From: Mytilus edulis
Taxonomy: Eukaryota
Direction: 5' to 3'
DNA: 64,000 bases
Assembly (NCBI RefSeq): GCF_963676685.1
Contig: NC_092348.1
Span: forward strand, 89,652,001 to 89,716,000
In this document: piece by piece, positions 1-64,000 of the stretch
Layout of the letters: each line of letters starts with the position of its first letter
Position numbering within the stretch: the first letter of the stretch is position 1
Made by a program: the position numbers and the translations under genes
The notes under the pieces: generated by a model
Databases searched by the model: none
The model's input: the letters and a program-made list of their open reading frames with translations, nothing else
What the model was told of the DNA's origin: nothing

Positions 1-596
1 AACATAAACCAGTGCATTTTTGCACAATACAACCTAGAGGTAATCCCTTGCAGAAAAGTTCAATTATGAATAAATAGTTAGATGTAGTAGAAATAAATCC
101 TTGTTAGATACCGGTACTCTGTGAAATCAAAGTGATTGTAAGCACTGGAGGGTAAAGATTGCATTACTTTATCAGTGGGAAGTAAAATCAAATATTGCAT
201 TGTCAATAAAGCATTGATAGTAGCTGATTCAACTACAATTCTGGATAATGGGAGATAACTCTGATTTTTAACGATGACTTTAACAATGATTTAGAACAGG
301 TATAACATCCCTGCACTTTGCAAAAGTTTTGTAATATTCTGGACAGGTCTAGCATGGTTTTGTGATTTTAATATCTGGGCATATCTTTACATTAATAAAT
401 ATCTGTAAATCTTTATGGATAGGAGGTTAAGAATGTTTATGATGAATGCACTATATTTCTCAAAAGAATTGATTAAACTTAGAAGATTTATGAATCAAGT
501 CAGTACCAAAGGGTTTTGATTGCATTTCAAGCAATCTTTACCCAAGAATAAAAGATCTTAAGAGTCTCTTAAGAAATTTGAAGAAAACCAGTTTAC

Positions 597-3500
597 CTTG
601 TGATATATTGGAATAATTCTTTGATCTCCGGTGATACAGGTAAATTTTCATAGTCCCCTGGATCATAAGCTCTGAAAAACAAATGTGAGACTTAATAAAA
701 TGATAAATGATCTTAAAATGTGGTTTTATCAGCTAACAAAGCAGTCAACAATGTAGCCTTTTGGTCAGTACTTTACTGAAACCCTAAGATCTGAGATCAC
801 AATTTCTAGTGAAGAAATAGATTGTAGATGAACGACTGAACTAAAAGCTGTACTGAACATTACAAAGTTCCTGCTATGATATTGCTTTATATAACACAAG
901 AAACTTTGTACATTTTATTTAATATCTGAAACCAGTAAATGTTTAATACAAATTATTTACACTGCAGAATAATTATAAATTTGACAACCACTAAATCTCA
1001 CCCTTCTAATGGTACATGTTCATCATCATCATCCTCATCATCGTCGTCATCATCTTCCTCAGTAGTTTCAGATCCTGTTTCCTCATCCTCTGAATTAAAC
1101 TGTCCATCAGACTTGACCGGCATCATATTTCCACCCCTGGGAGGTTGGTCCAAAGACTGTAGTTGTTGTTGTTGCATTCTCTGTTGATGCTGCTGTTGGA
1201 ACTGTTGAGCTTCTTGTTGCATGTGCTGTTGCTATAGAAATGAAGAACAAACAATTATGACAATTAATGAATTGAATTACTGTCTTAAAAAAAGGATTAT
1301 AAAATACAGGCTACATGGACATCATAAATGTTTGAATAGTCACAAGAGGTCATAAATTATTACAAATAATCGTAAAAATTAATGTAGTAAAAAAAAAGGT
1401 ATAACCAAATCTCTATGTTACTTTAATACAGTTGTACTTTAACACATAGTTTACCAAATAAAAATAAATTCAGTAAGGATACCTTTGTAAACAATGCAAG
1501 GACAAAGAGGTATAATATATTACAAATATCATTATGTCAATTCCGATAGTGCAAAAACATAACTGACCATTTGAGCTTTGATTACCAAATACTAAAACAG
1601 CATTAGCTAGCTTTACAAAGAAAGTTATAAATTACACAATTATTACAAAAAAAAAAATAAAAAAAAAAAAAAAAATTACACAATATTCATATTTACCTGT
1701 GCTAACTGTTCATCATATTCTTCATCCTCTTCGGAGTTCTCTGCACTTATCATGCCTTCTGGTGGGGTGGATCCAGCACTTTTAATTTTGTCAACTAAAT
1801 AAAAAAGAGCAAAGGTCGACTAAATTCATGTACATGTACCATTACACACAACATACCAACTATAAGTTCTATTCATCTCATTTTACCAACCCATTTGGTC
1901 CATTACATGATTAATTTTGACAGACTGTGCAAAAAGATGAAAGGAAAAGAGCAACGATGTTTGTAATGAACTAAAATATATAATTCCTGTTGCCAGAATC
2001 AGTCAAACAAGGGATAAAACAAGTTCTGTTCATTCTTACCTACAACAAATTGTATGGATCATAATGAAAAACAAAATACAAACAAATTGGAATTTTTTAA
2101 TGTCTGATTTTTGTTTCATTAATTTTTTTTCTGTGACTTTGGCGGAACTTAACAAAATGAAAACTTAAGCATCATCAATATTTTTTTTAAATCTATAACC
2201 CAGATTCTTAACTTGTATAAAGCAACAACAGGTATGCATATAATATGAAATCATTTTCTCAATCAGGCATAAAAATGATAAAATACAATTATTTCCTTGC
2301 AATATCACAAATTTTGAGTATCATTATTTGTAAGTATCTAAAGACTAATAACCAGACTGGTGAAACTATCAAATATTTTTTAAAATCAACATTCTATTAT
2401 ATTTGAAATTTTGACACATTTAAAAAATATATTAAAATATATAACTAGGTTACTAGTTTCCACAATCTATCTATACTAAAAATATACTTCTATATTGCAT
2501 TAAGAAACAAATATTCATTAAATTGTGAATATACATGTAATGTGTTTAACATGAAAGGGCTCACACTCCTTAACATAAACATCCCTCTTCAATTGTTCAA
2601 GTCAAAATTATATAAACAAAAACTTACTTTGAAGAAAACAAACATTGTATTCTATAAAAAATGTGTTATATTTACATTATAATACAATGATGTTGATATT
2701 CAATAGGGTGAATATTACTATTACTATGTAATATAATTACTGATGACTAAGGATCTATTGTTGTGGGTACCTATTCACATGGATACTCAATTCCATGTTT
2801 TGGACAAATTCTGTATACAAGCACATAAAAAAATGGTGTTTTGATGAACATTTTAATTCATTGTTCACCTAGTATGTGCCTAACCATTGCACACAAACAA
2901 AAGCAATTAAAATAAAGAAGATGAAAATGTTTAATATACCTGTATGACTTCAAAATAAGTGTATATATATGTGAACTTTCTAGCAAAAGCAAATCATTCA
3001 TATTTTCAAAATCTTCAATAACGATAAAAAATGTACTACTATTCAATTATTGTCTTCCCTTACACTATTTCTCTGATGTTTTTCTGTATACAGTGACCTT
3101 AACTATGAGACTTCTCATTAGTAATTTGGCCACCGCACACCACAAGTGCCAGGGGGAAACTGTGATGAAAGTATGTAAAATGTAATCAAAAGTGCATTGA
3201 AGGTAAGAAGTTATAAATGATTCTAAAAGAATAAAAGAACAAATTAAATACACCAAATCATTTAAAAATCCTTTAATAACTGTTGAGGAAAAGTTTAGTT
3301 AACAAATGGGTAGGAATAAAAAAAATGATCATGGTTCTATCAATTCAATTATATTTCACATGCTCTGTGTTGAAATTCAATGATAGGTCAATCTAGGAAA
3401 CTTCATCAACAAACTTAAAGTTGACTAGCGTGTGATCAACAAGCACTGAATGAAATATTATTTGTCGATAATAAATAATAGATTCCTAATAAATGTAAAA

Positions 3501-6500
3501 AAAACATGCATACAAGTCTTAGTTTAGTTTATAATTATGCATGCAATGGATCTATAATTTCTCAAATGACTTGAAGCTGTTATTTAAGATGAGTTATTTC
3601 CCTTAGCAGCAAGACATAACTGGTTCCTCACAATGGAGAGTCCAGGAATAACAATTGTTAATACTAGTCTGGTTTGTACATGATATTGTATCAATTTCAT
3701 GTCATTTATGTTTCCAAAACTCTAATGATACGTATATATAAACTGCAGTCAAATTTCTGAAGGTTCTTATCATATTCTTGCAATTGTAAAAAAATTATAT
3801 ACATAAATATCTAGTAATTGGTTGATGTGTGTACATGGGAGAAAACTATCCTGATCTAATCCGTTAGGGCTGCATTTCATTTTTAATCAGCTCGAAACAT
3901 CATATATGTTTAAAGGGGAATAATCCTTACATAAATTTATTGTCTCCCATATTACTTTCTCTTCCATGCATCCATCTCGTGCATGCAATAACTGTTCAGT
4001 GTTCTATTGTGATGTATTTTATCTTATTAGATCATTGTTATAACACAAATCATTGTAATCAATGTATGAAATTTAACCCTGCAAGAGTCCATAATTGGAT
4101 AATTAAAGTATTCTTATTCTTATACCTTCTTTTGATCTACTTAAAGAAAAAGACTGGCTGATACAAAGTAAACTTATGTTTGCATTTTTTTATAAACATG
4201 ATGTACATTTTGTAGTGAATTTTACAATGAAATTTATTTAATACATATTCCTGTGCTGATTTCATTGGTGTACTAGTGTACACTATGTGTAAAGGATAAA
4301 GACAAAATACAATAACCATATACTTAAAAGAAAACAAACAGACTTATAAAATGGACTACTGACTTACATTAATATTTTTTTCACATTTAAACATAAGACA
4401 CAACAATACATAGTCAAAATACACCATAAGCCACAAGTGAATTACCAGTGAAAAAAATGATACTACATGTATATCTAATACTACCTGAGTTAGTAAATAT
4501 ATTACCTGGTCGTCCTAGGCGATCTATACCTGTACAAATGTATGTAGAGGAGTATTTTACATTGAATTCTTACACATACACATGTACACTACAATATGAT
4601 TGTTGCTATCAAATGTCATCTGAACTTTAATGAATAATGACAATCCATTCAAAGCAGTGATTTGAAAACGGTTTCAGAATTAGTTGACCTAATATTTGCT
4701 ATTTTTTTAATATTTTAGTATTTTTTCAATGTCCAAGTTTACAAACTCTAAAGCAGAGAATACTTTTAACTAATTCAATTTTTGTGAGAAAAAAAACCAA
4801 ACATAAATGTAGTCTGAATTAATTCAATATTTTTGGATCTTTATATCCTGTTACTTTTTAAAAATATAACTAAGATTAAGAGGACATAATTATGTCAACA
4901 TGGTCAACCACAACATAAAAAAGAGAGACTTGCTTTCTTGGTTATGGTATTGGGAAATTACACTGTCCCATTTCAATTGTTTTTCTCTCTCAAATGTTCA
5001 AGTAACACTATATTTAGGGAATGCATATAATACTGGTGTACTGACATCTACCTAATTAATTTGTTTTTGGTAGAAATATTCAAAATGACAAACACACAAC
5101 ACATGAATCATTGACATATGTGTACATACCAGGCATGCCAGGGATTCCTAGTAGTTTACCTCCTTTGATAGCATTAGAGAGAGAATGTTCAAAATATCAA
5201 AAATATACAATAATATACAGAAATATACAGAATATATACTGCAAATTCAGAAGTTATCGTGAAGTTTTAATTGTTGCGAAAAATGTGACAGAGTTGTAAA
5301 CGTAATAATTTAAACTTGCATTTTGAACTATTTCATAATATGAATGAAACAGATTTTCCTGAAAAAAAATCTTAAAAAATTAAAATTGCATTTATGTCTA
5401 AAATGACAAAATTGCAATACTAAATGCATGCAATAATTTCTGAATTTACAGAAGTTGGAAACCTTCAAATATCTAGTAGCAAACATTTGTAAACCTCTAT
5501 GTGAAAATGATAAGAGAATGGATGTACATGTATGCTGTTTCATAGACATTATATGTCATTATCTATTAAATGTTTTTAAAAGAGATCATACCAGAAGGGT
5601 GGTGTACTCGTGGAGTTGGTGAGTATGTGCTTGCAACTTCTTCACCGTCAGGAACCTCCAATGCCTCGTCGTATGGTTGATTCTGAAAATGTTTGGCCTG
5701 AAAATCAAAAAATATATAAATTCTAGTTTCGAACATTAAAATATTTGTGACAGCTGTGTGATTGGTCCAAACCGACAATCATTTTAATTTAATAGATTAG
5801 ATAACTTAAACATTATGTATGACCAACCAAGAGACATATCAAATAAGGCAGCAACATTACAAACTATTGAAATGTTTAACTAAGTATCGACTGGAACTTC
5901 TCTTATGTGTGGCCTGCAAAGTACATTGTAATTGGGTACAATATAGTACCATCAAGAAGTCTGTCAGAACTCAGTGTCACATTTGTACTTCTTTTCTTTG
6001 CCATACTGTTTAAGTATGTAATATACCAAGCTGTGAATATTGTCCTCCTACAACTGAAGCACTGTTTTACATTTGGATGATACAGGATTTTTAAATACAT
6101 GTCTACACAATAACTGGATATACCCCCCCCCCCCTTTTTATCTACAATGTTTTGGTACATGTATTTTAATAATGATAACACAGTGACAAGATGTACATGT
6201 ATATTCATAAACCAAGAATATCTGTCTTTTTCATTAGCTAGGGGTTCCAGTACCTACCTGACCTAAGGGTAAGGCTTCAGTGTAGGCATGCATAGCAAGG
6301 AGTACGTAAGTTTAATTAAAGGTAGCATAGGGTTTGTATTAGGGTTAGCACTAGGTTAGTTTCGAACTTCCGTTTGAGACTTGTTTTTGAACATTAGGCC
6401 AAATAAAATAGTATATGTGGTTCCAGTTACATCTCGTCATCTGAAAAAAAGTTAGGATAGGTAGGTAGGGATTTTTTTTAATTTTATGTTGGTTTTTTTT

Positions 6501-8074
6501 ACATTGAGCCTATGGGCAGATGGGAGCATCATTCTGACTTTAACAGTGCTTAATAAAATATGACAATAAAATCTTTAGGGTAGGCTAATTTCAAGACAAA
6601 AAAGTAGGGAAGGTAGGGTTACTGGAACCACACATATATTTTTATTTGGCCCTTGTAGAAGTTTGTTATACCAAACCTAATGTTCATCCTACATAGTATT
6701 GTTGATAATTTCATCCTGATGTTATAGGCTCTAGCATAGTGATCCATCACTGCACTTTTGACAATTCAGTGCTGATATGAATATGCATTAAAGCAAGGAC
6801 ATTGAGTCTCTCACTTGTAATGGTTGATCGCAAAAAAAGTCTTGTGCTCTTAATAAGACTGTTTGGTAGTATTCTGTTTTTTTCGTGAGATTTGCTTTCA
6901 CCATTTGAATACTTTTACCCATTACTGAAAATGTTTCTTATCAAAATGTTTAAGGTTGTCAGGTAGTGGCGAACAAAACACAAATTTTGCAGTAAATTCC
7001 TTCTGGTAAACATGGTAAAGTTGAATAAACAGCCACACATATTTGAAGCATCATTTCTTGTTTAGGAAAAGAAAAGGAACTAGCTAGATTCAAGTGTTTA
7101 TTTAAAATGCTATACATTTGAGCAATAGGTACAGATGTGAAAATGAAGTTTGCAATATCCTTAGATTTAGCAGGTGTCTCTCAGTCTGACAGCAGTACGT
7201 TGCAGAATTAAAAACAAAATAATAAAAAAATTCTTATGGATATAATAGAGTGTGAAAGTATTTTTATTCAAATCAAGCTAACAGAAAAGATCGTTTTGAT
7301 TATAATAAACCAACAAAGTAATAAAATATAGGGAGAGCTGCCTTTGATAGTCCTAATTAAATCCTTTGATCCTCTAATAATATCCCCCAGGCAAATGTAA
7401 TTATGGCGTGTTTTTATTTAACTGAGTGTAGCTGTGAGCCAAAATTTGTTCCTGTTCCTATTAAGAGCTCACTGGATATTCAATATTTAGTAAAGATAAC
7501 CATATGCATAAAACAAGAAATGCTGAAGTGATTGCATGCTGTCTTTTTACAAATTTATTTTTAAAGATTTTCAAGTGGGGGAGAGGGGTCCAGAACACCC
7601 TAAATCTGTTAGTGAAAAGATATTACAGGGAGAGAAAAAAACAGGGGTAACAGACTCTGCTCGAGCAGACACAGGGCGAAATGTACCTCAGAAATCATCA
7701 TGAATTTGTCAAATGAATGAAAATTGTATGAACATGATGAATGCGAGACCTTGAATATATGAATTGCAATATCAAATATGGGAAAACGAGATGACGCTGT
7801 TGGCAATTCATTGAAATAAGTGGATATGGTTCGCTGCTGACAATATCATGATATGAGAATGATATAAATTTGATAAAGCGCAAGATGTTTACATTAGCAA
7901 CATATGATTTCTTTCAATAAAAACATGTAATTATGTGCTGAAATCTATCAGAAGGTAGAGGAAATGTTATAAACATCTAAAGCATATATATTGCTTTAAT
8001 ATAATCTCACTAATATTTGGAAAATAGCTCAATTATTTTACGTTTTCACGCTCTTCGTCGTAGTCGTCCTCCAT
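597..8074 (-). CDS. IFT46: Intraflagellar transport protein 46, 5' portion (spliced; continues beyond the left window edge)
   Basis: Exons with GT-AG boundaries and consistent phases: 8074-8042 (MEDDYDEEREN), 5697-5592 (AKHFQNQPYDEALEVPDGEEVASTYSPTPR), microexons 5162-5130 and 4529-4506, 1794-1697, 1231-1002 (Q-rich, acidic, EHVPLEG), 671-597 (AYDPGDYENLPVSPEIKELFQYITR). The NQPYDE and PLEGAYDPxDYExLPVSxEIKELFQYI motifs match IFT46. Confidence 0.9.
6396..6652. mobile_element. MITE in IFT46 intron 1
   Basis: Imperfect TIRs of about 35 bp: GGCCAAATAAAATAGTATATGTGGTTCCAGTTAC ... GTTACTGGAACCACACATATATTTTTATTTGGCC; no ORF. Confidence 0.75.
6740..6850 (-). pseudogene. hAT transposase C-terminal dimerization-domain remnant
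   Basis: Minus strand reads approximately TFLRSTITSERLNVLALMHIH, matching the hAT dimerization motif KTYLRSTMxxxRLxxLALMxIH. Confidence 0.65.
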
Positions 8075-8090
8075 CGAGTTTGGAATGCAA

Positions 8091-8129
8091 GTGCATTATG
8101 GGATCGTCTGGTCTGGTCTAGCTAACAAC
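8091..8129 (-). promoter_or_regulatory. Candidate IFT46 promoter elements: ZNF143/Staf-like site and degenerate RFX X-box
   Basis: TCCCATAATGCAC on the minus strand (8103-8091) and GTCTAGCTAACAAC (8116-8129), directly upstream of the ATG of a ciliary gene. Motif resemblance only. Confidence 0.35.
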
Positions 8130-9837
8130 CAAATGAGTAATCTAAATAAAGACCAAAATATGAACCTTTCAGAAAAGTTTCTTTTTAATTAGATTAATTA
8201 ATTACGACTTGGGTATCCCTAGTAGACAATAGACAATACTTTATTAATAAACCTCATAGGTGTGTAAGAGGACATCAGATATACACGTATACACATTTTT
8301 ATACTCAATACATTCACACTAAACATAATAATGCTAACGTTACATACATGGTTAAATATAGCAAAATGTCAAATTACAAACTACCATAACATTCAACTCA
8401 AAAAGACTAACAGAAATCTCAAGTATATCAATCATTAGAGAAACAGATTCCACCACTGTAATTTAATTGTCTCGAGTGAAGAAATATTGTAATACACTTG
8501 TTGCAGTTGTGGCATCTATATTTCTAAGACTCTTCCATCTTGCAATAGTATTTTTAAAAAAAAGACTTTTTTTCTACAAATTACACAAGTATTCCCCATT
8601 CTAACCTAAAAGTCAAATCGAAAGAGTTGGTAATATTTTGTTTAAAAAAAACGGAATGCCATATTATGGTCAACGTAATAGATACAAGTATCTTGTCTTT
8701 GTAATAGTACGGTGACAATTAAGGTAAATTTAAAAATTTAATGCACCGAAATACCTCACGGCTAATTTTGGTCTTATTTTGAAGATAAATATAATACCCT
8801 TCTATTAAGGCATGTCGTAGAATGCCAAAGTGGTGCAGATTTTTGATAATTACGATTAAAGGTAAAAAGGGGGGATTTTAAAAAATCTACATTTTTGGAC
8901 ATTTTGGACAATTTCTCGGTATTCGCTCATGATAACTGAGAAAAATTTCAATGGAAGCAAGCTCTAGGGGGGCTGTACAAATGCAGCTTCTAATATTTAT
9001 GCCAGATTGACATAGATTAGTGATGTTCACCACCCAAGCCAACATGGAAGAAAATGATAAAGATTATCTTTATTTACAAAAATTATCGATAAAAAATTTT
9101 TATATTTAATATTCAGCTTTTCAATAATATATTACAATATATAAAGATATTTTTGGGAAAGTTTTGTTAAGATAATATAAAGAATAAAGGAGAAGTTAGA
9201 ACTGTAAAGTTTACACCCGGTCCATGATTCAATGAAAAAATGATCAAATTCATTATTCCCTTTTTAAATAAAAAAATAATGTTGAAATTATCAAAATAGT
9301 CTTGATGCATAAATGTCAGCATGAACACGATAGTATATGAAGTTTTATTGATGACAATAGGTCAACCAGTGCAAGAGTAATATCATTTTGAAAATGCATG
9401 ACGATGTGCATCCCCCTTTTTTAAAAAACAACTCAAACAACAAAAAATCAAGAGTAGACTTTTGACTTTTACCGTTTTAAAGCACTATATATATCACACA
9501 AACACGATTTACAGAAATTTTGATACAAATGAAGATATTTTTGTATATTTCAATAACACTTGACATTATTATGCACGTCCGATGATTTGAAGTGGTTACG
9601 AAAAACTAACACAAAAAAGTACATGTTATACTTTTAAATTATTCGATAAAGTCTCCTGTTGGTTTACAAGCCTACCAACCACGTCAAGGTCGGAGACCAC
9701 TGGCAGGTTTTTTTTATAGTTTTTTTTAATTTATTTATTTTTCTATTTTTTTTTTTAATTTTATTTTCTCAACAATTTTCAACAGCGAAAAGGCTTCTAG
9801 CATCTAACACATGAAATATTGGGCATTGGGGTTCATA

Positions 9838-12800
9838 CTAATCATCATCCGCGTCGTTGCAATCTTCTAAAACAGTCTGATGAGTAAGCTGGTTTCTACA
9901 ATCATCACTGCCCTGACAACCACAAATGCTTGTGCATGACAAGTGTTGTTCATAACATACACATGATTTACCACAAATAGATTTGCCTTTGCATGTGCAA
10001 ACAAGGTCTTGTAAAAAGTCAGAAGACATTGGCCCCTCAAAATATAGTGGAACTATCGAGCTATTCCCCATTGTCCATCCATATTCAAGAGGTGATCTAG
10101 GTGGTGGTTTTGCAATATGGGCATTCATCCAGACGTACACTTGTAGGGATACTCTAAATATGTGTTGTCTGAAAGATGCTTTTGAAGGAGGAAGTCTCAC
10201 TAAGGAAGCATCCTTAGATAGCGCTGACTTCACTCGCAGTTTATTTAGATCACCATGTACAGATTGAGCCTTGACTTTGGGGTCATATAGATCAGCGATA
10301 AATTGTCTTCCCACTGTTACAGATGTTTTGATATCAGAACTAGCTAGATTGATCAAACTTTGATATCTTAATGGGTGTTGTTTTAATGTCTTGTATACTG
10401 TCTTTTTGCCTATTCCAAAGAAAGAAGACGTCGTGTCGCATCCCGTTAGAGCGTGATTAGCTGGTAATGTACTAGAAACCACTGGTCCAATGGCATTGTA
10501 TATATCGTGTACAGGTATAAACCGTCGGGCGTCTTTGGTTGAAGAAACGCATCCTGTCTGGAACCACAATTCATCAATGTTTGTCATTTTGGGAAAATAC
10601 CTTATACACAGAAGTAAAACATCAGTGTCCGATGATTTTATTACAATGCGACCTCTGGAATTGCTTTTTATTAGCTGTTCATTAGCAAACAGAGACTGTA
10701 GAATGATTCTTGTATCTGCCTCTTCCTGTGTACTGAACAACTGAATACAATCAGTAACAGTTCCGGCATAAATTTGTTTAACAGTCTCTGGGTTTTGAAA
10801 ACATCCAGCTAAGAATAGTTCGTCTTGCTCATTCAAATCGAATTCATTGAAGTGTGCGAGCGCATAGTCACCCAAAAATCTTAATAATGCTTGTTTATTT
10901 TCCGATGCACATAGAAATTTCTTCCAATCTGTAATTGACCTACCTTCAATGACCTGAAAAATCTTACCACCATTTGAAATAGACCGCCTCATTCTTTCTG
11001 CTGATTTTGTAGAATGTTCTACGTCATACCGATCAAACACGTCTACGACACACCCGAAATTTTCAAAACTTGCTATTAAAGTTCTAAAGTAGTCCTTGGC
11101 CAAATCTCCAAAACTGTTGTACCTTTTTACAAAAAGACTTTGAACAATACCCATGCCATCTCTGATAAGGATTGATCGATTCTTATCATACGGTGGAAGT
11201 GTGAAAGAGGTGCACACCTCTTTTTCCAATAGATGAATGAAATCTGCTTTGCATGATTTCCTCATCAACCCATCGTCATGGAAAATGGATGTTGGTATTC
11301 TACCGATGGGGTAAGCCAAAACCTTTTCAACGGTAACTTCGTCTCGGACATTTGCAAGGGCTAAAGCTCTTCGAAAGACAAGCTCGGGATTAATATGAGT
11401 TTTTACAATATCGCCAGATCGACATTTTAGATTGCATGGCTTTGCCATGTCGTCAAAGGTTTTGAGTGCAGATTTAGAAATTGGGGAAAAGAAGTCGCGA
11501 GTTTCGTTGTCTTTGAAACAACCATCTACAAAAGATTTCATCGATTTTTGTCCTCGATCTACAGAATTCAGCAGCGAATCTTCAACTTCTCTACTGGCAT
11601 GCAAACCTGTTGCAATGTTTATTAGCGATTTGGGACATTCTTCAATGTCGAATATCTGTCATATTATTTTGAACATGCTCAATAAGATCCTTCACTTGCT
11701 GCTCATCGCGTTTCATCGCTGTCGGTCTACTCTCTTCGTAATTTTCGTCAGAGCCAATAGCAATTTCAGACCTTTTCCTCATTTCAGAAGCGTACCTTGC
11801 AAGAATGTGCCTAGTAAAAGTCCAACGAAGAAGAGCAGATTTATGTGTAGTTAATCCGACTATACCGCCGTTTCCCTTCGAATCTTTGATTATAGTCTTC
11901 TCTGTTGCCATATCACTCCATATGCCATTGAAAACACCAGGCTTTTGTCTGACTGCAAACTTTCCGGACATGAAAGCTGAATAAGTTTCTTCTGGGAGAT
12001 TCAGCATGTCAATTAAATAAGTTGGTGTCCACCTAGCATAATTTGTCTTGTTTGCAATGAAGAAATATGGCAACATAGAAGACACGGATTGGAGGTGTAA
12101 AGTCCAATCTCCATCACGTTCTGCTTTGACATTCATTAGCATAACTTCAACGGCTCGTAAAAACATTTCCCAAAATTTAAAAGTTGGAGATGCTCTATAA
12201 GAAAACTCTCTGAACTCCGAAATCAACGGGGATAACTGTTCCCGGAAAAGAATTAAAAATTCAGAGAGATCTAATACCTTTGTATTAAGGTCACTGAATG
12301 CATTATGACAAGAAAGCATTGTTTGCCAGAACTTTTCGTCTATGTTAGCAATTTTTCGTTGGTTTGAACACCATTGAAAAAATTTCTTGAACCATAGTGC
12401 CATCACAGTTTCATATGCTAATGTGTAAGCTCTAACACCGCGATTAAACTGCTTGCCTTGAAGAATCTGATCTACAGTACATCCTGCATATGCACCCGAA
12501 TCGACCAATAAATCCCGAAGCCCAGCTAATGCCCATATTTTGCCTATTGCTGAAAGGTAACACGAAACCATGTGAAACCCACCTAATCTAACAACGTGTG
12601 GGTGAAAAATCTGAGGCATAGGCCACTTTACTTGTTGAGCTATGGCATAAAGCTGTTGGTCGAAGGTCTGTACTGGGTTATTCTGACCTGCGGCCTTTGA
12701 CATTTCTAGGCATTTCACCATTGTCGTATACACTGTCGCCATGTCAGCAGGTTTTGCGTCTATGATTGGAGGATATGCAACGACGACATGAATGTTTTTT

Positions 12801-14093
12801 CGGTCGGAAAGTCTTTTATGGAAGCCTGTCCAAAAAGGTATTATTTGTTTTTTATCATTTTGAAACCAAGGTAGTTCAGCAATGTCGCGTGTAAGTGATC
12901 GGAGCAATACCCAAGCCATATCAGACACGTCAGATTTATTGGTTGCACATGATTCGATTTGACCGTATGGCTCGGTACATCTAGGTGGGCCGAATCTTTC
13001 TTTAGGCTTACAGAAAGGCAAACATGACATGAGACTAGAAGTGTTTTCATCCAGAGCGAGGGATCTTTCTTGGCCGCGTTTTATTTTCACGTTAGCTAAG
13101 TCTGTCTGAAAAGTCGGATTATTATCAACCTGAAAAACTGCACGAGCCATAGAATGGAATGTGTTTTTACCATCAATAGTTTCTGCATTGATATCAACGT
13201 TGTCAGACCCTTCTTGAATGAAGTCTTCACCTGAAATTTTAGGACATATGCCATTGGGGATGTATGTTTCATTTTGGGAACTTATAATTTCATGGTTTGC
13301 TGAACTAGTCAGAAATTGTCTAACCTCAGTGTAAGACGCACAAAAGCCATGTGAATGTAAAGTTTCAATAAGATTTTTAGAACCATATTCATGATGCAAC
13401 TGAAGAGCCAATGATAAACTAAAAGGGGTGAACTGTTTTTTATGCAGAGATATCACACACTCGGCTAAAGCAATACATTTCCGTACCGTATCACCTGAGA
13501 GTGAATTGAAATCATTCTCCATATGAAAATAGTTATCATCTATTAATCTGGCAAGAAAGTTTATCAAAGAGGTAGGTATGAATTGTAAAGCCGTAGGGAT
13601 TGAAACTTCAGAAGGAGATGGATAAAATTCAGCCGAAATTTTGAAGGATTGTCAACTGCTTCTCAAAATTTTTGCCGCATCATGTAGGGTCTGATCTTCT
13701 TGATGTATGGAATCATTGACAAAACTGGTTTTCATCTCAGAAAATTTTAATTCCGCTTTTAAACTACTGGAAGCGCGAATAGCCTCAGAAACACTGATAG
13801 AGCTACTGAAAATCATATTTGATTTACCCTGTCCTCTTTGAGACTGAACAACAATGCGATCACCGTAGTGATTTTCCAGTTTGTGTTGCAGTTTATCAGT
13901 TGTATATCTACTTCTAATTTCTTGTGGAAGAAAGGAACAATATGTGTCTAATAAATTCGACAAAGAAAATGCTTTCTTATTAAAAAACAGATCATCGTGT
14001 AGAACTTCCGTCAGGTTCTTGAAAGCAATATCATGCTCCGACTCATTTGAAACATCATCAGAAGGTTCCCTTTTCCAGTTTAGCATATAGTTA
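9838..14093 (-). pseudogene. Academ transposase-XPG nuclease-Cys8/CXC polyprotein, central and C-terminal part (disrupted)
   Basis: Transposase motifs GSDNVD, TFDQQLY, RLGGFH, WSDMATEK. XPG/H3TH motifs DGMG, VFDRY, EEADTRI, SSDTDV, LTGCDTTSSFFGIGKK. Terminal CTCKGKSICGKSCVC..CTSICGC. Lesions: in-frame TGA at 13652-13654 (ILRSS*QSFK, same frame as the 641-aa ORF) and a frameshift near 11652 (MTD/FDIEE..LINIATG). Confidence 0.88.
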
Positions 14094-14524
14094 AGTAGTA
14101 TGAAATGGGGTCAGTCACCCACCAAAAACCCACCGGAAGCCACGTCACAGCTAATCCTCTTAACTATGACGTTAAATCCGGTCTATAATCTCTTAATCCT
14201 CTTAACTGCTACTTAACATCCGGGTTATAATCCTCTTAACTGAAGTGGGTTAATCTCTTAATCCTCTTAACTGCTACTTAACATCCTGGTTCTAATCTTC
14301 TTAACTGAAGTGGATTAATCTCCTAATCCTCTTAACTGCTACTTAACATCCTGGTTATAATCCTCTTAACTGAAGTGGATTAATCTCTTAATCTTCTTAA
14401 CTTGTACTTAACATCCTGGTTAAAATCCGGTGGGGGGAAAAATTAACGGACATGTTTTTTAATCCCCCCTACCCTCCTACGTATTATCTTGTAAACGTGG
14501 CATACACGTTGAGACATGCACGTT
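14094..14524 (+). repeat. Polinton left TIR with internal 65-bp tandem repeat
   Basis: Reverse complement of ~26784-27215 with few mismatches. Repeat units start at 14186, 14251, 14316 and 14381. Confidence 0.95.
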
Positions 14525-14639
14525 AACATCCTAAAGTTTAATCTTGTAAACGTATAATCTAAATGTAAAAAGTTTATAAACTAAGAAAAACGTTTACTAT
14601 ATAGCATACATCATTAGTAATTTCATAAGAACAAACAGT

Positions 14640-15248
14640 ATGAATCTCCAAAATTTTAATATGTATACACTTTTAAGAGAAAGAGAACTAACAGGGAAGA
14701 TCAGACGATCACGAAGAGGTCCCAAAAAGACTGCAAATTTGATAAGGAACAGGGTTGATAAACTTCATCATGAAGAACTATCTCGGTGTCCAGTAGAAAC
14801 ATGGCTTCTGAAAAACGGTTACATTGTTTGTATTCTATACAACTTTGAACACCACCCAGAGTTTATTGAAGATCTATATTTTTGTGGATGTTACTTTGAT
14901 GCAGTGTTAGCAGACTACAAGTTTATGGATCCTGTCAACTACCAATAAGAAAAAAATCCATGTATATCATTGACATGTGTACAACGGTCCTTTTAAGGAC
15001 CAACAAATCATTCAAAAAGAGTCTATTATTGTTGTACATGATCAGTTCGTTTTTCTTCTCCGACGAATATGAAATATCTACAAAAGGTTCACAACTTGTT
15101 TATTTTCGAAGAAAAGAAAACTAGATTGTATATTTTATTACTTTCAATTGATAAACATACATTATTTCAACTAAAACAACAATATGATAACAAAAGTTTT
15201 CATATTGAACATTGGAAATTACATCTTCTTAATGAAATTCTACTATAA
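14640..15248 (+). pseudogene. Polinton accessory gene of unknown function, probably frameshifted
   Basis: 102-aa ORF 14640-14948. Coding-like frames continue after apparent shifts near 14943 (IRKKSMYIIDMC..) and ~15110, ending at TAA 15248. Confidence 0.5.
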
Positions 15249-15304
15249 AATATAGACATATATATATATTTTGTGTATTTAAAAAAAAATATATTTCGAG
15301 TTAA

Positions 15305-15536
15305 GATGTCAGAGAGGATGAGCACAGAAAACCTTCAAACAAAGTGGTGTTTTTTCGGACAGAATGTACCAAAAGCAGAGATCGTGTATTTTTGTCAGAT
15401 GATAATAGTCTTCATAATTGTTATTGCGGCAGTTGTTAATTTATCAACACAAAATGGGAGTATAGAACTATGGGTTAGTTTATTAAGTGGTTGTACTGGT
15501 TACATTTTACCAAACCCTTCTATAAATAAAATATAA
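15305..15536 (+). CDS. Small two-helix membrane protein of a type seen in Polintons
   Basis: EIVYFCQMIIVFIIVIAAVVNLS and LWVSLLSGCTGYILPNP hydrophobic segments; first ATG at about 15305. Confidence 0.7.
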
Positions 15537-15964
15537 ATGAGATTCACATAAAAAGAAGGGAGGAAAAAAAGTATTCGAGTAACCCTCCTTCTAACCACGT
15601 GACCGAAACGTTCACCATACGTTTCGTTTATCTCTTAATGAATCATCATGAACAATTTAAGCCGCTACCACAACTATAAAAGCACACAGTTATATCAATG
15701 GCACAGGCACAGGTTGATTTATCCAAATAGGTGTACGGTTGTGACTTTGATCACTTGCATACTGATTTATTCAAGAAACAGATCGAGTGTTTAATTGATG
15801 AAACAACAAAAGTGGTGGTGAAGAAAAGAGAAAACATACTCGAATACAGCTTGTTGTTAAAGGGGAAAAGATTCCGATCACTAAAGAAAATTGGACGAAA
15901 CTGTGTTATCTAAAGGACAGCATCTTATTTTTTCATTCATTTATAGACGAACACTGATAGTACA

Positions 15965-16371
15965 ATGGTGGCAATTAAAGTTGGTATGGAAAAAAGACTT
16001 CTTTCAACTATATTACTGTTTTCTTTTGCTGAATTATTGGATGAAATGGTGCAACAATTATCAAAGAAGTTTTGTCAGGGATGCAAAGTGGAACATGGAT
16101 CACAACATAGACACACGAATGTTTGATGGATAGTGAACTAGATAAACTCGAAAAACATTTTGATCAGGCGTTCTGCGAGTTTAAATACAGTCACATACTA
16201 GGAAAATACAGAGAGAATGTGAGAACATTGACCTTGGAAAATAGTGTCGTTTTAAACTTTTTCATTCTTCATGTTTTGTTCATGGACACGCTCCGATCAG
16301 AAAAAATGAAAGTGAGTGTTTATAATTTAATGGAAAGGAAATTAAAACTTGAAGGACGTTTCACACAGTAA
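15965..16371 (+). pseudogene. Polinton accessory protein with CxGC..HxSQxxHxC motif (frameshifted)
   Basis: MVAIKVG..KKFCQGCKVEHGSQHRH, then an extra AC in ACACAC at ~16112, resuming ECLMDSELDKL..GRFTQ. A possible splice acceptor at 15947 suggests an upstream exon. Confidence 0.6.
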
Positions 16372-16499
16372 TATTGTATTTTGTGTAAATATATGTATAT
16401 TTCATTGAATAAATTTATATTGATGTGGAATTTTTTGTTGTGTATTTATTTTCTGGTAAAGATACAAAATGTTATATCATTTCATTAGTTTTCGTATTC

Positions 16500-16692
16500 A
16501 TTCGTATATTTCCGTATGTATATATATTTCCGGTAGTATTCGGAAACATTCGTTTATTTCCGAATGTATAATTATTTCCGGTAGTAGTCGGAAACATTCG
16601 TTTATTTCCGAATGTAAAGTAATTTCCGATCATTTCCGGAATCGTTCGTTGATATCTGCTTTTTCATTCCGGAATTATTGGGTTGATTCCGT
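16500..16692. repeat. ~45-bp tandem repeat rich in TTCCG/CGGAA inside the Polinton
   Basis: TATTTCCGGTAGTATTCGGAAACATTCGTTTATTTCCGAATGTA twice, plus degenerate copies. Confidence 0.75.
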
Positions 16693-16947
16693 ATTTTACT
16701 TCATTGGTTGCATTTTATTGTGTACTTCATTTCTTTTTTCTGGTTATGTATTTTGTTTCTTTTTTTTCTTGATGGTGATTTATTTTGATTCTTGTTTCAC
16801 TCTCTGGTGGTATATTTATTTGTCAAATAAAATAAACCAAAATAATTAGAAACATCAGTGTATAAAACAAACACATATCTCGAAAAATAAACACAACGAC
16901 ATGAAGACAATTAAGGTGTAGACAACAAACAAACAAACAAAAAAACA

Positions 16948-17613
16948 ATGTGTGAAGACCAGGAGAAAGTGCTTTTACCATTTCAGTCACCGTGTTGTAT
17001 ACAAATAGTTGGACCTACTCAGTCAGGAAAAACCATGCTTACATATAAAATACTAGCTCAATCTAAATACCTATTTACAAAAACACCAAAGAAAACCATT
17101 TATTGCTACTCTGCATATCAGGATTTGTTTTCAGAGATGGAGAGGAAAATTGAAAACATAACTTTTCACGAAGGGTTACCAACTAGTGAGGAAATTGATA
17201 AATGGTCAGAAAATAAAGAACATATGATTCTTTGTCTTGATGATTTATTGTGTCAAGCTGCAAACTCTAGTGATGTTTTAAACCTTTTTACCGTTAAATC
17301 TCATCATTGTAACATATCAGTTTTGTTTTTGATGCAAAATATTTTCCCTCCTGGAAAATGCATTCGTACTATTTCGTTAAATGCGACATACATAATCTGT
17401 CTTAAAAACCAACGTGACAAACACCAGTTATCAGTATTAGGAAGGCAGATTCTCCCAGGTCAATTAGACTATTTCATGTCAGCTTATGAAAAGGCAGTTT
17501 CTTTAATATATGGATATATTATTATTGATTTGTCAACACACACAGATAAAAAATATTTATTGAGAACAAACATTTTCAAAGGAGAAGATCCAGTAATTTT
17601 CGTTCCGAAATGA
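16948..17613 (+). CDS. Genome-packaging ATPase (A32/FtsK-HerA family)
   Basis: Walker A GPTQSGKT, Walker B LCLDD, SHHCNISVLFLMQN, RTISLNATYI; intact 221 aa. Confidence 0.93.
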   Translation: MCEDQEKVLLPFQSPCCIQIVGPTQSGKTMLTYKILAQSKYLFTKTPKKTIYCYSAYQDLFSEMERKIENITFHEGLPTSEEIDKWSENKEHMILCLDDLLCQAANSSDVLNLFTVKSHHCNISVLFLMQNIFPPGKCIRTISLNATYIICLKNQRDKHQLSVLGRQILPGQLDYFMSAYEKAVSLIYGYIIIDLSTHTDKKYLLRTNIFKGEDPVIFVPK

Positions 17614-17924
17614 GTAAACAAGTTTTAGCCCATGTACATTTTTTATCACTTTTAATTTCATGTGAGGAAGAACAGAAAATTGCATTGTTGAAGACCATGA
17701 ACGATAAACAATTTCAACTTTTAGTTGAATGTTTTTTAAATGTGTTATGTGGGGTATTTCAGCTTAGTCAATCAGATAAAAAGAAACTCATGAGATATAA
17801 AAACATTATTCGGAAAATAACAGATAGAGAGACAACACGTATTCTAAGAAAAAAATTGTTACTTAAATATCGTAACATTATTTCTATCATTGTTAAACCA
17901 ATACTTGATACAATTTCAAAATGA
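17610..17924 (+). CDS. Basic conserved Polinton protein (putative virion core protein)
   Basis: ECFLNVLCG..LSQSDKKKLMRYKNIIRKI pattern; ATGA overlap with the ATPase stop. Confidence 0.7.
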   Translation: MSKQVLAHVHFLSLLISCEEEQKIALLKTMNDKQFQLLVECFLNVLCGVFQLSQSDKKKLMRYKNIIRKITDRETTRILRKKLLLKYRNIISIIVKPILDTISK

Positions 17925-18514
17925 CGAAAGAAATGATTCTTCTGCCAAAACATAGATATGAAAGTATAATACGAACAGAAAACAATGAAAGCGATAAACA
18001 AACTAGTGCTAAGGAAGAAATTTCACCCCGGGAGGATATTAAAACAGAAAAAGATAGTTCAGATGATTTGAACACTTTGATCGAGCTGACCATACCAGTG
18101 AAATACAGAGAAAAGGCAAAAACACTATTGCAATTTCTTCAGAGTCAGTCTACAATAAGTTGGAACAAACATGGAAAAGTTAAGATCAACAACGAAACTG
18201 TACCAAACTCTCATATTGTTGACTTATTGCGGGATGTTGTCATTCCTTATGGATGCAAACAACTACCAAGTGGACATGAAATATTTTATGATTTTCTTAA
18301 AAATATTCACATACCTATGGGACTAATTTCAAATAGAATGAGAAAACAACTGGTTCAATCTGATATACAAACAACAGAGGAAAATGAACAATTAGCTGAA
18401 AGTGAACCAGAGAAAAATAAGAAGAGGAAGATTAATAAACTTTTTGTTAGGAGGGAACTCTCGAGACTGTTTGAAGAAAAACCTAAACTAAAATGGAAAA
18501 GATTCAAACTATAG
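17921..18514 (+). CDS. Conserved Polinton protein of unknown function
   Basis: ISWNKHGKVKINNETVPNSHIVDLLRD..PSGHEIF..IPMGLISN..LKWKRF pattern; ATGA overlap with the previous stop. Confidence 0.72.
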   Translation: MTKEMILLPKHRYESIIRTENNESDKQTSAKEEISPREDIKTEKDSSDDLNTLIELTIPVKYREKAKTLLQFLQSQSTISWNKHGKVKINNETVPNSHIVDLLRDVVIPYGCKQLPSGHEIFYDFLKNIHIPMGLISNRMRKQLVQSDIQTTEENEQLAESEPEKNKKRKINKLFVRRELSRLFEEKPKLKWKRFKL

Positions 18515-18898
18515 CATCATAACTAATGAACAATTGATAAAATATGTTATTTTCTATGTCAAAATAAAGATGGATAAAAAAGTGTTTTTTGGTTTTTCTT
18601 TTAATTTTATTTCCATGTTACAATCTAAAAACTAACTTGAGTTGTTCCATATACTTTAATGTAAAAAATAAATCATAAAAAAAACAGCAGAAAAAAACAA
18701 TAAAAAAAAAACAACAACAAAAATACTTTCAATGTACAAAAAAACCATAATATATATTTATTTTTCATTTTCAGGTACAACCCCAATATTATACACTTTG
18801 ATTTGATAAAAAAAAACCTATAAAAACTATTCTTATGATTACTTTTAATAAGACTCTTGTAGTTGTTAGAAGTAACATCTTATCAAAATAACCTGAGT

Positions 18899-20037
18899 AT
18901 GAATGAGGAACTAGATTCTCTCCTGAGTAAATACTATTATGACGTTGGAGGACCAGCTTCATATGCTTCTGCCCCGAAAAACTATATCACATTGTAAATG
19001 CAGAGGGCAAAAGAGTTGGAAGATATAAAATAAGACGGTGGTTAAATTCACAAGATAATTACAGTTTACAAAAAACACCTCGTCGTTCTTTTAAAAGAAT
19101 AAGAGTTTACACAACGGGGATGAATAATTTGTGGGATGCTGATTTAATGGACCTAAAACAATTTTCAAAAGAAAATGAAAATTTCAAATACGTATTAGTT
19201 GTTGTTGATTGTTTTTCACGCTATCTTTGGTTACAACCATTGAAAAATAAAACGGGAGACGAAGTCACCTCTGCATTTAAAAAGATTTTCACTGAGGTAA
19301 AACCAGAAAAAATTCGAACAGATAAGGGACAAGAATTTCTAGCAAAAAAGACACAATCGTTATTTAAAAGTAACGGTGTCCGACATTTTTCGGCTCAAAA
19401 TGAACTTCATGCAAATTATGCTGAAAGGGTCCTACAAACTATAAAGAATAAAATTTTTCGCTTTTTCACAAAGAATAGAACTCACAGATATATTAACAAC
19501 TTGCAAAATTTTGCAAAAAGCTATAATGGTACTCCACATAGAAGTTTACAAAACATTGCACCTAAAGATGTTAATTCTGTCAACGAAAGTGATATCTGGG
19601 GGAAAATGTATTTAAGTAAAACAGAGAAGAAACCAAAAGAAATAAAAGTACAAACAAACAAAAAGAAACGGAGGAAAAAACAATTCAAATACAAAATTGG
19701 GTCTTTAGTTCGACTGTCAAATATTGCTCATATTTTTGATCGATCCTACAGCCAAAGATGGACGGAAGAGATATTCAAAGTGGTGCAAAGATTCAGACAA
19801 CAAAATATTGATCTTTACAGGCTTTCAAATATAAAAGGAGATGAATTTATAAGGGGGACCTTTTATGATAGTGAGCTCCAAAGAGTAGAGAAAGATGAAA
19901 ATAGTCTTTGGATAATTGAAAAAATTATAAAGAAAAGAAAAAGACGAGGAAAAACTGAGTACTTGGTTCGTTTTCAAGGGTGGCCTCCTTCGTATGACGA
20001 ATACATACCAGCAGAACAAATTCAATCTTTATCATAA
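18899..20037 (+). CDS. Retroviral-type (RVE) integrase with C-terminal chromodomain; 1-nt frameshift near the 5' end
   Basis: DDE motifs WDADLMD, RTDKGQEF, YAERV. Chromodomain IEKIIKKR..EYLVRFQGWPPSYDEYIP. The N-terminus MNEELDSLLSKYYYDVGGPASYASA(P) from ATG 18899 joins EKLYHIV.. only through a shift at GCCCCG 18971-18976. Confidence 0.93.
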
Positions 20038-20462
20038 TGGAACATATAATTTTCATTCGAAGTGATCAATCAGATGCATATTACCCTAATAATTCACCGT
20101 TCAAGTTCAAAGTGTGTTTAAATGAAGTTTTACAATTACAAGGTGAATGGAAACTGGGAATATTAGATTTTTACATTGATCAAAAAGTTACAAAAAAGAA
20201 CAATCATCAATTATACTTGTTTTGTGATGTATGCAGTGGAGTAAATGTTTTCCCTAATATACAATATTCACTTTTGAGAAGAATATTTCCCACGGATATG
20301 AGTACATGGAATTATATTTTTTCTTTTCCAATATATTTACCAGTAAAGAAAAACGAAATTCAAGTCTTAGAATTTCTTATAAAAGACGAACACGGAGAAA
20401 ACGCTTCATTTTTGAAGAATAATTTGTCGTTTACACTACAATTTATACCAAGCTTATTTTAG
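20037..20462 (+). CDS. Minor capsid (penton-like, single jelly-roll) protein
   Basis: SDQSDAYYPNNSPFKFKVCL..LQGEWKLGI, LYLFCD, SLLRRI, YLPV..IKDEHGE pattern; positioned directly after the integrase. Confidence 0.8.
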   Translation: MEHIIFIRSDQSDAYYPNNSPFKFKVCLNEVLQLQGEWKLGILDFYIDQKVTKKNNHQLYLFCDVCSGVNVFPNIQYSLLRRIFPTDMSTWNYIFSFPIYLPVKKNEIQVLEFLIKDEHGENASFLKNNLSFTLQFIPSLF

Positions 20463-20469
20463 CGCAGAT

Positions 20470-20865
20470 ATGACAAATACTGATAAAATGTACATTCCTA
20501 ATGTTAATCAATGGACAAGATATTATCAGAATGTAGTTAGTGGTCAATCAAATGCTTACGTAAATCATATGAAATCTGGATATAACAAAGGATCGCAATC
20601 GGGATCATTTATGATACCAATTTCGAATAAATCTTATCCAATTCGTGTAGAAAAAGAAAACAATTTTGTTGTGCGTTTAGTGTCACCTAGTGAACAAATT
20701 GTAAATCAAGCAAAAGAAGAGATAAAAATTGACGATGAGAGTATAAATAAAACGGACAGAAAGAGAAAATATCATCATTCGCCACAAAGCAGAGGAGGTG
20801 AAAAGAAGCCGAAGAAATCGAAAATAACTGTTAAAAAACATAAAAGGGATATATTTTCAACATAA
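20470..20865 (+). CDS. Polinton protein with basic C-terminus (putative core protein)
   Basis: YIPNVNQWTRYY, VRLVSPSEQIVNQAKEE, K/R-rich tail; TAATG overlap with the MCP start. Confidence 0.7.
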   Translation: MTNTDKMYIPNVNQWTRYYQNVVSGQSNAYVNHMKSGYNKGSQSGSFMIPISNKSYPIRVEKENNFVVRLVSPSEQIVNQAKEEIKIDDESINKTDRKRKYHHSPQSRGGEKKPKKSKITVKKHKRDIFST

Positions 20866-22171
20866 TGTCCTTGTTAACAAAAGAGAATTTTATTGAAGCA
20901 CAACCGTCAGAGTTTTTGAGATACCCCCATACCAAGTAGGTGTTGAAAGTATAACATACGAGGAATGCAGACCTGTTAGTCAAATAACTGCTTACAATCC
21001 TATAGAATTCGATCTATGTGCAAACAATGGTATGGACTATATTGATCTTAAAAGATCAAAACTATACGTGAAATTAAAAGTGAAAAAAGCAAATGGTGAG
21101 GATTTACAAGATGGCGATACGGTAGGACCTGTGAACTTATTTTTACAGTCGCTTTGGTCGCAATTGGATGTGTATATACAAGGACAAATGGTAACGTCTA
21201 GTAATACGTATTACCCGTATAAATGTATGATGAAAACGTTACTGCAGTATGGCCAGGACGCAAAGAGTACACAATTATCTTCTAGTCTATACTTAAAAGA
21301 TAGATATGGACACATGGATGAAATATCGACTAACACTGGACTGTATGAACGCAGAAAATTTATTTCTAATTCGAAAACATTAGAAATAGAGGGACCAATT
21401 TTTTCCGATATATTTGAGATGGATAGATACCTGCTAAATATGTTATTCCTTAAACTAAAACTATACCGCAACGATGCAAGTTTTTGTTTGATGTCTGGAG
21501 AAATTGATACCAACTATCATATTTCTTTGGAAGATGTCGTGATCAAGCTTTGCAAGATCAGACCTAACCCAGCTATAATTGTCGCTCATTCAGAAGCTTT
21601 AAAGACAACAAATGCTAAGTATCCTTTCACAAAAACCATGATGAAAAATTTTACAATCATGCAAGGAAGCACCTCTTTAATCGTAGAAAATGTTTTCCAA
21701 GATGTGAAACCAAAAAGTATTGTGCTTGGATTGGTTTCTTCAACTGCTATGTCTGGAGCATATACAAAAAACCCATTCAACTTTATGAATTATGATTTAA
21801 AACAAGTGACTCTGTTTTGTGACGGAATACCAGTTGATGGCATACCACTCAAACTTGATTTCAACGAGAATAGTGGTGCAACGAACGTTTCTCCTTATGT
21901 AAAAATGTTCGAAACACGAGGAAAGTGGTTGTTGGATACGGGGAATGAAATAACAAGGGCTGAATTCAACAATGGATATACGCTTCTATGCTTCAACTTA
22001 GAACCATTCTTTTCGGATACCAAATATCTTTCACTACTGAAGCAGGGAAAAATACGCTTGGAATGTCAGTTCGGTACGCCATTAACAGAAACAGCTGCCT
22101 TACTGATTTTAGCTGAAAATTATGGATACTTTGAAATAACTGAGAATCGACAAATAAAGATTGAACACTAA
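20865..22171 (+). CDS. Major capsid protein (double jelly-roll, hexon-like); frameshift near the 5' end
   Basis: MSLLTKENFIEAQPSE, then a shift near 20913 to FEIPPYQVGVE..CRPVS..PIEF..DYIDL. Further motifs NLFLQSLWSQLDV, YYPYK, KNPFNF, GYTLLCFNL. Confidence 0.9.
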
Positions 22172-22827
22172 CATTTCAATGTAAATTGAATTTATCATGA
22201 CTATAACTGTTTGTTATTATTGTGTAGATCTAAAAAAAATTATAATGTGTGCTTTACTAATAAATATATTCAAATAAACGAAAACAAACAACTGCGTTCA
22301 TTGATACATTATGTTTTATTTCAATCAGACAGGATGCAAAAAAAAAAACAGGAATAAAGAAAATATATATGTAAAAATACAATACATGAAAAAAGTAACC
22401 CAATTACCCTCAAACATACTAACGAAAACTATATACAATAAGTTTTAATAAAAAATATGATGCATCTACAATCTCCCTCACTATATGTAAAAATCATATT
22501 TAAATCACCACAAATTTTGATATACAAAAAAAATCCCCACTTCGTTCTCTTGTTATAAATACAAAAAGAAAAAACAAAACAAAACAAAACAAAACAAACA
22601 AAACCCCCAAAAAAATTAATGAATATTTAAATTTATAATTAAATACATATAAACAATAACCCTCAAATGAACAAATAATAACATCCCTCACTATATGTTA
22701 AATTAGTATTTAAATCACCACAAATCTTGATTTAGAAAAAAAAATTCAACAAAATAATATCACAAATACGAAATAGTTATAACAAATAAGAATTGAAATG
22801 TCTTTAAACGTTTTACATGATGAATGT

Positions 22828-25800
22828 TTATATGTTATCTTTATGTCCAAAGGCTCTCGTTGTCACACCATCATCTAAAATCCATCTTTTATCATCAAAA
22901 GGAACTAATGATTTTTTATTAATAGTTTTGGAATATAAAACATGGCTTTCGCTTCTTATAATATTCATTTCAGAACGTGTAACAGTTTTATCGAAAAGAC
23001 AATTTTTATACATTTCATGTTTAAGTTTTCTGGATGCAGTTTTTGTTACTCCTTTTGCAGTATGCTTTTCTCCACCTTCAAAAGAAAATGAATACATCTT
23101 CGATCTCAGTCCAACAAATTCACTTATTGGGGTTCCACTTGTTTCATCCTTGAATTTACCTATTACTTTTTTATTTTCGATATCATGTAAAAAATGTTCT
23201 GGTGGATAATCACTCGTATCATACATATCTTGATATTGATGCATATCTTCATACACATCTTCCGTTTCAACGTGATATAAAAAGCTATCAGTATCAGAAA
23301 AACACACACGAATTTTATCACCATACAGAGATTTCATATGGTTATAATGAAAATCGTACATCAAAAACTTGGATAAGTCTAAAATGCAAAAACCTACATA
23401 TATTGGTTGTTTCATTAAAACATTCACACGTTTTTTCGCTACTGCCACCAAATTTTCGTTAAATATTTTGCAAGATGCGTAGGATGGTTTCGCTGTTTCT
23501 TTATTAAGTTTCTCTTCCGTGTGACAAAGTTTTACATCTTTATGCTTGCGTGTATTGAGGAGAGTTCGACCAAAAATTGAATTATTCATCAGCTTATATA
23601 AACATTTTTCAAATTCATTCTTTGCATTTTTCCTTTTTTCTGTGTTAAAGTCTATATACTTCTTCAACCAGGGACATTGTTTAAACTTGAGTACTCTATG
23701 TATCTTTTTGATCTTCAATCCTAACTCTACGTATAGTTGTAAGTTTCTATAATGCACTATGTACTTTTCCTTGTCGTATAGGTTAGGAACGAGTTTTTCA
23801 ATCTTTGTTAAACATTGTTTTCCAGTTAAATTTTGCAATAATTCCTTTGAATACGGAGATAAATGTTCTACTTGAATATGCTTTCTTTCTGGAGCTAAGG
23901 GAAAATCCGAATGAGAAGAATGAAGTGACGAAGGATATTCAAGGTCAACTTCGAAAATGTATCCGTCTGAACCGTCAGCTTTTAATTTTGTGATATCTAA
24001 TTTTATTTTCTCCTCCTCGGTAAGCCAGTTGAAATGACCATACGGAAGACATTGAGACATGCTCCAACCATATAAATTATTTGCGTCTAAATAAGATAAA
24101 TAGGAAGTAGGTTCAGTTGGTTCATACGTATCGAATAAGTATGGATTGTTTGCTTTAGCATATCGATGAAAAATACTAGATACACCGCCTCGTATTCCCT
24201 TCTCTACAAACAGCATCATATCTATATCAGTGATTAAATCGAGTACAATTCCAGTTTTCTTCAGCATGGCACTCCAACTAAATCCGGGGGTGGTGAAATA
24301 ATGACAAGGATCCAAATCATAGTCGTGTAAAGAAATGTCTCTAAATTTTTCAAAAACATCTGCCAAAAGAGCTACATCCATTTTAAGATACACATCGGAG
24401 TATTCCCCCAATGTTTTTACTTTCAGTTTGTCCCACACTGTTTGCGCAAATTGATAATCTTCATCAGATATGTGAGTGTCTCCTAATTTGTTAAAAAAAT
24501 CTTCTTTGGATGGTAAACAAGGTTTTTCCAATTTCTGCTCGGTATCGACATAATCATAGGGGAATACTCCTTTTCGTAGCAATAGAGAAAATACATCTGG
24601 ATCCGGAAACGTTTTAGATAAGTAATTGAAATGTTTTTCTCCTTCGTCAGCCAGATTTTTTGTTAAAGTTGCCAGTGAACTGTTTAAAAATTGCAAAGAA
24701 TCGATAAAGCGGAGATTTCCTATAGAAAATGACATATATTTTTCTTTGTTGTGTGGAATAACAGTGATGTCTTGTTCCTTAAACTTTCCTATTTTACTCA
24801 TGATGAGATTTGCATCAAATCCTTTCAAATTATGAATAACAACAGGTATAAATTTCGGTATTTTGATCTGTAAATTGTAATTATTACAAGAAATGCCACG
24901 AATGAACCCAGTCACGTGATCGTGTTCCTTGACTTTGTAATTTTTGCTGCTGAAAGCTTTTTTACATACATAACATTTTTTGGCATATTTGTAGTCTAAT
25001 TTATCATACTCAGTTATTATCATTGGCTCGATGCGGCTAAGTATGTCTCTAATTTCTTTCTCCTCTTCAAGAAGATGACGGATAAAGTTCTCCACAACAT
25101 CAGGTCCACGGTATATGACGGGTGGTTTGTCGTATCGCTTATCAATTGACACTCTTTGATATCCAAAACTGTACGGTTCCATTTGTTGGTATGTAGTTGT
25201 ACTTGACATGTTTGGATTCGGATGACAAGTATCGACTTTCCTTGTTAAACACTCAAAATCAGCATAGATTACAAACGGAATTCGGGCGGTTTTCGCATAT
25301 TCTTTGAATTCCAGAACTTCTCCCTCCTTGGGAAGTGTAATTTTCTGAAAATCAAATTTTCCACAGTCTGCTTTATGCCTCTCTAGTTTGCATTTATCAG
25401 TAAATCCTTGCAAGCAAAGATAACAAAAAAAATGTTCCTCACGATGTTTCTTTGTCCTCGATAAAAACCTGTTAAAGTTGTTTATCAGTACATAATGACT
25501 TTTGTTGTTTTCTTTTAAATATAATATATTCACATGATGACAGAAGGTTTTCTTTGTGATGTATAACGGGTAGATTTCTCCTTCTTCGTATCCAAAAATG
25601 TTAACTGAAATAGTGGTATTCTGTTTTTCGAATTGTGATATTTGAGATAACGGAGTGGGATACTCGATACCAGTCATGTTAACTGAGTTAACAAATGGAA
25701 CATAATTCTCTACATTTTCTGGATTTTGTTGAAAGTTATGCATACTGGAAAGAACAGTCCATAAAAAACATTTGTTGTCCAAGTTCTGAATGTTGAGTAT

Positions 25801-26709
25801 ACAGTTCGATCTTTTGAGTGATGTTGGTAGTTCTAAATAACTACCTCCTTTTAATGGTTTGTACTTTGTGACGCACAGATCAAGTTGTAAAACCTCTTCA
25901 AGTTGCCATCCACTCCCATTCTTGATGAATTCTTCGAAAGAAATGAATATTTTTTGAAATCCTTTATTCAACTCGTGAGGTATTTCACTAGCACCAGATT
26001 GTAAAATGGTACTCACTTTAGTATTGAAATGCGGTTCAGCTTCGTCGTATTTGCCATCTGGTGAATATTTAATCATTCTTACATGTACACTCATATAAAA
26101 CTTTATATTGTTTTTAAGTAGTCTGTCCTCTAATATTTGCGCAATATCCACTTGTTTTTCTTTGAAAAATAACATCAAGTCATATCTTTCTTCATTGTTG
26201 CTGGGTTGTAATTGAATATTTTCCACACCATCGTTCAGAGCTGTTGCTGTTAACGATCTTTTCTCTCTTGCATTGCGTACTCGTTCCTCGGGAAGTTGGT
26301 CAACATCTTCTGTCCTCTGACGTTTACGGGGGGGTTGTACGTCGTCTTCCTTCTGTACGTTTTTCTTTACATCATGTTTTCTCTTCATATGTTTAGTTAA
26401 AACATCTTTTCTTTTCGTGGTGAAACCACAATGTTCACATTCATAGTTTATATTCGAATGGTTCTGTTGGTGTCGAATCAAATAAGCTTTTCTTGCATAC
26501 CTCATACCGCATGTTTGACACTCAAAATTTGATACATTATCTTCATCTGGAACACTGTCATATTTTCCCGTAGTAGTTTGATCAAATTGTTTTTCAGTTG
26601 GATTTTGCTGCTTAACTGATTGTAAGACTGTATTAAAGTCCTGCGCTGACAGTTGCTGTAACTTCTGTAACACATCATGTGGAATATCTTTTACCAGTTG
26701 GTCAATCAT
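22828..26709 (-). CDS. Protein-primed family B DNA polymerase (pPolB), intact, about 1293 aa
   Basis: Exo motifs YADFE, HNLKGFD, YLKMDV. Polymerase motifs YLDANNLYGWSM, KLMNNSIFG, SDTDS. N-terminal two C2H2 fingers, GSGW, DNKCFLW..HY, and an EndoVII-like insert. First ATG at 26709 (the track start 26730 is TTG). Confidence 0.97.
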   Translation of the reverse strand: MIDQLVKDIPHDVLQKLQQLSAQDFNTVLQSVKQQNPTEKQFDQTTTGKYDSVPDEDNVSNFECQTCGMRYARKAYLIRHQQNHSNINYECEHCGFTTKRKDVLTKHMKRKHDVKKNVQKEDDVQPPRKRQRTEDVDQLPEERVRNAREKRSLTATALNDGVENIQLQPSNNEERYDLMLFFKEKQVDIAQILEDRLLKNNIKFYMSVHVRMIKYSPDGKYDEAEPHFNTKVSTILQSGASEIPHELNKGFQKIFISFEEFIKNGSGWQLEEVLQLDLCVTKYKPLKGGSYLELPTSLKRSNCILNIQNLDNKCFLWTVLSSMHNFQQNPENVENYVPFVNSVNMTGIEYPTPLSQISQFEKQNTTISVNIFGYEEGEIYPLYITKKTFCHHVNILYLKENNKSHYVLINNFNRFLSRTKKHREEHFFCYLCLQGFTDKCKLERHKADCGKFDFQKITLPKEGEVLEFKEYAKTARIPFVIYADFECLTRKVDTCHPNPNMSSTTTYQQMEPYSFGYQRVSIDKRYDKPPVIYRGPDVVENFIRHLLEEEKEIRDILSRIEPMIITEYDKLDYKYAKKCYVCKKAFSSKNYKVKEHDHVTGFIRGISCNNYNLQIKIPKFIPVVIHNLKGFDANLIMSKIGKFKEQDITVIPHNKEKYMSFSIGNLRFIDSLQFLNSSLATLTKNLADEGEKHFNYLSKTFPDPDVFSLLLRKGVFPYDYVDTEQKLEKPCLPSKEDFFNKLGDTHISDEDYQFAQTVWDKLKVKTLGEYSDVYLKMDVALLADVFEKFRDISLHDYDLDPCHYFTTPGFSWSAMLKKTGIVLDLITDIDMMLFVEKGIRGGVSSIFHRYAKANNPYLFDTYEPTEPTSYLSYLDANNLYGWSMSQCLPYGHFNWLTEEEKIKLDITKLKADGSDGYIFEVDLEYPSSLHSSHSDFPLAPERKHIQVEHLSPYSKELLQNLTGKQCLTKIEKLVPNLYDKEKYIVHYRNLQLYVELGLKIKKIHRVLKFKQCPWLKKYIDFNTEKRKNAKNEFEKCLYKLMNNSIFGRTLLNTRKHKDVKLCHTEEKLNKETAKPSYASCKIFNENLVAVAKKRVNVLMKQPIYVGFCILDLSKFLMYDFHYNHMKSLYGDKIRVCFSDTDSFLYHVETEDVYEDMHQYQDMYDTSDYPPEHFLHDIENKKVIGKFKDETSGTPISEFVGLRSKMYSFSFEGGEKHTAKGVTKTASRKLKHEMYKNCLFDKTVTRSEMNIIRSESHVLYSKTINKKSLVPFDDKRWILDDGVTTRAFGHKDNI

Positions 26710-26734
26710 ATGTTGGTTAAAATTTTCCAACTTG

Positions 26735-26772
26735 AATGAATGATTGAAACTAGTTCACATTGAATTATATAC
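26735..26772 (-). promoter_or_regulatory. Candidate TATA/Inr promoter of pPolB just inside the right TIR
   Basis: Minus strand GTATATAATT, with TCATTCATT about 25-30 nt downstream, ahead of ATG 26709. Confidence 0.45.
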
Positions 26773-26783
26773 TAAGGGGTTTA

Positions 26784-27215
26784 AACGTGGATGTATCAAC
26801 GTGTATGCCACGTTTACAAGATCTTACGTAGGAGGGTAGGGGGGGATTAAAAAACATGTCCGTTAATTTTTTCCCCCACCGGATTTTAACCAGGATGTTA
26901 AGTACAAGTTAAGAAGATTAAGAGATTAATCCACTTCAGTTAAGAGGATTATAACCAGGATGTTAGGTAGCAGTTAAGAGGATTAGGAGATTAATCCACT
27001 TCAGTTAAGAGGATTATAACCAGGATGTTAAGTAGCAGTTAAGAGGATTAAGAGATTAACCCACTTCAGTTAAGAGGATTATAACCCGGATGTTAAGTAG
27101 CAGTTAAGAGGATTAAGAGATTATAGACCGGATTTAACGTCATAGTTAAGAGGATTAGCTGTGACGTGGCTTCCGGTGGGTTTTTGGTGGGTGACTGACC
27201 CCATTTCATACTACT
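26784..27215 (-). repeat. Polinton right TIR
   Basis: Inverted copy of the left TIR, including the 65-bp array. Confidence 0.95.
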
Positions 27216-27793
27216 TAGTTAGCAATGCATGTTGAATGATACAGTGCCTTGTCCTTGAAGTTCTCCATAGATAGTAAACTTACCATTTGATAGTCAAACT
27301 TGTCTTTTGCTGCATTTAATATATTATCAGCACGTTCAACAGACTCGACTCGCCTTAATTGCTTATCTCGCTTGTAGGACTTTTGTTTACAGAACAAACA
27401 TTTAGACCAGTCTGATTGTAATACCGTTGAGCGTGTTTTAACACAAGTTGGTTCAAACACAGAATGGTTTGCACTCGATGTTGAGCATACTTCTTTCCCT
27501 ATTTGAAATGTTTCCAAGTTTTTTTTACTTGTATATGCTTTATAACACGACCTATGATATTTTATTTGTTCTAATGGAATCACTTTCGTTGACTCAAATT
27601 CATTATAAAGGCGGTGATAAACAATACCCTGTCTGACATCTATTGCGTCTAAAAGAGTAGTCTTCCCCTTTTCTGTTGCATTTGACAAATTTTCATAAGT
27701 AGATATTTGGCAAATAACGCATAATTCCCAATTACTATTAAGCCTAATCCTTTTTGGAACTGAGTGAGCAAACTTAACAGGACTCGTGTCCAT
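27216..27793 (-). pseudogene. Academ polyprotein N-terminus, cut off by the Polinton insertion
   Basis: Two WxxCxxC..YHxxC zinc-binding units. Removing 14094-27221 restores the continuous frame YHSTCIAN-Y-MLNWKREP. Confidence 0.9.
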
Positions 27794-28715
27794 TATTTTC
27801 CGGGTTATTTCGGGGGTGTACCAATTTGGTTTAAAATTAGTTTATTCAACAAAATCAACAAGAAATAAAACAACTAAAAAACACTAACACATAAAATCTG
27901 TATACTCAGTCAAAAACTATACATTGACATTGATATGAATATGTCTTACTATAGATGAAATTAAAGAAAATACACAGTTTTATTCTCTGAGGAAAAAACA
28001 GCAAATCATAAGTCAGGGGAAAATATGAAAAGGGAAAGCAACAAGACTTAATGAGGTGAAAATCAAATAGTAAAACTGCTAAATGATAAGTATTATAAAA
28101 CGGCCCGAAAAACTTAATTTGCATGCTTTTTCGAAATTGTATGCATTAAAACTTCTTGCATATTGATTATTATATTGTTTTTTGTCAAAATGTACCACTG
28201 ATGATATATATTAGAAATGTTATATACTTTGTCAGACGGTAACATTGAAAAAAAATGACATAAATATTTGAAAATCGTCCAATTCACTTAATTTATATGT
28301 TCATATGATAAGAAAGTTTGATATCAAATTAAAGCTGATACATTACTCTTTCATCTGATAACAACTTTTGTGATGATATCTTCATTCGGGAATTAGTTAT
28401 AAACATTCCCGTTTTTGAAAATGAAAAAGAAAAAAATCGGAAAGTCACACTTTATCGCAATTTTACAAAAAACTGCACCTCGGGAAAACTCTACGACAGG
28501 GCTAAAATGAAAGTATAATGTTAACTCTATCTTCATGTGCATTTTCAGCCGTGAGGTATTTCGGTGCATTAAACTCCTTAACTAAGCGACTTTTCCTGAT
28601 TTGTCACTCCACTATAAAGAATAACTCTGAATCAAATAAAAAATTCTCTGAAATCGATATTACCAAGATGCTTGATTTTTTTTTATTACAAAATATTTGG
28701 GACGTTTGGATCGTG

Positions 28716-29915
28716 TATTAGAGTGACCAAGCCAACAATTTTTCAACTTTAATGGACTACCCTACCTGCAGGCTAAATTATGACTTTTTGGAAAGAGAAA
28801 TGCTTATTATTTAATTTTTGCCTGGTCGTAGAATTGAAATATGGTGCATTTTTTTTTTAATAAAGTCAAAGGTTAGTGATTGAGTTTTTCATAGTGTCAA
28901 TTTATTTAAGATGGCGTTCTAAAAAGTCTCCAAAAAATATTTAAACTGTTACTAAACAAGAAATTCATAATGAATTGAACTGTGACACTTCATTTCAGCT
29001 TAATATGAAAATAACGAAACGACCAAATGCACATTTTAAAGGGAATTAAGACTAGCAACAAAATGGAAGATTACTCGAATCTCAATTCATTTTTTTTTTA
29101 CATCGCATGAACTTCTAAAGATATATTTCTGAATTTTATTGCATTTATAAAAAGAATCGAAGTCAATTTGGATTTTGCTTTGCCAGTCACAAATATTTAA
29201 CAAGGCAATTAGAACAAATGAGTTTATTGAAGGACTAAAGTTACAGCGTTCATTCTAGCTCTATGAACTTTTTAGGTTTTATGTGCTTTTGCCTTACATA
29301 AAGCACACATGGACACCTTAGAAAGAGTGGTTGTATGGGTGTTTTTTTTAACAAAGGGCATGAAAACTTTCGAAAACCTGACCGATCAGTCATCGTTTTC
29401 ATCGTCGTCTTCTTCCAATATTGCTCGGTGATTTAAATAATTTCTACAACCATCAGACCCTTCACATGAACAAATATTAGTATACGCGGATTTCTGTCAG
29501 TTGCATACACGGTTGTTATTGCAAGCTGTTTTCCCTTGTCCGTATACGTACAAACAAGGTCTGGAAGGAAATCTACTGACATAGGTTCCTAAAGGAAACC
29601 CGAGAGCAAACCTTTTTGACCCTCCTACCAACCAGAGTCTTTGGAAAGTAAATGAAGTATGATCACTGGTTTAGCAATATGAGAGTTTAACCAAACTTCC
29701 GTGGGATGTGCTGTAAAAACGTGTTTTCAAATGGGGGAATTTTCACAAGACTTGCATCCTTTGTGGCGGTAAACTCCACCGTAGCTTGTTTAGATCATCA
29801 TGAAGATACCTGAACTTTCCCTTCGGATCATACAATGAGGCGATAAATGCACTTCCAATGTTAACGGCGATTCCTAATGTCCCGTTTGAAAACTTTTCGG
29901 ATTTGGCACAATTTT
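28716..29915 (-). mobile_element. Second, older degenerate Academ relic (3' terminus and C-terminal coding remnant)
   Basis: 28716-28870 resembles the TIR at 8705 (TTTAATG..TACC..GGCTAA; GTCGTAGAAT..TGGTGCA). 29390-29910 encodes decayed FIASLYDPKGK..DLNKLR and a CXC tail homologous to 9838-10330. Confidence 0.8.
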
Positions 29916-30064
29916 TTTTGGAAATTTTGTCCTCAATGCTCTTCAACTTTATACTTGCTTGGCTTTCTAACTATTTTGATATGAGCGTCACTGTTTTGTC
30001 TTATGTAGAAGAAACGCGCGTGTGGCGTATCAAGTTATAAAAGCCATGTACCTTTGATACACTA

Positions 30065-30900
30065 GTGTGTACTTTCCGCTATATAGATGATGTTCTCTCA
30101 TTAAATAGTTCAAAATATGGTGATTATGTTGAATGCATCTATCCTATCGAACAAGAGATAAAGGATACAGCTAAGTCTGCTTCATATCTTGACTTTCCTC
30201 TAGAAATTGATAATGAGGGTCGGTTGAAAAAAAAACTTTATGGTAAAAGAGATGATTTTAGCTTCCCAATTGTGAACTTTCCATTTCTATGTAGCAACAT
30301 TCCAACAGCGCTTGCGTTCGGGATATATATCTCCCAATTGATACGCTATTCCCAGGCTTGTATTTCCTTTCATGATTTCCTTGATAGAGGATTGCTGCTC
30401 ACAAGGAAGCTATTAAAGCAAGAGTTCCAAATGGTGAAGTTTAAATCATCCCTTCGTAATTTTTACGGACGCCATTACGAGTTGGTTGACCGTTATTGAA
30501 TTACTGTTTCACAGATGATATCGGATATGTTTCTTATGTCTTTAAAACTACAATCCCCTTCCCTTTTCACGAATGTGGCCTACCAAATTATACTATTTAC
30601 CTGGTAACACATAACCTGCTCCACATGTGGCATCCTTCGTGTTTCTCATGTTATCTTGTAATATCATGAGCAACACGAAGGATGCCACATGTGGAGCAGG
30701 ATCTGCTTACCCTTCCGGTGCACCTGAGATCACCCCCAGTTTTTTATGGGGTTCGTGTTGCTTAGTCTTATTTTTATATATTGTGTTTGATGTACTATCA
30801 TCTATATGTCTGTTTGTCTTTGTCTTATTTAGACATGGCGTTGTCAGTTTACTTTCGATCTATAAGTTTGACTGTCCCTCTTGTATCTTTTGCCCCTCTT
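30065..30900 (+). mobile_element. Penelope-like retroelement fragment (RT C-terminus/thumb plus downstream repeat)
   Basis: FRYIDDVLSLN, SASYLD, KRDDFSFPIVNFPFLCSNIP, YISQLIRY. Confidence 0.85.
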
Positions 30901-31575
30901 TTAGACTGGTGTTTTTACATTAAGCTTGTCTTAATGCTTGATGATCATTTTTGTTGAATCGAATTTTGTCCGACTAATTCAATTCTCAAAATGATAATAA
31001 AAAAATAAGTTAAAACTGATTTAGGAGCAAGACATCATGTTGGGAGAAGATTGACGATTTCAATACAGAATGATGTTGAAACGAAGGTTACAACTCCTTC
31101 AAGTAAAGTTGCCCTTATTGTTATCTTGTCCGCAAAAGCTTCATTGATTTTAACATATAATCGCATCGATATATATATCAACATTCTAAAAAATAGTTTC
31201 CAAATGGGTTTGTCTCGAGCATACCGAATGTAGATTGCGCTATGAAATTCATGTAATACATTGTAGAGATTTGTAGCTGTAATGTGTTTTTACATTTGAT
31301 GATCTTCACTGTTAATAGTAAGGACATATTTAACTGTGTAAATCGGATACAATGAATATACAATTTTGCTGCATTTTATACTGTGATTTTATTTTAAGCA
31401 TTTTATTAGATTTTATACTGTCACAATGGAGTTATATATTTTTTTTTTAATTTGATTTCCAAAACATATTGAAGATAATTTTGAAAGTGTAACGACGAGT
31501 TGAAGATAATTTTGAAACTGTTACATAGGTCATATCCATTATTTGTCTGTTTCTGCCATATTCCATCACTCTGCT

Positions 31576-34500
31576 TTAAAGACACTGTATTATATTCGTA
31601 TATATCAAATACATGAGTGTGATCAGTAAAGTCTGTTGGTTACATCGACTTGCTTCATTTGTCCCTGAAATAATATTTACAAAACGTTAAAACGAGGCAT
31701 TGTACGTACAGAGAGTGCAAAAGAAAAACAAACCTGAGGGTACGGTAGGTGTCCTGTTGCAAGGCAAAATGTCTGTCTCTTTCAAAAATACTCTTATTTT
31801 CTAAATGCAATTTAAATTTCCCCAAATTTCATGCCATACGGTCTCTATAACTATGATAAATCAATCAATCTACAGGAGAGAATAATGTTCAAACATGTTG
31901 CATAGCATGTTTATACAATAATCGCATGCCGCTGATAATAGTGTGCTAGACACGTTTTTCTTGCAATAATCTCCATCAAGTACACGCAAGACCGAACGTT
32001 TAGTTTCAACTAAATACCTAAAGAGTACGTAGATTTTGAACAGGAACTGCTAACTGCACTTGAGTTCACCCCATGTGCCTTTTGCTTAGTTTTCAGTTTT
32101 CTTACATGATTTGTTGAGACGTGTTTATCTTTTCGTGGCTTTCGAATTTTGTCTTAGCGTTGTCATTTTCTTTCATCTTTTTAGATTTTAATTTTCCCTT
32201 GGTATCGTCCGCGTATTTAAATATTTTTTTACATGCAGCTATGAATGCAAGACAAACATATTTCTTCTACTAACGAATTTGATTATCATTGCGTCAGTTT
32301 AAAGTAAAATAACAAAAATAACGAACTCCGAGGTATAAACTCTATACGTAAAGAAAGTCCTTAAGCAAACGGCAAAATCAAACGCTCAAGCACATCAAAT
32401 GAATGGATAACATATTCTTGACTTGGTAAAAACATTTTCTTACGTTTGTATCATTATTTCACTTACCTTGATAAGGATCTGACAACTGGTTTATTGTCAT
32501 AGTAAGAACGTCAGCAGTTTTACCAAGGAATTTAAGATTGTCGTCAGAAAGAATCATCGATGCATCGTCGCATGGGCTGTGATAGCACGCTGCCATTACA
32601 CCTCGGTAATTATCTGAAGTTGACAATCATAGAATTTTCTTATCAACTCGTTCGTGTTGATGATATTTACTACATTGATCTCTTATTTTTAGTGTCATAC
32701 ATGAGCGAAATTTTTTTTTTGTAATATTAACGTGTTTACTTTCTTGTTGGCGTCACTAGCAAGTTTGTTACAGATATTTCCCAGTTGACAAAAAAATTAG
32801 AAACTATTTTGTTACTTATTTTCAAGAACTAAATCCACGTATGATAAGCATTTTAGATCAGTTTTTATTCTGTAGTAAGTCACCACTTCGGTGTTGACAT
32901 GTATATCAATTATATGGTTAATTCTATAAATTAACTGTTTGTAAAATGTTTAAATACTAAGGATTTTCTTATCCCAGGCAGACAAACTCAGGCGTATTTG
33001 GCACAACTTTTTGGAATTTTGGGTCATCAATGCTATTTGTTTGTTTGGCTTTTTTCACTATTTAAACCTGAGCGTCACTGATAAGTCTTATGTTTGTTCT
33101 GACTGGTCTTCAATTCTTATTTGTATTGTAGTCCTGTCATGTAATATTGTCATTTTAGTGTTATATTTAACATTGCCATAAAACGGGAGGTTTGGCTAGC
33201 CATAATTCTAGGATCAACCTACCATTTTTCTTAAAATATTCTGTACCAAGTCGGGAGAATGGCAGTTGTTATCTTATAGTTCGTTTCTGTGTGTGTTGCA
33301 TTGTCGTCTTTTTTGTTGCACTTTATTGTTACTGTTGTTTCTTTGTCTTCCTCTTATACTTGATGTGTTTCCTTCAGTTAAGGTTTGTGAACCGGATTTT
33401 TTTTATCTCTCAATCGATTAATAGCTTTCGAACAGCGGTATACTACTGTTGCTTTTTTTAGTCGTCTATAATATACTTATCTTTAAATATATTGTTATTT
33501 CAAACATAGAGTCAATACACCTTATCGCTATTTGTCCGCTATTACTGGACTTCACAAAAGTTCCCGTAAAATGTTGACGTCATAATAGAAAATATCTGAC
33601 GTTATAATAGAAAAGTGATTGTTGTATGACGTCAAAGGTTCAAGCAGAACAGATTTTCGAAATAGCGATAAGGTGTATTAGATATCCCTACCGTCCCCTC
33701 CCACAAAAAAATCGAATATCCACGAATAAAAAACCATAGAGTAAAACTAAACAACTTACAAGTATCTGTCAGATATATAGCTGGTACTTCGTAATCCCAG
33801 AAACTCGCATGATCACTTTTCATAAAATATCGATAATTCAACTGCTGTTTCTCTGGTAATTCGCTGTATTCCTCAAACGGCAGAGGGAAAGTTTCCAGTT
33901 CAAACTGTTCTCTGTTTGCCTCTTTCCACTTTGCTTTAAACATGTTTGCCAGTACCAAATCTGAAGTTGGATTTCTATAAACCATAGCTAAGAAGTCTCC
34001 TTTGTAATTGTCTTCCGATACACTGGAAAATGTTTCTGGAAACTAAATGATATAGTTCAAAGTTATAAACATTTCATTAGTGGCAATTTCATGATCTCGA
34101 ATTCCCAATAAATACAAGATAATTCAAAGGAAAAGGAAAAACAAGATTTAAGACACTTTTTCTTGACGGTTTACTTGATGATATTTGACTACAAAACTCA
34201 CAACTTACAAGAAGCCTATTAAAACAGTTCATAATGTAAATGGATTGAAATGAGATACAAGATTTGAAAATATTTACAAGCATTTGAAGTATAACACAAT
34301 AATTAGATTTGTGTCATTATAAATTTCAAAGATAGCTATGTTTCATTTGCACGAAATAAAAAGATTGGTTTGATGTGTTTGAGCTCTTGATTTTGCCACT
34401 TGATTAGGATTTATATCTAGAAATTGACTATGCGGGTCGGTTGAAAACAAAACTTTACGACAAAAGAGTGAAGCATTGGGAAGCTGAAATCCTCACATCG

Positions 34501-37500
34501 TAAAGTTTACGGACGCCTTCACGAGTTGGTTCACAGTTGTGGAATATCTGTTATATAGATGATGTCGGATATGTTCCTTATGTCGTAACTACAATCCCTT
34601 CCCCTTTCCACGAATGTGACCTACCGAATTATACTTTTTACCTTTATTTATGACATTGTTACCTATTGTGTCTGTTTGTTTTGTTCACGCACCATTATCG
34701 ATGTTATTAAGCTTGATGCGACTGTTGTACAAGTGAGAGGTTTATCGCTATATAACCAGGTTCAATCCACCATTTTCTACATTTGACAATGCCTGTACCA
34801 AGTCAGGAATATGACAGTTGTTGTCCATTCGTTTGATGTGTTTTGTCATTTGATTTTGCCATGTGATTAGGGACTTTTCCCTGGAATTCAGTATTTTTGT
34901 GATGTTACTTTTTATAACCATACATAATATAATCTTCGAAACTAGATGTGTTTCCAATGGTGTAAGTGAAGTTTGTTTGGTTTGAATTTTAGAATACTTA
35001 CTAAACTTTTCATATTTGGTAGACTGGTCTGCGATTTGATGGAAGCGTTATAATTCATTACTGAGTCCAAAATAAAAACACCATGCGATTCCAGTAATTC
35101 AGCTGCTTGTCCATAGTTCTTAAATAACCAAGGTTCTAGCCATGAGTCGAGTAATAATTCACTGCCTTTGCAATCTTAAAGAAAAATGAAGTTTTGAGTT
35201 TATGAAAGTTTCAACATTCGTAACTTTTTAGAATGCGATGCTACATTAAAAAATAGTCTAGAGAAAAAAATATCAATAGATAAAATATTTATTATAAGGG
35301 ATTTATAATAACGAAAAATATATCAAAGATACCTGGCTTACAATTTTGAACGTCAAACAGGCATTTCATTTACCTATAACTTGTCTGTGTTGATCAAATC
35401 AAGATTGTTTATGTAATTAGTAAAGCATGAGATATGTGGTTGATAAACTGGGGGCAAAAAGTTTACTGTGGAATAACCAGTTTATAATCTGAAAAAATAA
35501 ATAACTCCTTCGTGCTTTTTTCCAAATCAGGAGAACATCCTTGGTTGTAGTAAAATCCAATTTACAACAGAGTTTACAATTTACAATAGAGTTTACAATT
35601 TACAACAGAGTTTTGCATTAAATTTGTATTATACCATGTATTCAGATATGTTAAATCAGAGAAAACAAGAGTAAACTAATAACATTAGTCATACTTTCTT
35701 CTTTCAGGTCAAAAGCAGCAAACATGATTGTATTTTTCCTTTTTGTCCCCTTCCTGTTCATTGTTGTTATTTGCCGGGCAACTTCCAACATGGCAACTAC
35801 ACCTGAGCCGTTGTCATCCACACCTTTCGGTAAAAAGAAGTAAAGTTAGAGTCGTATAAGAAATCATCATTGTTCGTTATTTCCTTAGTTGACCAAATTA
35901 CAGACAAACACTAGATTGATATGTAGATTTCAAAATATTTTTGTAGCAAGTCGGGAATATGACTTTGTTATCAACTTGCTCGATGTGTTTGAGCCTTTGA
36001 ATTTGCAAGTTGATTAAGGACATTCGGTTTTGAATTTTCCTCGGAGTTTGTCCTTTTTGTTAATTTACATTATTTTCATATTGTAGTAGACGGAATAAGA
36101 CATTTCTTTATACAATCTTCCATTGAGTTCAATATTTGATTCTGTTTTTGTGGATTTCCCTCCTTTTTTGAAAATACCTTGGAGTTCAATTGTTTTGTTT
36201 GTACCTTTTAGTGGCATCACCTTTCTTCAGCTATCACTTAAATTCATATTACTTGACTGTCCCTCTGATATTTTACGCCTCTCTTTCACAAAAAAGATAT
36301 AAAAGTTGAAATGATAAAATATGACATACCTTTTGTAGTGTTAACTGTATCATAATGAGCACCAATGGCTATCATCTTGTCATAAGCCGTACCGAAATGG
36401 CTACCTTTTAGCATACCAATAACCGTTGTAAAATTTGACTAAAATAATATTTAATATTAGAGATTTAGCATTCATTCGAAAGAAATGGTATGGATGGACA
36501 TATAAAACAAATAAAAAAACTTTAATGAAATATGCGCAAAACAATATATCAAATAAACAGCAGTTTAAACTTTTAAAGTTATCAGGCTTATAATTTAGTA
36601 CAGTAATCGCGCGTTGTCTTTTAGTTGAAAGGCTAAATGATATTCGAAGCTTAAGAACAATTAACCTCAAGAAGGTCTACAACGTTGACCCGAAGTGCTC
36701 GAAGGCAAATACAACATTAAGACGCCCCTAGCATCACCCTTTTATAATTTAGCTATTGCCGATGTATTTCTAATGCAGAATCACACATAAATAATAACTA
36801 TACCAGGAAACACCTGTACCAAATCAGGAATATGTTATCCATCCGTTTGATATGTTCGAGGTTTTGATTTTGACATTATGCTTACCCTTCCGAAGCACAT
36901 GATATCAACCCCAGTTTTGGTGGGGTTTGTGTTGTTGTTGTGCCCCTATTTTTGACATTTTTATCACACATTGGTATCAATATAATGGAATTTAATGCAA
37001 CTGTCTTACAAGTGGGAGGTTTAGCACTATCAAAACAGGATCAGTCCACCATTTTCTACATTTGAACATGCCTGTTCATAGTCAGGAATAAGACAGTTGT
37101 TGTCCATTCGTTTGATGTTCTTTATCATTTGCTAATGCCATTTGATTAGAGACTTTTCATTTTGAATTTTCCTCAGAGTTTAGTATTTTTGTAAAAAAAA
37201 ATAATATGCGAAGCCTTAACATCAATTCTCTGTAATAATGGACCAAATATGAAAAATTTTGGCCAGATTATTTTTTTTCGATTACTTTTTTTGAAGTTGA
37301 AATGGTCCAAACTAACAGTCAAATTAAAAGAAAATCAATAAAAAAAATCTGTATAGTCTGGTTGCCATGGAAACAACATGACATCATATGTATATATTAG
37401 TATAGCAAGGAAAAATGGCTAACATCGTATTTTATGGTAAAAATGAGATAAAGCATAACATTTTTTGTTATTTTCATGCGTATAAGAGAAGAATTCAATC

Positions 37501-40500
37501 ATTTAAACTGCTAAATGACAAATTTTTCGAATGAAAACAGTTTTTTGGTTCAAAAGGGTACAGAGACAACAAAAAACCGATTGATATTTAGTTTTAGATA
37601 CATGTCAAAATGACGTCCTTATTAGCCCTACTATAGCACTTATTCTAAATTCTTATTATCGAATTCCTTTCCATCTAGTTGATAAAGTACTGTCTGTCTA
37701 TTTGTTCATTATAACCATCTTACTCTTTCTTTCCTGTAATTTTTTATTTTCTTATTTTTACTTCAGTGGCTTTTTTTTACATAAATATATTGATGATAAG
37801 AAACAAGCTAAGAAGAATGGGTAAACATGTATCTTATTTTTGTATGAAAGAGTAATAATCAACTTATTAACTTTAACGAAAAGGACAACATTCAATAATG
37901 AATAAAAGTAGTTGGCGCTTATACGTTAACCGGACAATAAATGACACAAATAACTATACGACACATCATCTCCAGCCTGTATAAAAGTTGCTACTAAATT
38001 TACGATAATAACCAAAACATTAACGCCATTACCTGATAAAGTATCCGTTGCTAACGAAAAGAACAATACATTGTATTTGACTTTTCAACACACCGCGTGA
38101 CCGTTTTGAGGATATCAGTTTCAAATAAGAATATTTACTAAAATCAAAAAGAAGTCCTCAACCAAGGTTATCATATTTCAGGAACCAAATTGGCGATGCA
38201 AAGGCGTATACATTCTATTTTGAACTGTTTAGCCAAACAACACTAAATACAGATATTTGGATTCAATTAAGATTAAAGTCAAATGAAATTTCAAATTTAA
38301 AAAGAATGATGGATATGTTTTTTATAACTAAAGATTAAAGTCAAATGAAATTTCAAATTTATAAAGAATGATGGATATATTTTTCATAACTAAAAGGTTA
38401 GTTTCTGTTATAAAACTTATTTACATATATATTTTTTTCAAATGAAATTCTTTAATTTGTAATAATTTAGAAAAAAAACCTTTTTTTAATTGTTGGCCTC
38501 CTCGGAAAACAATTCGCCGATATGTTTTCCGTTTGCAGAAACCTCAGCGTGAACTTTCTCGTAAAAATCCGGTGATCGCAATACGCAAGTGCAAAGGGGA
38601 AAACAAACGTGGAAGAGAGAGTCAACAAACGTAAAAACCGCTCCGTCATCAAAATAAACTATTTCTTATTGTACATGCTATATAAAGGCAACAGTAGTAT
38701 ACCACTGTTCGAAATTCATAAATCGATTGAGAAAAAAAATCCGGCTTTCAAACTAAAACTGAGGGAAACACATCAAATATAAGAGGAGAGCTACGACACA
38801 TCAGAAACACAACATTCAAATGAAACACACACAGAAACGAACTATAATATATCAATGGCCATTTTCCTGACTTGGTACAGGACATTTTAAGAAAAATATG
38901 GTGGGTTGAACCTGGTTTTGTGGCAAACCAAACCTCCCGCTTTTATAGCAATGTTAAACATAACATTAAATTGACAACATTACATGACAGGACTACTGTA
39001 CAAATAAAAGGGAGAACACATAGGACAGAGAAACACACGAATAATAGTTGACAAAAAGTACCAATTTTAAAATTTAACACACCAGACGAGACTAAGACTA
39101 ACCATTGACGCTCAAATAAAAAAAAGCTCGAAAACCAAAACAAGTACAAAATTGAAGAGCATTGAGGATCAAAAGTTCCAAAGAGTTGTGCCTAATACGG
39201 CTAGGGTTTTCTGCATAGAATACGAACACCCTTACTATTTGAATAATTCATACTTTTGCAAACAGAAATTTTTTATAAAATGACTATATGATAGATATAC
39301 ATGATAAAACCGGTGTTGACTAACTACGGAGGGAAAACGGATAATAAAACATCCTAAGCCAGTACATAAAAATTCCCAGCCGAGTTAGCCAAAGCGATAA
39401 ACGCACAATGTGAACTGGGTGGTTAATTATCTTTACCATAACACACGAATACAACAGAAAAAAATAAGATTTACAACTACAAACAATACGAAAATTGACA
39501 AAATCCGATGAGAATAACAAATATAACATCAGAACTAAATACTAGTACATGCATTTTGGATAGACAAGTACTGTGACACGTCTTATGGCATTGCGAATTC
39601 ACACTCAGCAAAACAGTCACAATCGGGAATAACTCACGTTCGACAACTAAAAGATCAGACGTCGAAATGACAAACCACAATCTAACATGTGCAAATGTCC
39701 GTATTTAGTTTGGACAAAGACACATCGTATGGATCAACAAATTCGTGATGGTGTCCGTAAAATTATCATTTTTAATCTGTCCTCCTCATAACTTTGTTGG
39801 AGCAGTTTCTGCGTTAGGACCCACTCATGTATATGAAGTCCGTATAGTGTAAACATGCATGAACATAGCGTATGAATTGAGATATGTAAACATCATACGA
39901 AGGTGCAGAGGGTATGTTACTGCTGAGAAATGGGAAACTGATAATTGGGAAGTTGAAATCGTCCCGTTTATCATAGATTTTTGTGTGAAGTCGTCCATCT
40001 GTGTCGATATTGAGGAAAAGATCAAGGTATACAGCAGTCCTTCTAGTATTAGTAGTATCCTTAATTTCAAGTTCACAGGGATATATGAGATGTAAGTTTT
40101 GACTGAAATATTTGTTATTTAATGATAGGACATCATCAATATATCTGAAAGTAAAATTAAAGAATTTGGCAAGGTGCTTTTTCTTTTTGTCTTTAAGAAG
40201 GTTCTGAACGAATTCTGCTTCATACGAGTACAAAAACAAATCGACCAGTAGGAGTGCACTATTAGTACCCATTGGAATACCGACTGTTTGTTGAAATATA
40301 AATCCTCCAAACTCAATAAAGGAGTAGGTCCGGGAAGGACCGATTTTGGCCTCAAATTTCTGACGAAAGATTTTGACCACTTTTTAAACATTTAAATGTC
40401 TATTTTATTTGAATTAATTAGTTTATGTGAAAGATTTTAACAGATTTAGTCATTAAAAACGATCCGATTCAAGCTCAAATATGACACACGTTTCATATGA

Positions 40501-43291
40501 CTTTAGATTCGCATAATGAAAGTCTCTAAAAATCCCGACAATGATTTAGTTCATAAGCTATGATGAACTTAACAAAGATACCATATGATTAAAATAGTGT
40601 ACGTTAGACGCGTAATCTACAAACAACTCATTAGTGACGCTCGTATAGAGAAAAAAACGAAGAAAGGTCGAATAATGTACGATCATGAAGAACATGTCCC
40701 AAAATTCCGAAAGATTTTACTAAATAAAGGAAAAGTAATCTATTCTTATGAGAGAAACACATAGAAACAGAGTATGCGATAGAAGACCTTTCGTGAGGGA
40801 TGAAAATGTTATGCCCTACGTGACTTTAGTCTATTCCAAATAGACATATAATGTTGCAGTACTCCCCTTAGTTTAGAAATAGCGACATCTATCTTAAGCA
40901 TCCATCATATTTTTGTTCGCACTGGATGCTGTATAAATAAAAAATTAAGGCTAACAACAACTTATAGTCCAGTTATTACATTAATTTCTACTATTCATAT
41001 AAAATAGTTGAATTATTCAACCACACCACTAACCTTTGTAGATACAGGAGGTAAGCTAAATTCAAAGTACTCGGCAACCAATCCGAAGGACGAAAATTCT
41101 TTGTAAACATAATCTCTGGCGGCCATTTTGTAACGGTTGTTTATAGCATGATGACGGGTATCAGAGAAATATTTTTTTATTGATGACTCGATATAATCCA
41201 AGTCTGCAGCTTCCACAGATATCCCTTCGAAAAAAGAAGAATCATTACATTTTAGTAAAACGCCGTTTTTGCTGCGTTCCAAGGCCATTTCTCAATTAAA
41301 ATTCGACAGAAACATTCAGAGCTGTTGAGAAGTAACGATGCATGTGTTGTTTTTCTTTTTTCTTGATTCTCGAAGGAATCAGTTGTTGATACACTTGTAG
41401 TTGGTGTGGTCTGTCCTAATGACCATATTTTCATGATATTCTATTCTTCTTTGATGACATATGTATTGTTTACATTACCTAAAAAATCTCATCATAGGTA
41501 GCAGAATTGAAATTTTTATTTTGGCCAGACGCGCGTTTCTGCCTAATACAGCTAAAGCTAAGGTAATCTATTCCTGAGGTACAAAAGCCTTAGTATTTCA
41601 AAAATTCAAAGTTTTGTTAACAGTTAATTTATAATCATGAACATATCAATCAAGTTCATTAAAAGAGGGGCAAAATATACCAGGGGGACATTCCAACTCA
41701 TTAACTCCATGGCTAAAAAAAGACAAAAAGACAACATAAAAGACAAAGCAAGACGACTCCCCCCTTAAAAAAATAAATAAAAATAAAATGCGGATAATCT
41801 AAAGTGCTCCGAAAGGGTAAGTAGATCCTACTCCACATGTAGTACCCGTCTTGTTGCTTATTTAAGTACAAACCCGCAAATAAGTCTTATTCCGAAGGTC
41901 AAGTTCGTGTAAAGGGAACGGGATTTTAGATATTACATATTGATCATATCCGTGATTATCTGTGAAACTAATATTCAATAACGGTCGACCAAACTAGTGA
42001 TGGCGTCCATAAAACTTGAGAAGGTATGCTTTTAACTACACCATTTGGAACTCTTAGTGTAATAGCTCCCTTGTGAGCAGCAACCCTCTATCAAGGAAAT
42101 CATGATAGGAAATACCATAAAGAACAGTAGCTTAAAAGAGGGACGAAAGATACCAGAGGGAGATTCAAACTCATAGATTGAAAATAAACTGACAACGCAA
42201 TGGCAAAAAAATAAAAAGTCAAACAGACAATCAATTGTACTTAAACACAACATAGAAAACTAAAGACTTAGCAACACGAATCGCACCAAAAACTAGGGGT
42301 GATCTCAGGTGCTCCGGAAGGGTAAGCAGATCCTGCGTCACGTGTGGCACCCGTCGTGTTGCTTATGTTATTAAAACTTCGGTAAATAGTCTAATTCGGT
42401 AGGTAGCATTCGTGAAAAGGGAAGGGTATTGTAGTTACGACATAAGAAATATCCGATATCATCTGTCAAACGGCTGTTCCATAACGGTCAACCAACTCGT
42501 GATAGCGTCCGTAAAATTTACGAAGGGATGATTTCAACTTCACCATTTGGAACTCTTGGTTTAATAGCTTCCTTGTGAGTAGCAATCCTCTATAAAGGAA
42601 ATCATGACATCCACATAACATTAGAGGTATCTAACAAATTCCCACAGGACACTATTGATGTCTACTCACAATACACTAGTGATATCTAACTATAGTGTAG
42701 CAGTGATAAATACCCACAGTAAAGTAGTGATATTACTCACAAAACAGCAGAGCTGGTTCTCCTTAATGTAACAGTATTATCTACCCATATAACTATAAAA
42801 CAACAGCATTTTAACCCATGGTACATCAGTAATGTCAAATCACATAAGGTAAGAAAAGATCATGCTGTTGTGGTTGCGTTCAATTCATATCCAGACAGTC
42901 ACTGACATATGCTTAGATTCTAATTTAGGAAATAGTTCTATGTGTTACCCGACGGAATAAACTGCAAAACAGTATTGTGTTCTTTTAGTATGGTTTGCAG
43001 TGCCATATAGAACATACCCTGATTTAGAAAATGGAAAACAATTTTAAAATAGATTTGGAGCTTAATATCAATTCAATTTTAAAGCCCCAGATAAAGGCCA
43101 AAACAATTCAGAAGACATGCCTGAGCGCTCAAATCACCTCTGAATTTAAAAACAAATATGCATAAATCTATTTTCTAATCGAAAATAAGTGTTTTCTTTT
43201 AATTCTTTTTACCCTTAAATTAAAACAATTTAAAATACTCACATGAACACAGACAGTATAGGATAACATGCCTTCCACCAAAAGAAACCAT
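31576..43291 (-). CDS. M28-family zinc metallopeptidase paralog A (8 exons, ~389 aa, signal peptide, GPI-like tail)
   Basis: Exons 43291-43243, 41224-41034, 36438-36330 (GAHYDT), 35823-35695 (GVDDNGSG, FDLKEE), 35174-35002 (ILDSVMNY), 34042-33760 (SDHASFW), 32613-32467 (CYHSPCD), 31664-31576. All junctions are GT-AG and phase-compatible. Confidence 0.88.
38268..38393. repeat. Tandem duplication of about 62 bp, two copies
   Basis: AAGATTAAAGTCAAATGAAATTTCAAATTTA..ATAACTA occurs twice. Confidence 0.85.
39730..40325 (-). mobile_element. Penelope-like RT fragment in an intron of paralog A
   Basis: QTVGIPMGTN..LFLYSYE, FRYIDD, YDKRDDFNFPI. Confidence 0.85.
41660..42610 (-). mobile_element. Nested 3' fragments of the Penelope-like family seen at 30065-30900
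   Basis: Reverse-complement matches to 30370-30900, e.g. GATCTCAGGTGCTCCGGAAGGGTAAGCAGATCC and CACCATTTGGAACTCTT. Confidence 0.7.
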
Positions 43292-44501
43292 TTTAAAACA
43301 ATGAAGGCTGTATAATTTGATGCAAAATACGACATGATATCATTATCAAAGGACATGTTATAAAACCACTTGTTAACACTTCAGAGTTCAAGAATATAAT
43401 TAGTGAACGGAAAAGTAAGTACCATGGTACATTCTTAACCGATAATAATTTTTTTAATTAATCTCTTCGTTTAAATTTTTTAGGTCTCTGGGTGCATTTT
43501 GGAAAATGATATTTCTACGGCCGTTCCGTTTGATGTTTATATTTCCTAAATCTTTCACTGCAAAGCTGGTAAATTTTTAAGGTGATTTCATAACCATCAA
43601 TGTATTAAAACCTTTAGTAAATAAATTCTTTCACCGTTCAAGCAATTTGTTATTAAGTTTTTATGAAAAAGGTGTTTACGTTAATAAAGCCTGTAAATTA
43701 AGAATCGTTCCTCGTAAACTTATGAATACCATGAATAACGTGCATTTTTTTTTAACAATGACGAAAAACAGTCAAAAACGATAACCTTCATTATCTGCAG
43801 AATGTATCATCATTAAACCAAATGTTTGCTTCATGTATTTGAAACTTGCATCTCTTTGAAGTAACAATAGCGACACTACTAGACAGTATTGATTGATAAA
43901 AGGTTATTTGTCTAATTACTACCTTATTTGCATTTTTTTGATAAATTTTGTCAAAATAAGCTCAATAATTATCATCGTTTTTCAAGACATTACTTCGATG
44001 TCATTTTCATCTGTATTATTATCCCAGACAACATTGGTTCGTTGGCACAACGTTAGCCCAACGTATCAACATGCATAGGCCCAACGTTGTTGTTAAACGT
44101 TGGCCAAATATATTGGTGCAAAGCGGCCCTATGTTGGCCCATCGTGATAACTAAACATGAGCACAGCGTTGTAATTATACAATATATTGGCTGGAATGAT
44201 GGAAAAATACTTACCGATGCTGAACAAACGTTTGGGCAAACGTAGTAATACAAACTGTTAAAAAACGTTGGCAATCTGTTGTGGTTCAATCTGTAAACTT
44301 CTATTCATATGAAGGATACTAAATCCGTTCAGGGCAATGACTGCAATTCTCACATCAGTTCATGATGGCGAAAGTATTACAATTATTTCGTTTTACAGAT
44401 CCAGTATACCATGTTGTATCTTACACACTATCCGAAAATTTTGTATTTTGCCACTTTCTCTCCATCTTCCTGAACATGCATGACATATTTGCCAATGGAC
44501 G
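43073..44501 (-). repeat. Left arm of inverted duplication (upstream region and exon 1 of paralog A)
   Basis: Reverse complement of 45319-46506 at roughly 85-90% identity by eye; carries an extra ~256 bp (44037-44292). Confidence 0.92.
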
Positions 44502-45318
44502 ACAGGTGCCACATATGGAGCAGGAGCTGATTACCCTTCCGGAGCACCTTAGATCAGCCTAGTTTTTTGTAGGGTTCGTGTTGCTTATTCTTTAGTTTTC
44601 TATGTTGTGTCATGTGAACTATTGTTTGTCTGTTTGTCTTTTTCATTTGTAGCCATGGCGTTGTCATTTTTTTTTTTCGATTTTGGAATTTTAAATCATC
44701 AATGCTCTTCAACTTTGTACTTGTTTGGCTTTATAAATATTTTGATATGAGCGTCACTGATAAGTCTTATGAAGACGAAACGCGCTTCTGGCATACTAAA
44801 ATATAATCCTGGTACCTGTGAAAACTATTTATTACAGAGGCAGTGAAATAGGGATATGCTAAACAGGATAAAGGATTTAACATAATACGGAGCCAAAAAT
44901 ATTGACAAAACAAAGTGTAGCATAAAACAAAAGGAACACTATTGTGCATAAAAACCATGTTGGAATAGAGAACTATTTTTAGAAAAATAGCTGTATAAAA
45001 TAATGATGCCTTTATACAGAGCTTGGATATTGCAACTGAAGTAATATTATACAAATTGGATTAATGAATTATCATGAATAGACTTTATAATTTTCATTCT
45101 AGATCTGATTTAGCAATAAACCTATAGATACCAAAAAAGATTGTTTTAAACTTTGCTGGTTGTCTAACTAATAATAAATTATATTTAATCATACCTTTGT
45201 ATTAATATTATTTAAGAAAAATAGGTAACACAGATATGTTGATTGAATTCATTCAAATATGGGTAAAATTCAGAAGTACATATCCTGGGGGAGATTGATT
45301 GGTTGTTGGTTACTAAAA

Positions 45319-46506
45319 CGTCCATTGGCAAATATGTCATGCATGTTCAGGAAGATGGAGAGAAAGTGGCAAAATACAAAATTTTCGGATAGTGTGTAAG
45401 ATACAACATGGTATACTGGATCTTTAAAACGAAATAATTGTAATCCTTTCGCCATTTTGAACTGATGTAAGAATTGCGGTTCTTGGCCTGAAGGGATTTT
45501 AGTATACTTCATATGAATAGAAAAGTTTACCAATGTTGTGTGGGATAATAATACAGGTCAAAATGACATCGAATTAATGTCTTGAAAGATGATGATAATT
45601 ATTGAGCTTATTTTGACAAAATTTATCAAAAATAATGCAAATAAGGTAGTAATTTTTAGTTCGTTTTATTTGGCAAATAGCTGAAGACAAGTAACCTTTT
45701 ATCAATCAATACTGTCAAATAGTGTCGCTATTGTCACTTCAAAGAGATACAAGTTTTAAATACATGACGCAAATATTTGGTTTAATGCAGATAATGAAGG
45801 TTAACGTTTTTGACTGCTTTTCGTCAATGTTGAGAAAATGCACGTCAGGCATGGCATTCATAAGTTTGCGATGAACGATTCTAAATTTACAGGCTTTATA
45901 AACGTAAACACCTTTTTAATAAAAACTTGAAAACAAATTGCTTGACGGTGAAAGAATTTATTTCCTATAGTTTTTAATTCATTTATGGTTATGAAATCAC
46001 CATCTTAAAAATTTACCAGCTTTGCAGTGACCGATTTAGGAAATATAAACATCAAAAGGAACGGCCGTAGGAATATCATTTTCCAAAATGCACCCAGAGA
46101 TCTAAAAAATGTAAACGAAGAAATTAAGTAAAAAAATATTATCGCTTAAGAATGTATCATGGTACTTATTTTTCCGTTCACTAATTATATTCTTGAACTC
46201 TGAAGTGTTTACAAGTGGTTTTATAACATGTCCTTTGATAATGTTTTCATGTCGTATTTTGCATCAAATTGCCTTCAATGTTTTAAAATGGTTTCTTTTG
46301 ATGGAAGGCGTTTTATCATATACTGTCTGTGTTCATGTGAGTATTTTAAATTGTTTTAATTTAAGGGTAAAAAAAATTAAAAGAAAACACTTATTGTCGC
46401 GTAGAAAATAGATTAATGCATATTTGTTTTTAATTCAGAGCTAATTTGAGAAGCACAGGCATGTCTTCTGAATTGTTGTCGCCTTTATCTGAGACTTTAA
46501 AATTGA
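45319..46506 (+). repeat. Right arm of inverted duplication (upstream region and exon 1 of paralog B)
   Basis: Mirror ORF pairs in the track (43168-43356 vs 46193-46411; 44362-44562 vs 45270-45533) confirm the inversion. Confidence 0.92.
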
Positions 46507-49500
46507 CACGAACTTGAGTTTTCTTAAGATTTGAAAACACAGTTTACATTATAGCATTGATTATCTTGGAGTTGTATGTTTCAAAGCATTATTCCAAAAT
46601 TAGTGGTCTATATAAACTAGAGGCTCTAAAGAGCCTGTGTCGCTCACCTTGGTATATGTGAATATTAAACAAAAGAAACAGATGGATTCATGACAAAATT
46701 GTGTTTTGGTGATGGTGATGTGTTTTTACATCTTACTTTACTGAACATTCTTGCTGCTTACAATTATCTCTATCTATAATGAACTTGGCCCAATTAAAAT
46801 TGTTAAAAAATGACTATAAAGGACATTAACTCCTTAGGGGGTCAATTGACCATTTCAGTCATGTTGACTTATTTGTAAATCTTACTTTGCTGAACATTAT
46901 TGCTTTTTACAGGTTATCTCTTTCTATAATAGTATTCAAGATAATAAAATTTAGTAAAATTTAAAACACTATATGAGACAACTTATTGGTATTGAATATT
47001 GAATAAAATTATCATCTGTTCCTCTATATTCTTACATTTAGCACATAACCATGACATAAATATTATATTACAGTGCATTGCGTAGAGTCTGCTGATACAG
47101 TGTATATGGAGACCTCGATCCGGAATTGTTTTTCTAATACCAGGCACCACGATCCTGAATACAAAGAATATAAATATGCCGCAAAAGAGTATATTCATGG
47201 AGAATTCTTGAGACATGGACTAACTACTGAATACCATACATTTCAGGAACCATCTGTATCAAATACTGTAAGTTATAATATAAAGGTGCAATATCACCAT
47301 TTATTTTCCCCTATAAGTCTTGTTAAATTTGCACTTTTTCAAAAAATTGTGCACAATTTATCTTTGTTTCAAATAAAGATATACTTGGCGTTAATAAAGT
47401 GTTATCCTTTCTAGTACTATAGAAAAAATATCATATAACATTGCATTGCATAGAAAATAGCTACACTGAAAGTTAACCAATCAAATTTCCCTTTCTTTTA
47501 ACCTGTGTACTAGCTTTAGTAACCATGTAATCTCAAGTTTCCAAAATATTCTATAGAAACCCCAAATTTAAAAAAATAATGGTAATTTGAAATACCCCAG
47601 ATATATTTTTATGACTCAGAAATGTTTTACTGCTATAAAATGTAGGATCAATTCCTTAAACAACTGTCAAATGCAAGGGAATATTTTTTTCGACCTATTC
47701 TCGTATGCAACCGGATGAGACGTACTATGATTGCAGAAAAAGGAAGTAACGTCTATATTATAGATTATCGTTTCTCTGCTATACATGTTTAAATGTGGTT
47801 ATTCTCTACTCGAATAAATGGCATGCATTTAAGGATATATATCAATGATTCAACAAACAATAACAGGAGAGTATTTGTGTCCCCATATTCTTTACATCTG
47901 TAAAGTGCGATGGAGACGCTTAAACGCCATGGTCACGCTAAAGTGCGAACGTCTACTCTAAAGAACGATGGTTTGATACGCTAAAAAGCGATGGTCTGTG
48001 CTATTTAATGGATCACGCTTAAGTCCGATGCTTCAATACCAAAGTGCGTATTCCCGATAACAGTGGAAAGCAACAAGAATGATCAAGCGCATTACAGTAA
48101 AACAGCCGCTGTGTAAAAAACACTTTGAACGTTATATTTTACAGTAGTTCGGTAAAATAGATTAATAAATTCAAATAGTGTAAACTAATTGTTGCTTGTT
48201 GAACGTACAGTAGCAAATATCACATATGCATGACCATTTGATTATTGTTAATGAAACAATTTTAGCATTTCTACAATTTATGTTAAGGTTGCAAAATTAC
48301 GTTTAATTTAAGAGGAAAAAGTTTGAATGGCTCACTTGAACATTGTGAAATTATGTCTATTTTTGTACTTTCTTATTACAGCATTCCTTCATATATTTTT
48401 AACCATATGCTTCCTCATTTCTGTTAAAGATATGACTACACGTCAACTAGACAGAAACCTTACGACCTGAAGTAATGACGTGGAACCTTGGTCGTCGCCG
48501 CATAGCAAACTATATAGGGTCTATCAATGACAAGTGTAAAACACATTGCATGGACCCCCTTCCCGTTACACCAACATACTTTATAATGCTTCACAATCGC
48601 AATTCCGCGTATAATACTATCGTACTTTAGCGTTTGACACCATCCCACTTGAGAATATCATCGCACTTTAGAGTACTACATATCTATTGAATCTATCCGT
48701 ACTATTATTTACCAAACCGTCGTTAAGGTTGTTACTAAATTAAGGTATGTAAATGACTTTGAAAACATAATGATATGATATGGTAATAATCAGTTAAGGA
48801 ATATGTTGCTCAAAACACAATAACATGCTTTATCAAACTTAGTCAATATACCAAAATCTTTTATACATATGGAAATAAATACACACTATAATTTAAATCT
48901 CTTACACGCGTATATTCTTCAGCGCAATTAAAACTGTGAGTCTTTTGTGAACGAAAAGGTTATGGCTATAAGATAACTGTCGTTGAACATTGGAATGTGA
49001 AGGTCACATAAATACAATATGATAGCTAAATACTATATGCATATTTAGACGATTACTCTTAAATCTTTATATGTTTAAATTAAGTTAGATCATAAGATTT
49101 CTAAAAAAAAAAATTAAACAAAACATTTTCAAAAAGAGAGAATGTAATCTATCTAACATATCTAAGGCGACAAAATGCAATATTATGTCTTATTAGTAAA
49201 CAGTGATACAGATAAAATCCCAATTAATCAAACGACAAACAAATTATCACAAGATATACAAAGGTTGACACTCGTACAAGATCGGATAAAAATATGACGA
49301 TGCAGTATAATTGCAAATTGGGACAACTCTTCACCAGAGACAAGATGACATACAAATTAACATCTTTATGTCACTGCGCGTCCTTTCACAATGAGCAAAG
49401 CCCATATCCCACATTGAACCATAAAAGGCCCCGCAATGTCAAATGTAGAACGATACATACAAGTGACCTACTGACCTGATTTATCTACAAAACAATGGAG

Positions 49501-52500
49501 GAAAAACAAAGATGATCTTCAGTATTAACTGACAACCACTGAATTACAGGCTCCTAACTTTGACAGACATATGAAGAATGTGGAGGGTCTAAACATGTTT
49601 GAAAGAGCCAAACCCTTCCGTTGACCTAGAACAAAGCTGAAAGAGTAAAACATAAGAAAACTATAAAAATTAGTCGAAAAGGGGATTAATTCATTGGACC
49701 GATACAAAGCAAACAGAAAACTGACAAAACAAACAAATGTAGAGCAGTCGCATATAATCAATGTTTTACCCTCTATATCGCGTCAAGTAAAGAAAAGCTG
49801 TAAATTATTTAATATTTATATTTCTGAGTATGAATATTAATTAATTGAACGTACATTTTTCTAGAGTTTTCAGTCAGTAATTGGTATAGCAAAAGGCACT
49901 AACTTTGGAACAGCAAATGACCGGATCATTGGACTAGGTGCACATTACGATACAGTAAGAGAAACAAAAGGTAAAATTTGTTTAAGGCGGCCCGGCCCTC
50001 TTCCTCTATCTTGGATTTTGAAGTAGCAGATAACAAACAATTGATCAAGATCTTTAATGCAATGTTCACATTTGTGGACTAGCATGTACTTCATGGGTAA
50101 GACTTCTAATGCTAATACAGAAAAGTATGTGTTTTATCATATTCAATGCTGTATTTGAAAAAAAACCAAATGTTTGGAAATAACTCCGATAAAATAATTT
50201 TATAATAGAAAGTGTTGTGAATTTACCTATTTTAATGAGTAGCAAGAAAAAAATTCCGGTCACCCCATATACTTTTTCTTATCTGAAAGAATGTTGAAAG
50301 AGCTATTTTCTCACGTTTTATATTAATATTCGTTAGTGTAGTTTTCTGTTTAACACACAAAACTTGATTTTCGATGCATAATCGATACAAAATCAGATAA
50401 TATTCCGCAACCTGTAGCGTGAAAAAAAGTTTTGTAATCCATACTTTTTATTATATTTTTGAAAAAAAAGCACGATACACACTTCATTTATACACATTAA
50501 TGACAAAAAAGCATACTTCCACAAGTGATTAGCTCGATACCTATTTTTTTAAACAGTGTATTTGACATTACTTATCAATCAACATGTTAGCTAACACGTT
50601 ACATGTGCTAACTTATCCCTATGAATATAAATACTTATCATATACATATTCCTTTTGATTCTTTTCACATACTAGTAGTTTTTGTTTTAGAAAGAGCTAA
50701 ACGCTATGTTAAAACTTGACTCGGCAAGTATTATAGGTACTTAAAGTCATTTATGTCAGCTGTTTTAGCTTTCTGTTAGCTGCTACGCACGGTAAGCATA
50801 ATTCCAATAAACATATTTTATTTGTGTGAAAAAAAATATATATAATAAATTGAACTTAATAGATTGCAATAGCAGAAATTATTCATTTGCTGCATATGTA
50901 AAACGATAAGTTGAATCTTTAAAACAAATTATTGAATTAAAGATTTTGTTGAATTTTCCCTCGAATTACGTTTCTTACTAAAATATTGTAAGGTCTACCA
51001 AAAGGAAAAAATAATGTTTTACAGGGGCATTATGTTTTTTTTAAAGAGGCATTAGCTACGAGATACTAAATTTAATAAAATATGATTTGCAATTTTCGAT
51101 CATTAATGAAAACGAAATAGTGAAATAATATATTTATTTGGCATGTTCAGTTATTAAAAGCACAAGAAATACAACATTGAAAGTAAAACCTGCATAAAGC
51201 ATTTGAATGACTGATTTGATCAACGAAAACTCATTCATATACCGTGAAAAAAACGAGGATTAAAAAATATTTGTAATTGTTAAAAAAAAAACCATCAAAT
51301 TACACCGTTATAAACTGAATAACAATACGATATTCTATTTTCAGACATTTTTATCTGTGACGTCACTTTGTGTGGGATTGATACTTTCGTGTGACGCACA
51401 TTTTATAATTCTTTTGCGCTATATTTGTGAACTGTCGTAAAATAATTAAGTTGTTCGTTGTAATTCTGTGGTTTGCATGTTGAAATGCCCTATTACACTA
51501 TGTATTAATGTATTTTTCTGCCCTGAGCATTTTTTTTTTGTATTGTATTAAAATGTTATGTACCCAGTAAGGATTATGACAGTTTTATCAAATAGTCTCT
51601 ATGTATATTGGCGTTTGATTTTGTAGCAGTTCAGTATTTCTGTTGTTTTGGGTTGGGTTTTGTTGGGGGAAGGGATCATCTTATAATTGATGTGTTTCCC
51701 TCAGTTTTGGTTTGTGAAACTGAATTATTTTAGTTAAATCGATTAATGACTACTGAACAACGAGATACTACTTTTGTCTTGATTAAACCTATTATTATAT
51801 TAAAGCAAGCGTACCTAGAAAAATTAAATCGCAAGAGTTCACTTTATATTTATTTCTATATCTATTTTTAGATCGGGTTGAATGAACGTCAGCAGTCTTC
51901 GGAGGTCAACTTGGTATTTAATACGATGGCGTTTTGACTTTAACACACATAAAATGCTGATACATGTTATGCATTGTAAATTGTTTATTTCCTTATTTCA
52001 GACTTTTTATTATTTGATATATGTGTTAGTTAGTATGTTATAAATCAAATGTGAACATGAATTTGGCAGTTAATGTCCCTACAAGAAGGTTTTTCTAATA
52101 ATATTTTGAATAAATACTTAAAATTTCTTTGAACCTGTTAAAATTGCAGTTTCCTTAAGGTGTGAAGTAAACTTTAGGTGGTCCTATGTCTTTGATTTCT
52201 TTTCTTTGAATAAAGATTAAATGCGATTGCATCAAATACTTGTTAAAATTGTTTAACAACGATGTTTAAAAGTAAGTCCTGTTCCAGTAAATGTTTTGGT
52301 AACGCAAATATTATGCTCTGAGAATACACGCATACAGCTGAAACAGCGACTTGAAAAATCCCAAATATTCAAACAGTCAAAATTATGATAAACTATTTAT
52401 ATTTTCACAGGAGTTGATGATAATGGAGCAGGAGTTGCAGCCATGTTAGAAGTTGTTAGACAATTGACTGATAGGAATAAAAATGGTGTCAAAAGGAAAA

Positions 52501-55500
52501 ATACAATGATTTTTGTAGCATTTGATTTGGAAGAATATGGATGTATGTTTATTTTCTGTTCTCAGTTCATGTAAACATAAACCCGTGTTATATAGTTTTT
52601 TTTTTATTTCAAACATTTATCTCCTTAATTCTTAGGCAGGACAATTTACCTCACACGAAAGACACAGATATCATTACCAACCTGACTAACTAGTTCCGCT
52701 AATGTTGAACTTCTGTAAACTGATATAGGAGAAGATGTGGTGTGAGTGCCAATGCCTGTATAAACACCTTTAACAGTTAAAACTGTGTCAATTTAACTAT
52801 GAATGGAAAGTTAAAACATAGTTTTGTGCGGCATATTTTCAACATGGCTAGGCCCCGTTCTTCTAAGAGATCAAACTGTATACACCAAAATTCTGTACTT
52901 CTCTTCCTTTGGCTTTGGATCTTCCTCCAAATTCAATATCAACGCTATCCAGGTGTTTTATATTGGTACAATTCCTAAGTTATGTCTCTTTGAGATAAAA
53001 CATAGATATCATATCTGGGAACCAGTTCGTAAACAAAACAAAATATCTATAAATATTACATTTTTCCCCGAAAGAGGCGTATTTACAAAGTGCAACATAT
53101 ACTGACATTTATTTAGATATTAATATTTGAAGAAAAAAAAACCTTTTCTCAACACAATACATATTTTTCAGAAAGATAGCTTAAAAGAAATCATTGCAAA
53201 TCCTCTTACTTTTCTTGTAAAGTGCATTTTACACCCCCACCCTTGTTTTCAATTATCAGCGTTGAGTCCTTCACTAACCCTTGACGGTGGTGTGACAGCA
53301 CATAATGGGAATGAACTGTAAAAATTTGTTCAAAAGAGAACGACTAACTCTGACACTAAGTAAGACTAACAGAAATAAAATATCGATCTTCATACTGGTC
53401 AAAGACCTCAATCAATAAATTATGAAATCCCAGACTTAAGTTTACGAAGTTTTATCTCGGGAGGACTCGAAACGAATTATGTTATAATATAAAGGATTTC
53501 AGTAGGTAGACAGAAATAACAGTTATAGGTGTAGTTGAAACAAAACCAAGTACATGTATTTGCCTCAAAGCTTTATGTCATGATAGAATCAAATTGTCTT
53601 TGTTTTTTTACCACAGCGTGCGTTGGAACGTCAGATTGCAAACTCCCTAATGTTCCACTTGGAAGCCGACATTTACTTCAGGAATGGCTACCTCCGTGGT
53701 TAATATTAAATTATGGTAATGCCCTACCATCAGTGATACAAGGTGTTATTATATTGGACACTATGATGAACTATAATACCACAGCTAGATCTCAGACGAT
53801 TCCACCACAAATAGAAGACGCGGTATGCTATATCAATCACTCATATAGGAAAGAAAACCCCATTTTATTGCTCCAAACATTGGAAGATTGAGAAAAATTA
53901 CATTACTGCCTTTTAAATTATCATTCTTCTGTTTGTCCGTATAATGAACAAATTGACATATGATCTGAAAACATGCAAGTTAATGCAAGACATTGTGTAC
54001 GTGTGCCACATCAGGTTGTCTAAACCATATGTCTTTTGTGGTTGATTGTCAAGCATTTACAAGTAACAGTTAAAGTGTTGGTTTCCATTTTTTACAGCGG
54101 ATTATGTATTTGGTTCGATATGACGCTTGTTTGCACTGAGGTCTCAATTTCAACGAAGGGATATAAAAAGGTGACACGGAACAATTTATGTGACTATTAT
54201 ACAAGTGAGAGGTTAAGCTAGCTATAAAACCAGATATAATCCAATTGTTTCTACATAAGTAAATGACTGTACCAAGTCAGTTATAGTTATCCCATAAGGA
54301 AGCGGTGTGTCAGTGTAAGGTTATCCCGCTGGCCGGCGGCCAGAGTGTGAGTTCACACTAACACCAAATCAAATGGATAATTTTTTTACACCCCAGCTGT
54401 TGTAGTACAGATATTAAAAAACATTTACGCTCCATAATATCTAGTTTATAACGCCATACAATAATTGTAATATACTTTATATATTATTGTATAGTATATA
54501 CTAGTGTTGTCAAATCGTACACTTTTGCCTAACCGGTTACTCGGATAATCGTTCGACCGATTAACTGGTTATATATAACCGGTAGTTTGAGTTGGTGCTT
54601 GAAAGCCTTATCAATAGTACCACACATAGATATAACATATGGGGTATGAGTGTCAATTTGACAACCTTTCATCCAAGTCATAAATTTACGCTTTTAGAAT
54701 TGAAGTTTGTCCTCTTTGTTATAAGGCTTATCTGTGAGGATTCCTGGCGAAGTTTGGCTTTAAATAATCAACTACACCGTATCAACTATAGCGTTTGTAC
54801 CAACTTCAGATTGAAAAATCACTTGTTGACTCCAAAAATGTTGTGGAGTATTTCAATTTAAATGATTGATTATAAAAAAGAAGATGATTGCCAATTAGAC
54901 AATTCTCCACAAGAGATCAAAATGACACAGAAATTCACCACTATAGTTCACCGTTTCGTTACTTTGTTTGCATGTTACTCGTACTATCACGTATACATTG
55001 AGTACATTCACATTGGTTTGCATTTCACAATTTTTTGTAAGCATTTCGTTTAAAGTAAGACTAAACCTTGCGCGACGGAGGTTGTACATTTAGGTGAAGG
55101 TTTACACAATATTAGATCAGAAATGAAATAATGAAGCAATGCCCCGAGCTGAGAGACAAGTTCTAATTAATTTTATGTTTATAGGATTAACAATAGCAAT
55201 CAATTTACTGGACAATTGATCTGTCAAATTAATTACCAAGACGACAATTTTTAAATAAAACCTAACTATTTAATGATTTCAATACAAATTTATATCAAAT
55301 CTGTCAAAAATGACAAAAAAGTCCGGTTAACCGGTTAACGTTTTTGGTATTCGGTATTCGGTCGTTCGACCGATTAACCGTTAAACCGGTTAACCGTTGA
55401 CAACACTAGTATATACTCTTTAAATGCAGTATTTAGGTATATATATAAGTTGAGGCAGATTTATTTTGTCATGTTTGTTGAAATTACCAATGAAAATAAA

Positions 55501-58500
55501 CCAAACCTTCGATTGTCCATGATTTCCTTTGTAAATAGCATGTATGTTGTGTTTTAATTAGACTTTTCGACACCTATCTCGTTTATCATTCAATTTAGAT
55601 ATATGTTGTGTGAATTCCATGTACAAAATTTACTGCTTGTGTCTTCATCACCGGGGACAATTATATTTGTCATAAAGGTGATACAGATGTATAACGATAG
55701 GTATGTCCTTGGAGATGCATGAGACATGATTTATTCTATAATTCTAAATTGAGAGAACTAGTATTTAAAACCTCTCAACATGGATACTTCGTTCATCAAA
55801 TAATTATCGTTACAAAATTCAAAGATAGAAGCTTTGGACCTTAACTTTCAGGTGATGTCTTACGCGCTGATATACCGACAATCAACTACAGATAATAAAA
55901 CAACTCTCCACAAGAATTCAAATGACGTGGATATTAGTAATTATAGGTCGCCGTATGGCCTTCAACCATGAAAAAAATCCATCTCGTATTGTGAGCTATC
56001 AAAGGCCCCATTGAAATAAAAATGTGAAACAATTTCTTTATTTTATTTCAGTTTCAAACAGCATTTCCAGAAGCCTATGCCAGTGTAGCTTCTGACAATT
56101 TCCAAGGAGACTTTCTTAATTTGATATACCGAAAACCAACTAACGATACATACTTAGCTGCAGAATTTCTTTCGTCTTGGAGAGAGCTGGGGACACCAAA
56201 ATATGAAATCGAATCTTTTCCACTGGCGTTTATTAAATATAGCGAAATACCATCAGCTGCCAAAAAATACGCCCTTAGTGACTTCATGCGTAGTGATCAT
56301 GGAAATTTCTGGGAAAGTGATTTACCAGCCATCTGGTTGACGGATTCAGGTAATGTGCTATTTTAGAATTAATTAAAAATATATTATACAGCTACATTCA
56401 TATTTTTATCTATCACCTTCAATGTGTTATGGTATTTGTTCTCAGAATGGACACCGTACACTATGAATATAACATGTATGAAATACAAAATATAAAGTTC
56501 AGCAACTTTGTTTCTCGAAGATGTCAAACTAGCATTTGAGTAATATTAAGAAAGTTTGAAGATGTTAATTTTGACTTATATTGAAAATATCTAACGTTGA
56601 GAGGTTGTGTGTAGAGAATGTAAAATGTAAACTGTAAAACCTGCCATTTCATTTGTTTTTGCAGCCGATTTTCGGGGTGATATGATACAATGTTATCATC
56701 AGGAATGTGATAATCTACAAGTTATGCTGACCGATGAGAATATTAATTTCCTTGGAAAAACTGCTGATGCTATCGTTACGACGATACATAAACTTTCAGA
56801 ACCATCGGGATCTGGTTTGTAATTTTACTATTTCTTCATTATTGAATTTCGTATTTATTCATAATCCATGTATCTCTTTGTTAATTTGTTAATTTATTGT
56901 TTATTAAATTATTCCTGTGTTTTAACAACTTGAGGTTTCTAGACGACATTTACTGCAGTATGCTGCTTCTGAGGTACTAAGTAGTAAGGTGGATGACATT
57001 TTAGTATACACTATAAACGTGAGGCGGCAAGGCAGCTATATGGCGGTCAACAGGGAATTCACCAATCTAAAAAAATAGACCAAAACTCCAATCATAGAAG
57101 TATAAGTACTCCCATATAAGGTCATGACACCGTAAATTACTTTTAAGGACATGTTGATTACTTAATCGGATTATGAGGCAAACGTTTGCATTTTGTTGTG
57201 TCATATTTCAACCGATGAAAGACCAGAATTACTTAGTATATATACAAATAAGGAGGTTAATCCCCTTTACACAAATCCGCTTATGGACATATCGTTTGTT
57301 TAGTCGGATTATAATGACATTAACGATAAAATGCCATACGTATATTTGACCAATGAAATGTTTTCTATATTAATATAACGATATAAGGATGTTAATTCCG
57401 TATAGAGAATTAACTTGTATGCCTCTGAAAGAATAAGTTGTCATTGACGAATTAAATATCGTTCCGAGGGTATCACCAGCGCTTCGGTGTTGACATGAAT
57501 ATCAATTATATGGTCATTTTAATAAATTTCCTGTTGTCAAAACTTTAAAATTTTTCGAACAACTAAGGATTTTGTTATCCCGGGAATAGATTACCTTATT
57601 CGTATTTGGCACAACTTTTTGGAATTTTGGGTCCTCAGTGCATTTCAACTTTGTATTTGTTTGGCTTTACAACTATTTTGATCTGAGCGTAACTGATGAG
57701 TCGTATGTAGATGAAACGCGCGTCTGACGTATTAAGTGACAATCCTGGTACCTTTGATAACTATCTACATATTTTCCAGAATCATTATTTCTATACATTG
57801 TTGAATATGATTGATTTGGTCTTTTGAGCAAAAGGGACACCAATAATTGAAGCAATGAAAATTGTTCAATCATTTTATAATGATCTACTTATAAACACAA
57901 CATTAGTAGGAAAATATGTGTGTTGAATAAAAAAGAAGATGTGGTATGTTTGCCAATAAGAAAACTCTCAACAAATGACCAAATGACACAGATATTAACA
58001 ACAATAGGTTACAGTACGGCCTTCAACAATAAGCAAAGCCCATACCGCATAGTCAGCTATAAAAGGTTCCCAAATGACAAATGTGAAACAAATCAAACAA
58101 ATAAACTAACGGCCTAATATATGTACATAAATAAACGAAAAACAAATATATAACACATCAACAAACGACAACCAACTTGGATTCATAACGGGTTTTATTA
58201 ATGAAGATTAAAAAAAGGGGCGTATGATAGCAAGGTTACATTTCAATATAATTAGGAGAACTTAAAATGACAACGACATAACAAAAAGAGAAAGACCACG
58301 AAATTACATACAAATCTACAAAACACTACATAGGAAATTCCAAAATGAGGAAACAAAACCCTAAGGGTGAACGTATGTGCAGTAAGCAGTTGCTTTTTAA
58401 AAAAACTAGATCTTTTAGATTACAAGACATTATCACAACAGAGAGTCTTACAGATTTGTGACAGAGTAAATATTTCGCTAGAGTCACTGCAACTATTAAT

Positions 58501-58649
58501 AAGATGAAAGTGTTACAATTTAAACTGTCTTTTACTCATATCATGTAAATGTTATTTCAGGGACAAGTGATGCAAGTCGATGCAACAAACAGACTGTACT
58601 GACCATACTTACTTATATTATATATACGAAAATGATGCAGTTATTTTAG
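46288..58649 (+). CDS. M28-family zinc metallopeptidase paralog B (8 exons, ~407 aa, signal peptide, GPI-like tail)
   Basis: Exons 46288-46336, 47074-47267, 49865-49970 (GAHYDT), 52411-52542 (GVDDNGAG, FDLEEYG), 53617-53822 (ILDTMMNY), 56052-56349 (SDHGNFW), 56665-56814 (CYHQECD), 58561-58649. Same intron phases as paralog A. Confidence 0.9.
46616..46960 (+). mobile_element. Non-autonomous Helentron/HINE-like element fragment with internal tandem unit
   Basis: Head AACTAGAGGCTCTAAAGAGCCTGTGTCGCTCACC with a short hairpin; repeated TCTTACTTT.CTGAACATT.TTGCT..TACA.TTATCTCT.TCTATAAT. Family assignment is from recollection of mussel repeats. Confidence 0.55.
54502..55408. mobile_element. Non-autonomous hAT element in paralog B intron 5
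   Basis: TIR TAGTGTTGTCAA ... TTGACAACACTA; perfect 8-bp TSD GTATATAC (54494-54501, 55409-55416); subterminal AACCGGTT palindromes. Confidence 0.9.
57465..57765 (+). repeat. Abundant dispersed repeat, core TGAGCGTCACTGATGAGTC..GAAACGCGCGTCTG
   Basis: Related copies near 29920-30064, 32880-33095, 39060-39320 (-), 41520-41650 (-), 44680-44830 and 62695-62830. Confidence 0.75.
57928..58180 (+). repeat. Dispersed SINE-like repeat, head AAAAGAAGATGTGGTATG..GCCAAT
   Basis: Related copies near 49290-49600, 52730, 54875, 55900 and 61050. Confidence 0.65.
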
Positions 58650-59734
58650 AACAGAGTGATGTCATGTAGTAGAAACAGAAAAAAACAAAAATGGCTATTC
58701 AACAGATTCAACACTATCTTCAATATACTTCCGAAATCATAGTTTTATAAATATAAAACGTCATTTTTACTTTATAAGATATACAAAATGTTATAAAATG
58801 TTTATAATAAAATCACTGTATATAATTCAATAATTCGGTAAAAGTGTTTAATTATAAAATTAAATACAACCAACAGACTTAACTGACTATACATCTAAAC
58901 AGAAACGGACATTTTTATATCAACTGTCATATTCCTGATTTGGTACAGGATATTTTTTTTAAAAGTGGTGGGTGAACCTGGTTTTATGTATAGCCACACA
59001 TCTTTTATAGCAATTTTAAAAGATATCGCCAAGACAACTACACTTCGTGACAGAATGTGTTTGAAAATATATTTTGAAATTTCAAAGACTTGAAAGGTTT
59101 TTGTTATTGAAAAATATTTTTTTCATATGTATTCAGTTACTATAATAGTAATGATTTTAACAAAATCTAGTCAAGATGCTATCATCTTTTCTGTTATTGC
59201 GTACGTATTTTTACAAGACACAAGTTTTAATCTCTTTTAACATTAATTGTCCGAAAACAAAAGATTTCTGATTAATTTTATCACTTGATTTACGTGTAAA
59301 GCTGTTCACTTTCTATATCCCACATGAACAAAATTATATAGGCCAAAGGTAAATCACGAATTCAAAACGGCGCGAATTAAGATTGTGTTCATAAAACGCG
59401 AAACAAAGACGACATGAAAATTTCCCGGTTTACCGTACTATAATATTGGTGATTTTAACGAACTCTAGTCAAGGTGAGATCATTGAATATACAGTTGAAT
59501 GTGTAATTCTGTTGTGTTTATATCTTTTCTGAGCCATTCTGAAATGTTTAAATAAATACATTAAATACCAGTGTCTGAGCAGAAAGTTGATGAACCAGTG
59601 GTCTTGTAGTATATATTCTGGGTACTGACGTTTTTTTTATTATATTAATAACGTGTTATAATATTATTTTATTTGTCTTTATGAACATAACTTTTACTGT
59701 TAAGTCTGTTTATTAAAATCCATTTTACGTTACT

Positions 59735-60470
59735 TTGAACTTATACATCCCGTCATTGTCTTATTGTTCTATGATAATTCTCGAATTGCTGTCTTTCATT
59801 TTAGCTAGTGTGCTTTGTCTATATGCTTTTCTGTGTTTCTCTGATACATATGACGTGGCTTTTACATATACAACCCGTTATCATGTTTTTGTAAAACTCT
59901 TTCGTATTATTGTCTTTCATTTTTGCTAATGTGCTTTGTCTATATGCCTTTTTGTGCTTCTTTGTCAATATAATAGAATTTGATGAATCTGTCATACAAG
60001 TGAGAGGTTTAGCTAGCTTTAAAACGAGGGTTAATACACTATACGAAAGAAAATGCCTGTACAAAGTCAGGAAAATGGCAGTTCTTATCCATACGTTTGA
60101 TGTGTTTGAGCGTTTCATTTTGCCATTTGGTTAGGGACTTTCCTTTTTGAATTTTGCTCGGAGTTCAGTATATTTGTGATTTTCTTTTTTTCTGTACTTA
60201 AACATCCCGTCACTGTGTAATTGTTACATGATAATTTTTGTATTTTTGTCTTTCAATTTTTCTTATATGCTTTGTCTATATGCCTTTTGTATTTCTTTTT
60301 TCCACATGACGTGGCTCTGTACTTAACCATCACGTCATTGTGTTATTGTTATACTAATTTTTGTATATTTTAGATTTCATTTTTGCTAATATGGTTTGTC
60401 TGTATGCCTTTTTGTGTTTCTATGATACATATGACGTGGCTCTGTACTTCTACATCTCTTCATTGAGTAA
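59735..60470 (+). repeat. Degenerate ~120-bp tandem array interrupted by a dispersed repeat
   Basis: Unit CATCCCGTCATTGT..TGTCTTTCATTTTTGCTAATGTGCTTTGTCTATATGCC..ATGACGTGGCTCTGTACTT, about 4-5 copies. The interrupting CAAGTGAGAGGTTTAGCTAGC repeat recurs near 34730, 37010, 54200, 60630 and 62600. Confidence 0.75.
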
Positions 60471-61493
60471 TTATGCCAAAGTTTGTTTACATATTTGTTT
60501 GATATTATAGTGATTTAGATAATAACATAATGTTGACTGCTGTAGCCCTATTTTTGACATTTTTTTTATTTCTGTTTGTTTTGTTCACACATAGTTGTCA
60601 ATAAAATGGAATATATCCGACTGTCATACAAGTGAGAGGTTTAGTTAGCTATAAAACAAGGTTTAATCCACCATTTTCTACATACAAAAATGTCTGTACC
60701 AAGTCAGGAGAACATGAAAGCTGTTATCCATTCGTTTCATGTTTTTGAGTTTTCGATTTTGCCCTTTGATTACGCACTTTCCGTTTTGAATTTTCCACGG
60801 AGTTCAGTATTTTTGTGATTTTACTTTTTGAGATACACATGATTTGTATTTTCCGTGATTAAATATAAAAGTAATAGAAAAGTTAGTATAAACAATTGTA
60901 CAGCATTCATGACGTGATCTTCTAATGAAGTGGTAAACAATAAACTGATAAAAAAAAAAATTGAAACATTCTGGGTGTTAAAATGGAAAGTCAAGAGGAA
61001 AAAATCTAGAAATCAAGTTTTGGATAATTCAAGGACTTTAACAAATATAAAAAAGAAGATGTGGTATAATTGCTAATGAGACAACTCTCCACAAGAGACC
61101 AAAATAACAATATATGTTTTGATTATATATTCTATAATTACACTCGTAATGATAATGGAGTAAAGACATTCCTTGGTATCTAGGGTACTGTTACTTGTGA
61201 GGTAAATTTTTATATACAGGCATTTTCCTACCATTCCATTTAACAAAAGAATATTCATTGCTTGGTATTAGTGTACTTATAATAAATCTAGAACCTATAC
61301 GAAGGCACACAAATCCCTTTTTGAGAGCATACAAAATATAAGGAACCAGTCATGCAGAGCTCTGATAAACCGGAATTAAACTGTATTCATTATATATTTG
61401 CATACTAACATATAAATACGATCAAATTGTCAATCCTGGAGAATCCATGTTCAAACAAAGGTAAAGAATAGAGGTAAGTCAGATTAGACTTAA

Positions 61494-62268
61494 GGATGTA
61501 TTCTTCTGACTTTTCAGTCTTGTTCAGTCTCGTTGAAATCTCGTTCGTGAATTATTCTCAAAACCTGTGATACAAGTGGAAAATATCAATGAATTTTAAA
61601 AATATTATAATCAAACATAACTCTGTGAAAAAATTGTGTTTTTACAATGAATGGTTTCTGAGTAATCAAGTTTTCAAATTTTACGACCAATCAAGTCTGT
61701 ATTTTTAGCCAAAATTTTGAGAAAATGGGTGAGGGATACAAACAATGATTTTACAAGAATCATGTTCATCCCATATCATTTTGGTCTTTTCAAATTTCTT
61801 AGATATGTATTTTTACAATCATTTATAATAAAAAAGTTGAAATAGTATGCATTTTGTTCTTAAAACTGAGAAAAATTACAAAAATACAAAATTGACAGCA
61901 TGGTAAATTTTACACAAAAAAGCGTCAAAATATGATAAAACTTTCTTATATTAACACCTACCTATAGTTTTTTGTAAGTAAAATTTATTCAGATTGGTCC
62001 ACTTCATCTTTATAGTAAGTATGAAAAAAAGTTTAATTGTGGAACTGTGATATTTTTCACGATAATAGCAAAAAAATAAGTAAATATTGATGAAAAATGG
62101 GAAAATCATCAAAATTGGGCATTTTCCGGCCGCAGCAAAAAAATTAGTGCACCTCCATATGATTTTTTCTTCACCAATTATTTTGTTACAGTCTTATAAA
62201 CCCAAAAATCAGGTTAAGAAAAAAAAGTTTAATTCTTGAAATGTTTGGCTCCTCAGAGGTGTACATCC
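61494..62268. mobile_element. Non-autonomous TIR element at a TTAA-like site (Kolobok-like)
   Basis: TTAA-GGATGTATTCTTCTGA ... TCAGAGGTGTACATCC-TAAA. Confidence 0.6.
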
Positions 62269-63291
62269 TAAAAGGTTTGAAAACATTGGAACGGTTTGAA
62301 TGCAAGGATTTAGTTTGAGATTATTCGATTAAGAGAACAACAAAAAATGACAACACAAGCAACCAACGGCAACAATTGGGCTACAGGCTATATTAAGGGC
62401 AGTAATATTAGCGCTCAATCATTTGCTAAACCTGCAACAATGATGTAACAGCCCTTAAAATAATTTAATAACTATAGATGTTTGATTCGTTGTAATAGAT
62501 ATATAATATGAATGTATTTTTATGTATTTCTGACTAACATTCTCTTTAGCGTAATGAAGACATATACATTCAAATTTACTTCGTCTGAGCCCAGTTTTTG
62601 TGAGAGGTTAAGCTAGCTTTAAAACAAGGTGAAATTCACCATTTCCTACATAAGAAAATATCTGTTTCAAGTCAGGAATATGACAGTTGTTATATTGTCC
62701 TCAATGCTCTTTAACTTCTTACTTTATTTGGCCTTTTTAGCATTTTTGGATTCGAGCGTCACTGATGAGTCTTTTTTAGACGAAACGCGAGTCTGGCGTA
62801 AATACAAAATTTAATCCTTGTATTAATGAAGAGTTTATTTACATTTAATAGATTTGTTTGAGCTGTTGATTTTTGATAAAGGACTTTCTGTTTCTGAATT
62901 CCGATTGGAGTTGGTATTTTTGTAATTTTTTTGTTAGATCTGCAAACTTTAAGAAAGTAATGTCCTTCCCTCTTGTACCAGGATTTGTAACTGGAAGCTC
63001 TGTGAAATAGTGTCAAATCCGTCTGCACTAAACAACTCGACCATCTAGGTTTTATAAAAAAAAAAACATAATTCTCGTTAGTCAAATTACATAGATATTT
63101 TTATTTAACCAATAATTGTGACCTATACCCGCAAATTAATCATTACTAAACATATCACATTAAACTGTTAGAAAGATTCAATTGATTAAAGTACAATTCA
63201 ACAAAAAAGTGATATCATTTTGCTGGCCTATTTCCGGAAAATCTCGTACCTTTCGATGCATTTAAATCACCGAAGGATATGCTAAAAAAAA

Positions 63292-63340
63292 ATGGCGTCT
63301 TTATATCTTATTTATTATGTGCTTAATTCATTGTTCAGTT
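63292..63340 (+). CDS. Probable first (signal-peptide) exon of a third M28 paralog continuing beyond the window
   Basis: AAAATGG start, MASLYLIYYVLNSLFS, 49 nt ending in phase 1 at T|GTGAGTATT. Length and donor are identical to exon 1 of paralogs A and B. Confidence 0.55.
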
Positions 63341-64000
63341 GTGAGTATTCTTATTATATGTATATCATATAACTTTCATGTATACCGGTATATACAGTAT
63401 TATAGTTCGGTTGTCTTATAATTATAAAGTCAAGACTAATCACAGGACCAAAACAAAACAACTATTTCTTTATCTTTATTATTCTAATTTTCAAGTGGAA
63501 AATAAGATGAATATATATTCGTTAATTTTTTTTGTACATGTATGTGCAAATGTTTTACAATTACACAATACTATGATCAGATTGTTCATTAATGATTAAT
63601 GCAGTTTTGTATTTCCAATTAGAACGCTAAGCAGTACAAACATATATGACAAGAACAGATTGTCGAGAAGGCAATACTAGTAAATGAAATTCCATACATT
63701 TCAGCAAACACAATTACTGGATGTATAAATAACTATACATATAATTTCATTCTTTAATGTTTGATGAAGTAACGCCACGTAGAAATAACCAATCTTTTTT
63801 TATATATATATATACCAATTGATAACAAATAGAAAACAGACACTAGTTTGTTTTACCTGCGGGTATTTAACATTCCTATACAATCCATAAACCCCAAATT
63901 GACTGTATATTTGATAAAAGGTCTATTTAAAATTTCTATATAATTGTATTTCTATATTCTACGACGTGTATCTGAACAGAAAGATATTTAAATAACTTTC

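Follow-up and report, generated by a model that had tools for sequence, protein, structure and literature searches.

A Polinton nested within an Academ transposon of Mytilus edulis, very probably through a single chance insertion

A 19.9 kb composite in the window (the whole stretch of 64,000 nucleotides analysed here) raises the question of whether an adintovirus-like Polinton lying within an Academ transposon is cargo that the transposon could carry, a sign of a preferred landing site, or an ordinary nested insertion. The outer element (8705-28614) starts with TAGT and ends with ACTA, has imperfect terminal inverted repeats (TIRs), and is bracketed by a TAA target-site duplication (TSD) at 8702-8704 and 28615-28617. 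The Polinton (14094-27215; 13,122 bp) starts with AGTAGT and ends with ACTACT, has TIRs of 431 nt that match at 423 of 431 positions, and is bracketed by a 6 bp TSD, TAGTTA, at 14088-14093 and 27216-27221. The features of the locus are as follows.

8523..8700, plus strand: fragment of a putative reverse-transcriptase (RT) repeat, left half of the Academ entry site (2,125 candidates; paralogues)
8702..8704, plus strand: outer TSD TAA, left copy
8705..14093, minus strand: 3' part of the element classed as AcademX-type, with left TIR from 8705, 3' region and most of the ORF (sister copies)
9838..11658, minus strand: C-terminal piece of the outer ORF (model, Foldseek, Cys cluster)
11642..13651, minus strand: middle piece of the outer ORF, predicted DDE transposase (model, VIA rows)
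14088..14093, plus strand: inner TSD TAGTTA, left copy
14094..14524, plus strand: Polinton left TIR, with AGTAGT terminus and 65 bp internal repeats
16915..17613, plus strand: packaging ATPase, A32-like (Pox_A32)
17550..18514, plus strand: two accessory ORFs of 124 and 201 aa (no family match)
18943..20037, plus strand: rve integrase with C-terminal chromodomain, frame broken (rve, Chromo)
19998..20462, plus strand: candidate minor capsid protein (position and a presumed motif; no database match)
20897..22171, plus strand: double jelly-roll major capsid protein, frame broken (Atlas)
22828..26754, minus strand: protein-primed B DNA polymerase with C2H2 fingers and an endonuclease-VII-like domain (Pfam, motifs)
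26784..27215, minus strand: Polinton right TIR
27216..27221, plus strand: inner TSD TAGTTA, right copy
27222..28614, minus strand: 5' part of the element classed as AcademX-type, with ORF start, upstream region and right TIR ending ACTA at 28614 (sister copies)
28615..28617, plus strand: outer TSD TAA, right copy
28615..28710, plus strand: fragment of the putative RT repeat, right half (paralogues)

Removal of 14094-27221 leaves an Academ element of 6,782 bp, in which the minus-strand frame reads HSTCIANYMLNW across the rejoined site. This fit is not a matter of chance, because 14 distinct sister Academ copies (29 non-window loci) read straight across an empty site with a single TAGTTA 6-mer, five of them with the identical peptide. 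Two observations back the outer duplication: host-repeat paralogues carry just one TAA at the Academ insertion point, and 15 of 18 paired Academ-family copies have 3 bp duplications; TAG...CTA ends are also seen in this family. The preliminary description had proposed the nested ends with both TSDs, the in-frame restoration, the identities of the two elements and an Academ-first order, and all of these hold. The order of the three layers is RT repeat, then Academ, then Polinton.

The lowest layer has 2,125 candidates in the genome, the best other copies being 75-82% identical to the window fragment, and 12 of 14 paralogues run on into 28615-28710. The paralogues contain reverse-transcriptase motifs, presumably Penelope-like, and by sequence comparison the Academ element is lodged within what appears to be the decayed remains of an RT repeat present in many copies. 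A joint of 8701 to 28615, seen in one of four public runs, fits an Academ-free allele, or alternatively may derive from a host-repeat paralogue. Similar joints with 21-25 extra letters correspond to host-repeat paralogues.

The outer element has close relatives elsewhere in the genome. Its 3' part (8705..14093) and 5' part (27222..28614) are 95.6% and 94.9% identical, respectively, to a full-length sister copy (L113); the left terminal 60 nt match at 55-60 positions in 12 of 14 sister loci (those that passed the script filter), and the right terminal 45 nt at 43-45 positions in 22 of 22. Neither Pfam nor PDB sequence searches name the outer ORF, and its 51 homologues are all unnamed or hypothetical. 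The middle piece is predicted to form a DDE transposase fold with a helical insertion (model pLDDT 90.5); Foldseek returns no match for it at E<=0.001, and its best 13 VIA rows are all DDE transposases or RAG1 (ISCth4, Hermes, RAG1, Tn5, Mu; Z 4.2-7.5), the best having a middling Z of 7.5, an rmsd of 4.9 and 263 aligned. The C-terminal piece has a predicted FEN1/Exo1/XRN-like 5' nuclease fold (model pLDDT 83.8), with 11 Foldseek matches at E<=0.001 (2.7e-5 to 1e-3) that are all 5' nucleases (Rat1/Xrn, Exo1, T5 flap endonuclease), and there is a Cys-rich cluster in its tail. We take this cluster and the TAG...CTA termini to be AcademX hallmarks, and on its TSD, its ends, a nuclease without a helicase, the predicted DDE domain and the Cys cluster the outer element is classed as AcademX-type. 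The AcademX lineage is described with TSDs of 3-4 bp, and has in common with the window element the 3 bp duplication and the nuclease in place of a helicase beside the transposase (PMC10045372). Academ elements are reported to have expanded in bivalves, with consensuses that average 5.6 kb, near the ~6.8 kb of the window copy (PMC10294476).

Unlike the AcademX lineage, the window copy is disabled by a stop codon, a frameshift and the 13 kb insertion, and does not have the intact ORF of ~1,620 aa of an autonomous Academ. The stop (13652-13654) is private to this copy and absent from six of six covering sister copies, and the frameshift near 11650 separates the C-terminal piece; because both persist, removal of the Polinton leaves the ORF broken. 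Private non-synonymous differences number 28 in 2,978 sites of the outer ORF versus 13 in 6,308 sites of the Polinton ORFs, a decay ~4.5 times that of the Polinton, in a contrast that is inflated to some degree because the Academ sister copies are fewer and more distant. The Academ copy was probably already decaying when the Polinton arrived.

The inner element lies within the Polinton/Maverick ranges of 13-25 kb for size, 100-1,500 bp for TIRs and 5-8 bp for the duplication (13,122 bp, 431 bp and 6 bp), and has genes for a protein-primed B polymerase, an rve integrase, a packaging ATPase and a double jelly-roll capsid. The integrase matches rve (E 5.6e-14) and Chromo (E 6.7e-8), the ATPase matches Pox_A32 at E 4.4e-4, under the curated cut-off, and the major capsid protein is 98% to a Mytilus protein and has an Atlas score of 0.98 to clusters in which 24-30% of members carry PF21738 (DJR-like). 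The polymerase frame is open for 1,308 aa; Pfam finds accessory domains only, the best 60 of 80 PDB sequence matches are all zinc fingers, and pattern searches give matches that we take to be exonuclease and polymerase motifs. A 154 aa ORF without family match is a candidate minor capsid protein by its position and by a motif that we assume to be that of such a protein. Neither of the 124 and 201 aa ORFs has a family match, and we take their position and size to recall the Cupiennin/GasderminX pair of adintoviruses. The small ORFs of a sister Polinton yield no maturation protease candidate, and the PF00770 profile, which matches just once genome-wide, lacks the sensitivity to prove its absence; such a protease is typical of Polintons, not universal. 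In size, TIRs of ~430 bp, 6 bp TSD, polymerase, integrase, ATPase and capsid the element resembles described adintovirus-like Polinton/Mavericks (10.1101/2023.08.22.554363, PMC8502044), whereas no protease is found in its family and two frames of the window copy are broken near their 5' ends, the integrase having 364 aa stop to stop versus 390 in 10 of 13 sister copies and the capsid 424 aa versus 444.

The Polinton family comprises 14 close copies among 150 scored integrase matches (those at >=98%), the next full-length matches being at <=59%. All 13 two-ended copies have perfect 6 bp duplications, all different and with no common sequence. Among the landing sites of the family Academ is represented once in 14 copies; the outer element is found in none of 28 other 1.5 kb Polinton flanks and an Academ coding-sequence profile matches none of 29 other 5 kb flanks, while both window flanks match. 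Just one of 142 integrase matches lies within 25 kb of any of 137 Academ transposase matches, versus 0.75 expected by chance. Joints of Polinton ends to other flanks appear in four public runs, the new flanks having no outer-element match, and all four runs also contain the Academ form lacking the Polinton. Nesting is seen in both directions: sister Polintons have themselves taken in a LINE, a MITE, a Gypsy-type RT/integrase ORF and a TAG...CTA element flanked by a TAA duplication. One of the passengers is Academ-like, and such an element inside sister Polinton C6 represents the reverse nesting.

Both Academ-Polinton junction 22-mers match once each in the 1.37 Gb assembly; an exact search misses a mutated junction, but the Polinton TIR search would detect such a copy, and a single haploid assembly does not make copies in other individuals visible. 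In all four public runs the right junction is unbridged by the listed contigs (32 of 84 pieces), an observation given no weight here because contigs show presence, not absence; no RNA run is among the listed holders. A literature search, with poor coverage of subscription papers and Repbase Reports, yields no account of a Polinton nested in an Academ element. The preliminary description had set out beforehand that a unique junction and unrelated flanks of other copies would point to a one-off insertion, and this is what is seen. As the composite is single in the genome, an ordinary pile-up of mobile elements is the most likely explanation.

A scenario that we hold to be very probable is a single chance integration of a Polinton into an Academ copy, within a three-layer stack. 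An Academ element would have entered the RT repeat, and a 13.1 kb Polinton would later have entered the Academ ORF, placed there by the family-encoded rve integrase regardless of Academ sequence, consistent with a 6 bp TSD as in the 13 two-ended copies. By the time the Polinton arrived the Academ element would have spent most of its residence inactive, and the composite would not have moved since. We note as a point against chance that random landing of one of 14 copies in Academ has a probability of ~0.6% if the window family alone is counted and ~2.6% if all Academ transposase candidates are, estimates that depend on roughly guessed target sizes and concern a case chosen post hoc.

A different reading, raised in the preliminary description, is that the composite is a present or potential non-autonomous Academ, whose outer TIRs a transposase supplied in trans would cut with the Polinton as cargo. 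The outer ends are near-identical to those of the family, and these ends have worked in trans, since deletion derivatives of 2.3-4.8 kb with common breakpoints and their own 3 bp duplications have spread, a 167 bp insert travelling along in three of them. Six matches from other Academ families keep full frames of 1,622-1,636 aa and have the TAG start and a sub-terminal motif in common with the window family; however, these families are distant (53-54% identity across 200 aa) and have other terminal bases, and among 150 scored matches (from 397 candidates) no member of the window family keeps a full frame, the longest having 1,517 aa with a 5' frameshift. The junctions are unique in the assembly. 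Large passengers (>1 kb) are common in Academ copies, and the 11 seen in other copies are at different sites, none common to two copies. The Polinton also needs no carrier, because its family integrates by itself. Movement of the composite in trans is possible in principle and unobserved in the assembly, and the cargo proposal, unsupported by these data, is very improbable. The large inserts in other Academ copies were also considered as Polintons and rejected, there being no Polinton protein match at 42 loci of Academ copies.

A related reading, to which we give equally little credence, is that we see here the first step towards a Teratorn-like fusion, an integrase-broken Polinton within intact Academ ends being mobilisable by related full-ORF transposases. 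Teratorn, a piggyBac-herpesvirus fusion, likewise places a DNA virus genome between the ends of a cut-and-paste transposon, with an active transposase, transposition retained and recurrent fusions across teleosts (PMC10175614, PMC5601938), and is described in a 2023 review as the first of its kind (PMC10175614). In contrast, the window composite is single-copy, with no further loci bearing new outer duplications, its transposase gene is destroyed, leaving no functional transposase inside it, and its virus belongs to a family with its own integrase. Were this reading true, the 19.9 kb unit could be a transposon-borne provirus able to spread in mussel populations and, given the reverse nesting in C6, Academ and Polinton classes could be mutual carriers.

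Still less probable is the suggestion, also made at the outset, that this Polinton family favours Academ, or a sequence therein, as a landing site. The one event set against the random ~0.6-2.6% is in its favour, as is copy C3, which has an Academ-like end ~2.4 kb distant; that end is lone and degenerate, with no partner on the opposite side, and C3 was rejected as a second Academ insertion. The single Academ landing, the 13 different duplications, the unmatched flanks in the assembly and the public runs, and the proximity count close to expectation speak against it. A true preference looks otherwise: Ngaro retrotransposons in EMALE virophages also nest a transposon with a Polinton-like virus, in the opposite order, and 91% of type 1 Ngaro lie in virophage elements, versus no enrichment in the window Polinton family (PMC8547959). 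Within this assembly a landing preference is largely refuted. The least credible reading is a chimeric assembly of two repeats, in favour of which both parts are multicopy. One would not expect a mis-join to produce an exact 6 bp duplication of the natural target seen in sister copies, nor AGT/ACT ends at the two junctions, nor copy-specific differences throughout all parts.

Repeat-rich genomes routinely contain nested insertions, and the locus matters little as it stands. It is a clean relative-age marker for the RT repeat, the Academ and the Polinton, and brings to light a young mussel Polinton family of 13 kb, represented by 14 close copies, in which no protease is recognised. Finding the composite at a second locus would make it a further example of a DNA virus carried by a cut-and-paste transposon.

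The nest consists of two elements, each with both ends and both target duplications in place.

Outer element (Academ, AcademX-type transposon): 8705-28614; starts TAGT, ends ACTA; TAA duplication at both sides
Inner element (Polinton): 14094-27215; 13,122 bp; starts AGTAGT, ends ACTACT

The TIRs of the Polinton are identical at 423 of 431 nt and the element is bordered at both ends by a TAGTTA duplication; the outer parts without it amount to 6,782 bp and read across the insertion site as HSTCIANYMLNW. Comparison with empty sites, with the part of the Academ to the left of the insertion as query (40 matches, 30 loci read), revealed an uninterrupted passage through the site in 14 distinct sister copies of the same Academ family, five of which encode the identical peptide across it. 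The ends, the duplications and the uninterrupted sister copies bear out the preliminary description in its coordinates, its duplications and its order of events, with Academ arriving first. The Academ itself lies within an RT repeat fragment; this repeat is present in high copy number, and its paralogues run on across the Academ site.

Academ elements are characterized by TAG...CTA ends and a Cys tail. The outer ORF received no name from Pfam or PDB sequence searches, and structure models were examined for two of its pieces. For the middle piece (pLDDT 90.5), DDE transposases and RAG1 fill the top 13 rows, with a middling best Z of 7.5, and the C-terminal piece (pLDDT 83.8) has 11 matches at E<=0.001, to flap endonucleases, Exo1 and Xrn/Rat1. 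Left ends were usable at 19 of 30 loci and right ends at 18 of 30, which gave 18 copies with both ends paired, and 15 of these have a 3-bp duplication; AcademX elements are described as having 3-4 bp duplications and a nuclease (PMC10045372), and Academ is reported as expanded in bivalves (PMC10294476).

The ORF carries a stop at 13652-13654, which is missing from all six sister copies covering the position, and a frameshift near 11650, which neither the full-length sister L113 nor contigs of four public runs contain; because of these two lesions, this Academ copy would be disabled even if the Polinton were absent. Divergence from the nearest sisters is about 4% for the outer element versus 1.2-1.9% for the inner element, and differences private to the window copies number 80 in 5,750 sites versus 49 in 12,245. 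Private non-synonymous differences number 28 in 2,978 versus 13 in 6,308; the ratio, about 4.5, is inflated, the Academ sisters being more distant. If these differences represent decay since insertion, the Academ decay would mostly predate the arrival of the Polinton, so that at least one of the stop and the frameshift is probably older than the insertion.

The 13-kb Polinton family carries capsid, ATPase, integrase and polymerase genes, and the window copy encodes an rve integrase with a chromodomain, a polymerase frame of 1,308 aa, an A32-like ATPase and a double jelly-roll capsid protein. The capsid protein shares 98% identity with a Mytilus edulis protein, which marks the host as a mussel-like bivalve. 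No candidate maturation protease was recognised in the window Polinton (14094-27215) or in its sister L067. The integrase and capsid frames of the window copy are both broken near the start: the integrase frame has 364 aa where most sisters have 390 aa, and the capsid frame 424 aa where sisters have 444 aa. Its size, TIRs and duplication fall inside the ranges given in 10.1101/2023.08.22.554363.

The preliminary description had proposed that the composite could be mobilised in trans with the Polinton as cargo, but the junction 22-mers occur just once each in the 1.37 Gb assembly and the composite is not repeated. A search with the Polinton TIR end scored all of its 32 candidates as matches, and an integrase search had 14 at >=98% among 150 scored; the 13 Polinton copies with two ends all have perfect 6-bp duplications, every one different. 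Four public runs show Polinton ends next to other flanks; all four also contain the Polinton-free form of the Academ, seen as a joint in three. Literature searches found no paper describing a Polinton within an Academ, although absence from print is not thereby established.

Movement of the composite by a transposase supplied in trans is improbable. Its outer ends are near-identical to those of its Academ family, in which deletion derivatives with common breakpoints have spread, so ends of this family have worked in trans before. However, among 150 scored matches (397 candidates) no copy of this family keeps a full frame, the best one reaching 1,517 aa and carrying a frameshift at its 5' end. 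Six full frames (1,622-1,636 aa) all belong to other Academ families at 53-54% identity, whose ends have a sub-terminal motif and the TAG start in common with this family but different terminal bases. Other copies of the family hold 11 passengers larger than 1 kb, the largest about 19 kb, at differing positions, none of which recurs between copies, and the sole shared insert is one of 167 bp common to three copies. Teratorn, the closest model for a transposon-borne virus, keeps an active transposase (PMC10175614); of the Teratorn-like fusion features tested here, presence at several loci and a working transposase, the composite has neither.

The alternative suggestion, that this Polinton family prefers Academ as a target, is not borne out. 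What speaks for a preference is a rough random model, which gives only a 0.6-2.6% chance that one of 14 Polinton copies lands in an Academ, but the case was picked post hoc where any repeat class would have attracted attention, and genuine preference is reported, for scale, at up to 91% (PMC8547959). The outer element has no DNA or protein match in other Polinton 1.5-kb flanks (0/28), and an Academ profile of 43 sequences (42 homologues plus one frame from the window) matches both window flanks and none of the other 5-kb flanks (0/29). Five Polinton proteins have no match within 42 loci of Academ copies. Integrase and transposase hits lie within 25 kb of each other at the window locus only, against 0.75 such cases expected (142/150 integrase hits, which may take in non-Polinton elements, and 137/150 transposase hits, with unplaced contigs and duplicate pieces dropped). 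At one other Polinton, a single degenerate end resembling that of an Academ lies 2.4 kb off; it was rejected as a second Academ host because the partner end is missing.

Several further arrangements were observed. About 105 bp right of the composite is a remnant of a second Academ family (window 28721-28857 and 29396-29894), with 86% identity to the 3' end of the element at locus L179, and window 43146-46433 is a long foldback of about 3.3 kb, in which the inverted arms are nested and 90-95% complementary. A sister Academ holds a 15.7-kb passenger (L181:5636 to L111:7323, G000:C1) with kilobase-long inverted ends, a long internal tandem array and no ORF of 250 aa, and at L175 (G000:C12:12254225 and 12261137) two other-family Academ copies are arranged tail to tail, and one of them retains an open frame of 1,636 aa.

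Sister Polintons are themselves hosts to a LINE, a Gypsy-type ORF, a MITE and a 3,827-bp TAG...CTA element. The last (L075:4913-8739, G000:C6) is non-coding, with TAGT...ACTA ends and a TAA duplication, and would represent the reverse nesting, being Academ-like by its ends only. The 6.8-kb LINE (L077:2377-9189, G000:C3) interrupts the polymerase gene and is flanked by a duplication of about 14 bp; its endonuclease-RT frame is open over 1,272 aa, and two ORFs lie upstream of it. Minisatellite arrays with 50-bp and 80-bp units hold two of the 13 two-ended Polintons (L001/L023 on C6 and L024/L025/L026 on C2). The same 1.5-kb flank, together with 3.8 kb of element, occurs identically in L025 and L026, 9.9 kb apart, either a local duplication or an assembly artefact. 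The TIRs of the C6 copy (L023, L001) match at 412/438, more divergent than in other copies, and its duplication is perfect; the mismatch suggests recombination between subfamilies. Opposed integrase gene pairs, 3-4.5 kb apart, at four G000 loci point to a putative palindromic integrase-bearing element family:

C1:18801458/18805913
C2:40338709/40341528
C4:79128065/79132559
C14:53142927/53147464

The composite is a genuine nested insertion that happened once, is well preserved and involves two element types already known, and large cargo in this Academ family was added after insertion and then stayed in place.

Follow-up and report, generated by a model that had tools for sequence, protein, structure and literature searches.

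The window, a stretch of 64,000 nt of Mytilus edulis NC_092348.1, contains at positions 14094 to 27215 a 13.1-kb Polinton that lacks just one of the eight Maverick core genes, the adenain-type protease (PRO), and carries the other seven. The absence is shared by a clade of mussel Polintons, and this clade probably lost its CE-clan maturation protease at an early date and has since adapted to the loss. The data suggest that these elements assemble particles and skip the customary maturation.

Structure and gene content of the element

The preliminary description of the element as complete from end to end was borne out by the inverted arms (14092 to 14469 and 26840 to 27217; 378 nt, 99% complementary), the termini AGTAGT...ACTACT, and the 6-bp target duplication TAGTTA on both sides, i.e., by the long terminal inverted repeats (TIRs), AGTAGT termini, and 6-bp target-site duplication (TSD) that are the hallmark of Polintons/Mavericks (Table 1). 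The present copy is complete yet not intact, since the integrase (near position 18972) and the MCP (near 20913) are frameshifted, which is the case in none of the compared sisters, and two small ORFs of the left arm are broken. It belongs to an integrating Polinton family of the adintovirus type, here family A, of which it is a young copy and which has recently been spreading in the mussel genome.

Table 1. Features of the protease-less Polinton and its flanks (window positions)
Feature	Position	Strand	Remark
Left TSD, TAGTTA	14088..14093		
Left TIR	14094..14469	+	Begins AGTAGT; 65-bp internal repeats
Accessory ORF, 102 aa	14640..14948	+	Common to family B (42%); no family match
Accessory ORF, 59 aa	15069..15248	+	Common to family B
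Hydrophobic ORF, 76 aa	15306..15536	+	~70% to family B; putative membrane protein, from sequence
Accessory ORF	15698..15957	+	Broken here; 86 aa in sister copies
Cys/His-rich accessory ORF	15965..16371	+	Frameshift near 16111 here; 134 aa in sisters
A32/FtsK-like packaging ATPase	16948..17613	+	Walker A GPTQSGKT
PM-position gene, 104 aa	17610..17924	+	Synteny after ATPase as in PMC8097293
PZ-position gene, 197 aa	17921..18514	+	No sign of a protease; homologues occur alongside PRO in other families
AT-rich spacer	18515..18898		21% GC; no protease remnant
rve integrase	18899..20037	+	C-terminal chromodomain; frameshift in present copy only
Minor capsid protein (penton)	20037..20462	+	Synteny and homology
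PW, basic putative core protein, 131 aa	20470..20865	+	
Degenerate candidate cleavage site NKGS in PW	20584..20595	+	Aligns with QRGG of close homologue P0260
MCP	20865..22171	+	Frameshift in present copy
AT-rich spacer	22172..22827		22% GC; 60-bp direct repeat; empty slot at PRO position of other families
pPolB, 1293 aa	22828..26709	-	
Right TIR	26840..27215	-	Finishes ACTACT
Right TSD, TAGTTA	27216..27221		

Among the genes that had been named beforehand, the ATPase, integrase, MCP, and pPolB were confirmed by Pfam, structure, or motifs; the penton is putative, assigned by synteny and homology only. The ATPase matched Pox_A32 in Pfam (E = 4e-4) and has Walker A and B motifs, and the integrase, whose reading frame is open in the sisters, matched rve (E = 6e-14) and carries a chromodomain. 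A structure model of the MCP (pLDDT 89) matched the double jelly-roll capsids of Sputnik, PBCV-1, and iridovirus in Foldseek (E = 1e-15), by which the protein is predicted to be of the double jelly-roll type; it groups with the MCPs of animal Polintons and not with those of the Polinton-like virus (PLV) type. The penton, a conserved syntenic gene, gave no significant match in a PDB profile search. A Pfam search of pPolB returned no DNA_pol_B_2 match, but its Exo and Pol motifs are present, and it matches other Polinton pPolBs of the same genome at 40 to 50%. Named according to PMC11161782, its parts are two C2H2 fingers, a terminal-protein region, an LKGG motif (286 to 289), vOTU Cys314/His405 motifs, and an endonuclease VII-like insert. 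The element is hence not free of proteases, given the predicted vOTU protease domain in pPolB, whose Cys and His motifs can be aligned across families. Homologues of the Cys/His-rich ORF occur in PRO-bearing families too, and a homologue of the 76-aa hydrophobic ORF adjoins PRO in one distant family.

Search for a protease

Pfam, profile, and tblastn searches upheld the initial impression that neither an adenain-like protease ORF nor a remnant is present. No Pfam match to C5/C48/C57 (E ≤ 1) was obtained for the 19 ORFs of the element or for 53 further stop-to-stop frames of the noncore regions, Peptidase_C5 being matched by 3/3 control proteases. A profile built from 39 natural Polinton proteases of the same genome scored no higher than -3.0 bits in any of the six frames of the element, compared to 92 and 140 bits for proteases outside the seed and mostly 11 to 38 bits for edge fragments of real proteases of 25 to 50 residues; one 20-residue piece was missed. 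The best tblastn match of the 39 proteases, at E = 8e-4, falls inside pPolB in its reading frame and is regarded as chance. The two gaps are AT-rich noncoding DNA, as originally described. A divergent protease among the small ORFs is supported by neither the Pfam nor the profile searches.

Absence of the protease at the family and clade levels

PRO directly follows the MCP in 17/18 other Polinton loci of the same Mytilus genome, and it is absent from the 13 searched copies of family A and from nine loci of its sister family B (~65% MCP identity). The MCP-pPolB junction is collinear along its full length in nine copies, including the present one (95 to 100%), and nine sister copies have both ends and distinct 6-bp TSDs. 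The same junction in nine copies, the absence of PRO from the sisters, and the distinct TSDs rule out a copy-specific deletion. A broader explanation by such a deletion, an assembly artifact, or an unrecognizably divergent protease in a small ORF could invoke the lack of an assigned fold for PZ and the small ORFs and the portions of two copies with large insertions that lay outside the search. It is largely refuted and hardly credible, as contigs from an independent run (X1) show the junction to be collinear too and the unassigned ORFs do not exceed 134 aa except for PZ, whose homologues coexist with PRO.

Families A and B are monophyletic in the INT, ATPase, pPolB, and MCP trees (bootstrap values of 99 to 100) and nested among PRO-bearing lineages, from which the loss of the protease appears to be old and derived at the level of the clade. 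In the MCP tree, the clade takes in seven further lineages (60 to 67% identity, support of 1.0). The protease-less lineage proposed in the preliminary description is therefore supported: no sister copy carries a protease, no small ORF was found to encode one, and the shared absence extends to a second family. The locus at C11:45.16 Mb was rejected as a second independent loss; it has kept the first codons of PRO and represents a truncated relic. Regarding the genomic context of clade relatives outside this genome, no match was found in viral or genome contigs; the metagenome contigs included one 3.7-kb family A contig, which ends ~200 bp past the MCP.

Selection and expression

The capsid and the polymerase have stayed under purifying selection. 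Variants of the MCP that are common to several copies comprise 4 nonsynonymous and 27 synonymous changes (omega of 0.04, p = 5e-15), and such variants gave omega values of 0.07 to 0.25 for pPolB and 0.13 for the ATPase. As a sign of an active virus, the constraint on the capsid is indirect. One RNA run gave 122 reads, most of them in the orientation expected for antisense RNA in stranded libraries, and another run gave 0; reads this scarce and mostly of the wrong orientation do not demonstrate expression.

The lack of detected expression would fit elements that form no infectious particle and only move within the genome, with the capsid serving as an intracellular shell for replication or integration and maturation being needless. 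Polinton virions have never been observed, and in adenovirus and mavirus, maturation is linked to entry and uncoating. This explanation is nevertheless improbable in view of the constraint on the MCP and the retention of the ATPase, penton, and PW across families A and B. Both families are moreover present in several Mytilus species with MCP identities of 93 to 99.8%, which is compatible with, but no proof of, host transfer.

Candidate cleavage motifs in PW and pPolB

The linker of PW contains the motif Q/H-x-G-G or Q/H-x-G-x-G in 10/10 aligned sequences of PRO-bearing elements and in none of A, B, and P0002. An alignment-based count across the library, whose members are not phylogenetically independent, found it in 107/137 PWs outside the clade versus 2/13 inside, and in a mean of 14/150 shuffled linkers; 12/162 sequences were excluded for short coverage, among them P0260, which was counted separately. 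No glycine motif at all was present in the linkers of 17/137 PWs outside the clade, and the truncated relic of one PRO-bearing family has QRGR. Against a general loss inside the clade, P0196 and P0201 carry QNGG, one other PW carries RNGG, and the fragment closest to family A (P0260) carries QRGG, these members being covered here by their PW sequences. In pPolB, Q-x-G-G occurs in 10/13 PRO-bearing loci with a pPolB match and in neither A nor B, its position in the alignment lying between the zinc fingers and the terminal-protein domain (L112 was left out as misaligned); family B has NVGG and IKGG near this place. Family A thus lacks Q-x-G-G in both PW and the pPolB leader, and its PW has a shorter chain and fewer basic residues than the PWs of PRO-bearing families (24 to 25 versus 34 to 50 K+R).

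Q-x-G-G resembles the SUMO tail. Cleavage by CE proteases takes place at GG|X or GX|G, and judged by its sequence, Q-x-G-G is probably the site that PRO cuts. In ordinary relatives, PRO would cut PW after this motif and, at the same motif, trim the zinc-finger leader off the terminal-protein end of pPolB, with the adenain processing of pVII/pX and pTP as the model for both cuts. In the A/B clade, PW, shorter and less basic, would condense DNA in its uncut form and release the genome with no need of cleavage. The ATPase would fill the particles, which would then function with no proteolytic maturation, as do those of protease-less Polinton-like viruses. The vOTU domain would still free the terminal protein for replication.

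Of the two mechanisms previously suggested, a different maturation route and a protease borrowed in trans, the latter has been weakened, although potential donors exist: the genome contains many PRO-bearing families, one with 21 equal-scoring MCP and PRO matches. A PRO of a coresident Polinton or a host SENP/Ulp1 might act on relocated or noncanonical sites, such as the glycine pair or G-x-G that the basic tail of PW keeps at one aligned place (SRGG in A, SGVG in B, and DGVG in P0002), given that the mavirus protease merely requires GG|X or GX|G; the clade also gives rise to dependent derivatives without pPolB. However, Gln is not conserved at P4 of the tail motif, the PWs of PRO-bearing elements do not conserve this motif, and a borrower should retain the canonical motifs, which have disappeared from two different proteins in family A. 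Borrowing thus appears unlikely, and independence from a protease is favored by the sequences because family A has neither Q-x-G-G motif.

It is still less likely, and slightly more doubtful than a lifestyle without particles, that the vOTU domain in pPolB is packaged together with the genome ends or close to them and took over the maturation cuts. Its Cys and His motifs are intact, LKGG lies just upstream in family A, and pPolB is under constraint, but PRO-bearing families equally have the domain and an upstream Gly motif, family B has YAGS at that place, and at least six copies of family B without pPolB have spread together with the capsid module.

With loss of and adaptation to the missing protease as the preferred reading, the clade represents a natural knockout, in which the protease is gone, the capsid is constrained, and two conserved glycine motifs have eroded. 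No Polinton virion has yet been studied for the targets of the protease or the need for maturation; the eroded motifs name candidate substrates and allow a test at the peptide level. We tentatively propose, short of an even expectation, an animal Polinton clade with transmissible particles and no proteolytic maturation, in which the protease and its recognition sites were lost jointly, the degenerate sites revealing Q-x-G-G in PW and in the leader preceding the terminal protein of pPolB as natural substrates of Polinton proteases.

Comparison with known systems

The protease had been taken as a core gene of animal Polintons, which is true of the typical but not of every element, as PRO was detected in 74% of 72 Polintons. 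Animal Polintons without a protease have been on record since 2014, when Table S1 of PMC4028283 gave four (Polinton-1_DGr, Polinton1_SM, Polinton-N1_NV, and N1A_NV) that likewise have MCP, penton, and ATPase. They belong to other phyla, could be compared by table entry, and are, in the parts of that paper available to us, treated without testing for loss by a whole clade, for selection, or for substrate sites. New here are the Q-x-G-G motif pair and its loss in family A. The literature searched, which did not extend to Repbase and most subscription papers, describes neither a mollusc clade of protease-less Polintons nor Q-x-G-G in PW; the supplements of PMC8502044, PMC11071296, and bioRxiv papers may list such elements. 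Surveys seeded with or filtered by the protease (PMC8502044; 10.1101/2023.08.22.554363) would miss such lineages.

The closest known systems are Polintons/Mavericks or adintoviruses (Polintoviricetes) with an F54H12.2-like MCP, i.e., the PRO-bearing families of the same genome and homologues in Pecten, Pinctada, and Ostrea. The element shares with them the TIRs, AGTAGT ends, 6-bp TSD, pPolB with vOTU, rve integrase with chromodomain, and the ATPase-PM-PZ and INT-penton-PW-MCP modules. It differs by having no PRO after the MCP, no Q-x-G-G in PW or pPolB, a shorter and less basic PW, an ATPase module that has moved off the MCP, and a pPolB convergent on the MCP. Measured against the full eight-gene Maverick core (Barreat) or an adenain-defined adintovirus, the adenain/Ulp1-like protease is missing.

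Polinton-like viruses and Tlr elements likewise have capsid, penton, and ATPase without a maturation protease, but they belong to different MCP groups, infect mainly protists, and mostly lack pPolB and rve. The element falls outside the PLVs by its MCP of the animal Polinton group and its pPolB and rve; its clade, in contrast, lost the protease secondarily within animal Polintons and may serve as a model for an origin by loss of the protease-less state seen in Polinton-like viruses. The late module of adenoviruses and adomaviruses (penton, core protein, hexon, adenain) has the same gene order as that of the element. There, adenain cuts the core protein at glycine motifs and pTP is processed too, but the protease is essential and the motif has M/I/L rather than Gln at P4. 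According to 10.1101/341131, the adomavirus core protein LO6, which is syntenic with PW, carries adenain motifs and is cleaved in virions.

Structure and history of the element

The preliminary description had taken the Polinton in the window for a complete one, and this holds for its ends: the arms (378 nt) are 99% complementary, the termini read AGTAGT at the start and ACTACT at the end, and the duplication TAGTTA lies on either flank. It does not hold for the genes, of which the window copy has two frameshifts (Table) present in none of the compared sisters; the copy is complete but damaged. Small accessory ORFs are followed by ATPase, PM, PZ, integrase, penton, PW, and the major capsid protein (MCP), and then, in the opposite orientation, by the protein-primed polymerase (pPolB). 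PM, PZ, and PW, a basic putative core protein, were named by position after the available text of PMC8097293, ATPase and integrase were identified by Pfam match, the putative penton was assigned by synteny, and the predicted MCP structure (pLDDT 89) matches double jelly-roll capsids. The element splits a long minus-strand host ORF, the halves of which join at the target duplication; the interrupted host element (frames of 606, 669, 152, and 208 aa) has no clear Pfam family (best DUF6589, E = 0.04) and is probably an unclassified DNA transposon.

Coordinates of the features discussed (positions in the window or, in Mb, in the same Mytilus genome, G000)
Feature	Location	Strand
Polinton under study (family A)	14094-27215	
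Interrupted host element	9838-14093 and 27216-27841	minus
Frameshifts in the window copy	near 18972 and near 20913	
Uneven shared synonymous variants	20865-26709	
Two fold-back family-A copies (L137-L140)	G000 C5:33.92, C6:19.68	
Protease-bearing family (L117-L118)	G000:C1:72.45, and 20 other places	
pPolB-less family-B loci (L083-L096)	G000 C12:57.74, C10:4.86, C3:30.57, C8:77.80, C7:6.97, C8:21.15, C9:65.24	

The genome holds 14 MCPs of this family (family A) at 98-100% identity. Nine sisters have both ends and distinct 6-bp target duplications, and private synonymous changes of ~0.3% per copy, summed from variant counts, indicate that the insertions are young. Variants shared between copies revealed purifying selection on the MCP (4 nonsynonymous, 27 synonymous; omega 0.04), with omega at 0.07-0.25 for pPolB and 0.13 for ATPase; penton (p 0.09) and PW (p 0.05) pointed in the same direction with too few changes, and no purifying selection was seen in such variants of PZ and the accessory ORFs. 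A capsid with a purely intracellular role is improbable. Synonymous variants common to several copies crowd over MCP and pPolB but are few in the left-hand genes, a pattern suggestive of recombination between two sub-lineages. RNA reads on the element numbered 122 in one RNA run and 0 in another, too few to demonstrate expression. Contigs of sequencing run X1, the source of which may be DNA, covered all 30 bins of the element collinearly; in runs X1 and X17, depth over pPolB was much lower. Two family-A copies fold back after the MCP into an inverted left-arm piece, without pPolB there, and resemble snap-back defective genomes.

Absence of the maturation protease

The adenain-type (CE-clan) protease (PRO) was sought with Peptidase_C5, which gave 73 matches at E<=1 in the genome and none within any copy of family A or its sister family B, and with a profile of 39 natural proteases (Peptidase_C5 matches and post-MCP ORFs of other families) run on six frames with stops read as X. 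On this profile the element's score was -3.0 bits, and all 24 fetched family-A stretches as well as 20 family-B or fragment stretches stayed below 3 bits. PRO follows the MCP directly in 17 of 18 other Polinton loci, at 73-198 bits (two of the 17 outside the seed); the 18th was rejected as PRO-less, being a truncated relic that retains the start of PRO. Pfam matched 3/3 control proteases and no protease in 53 further frames of the element. The reported lack of a protease ORF or remnant is thus borne out, and neither profile nor Pfam detected a divergent protease in the small ORFs. The sisters share the absence: none was found in 13 family-A copies, one of them searched over 15 of its 38 kb only, and the fourteenth, swollen by insertions, was examined at the MCP-pPolB junction alone. 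This junction is collinear in nine copies, bears a short deletion in two, and in one contains a 3.9-kb insertion without protease signal. An artefact is barely credible.

Elsewhere in the genome, loci L031-L060 contain several protease matches in long frames, the upstream part of which resembles the ATPase C-terminus, and a multi-copy set of protease frames (~143 aa) that stop early after the catalytic Cys motif.

The element's pPolB retains the Cys and His motifs of its vOTU protease domain, so that the missing enzyme is specifically the CE-clan maturation protease. The available part of PMC11161782 (section 8) proposes that vOTU releases the terminal protein; that it took over maturation as well is quite unlikely.

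Family B (9 loci, 62-73% MCP identity to A, 299-bp spacer) also lacks PRO. Trees of integrase, ATPase, pPolB, and MCP, with an assumed root on the most distant family and four near-duplicate loci omitted, unite A and B as one clade (bootstrap 99-100) nested among PRO-bearing lineages, which supports the suggested protease-less lineage. An MCP tree with database proteins placed seven further lineages in the clade (support 1.0), and named homologues of both families occur in several Mytilus species. In the pPolB-bearing family-B element (L081-L082), the family-A gene blocks are circularly permuted between the inverted ends. At seven family-B loci, pPolB is absent from the 19 kb retrieved; these loci retain integrase, penton, PW, MCP, and ATPase between ~2-kb inverted ends containing PM and PZ, and distinct perfect 6-bp target duplications at three of them indicate that a form without polymerase and protease transposed repeatedly.

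Candidate cleavage sites and mechanism

In PRO-bearing families, PW carries Q-x-G-G at one place in 10/10 aligned sequences (once H-S-G-R-G), an alignment that omits one PW, which was not retrieved; two distant PRO-bearing families have other glycine motifs instead, and the PW of the truncated relic reads QRGR. QTGG is also the tail at which Ulp1/SENP enzymes cleave SUMO. The PWs of A, B, and the database homologue P0002 have no Q-x-G-G at this place, family A reading NKGS versus QRGG in the close fragment P0260. Among 150 of 162 PWs with enough coverage, the motif occurs in 107/137 outside the clade versus 2/13 inside, membership being taken from a linker-free tree (64 columns, support 0.92); shuffled linkers gave 14/150 on average, and Fisher p=1e-5 is overstated because the PWs are related. 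Clade PWs have 121-131 aa with 24-25 K+R, those of PRO-bearing families 150-182 aa with 34-50 K+R. A second Q-x-G-G or Q-x-G-x-G was matched in 10 of the 13 PRO-bearing loci that gave a pPolB match, and in six of them the alignment places it after the zinc fingers and ahead of the terminal-protein region; family-A pPolB has neither. Against site loss stand QNGG in P0196 and P0201, RNGG in P0206, and QRGG in P0260 (all in or next to the clade, from elements that may or may not carry PRO), 17 PWs outside the clade without any motif, and glycine motifs persisting in the PW tail and family-B pPolB. Seven PW homologues outside the clade without a glycine motif (P0237, P0242, P0251, P0254, P0262, P0264, P0293) are candidates for other protease-less lineages.

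On balance, the clade has probably dispensed with maturation: a shorter core protein would be left uncut inside a conserved shell. Borrowing in trans, the other route proposed in the preliminary description, is unlikely. Donors are at hand, among them a PRO-bearing family whose 21 MCP and protease matches all score alike, which suggests a very recent burst, but borrowing predicts retained sites, and family-A PW and pPolB without Q-x-G-G speak against it.

Comparison with known systems

According to the available text of the respective sources, adenain cleaves core proteins and pTP at (M/I/L)XGG-X and (M/I/L)XGX-G (PMC7998265), the mavirus protease cleaves GG|X and GX|G (PMC6048507), and a syntenic adomavirus core protein occurs cleaved in virions (10.1101/341131). 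The view of the protease as a core gene of animal Polintons is not universally valid: the consulted part of PMC4028283 reports PRO in 74% of 72 Polintons, and its Table S1 contains four in which MCP, penton, and ATPase occur without a protease. Polinton-like viruses are described without PRO in the accessible portions of PMC4642659 and 10.64898/2026.06.19.733378. Lack of PRO alone is no novelty; a stable clade that lacks it and whose sites have eroded is not reported in the available parts of the Polinton literature searched (including PMC8502044, PMC11071296, 10.64898/2026.10.13.758929, and 10.1101/2023.08.22.554363). The polymerase, integrase, and ends, which are the defining features, make the element a Polinton; it departs from the typical core in PRO only.
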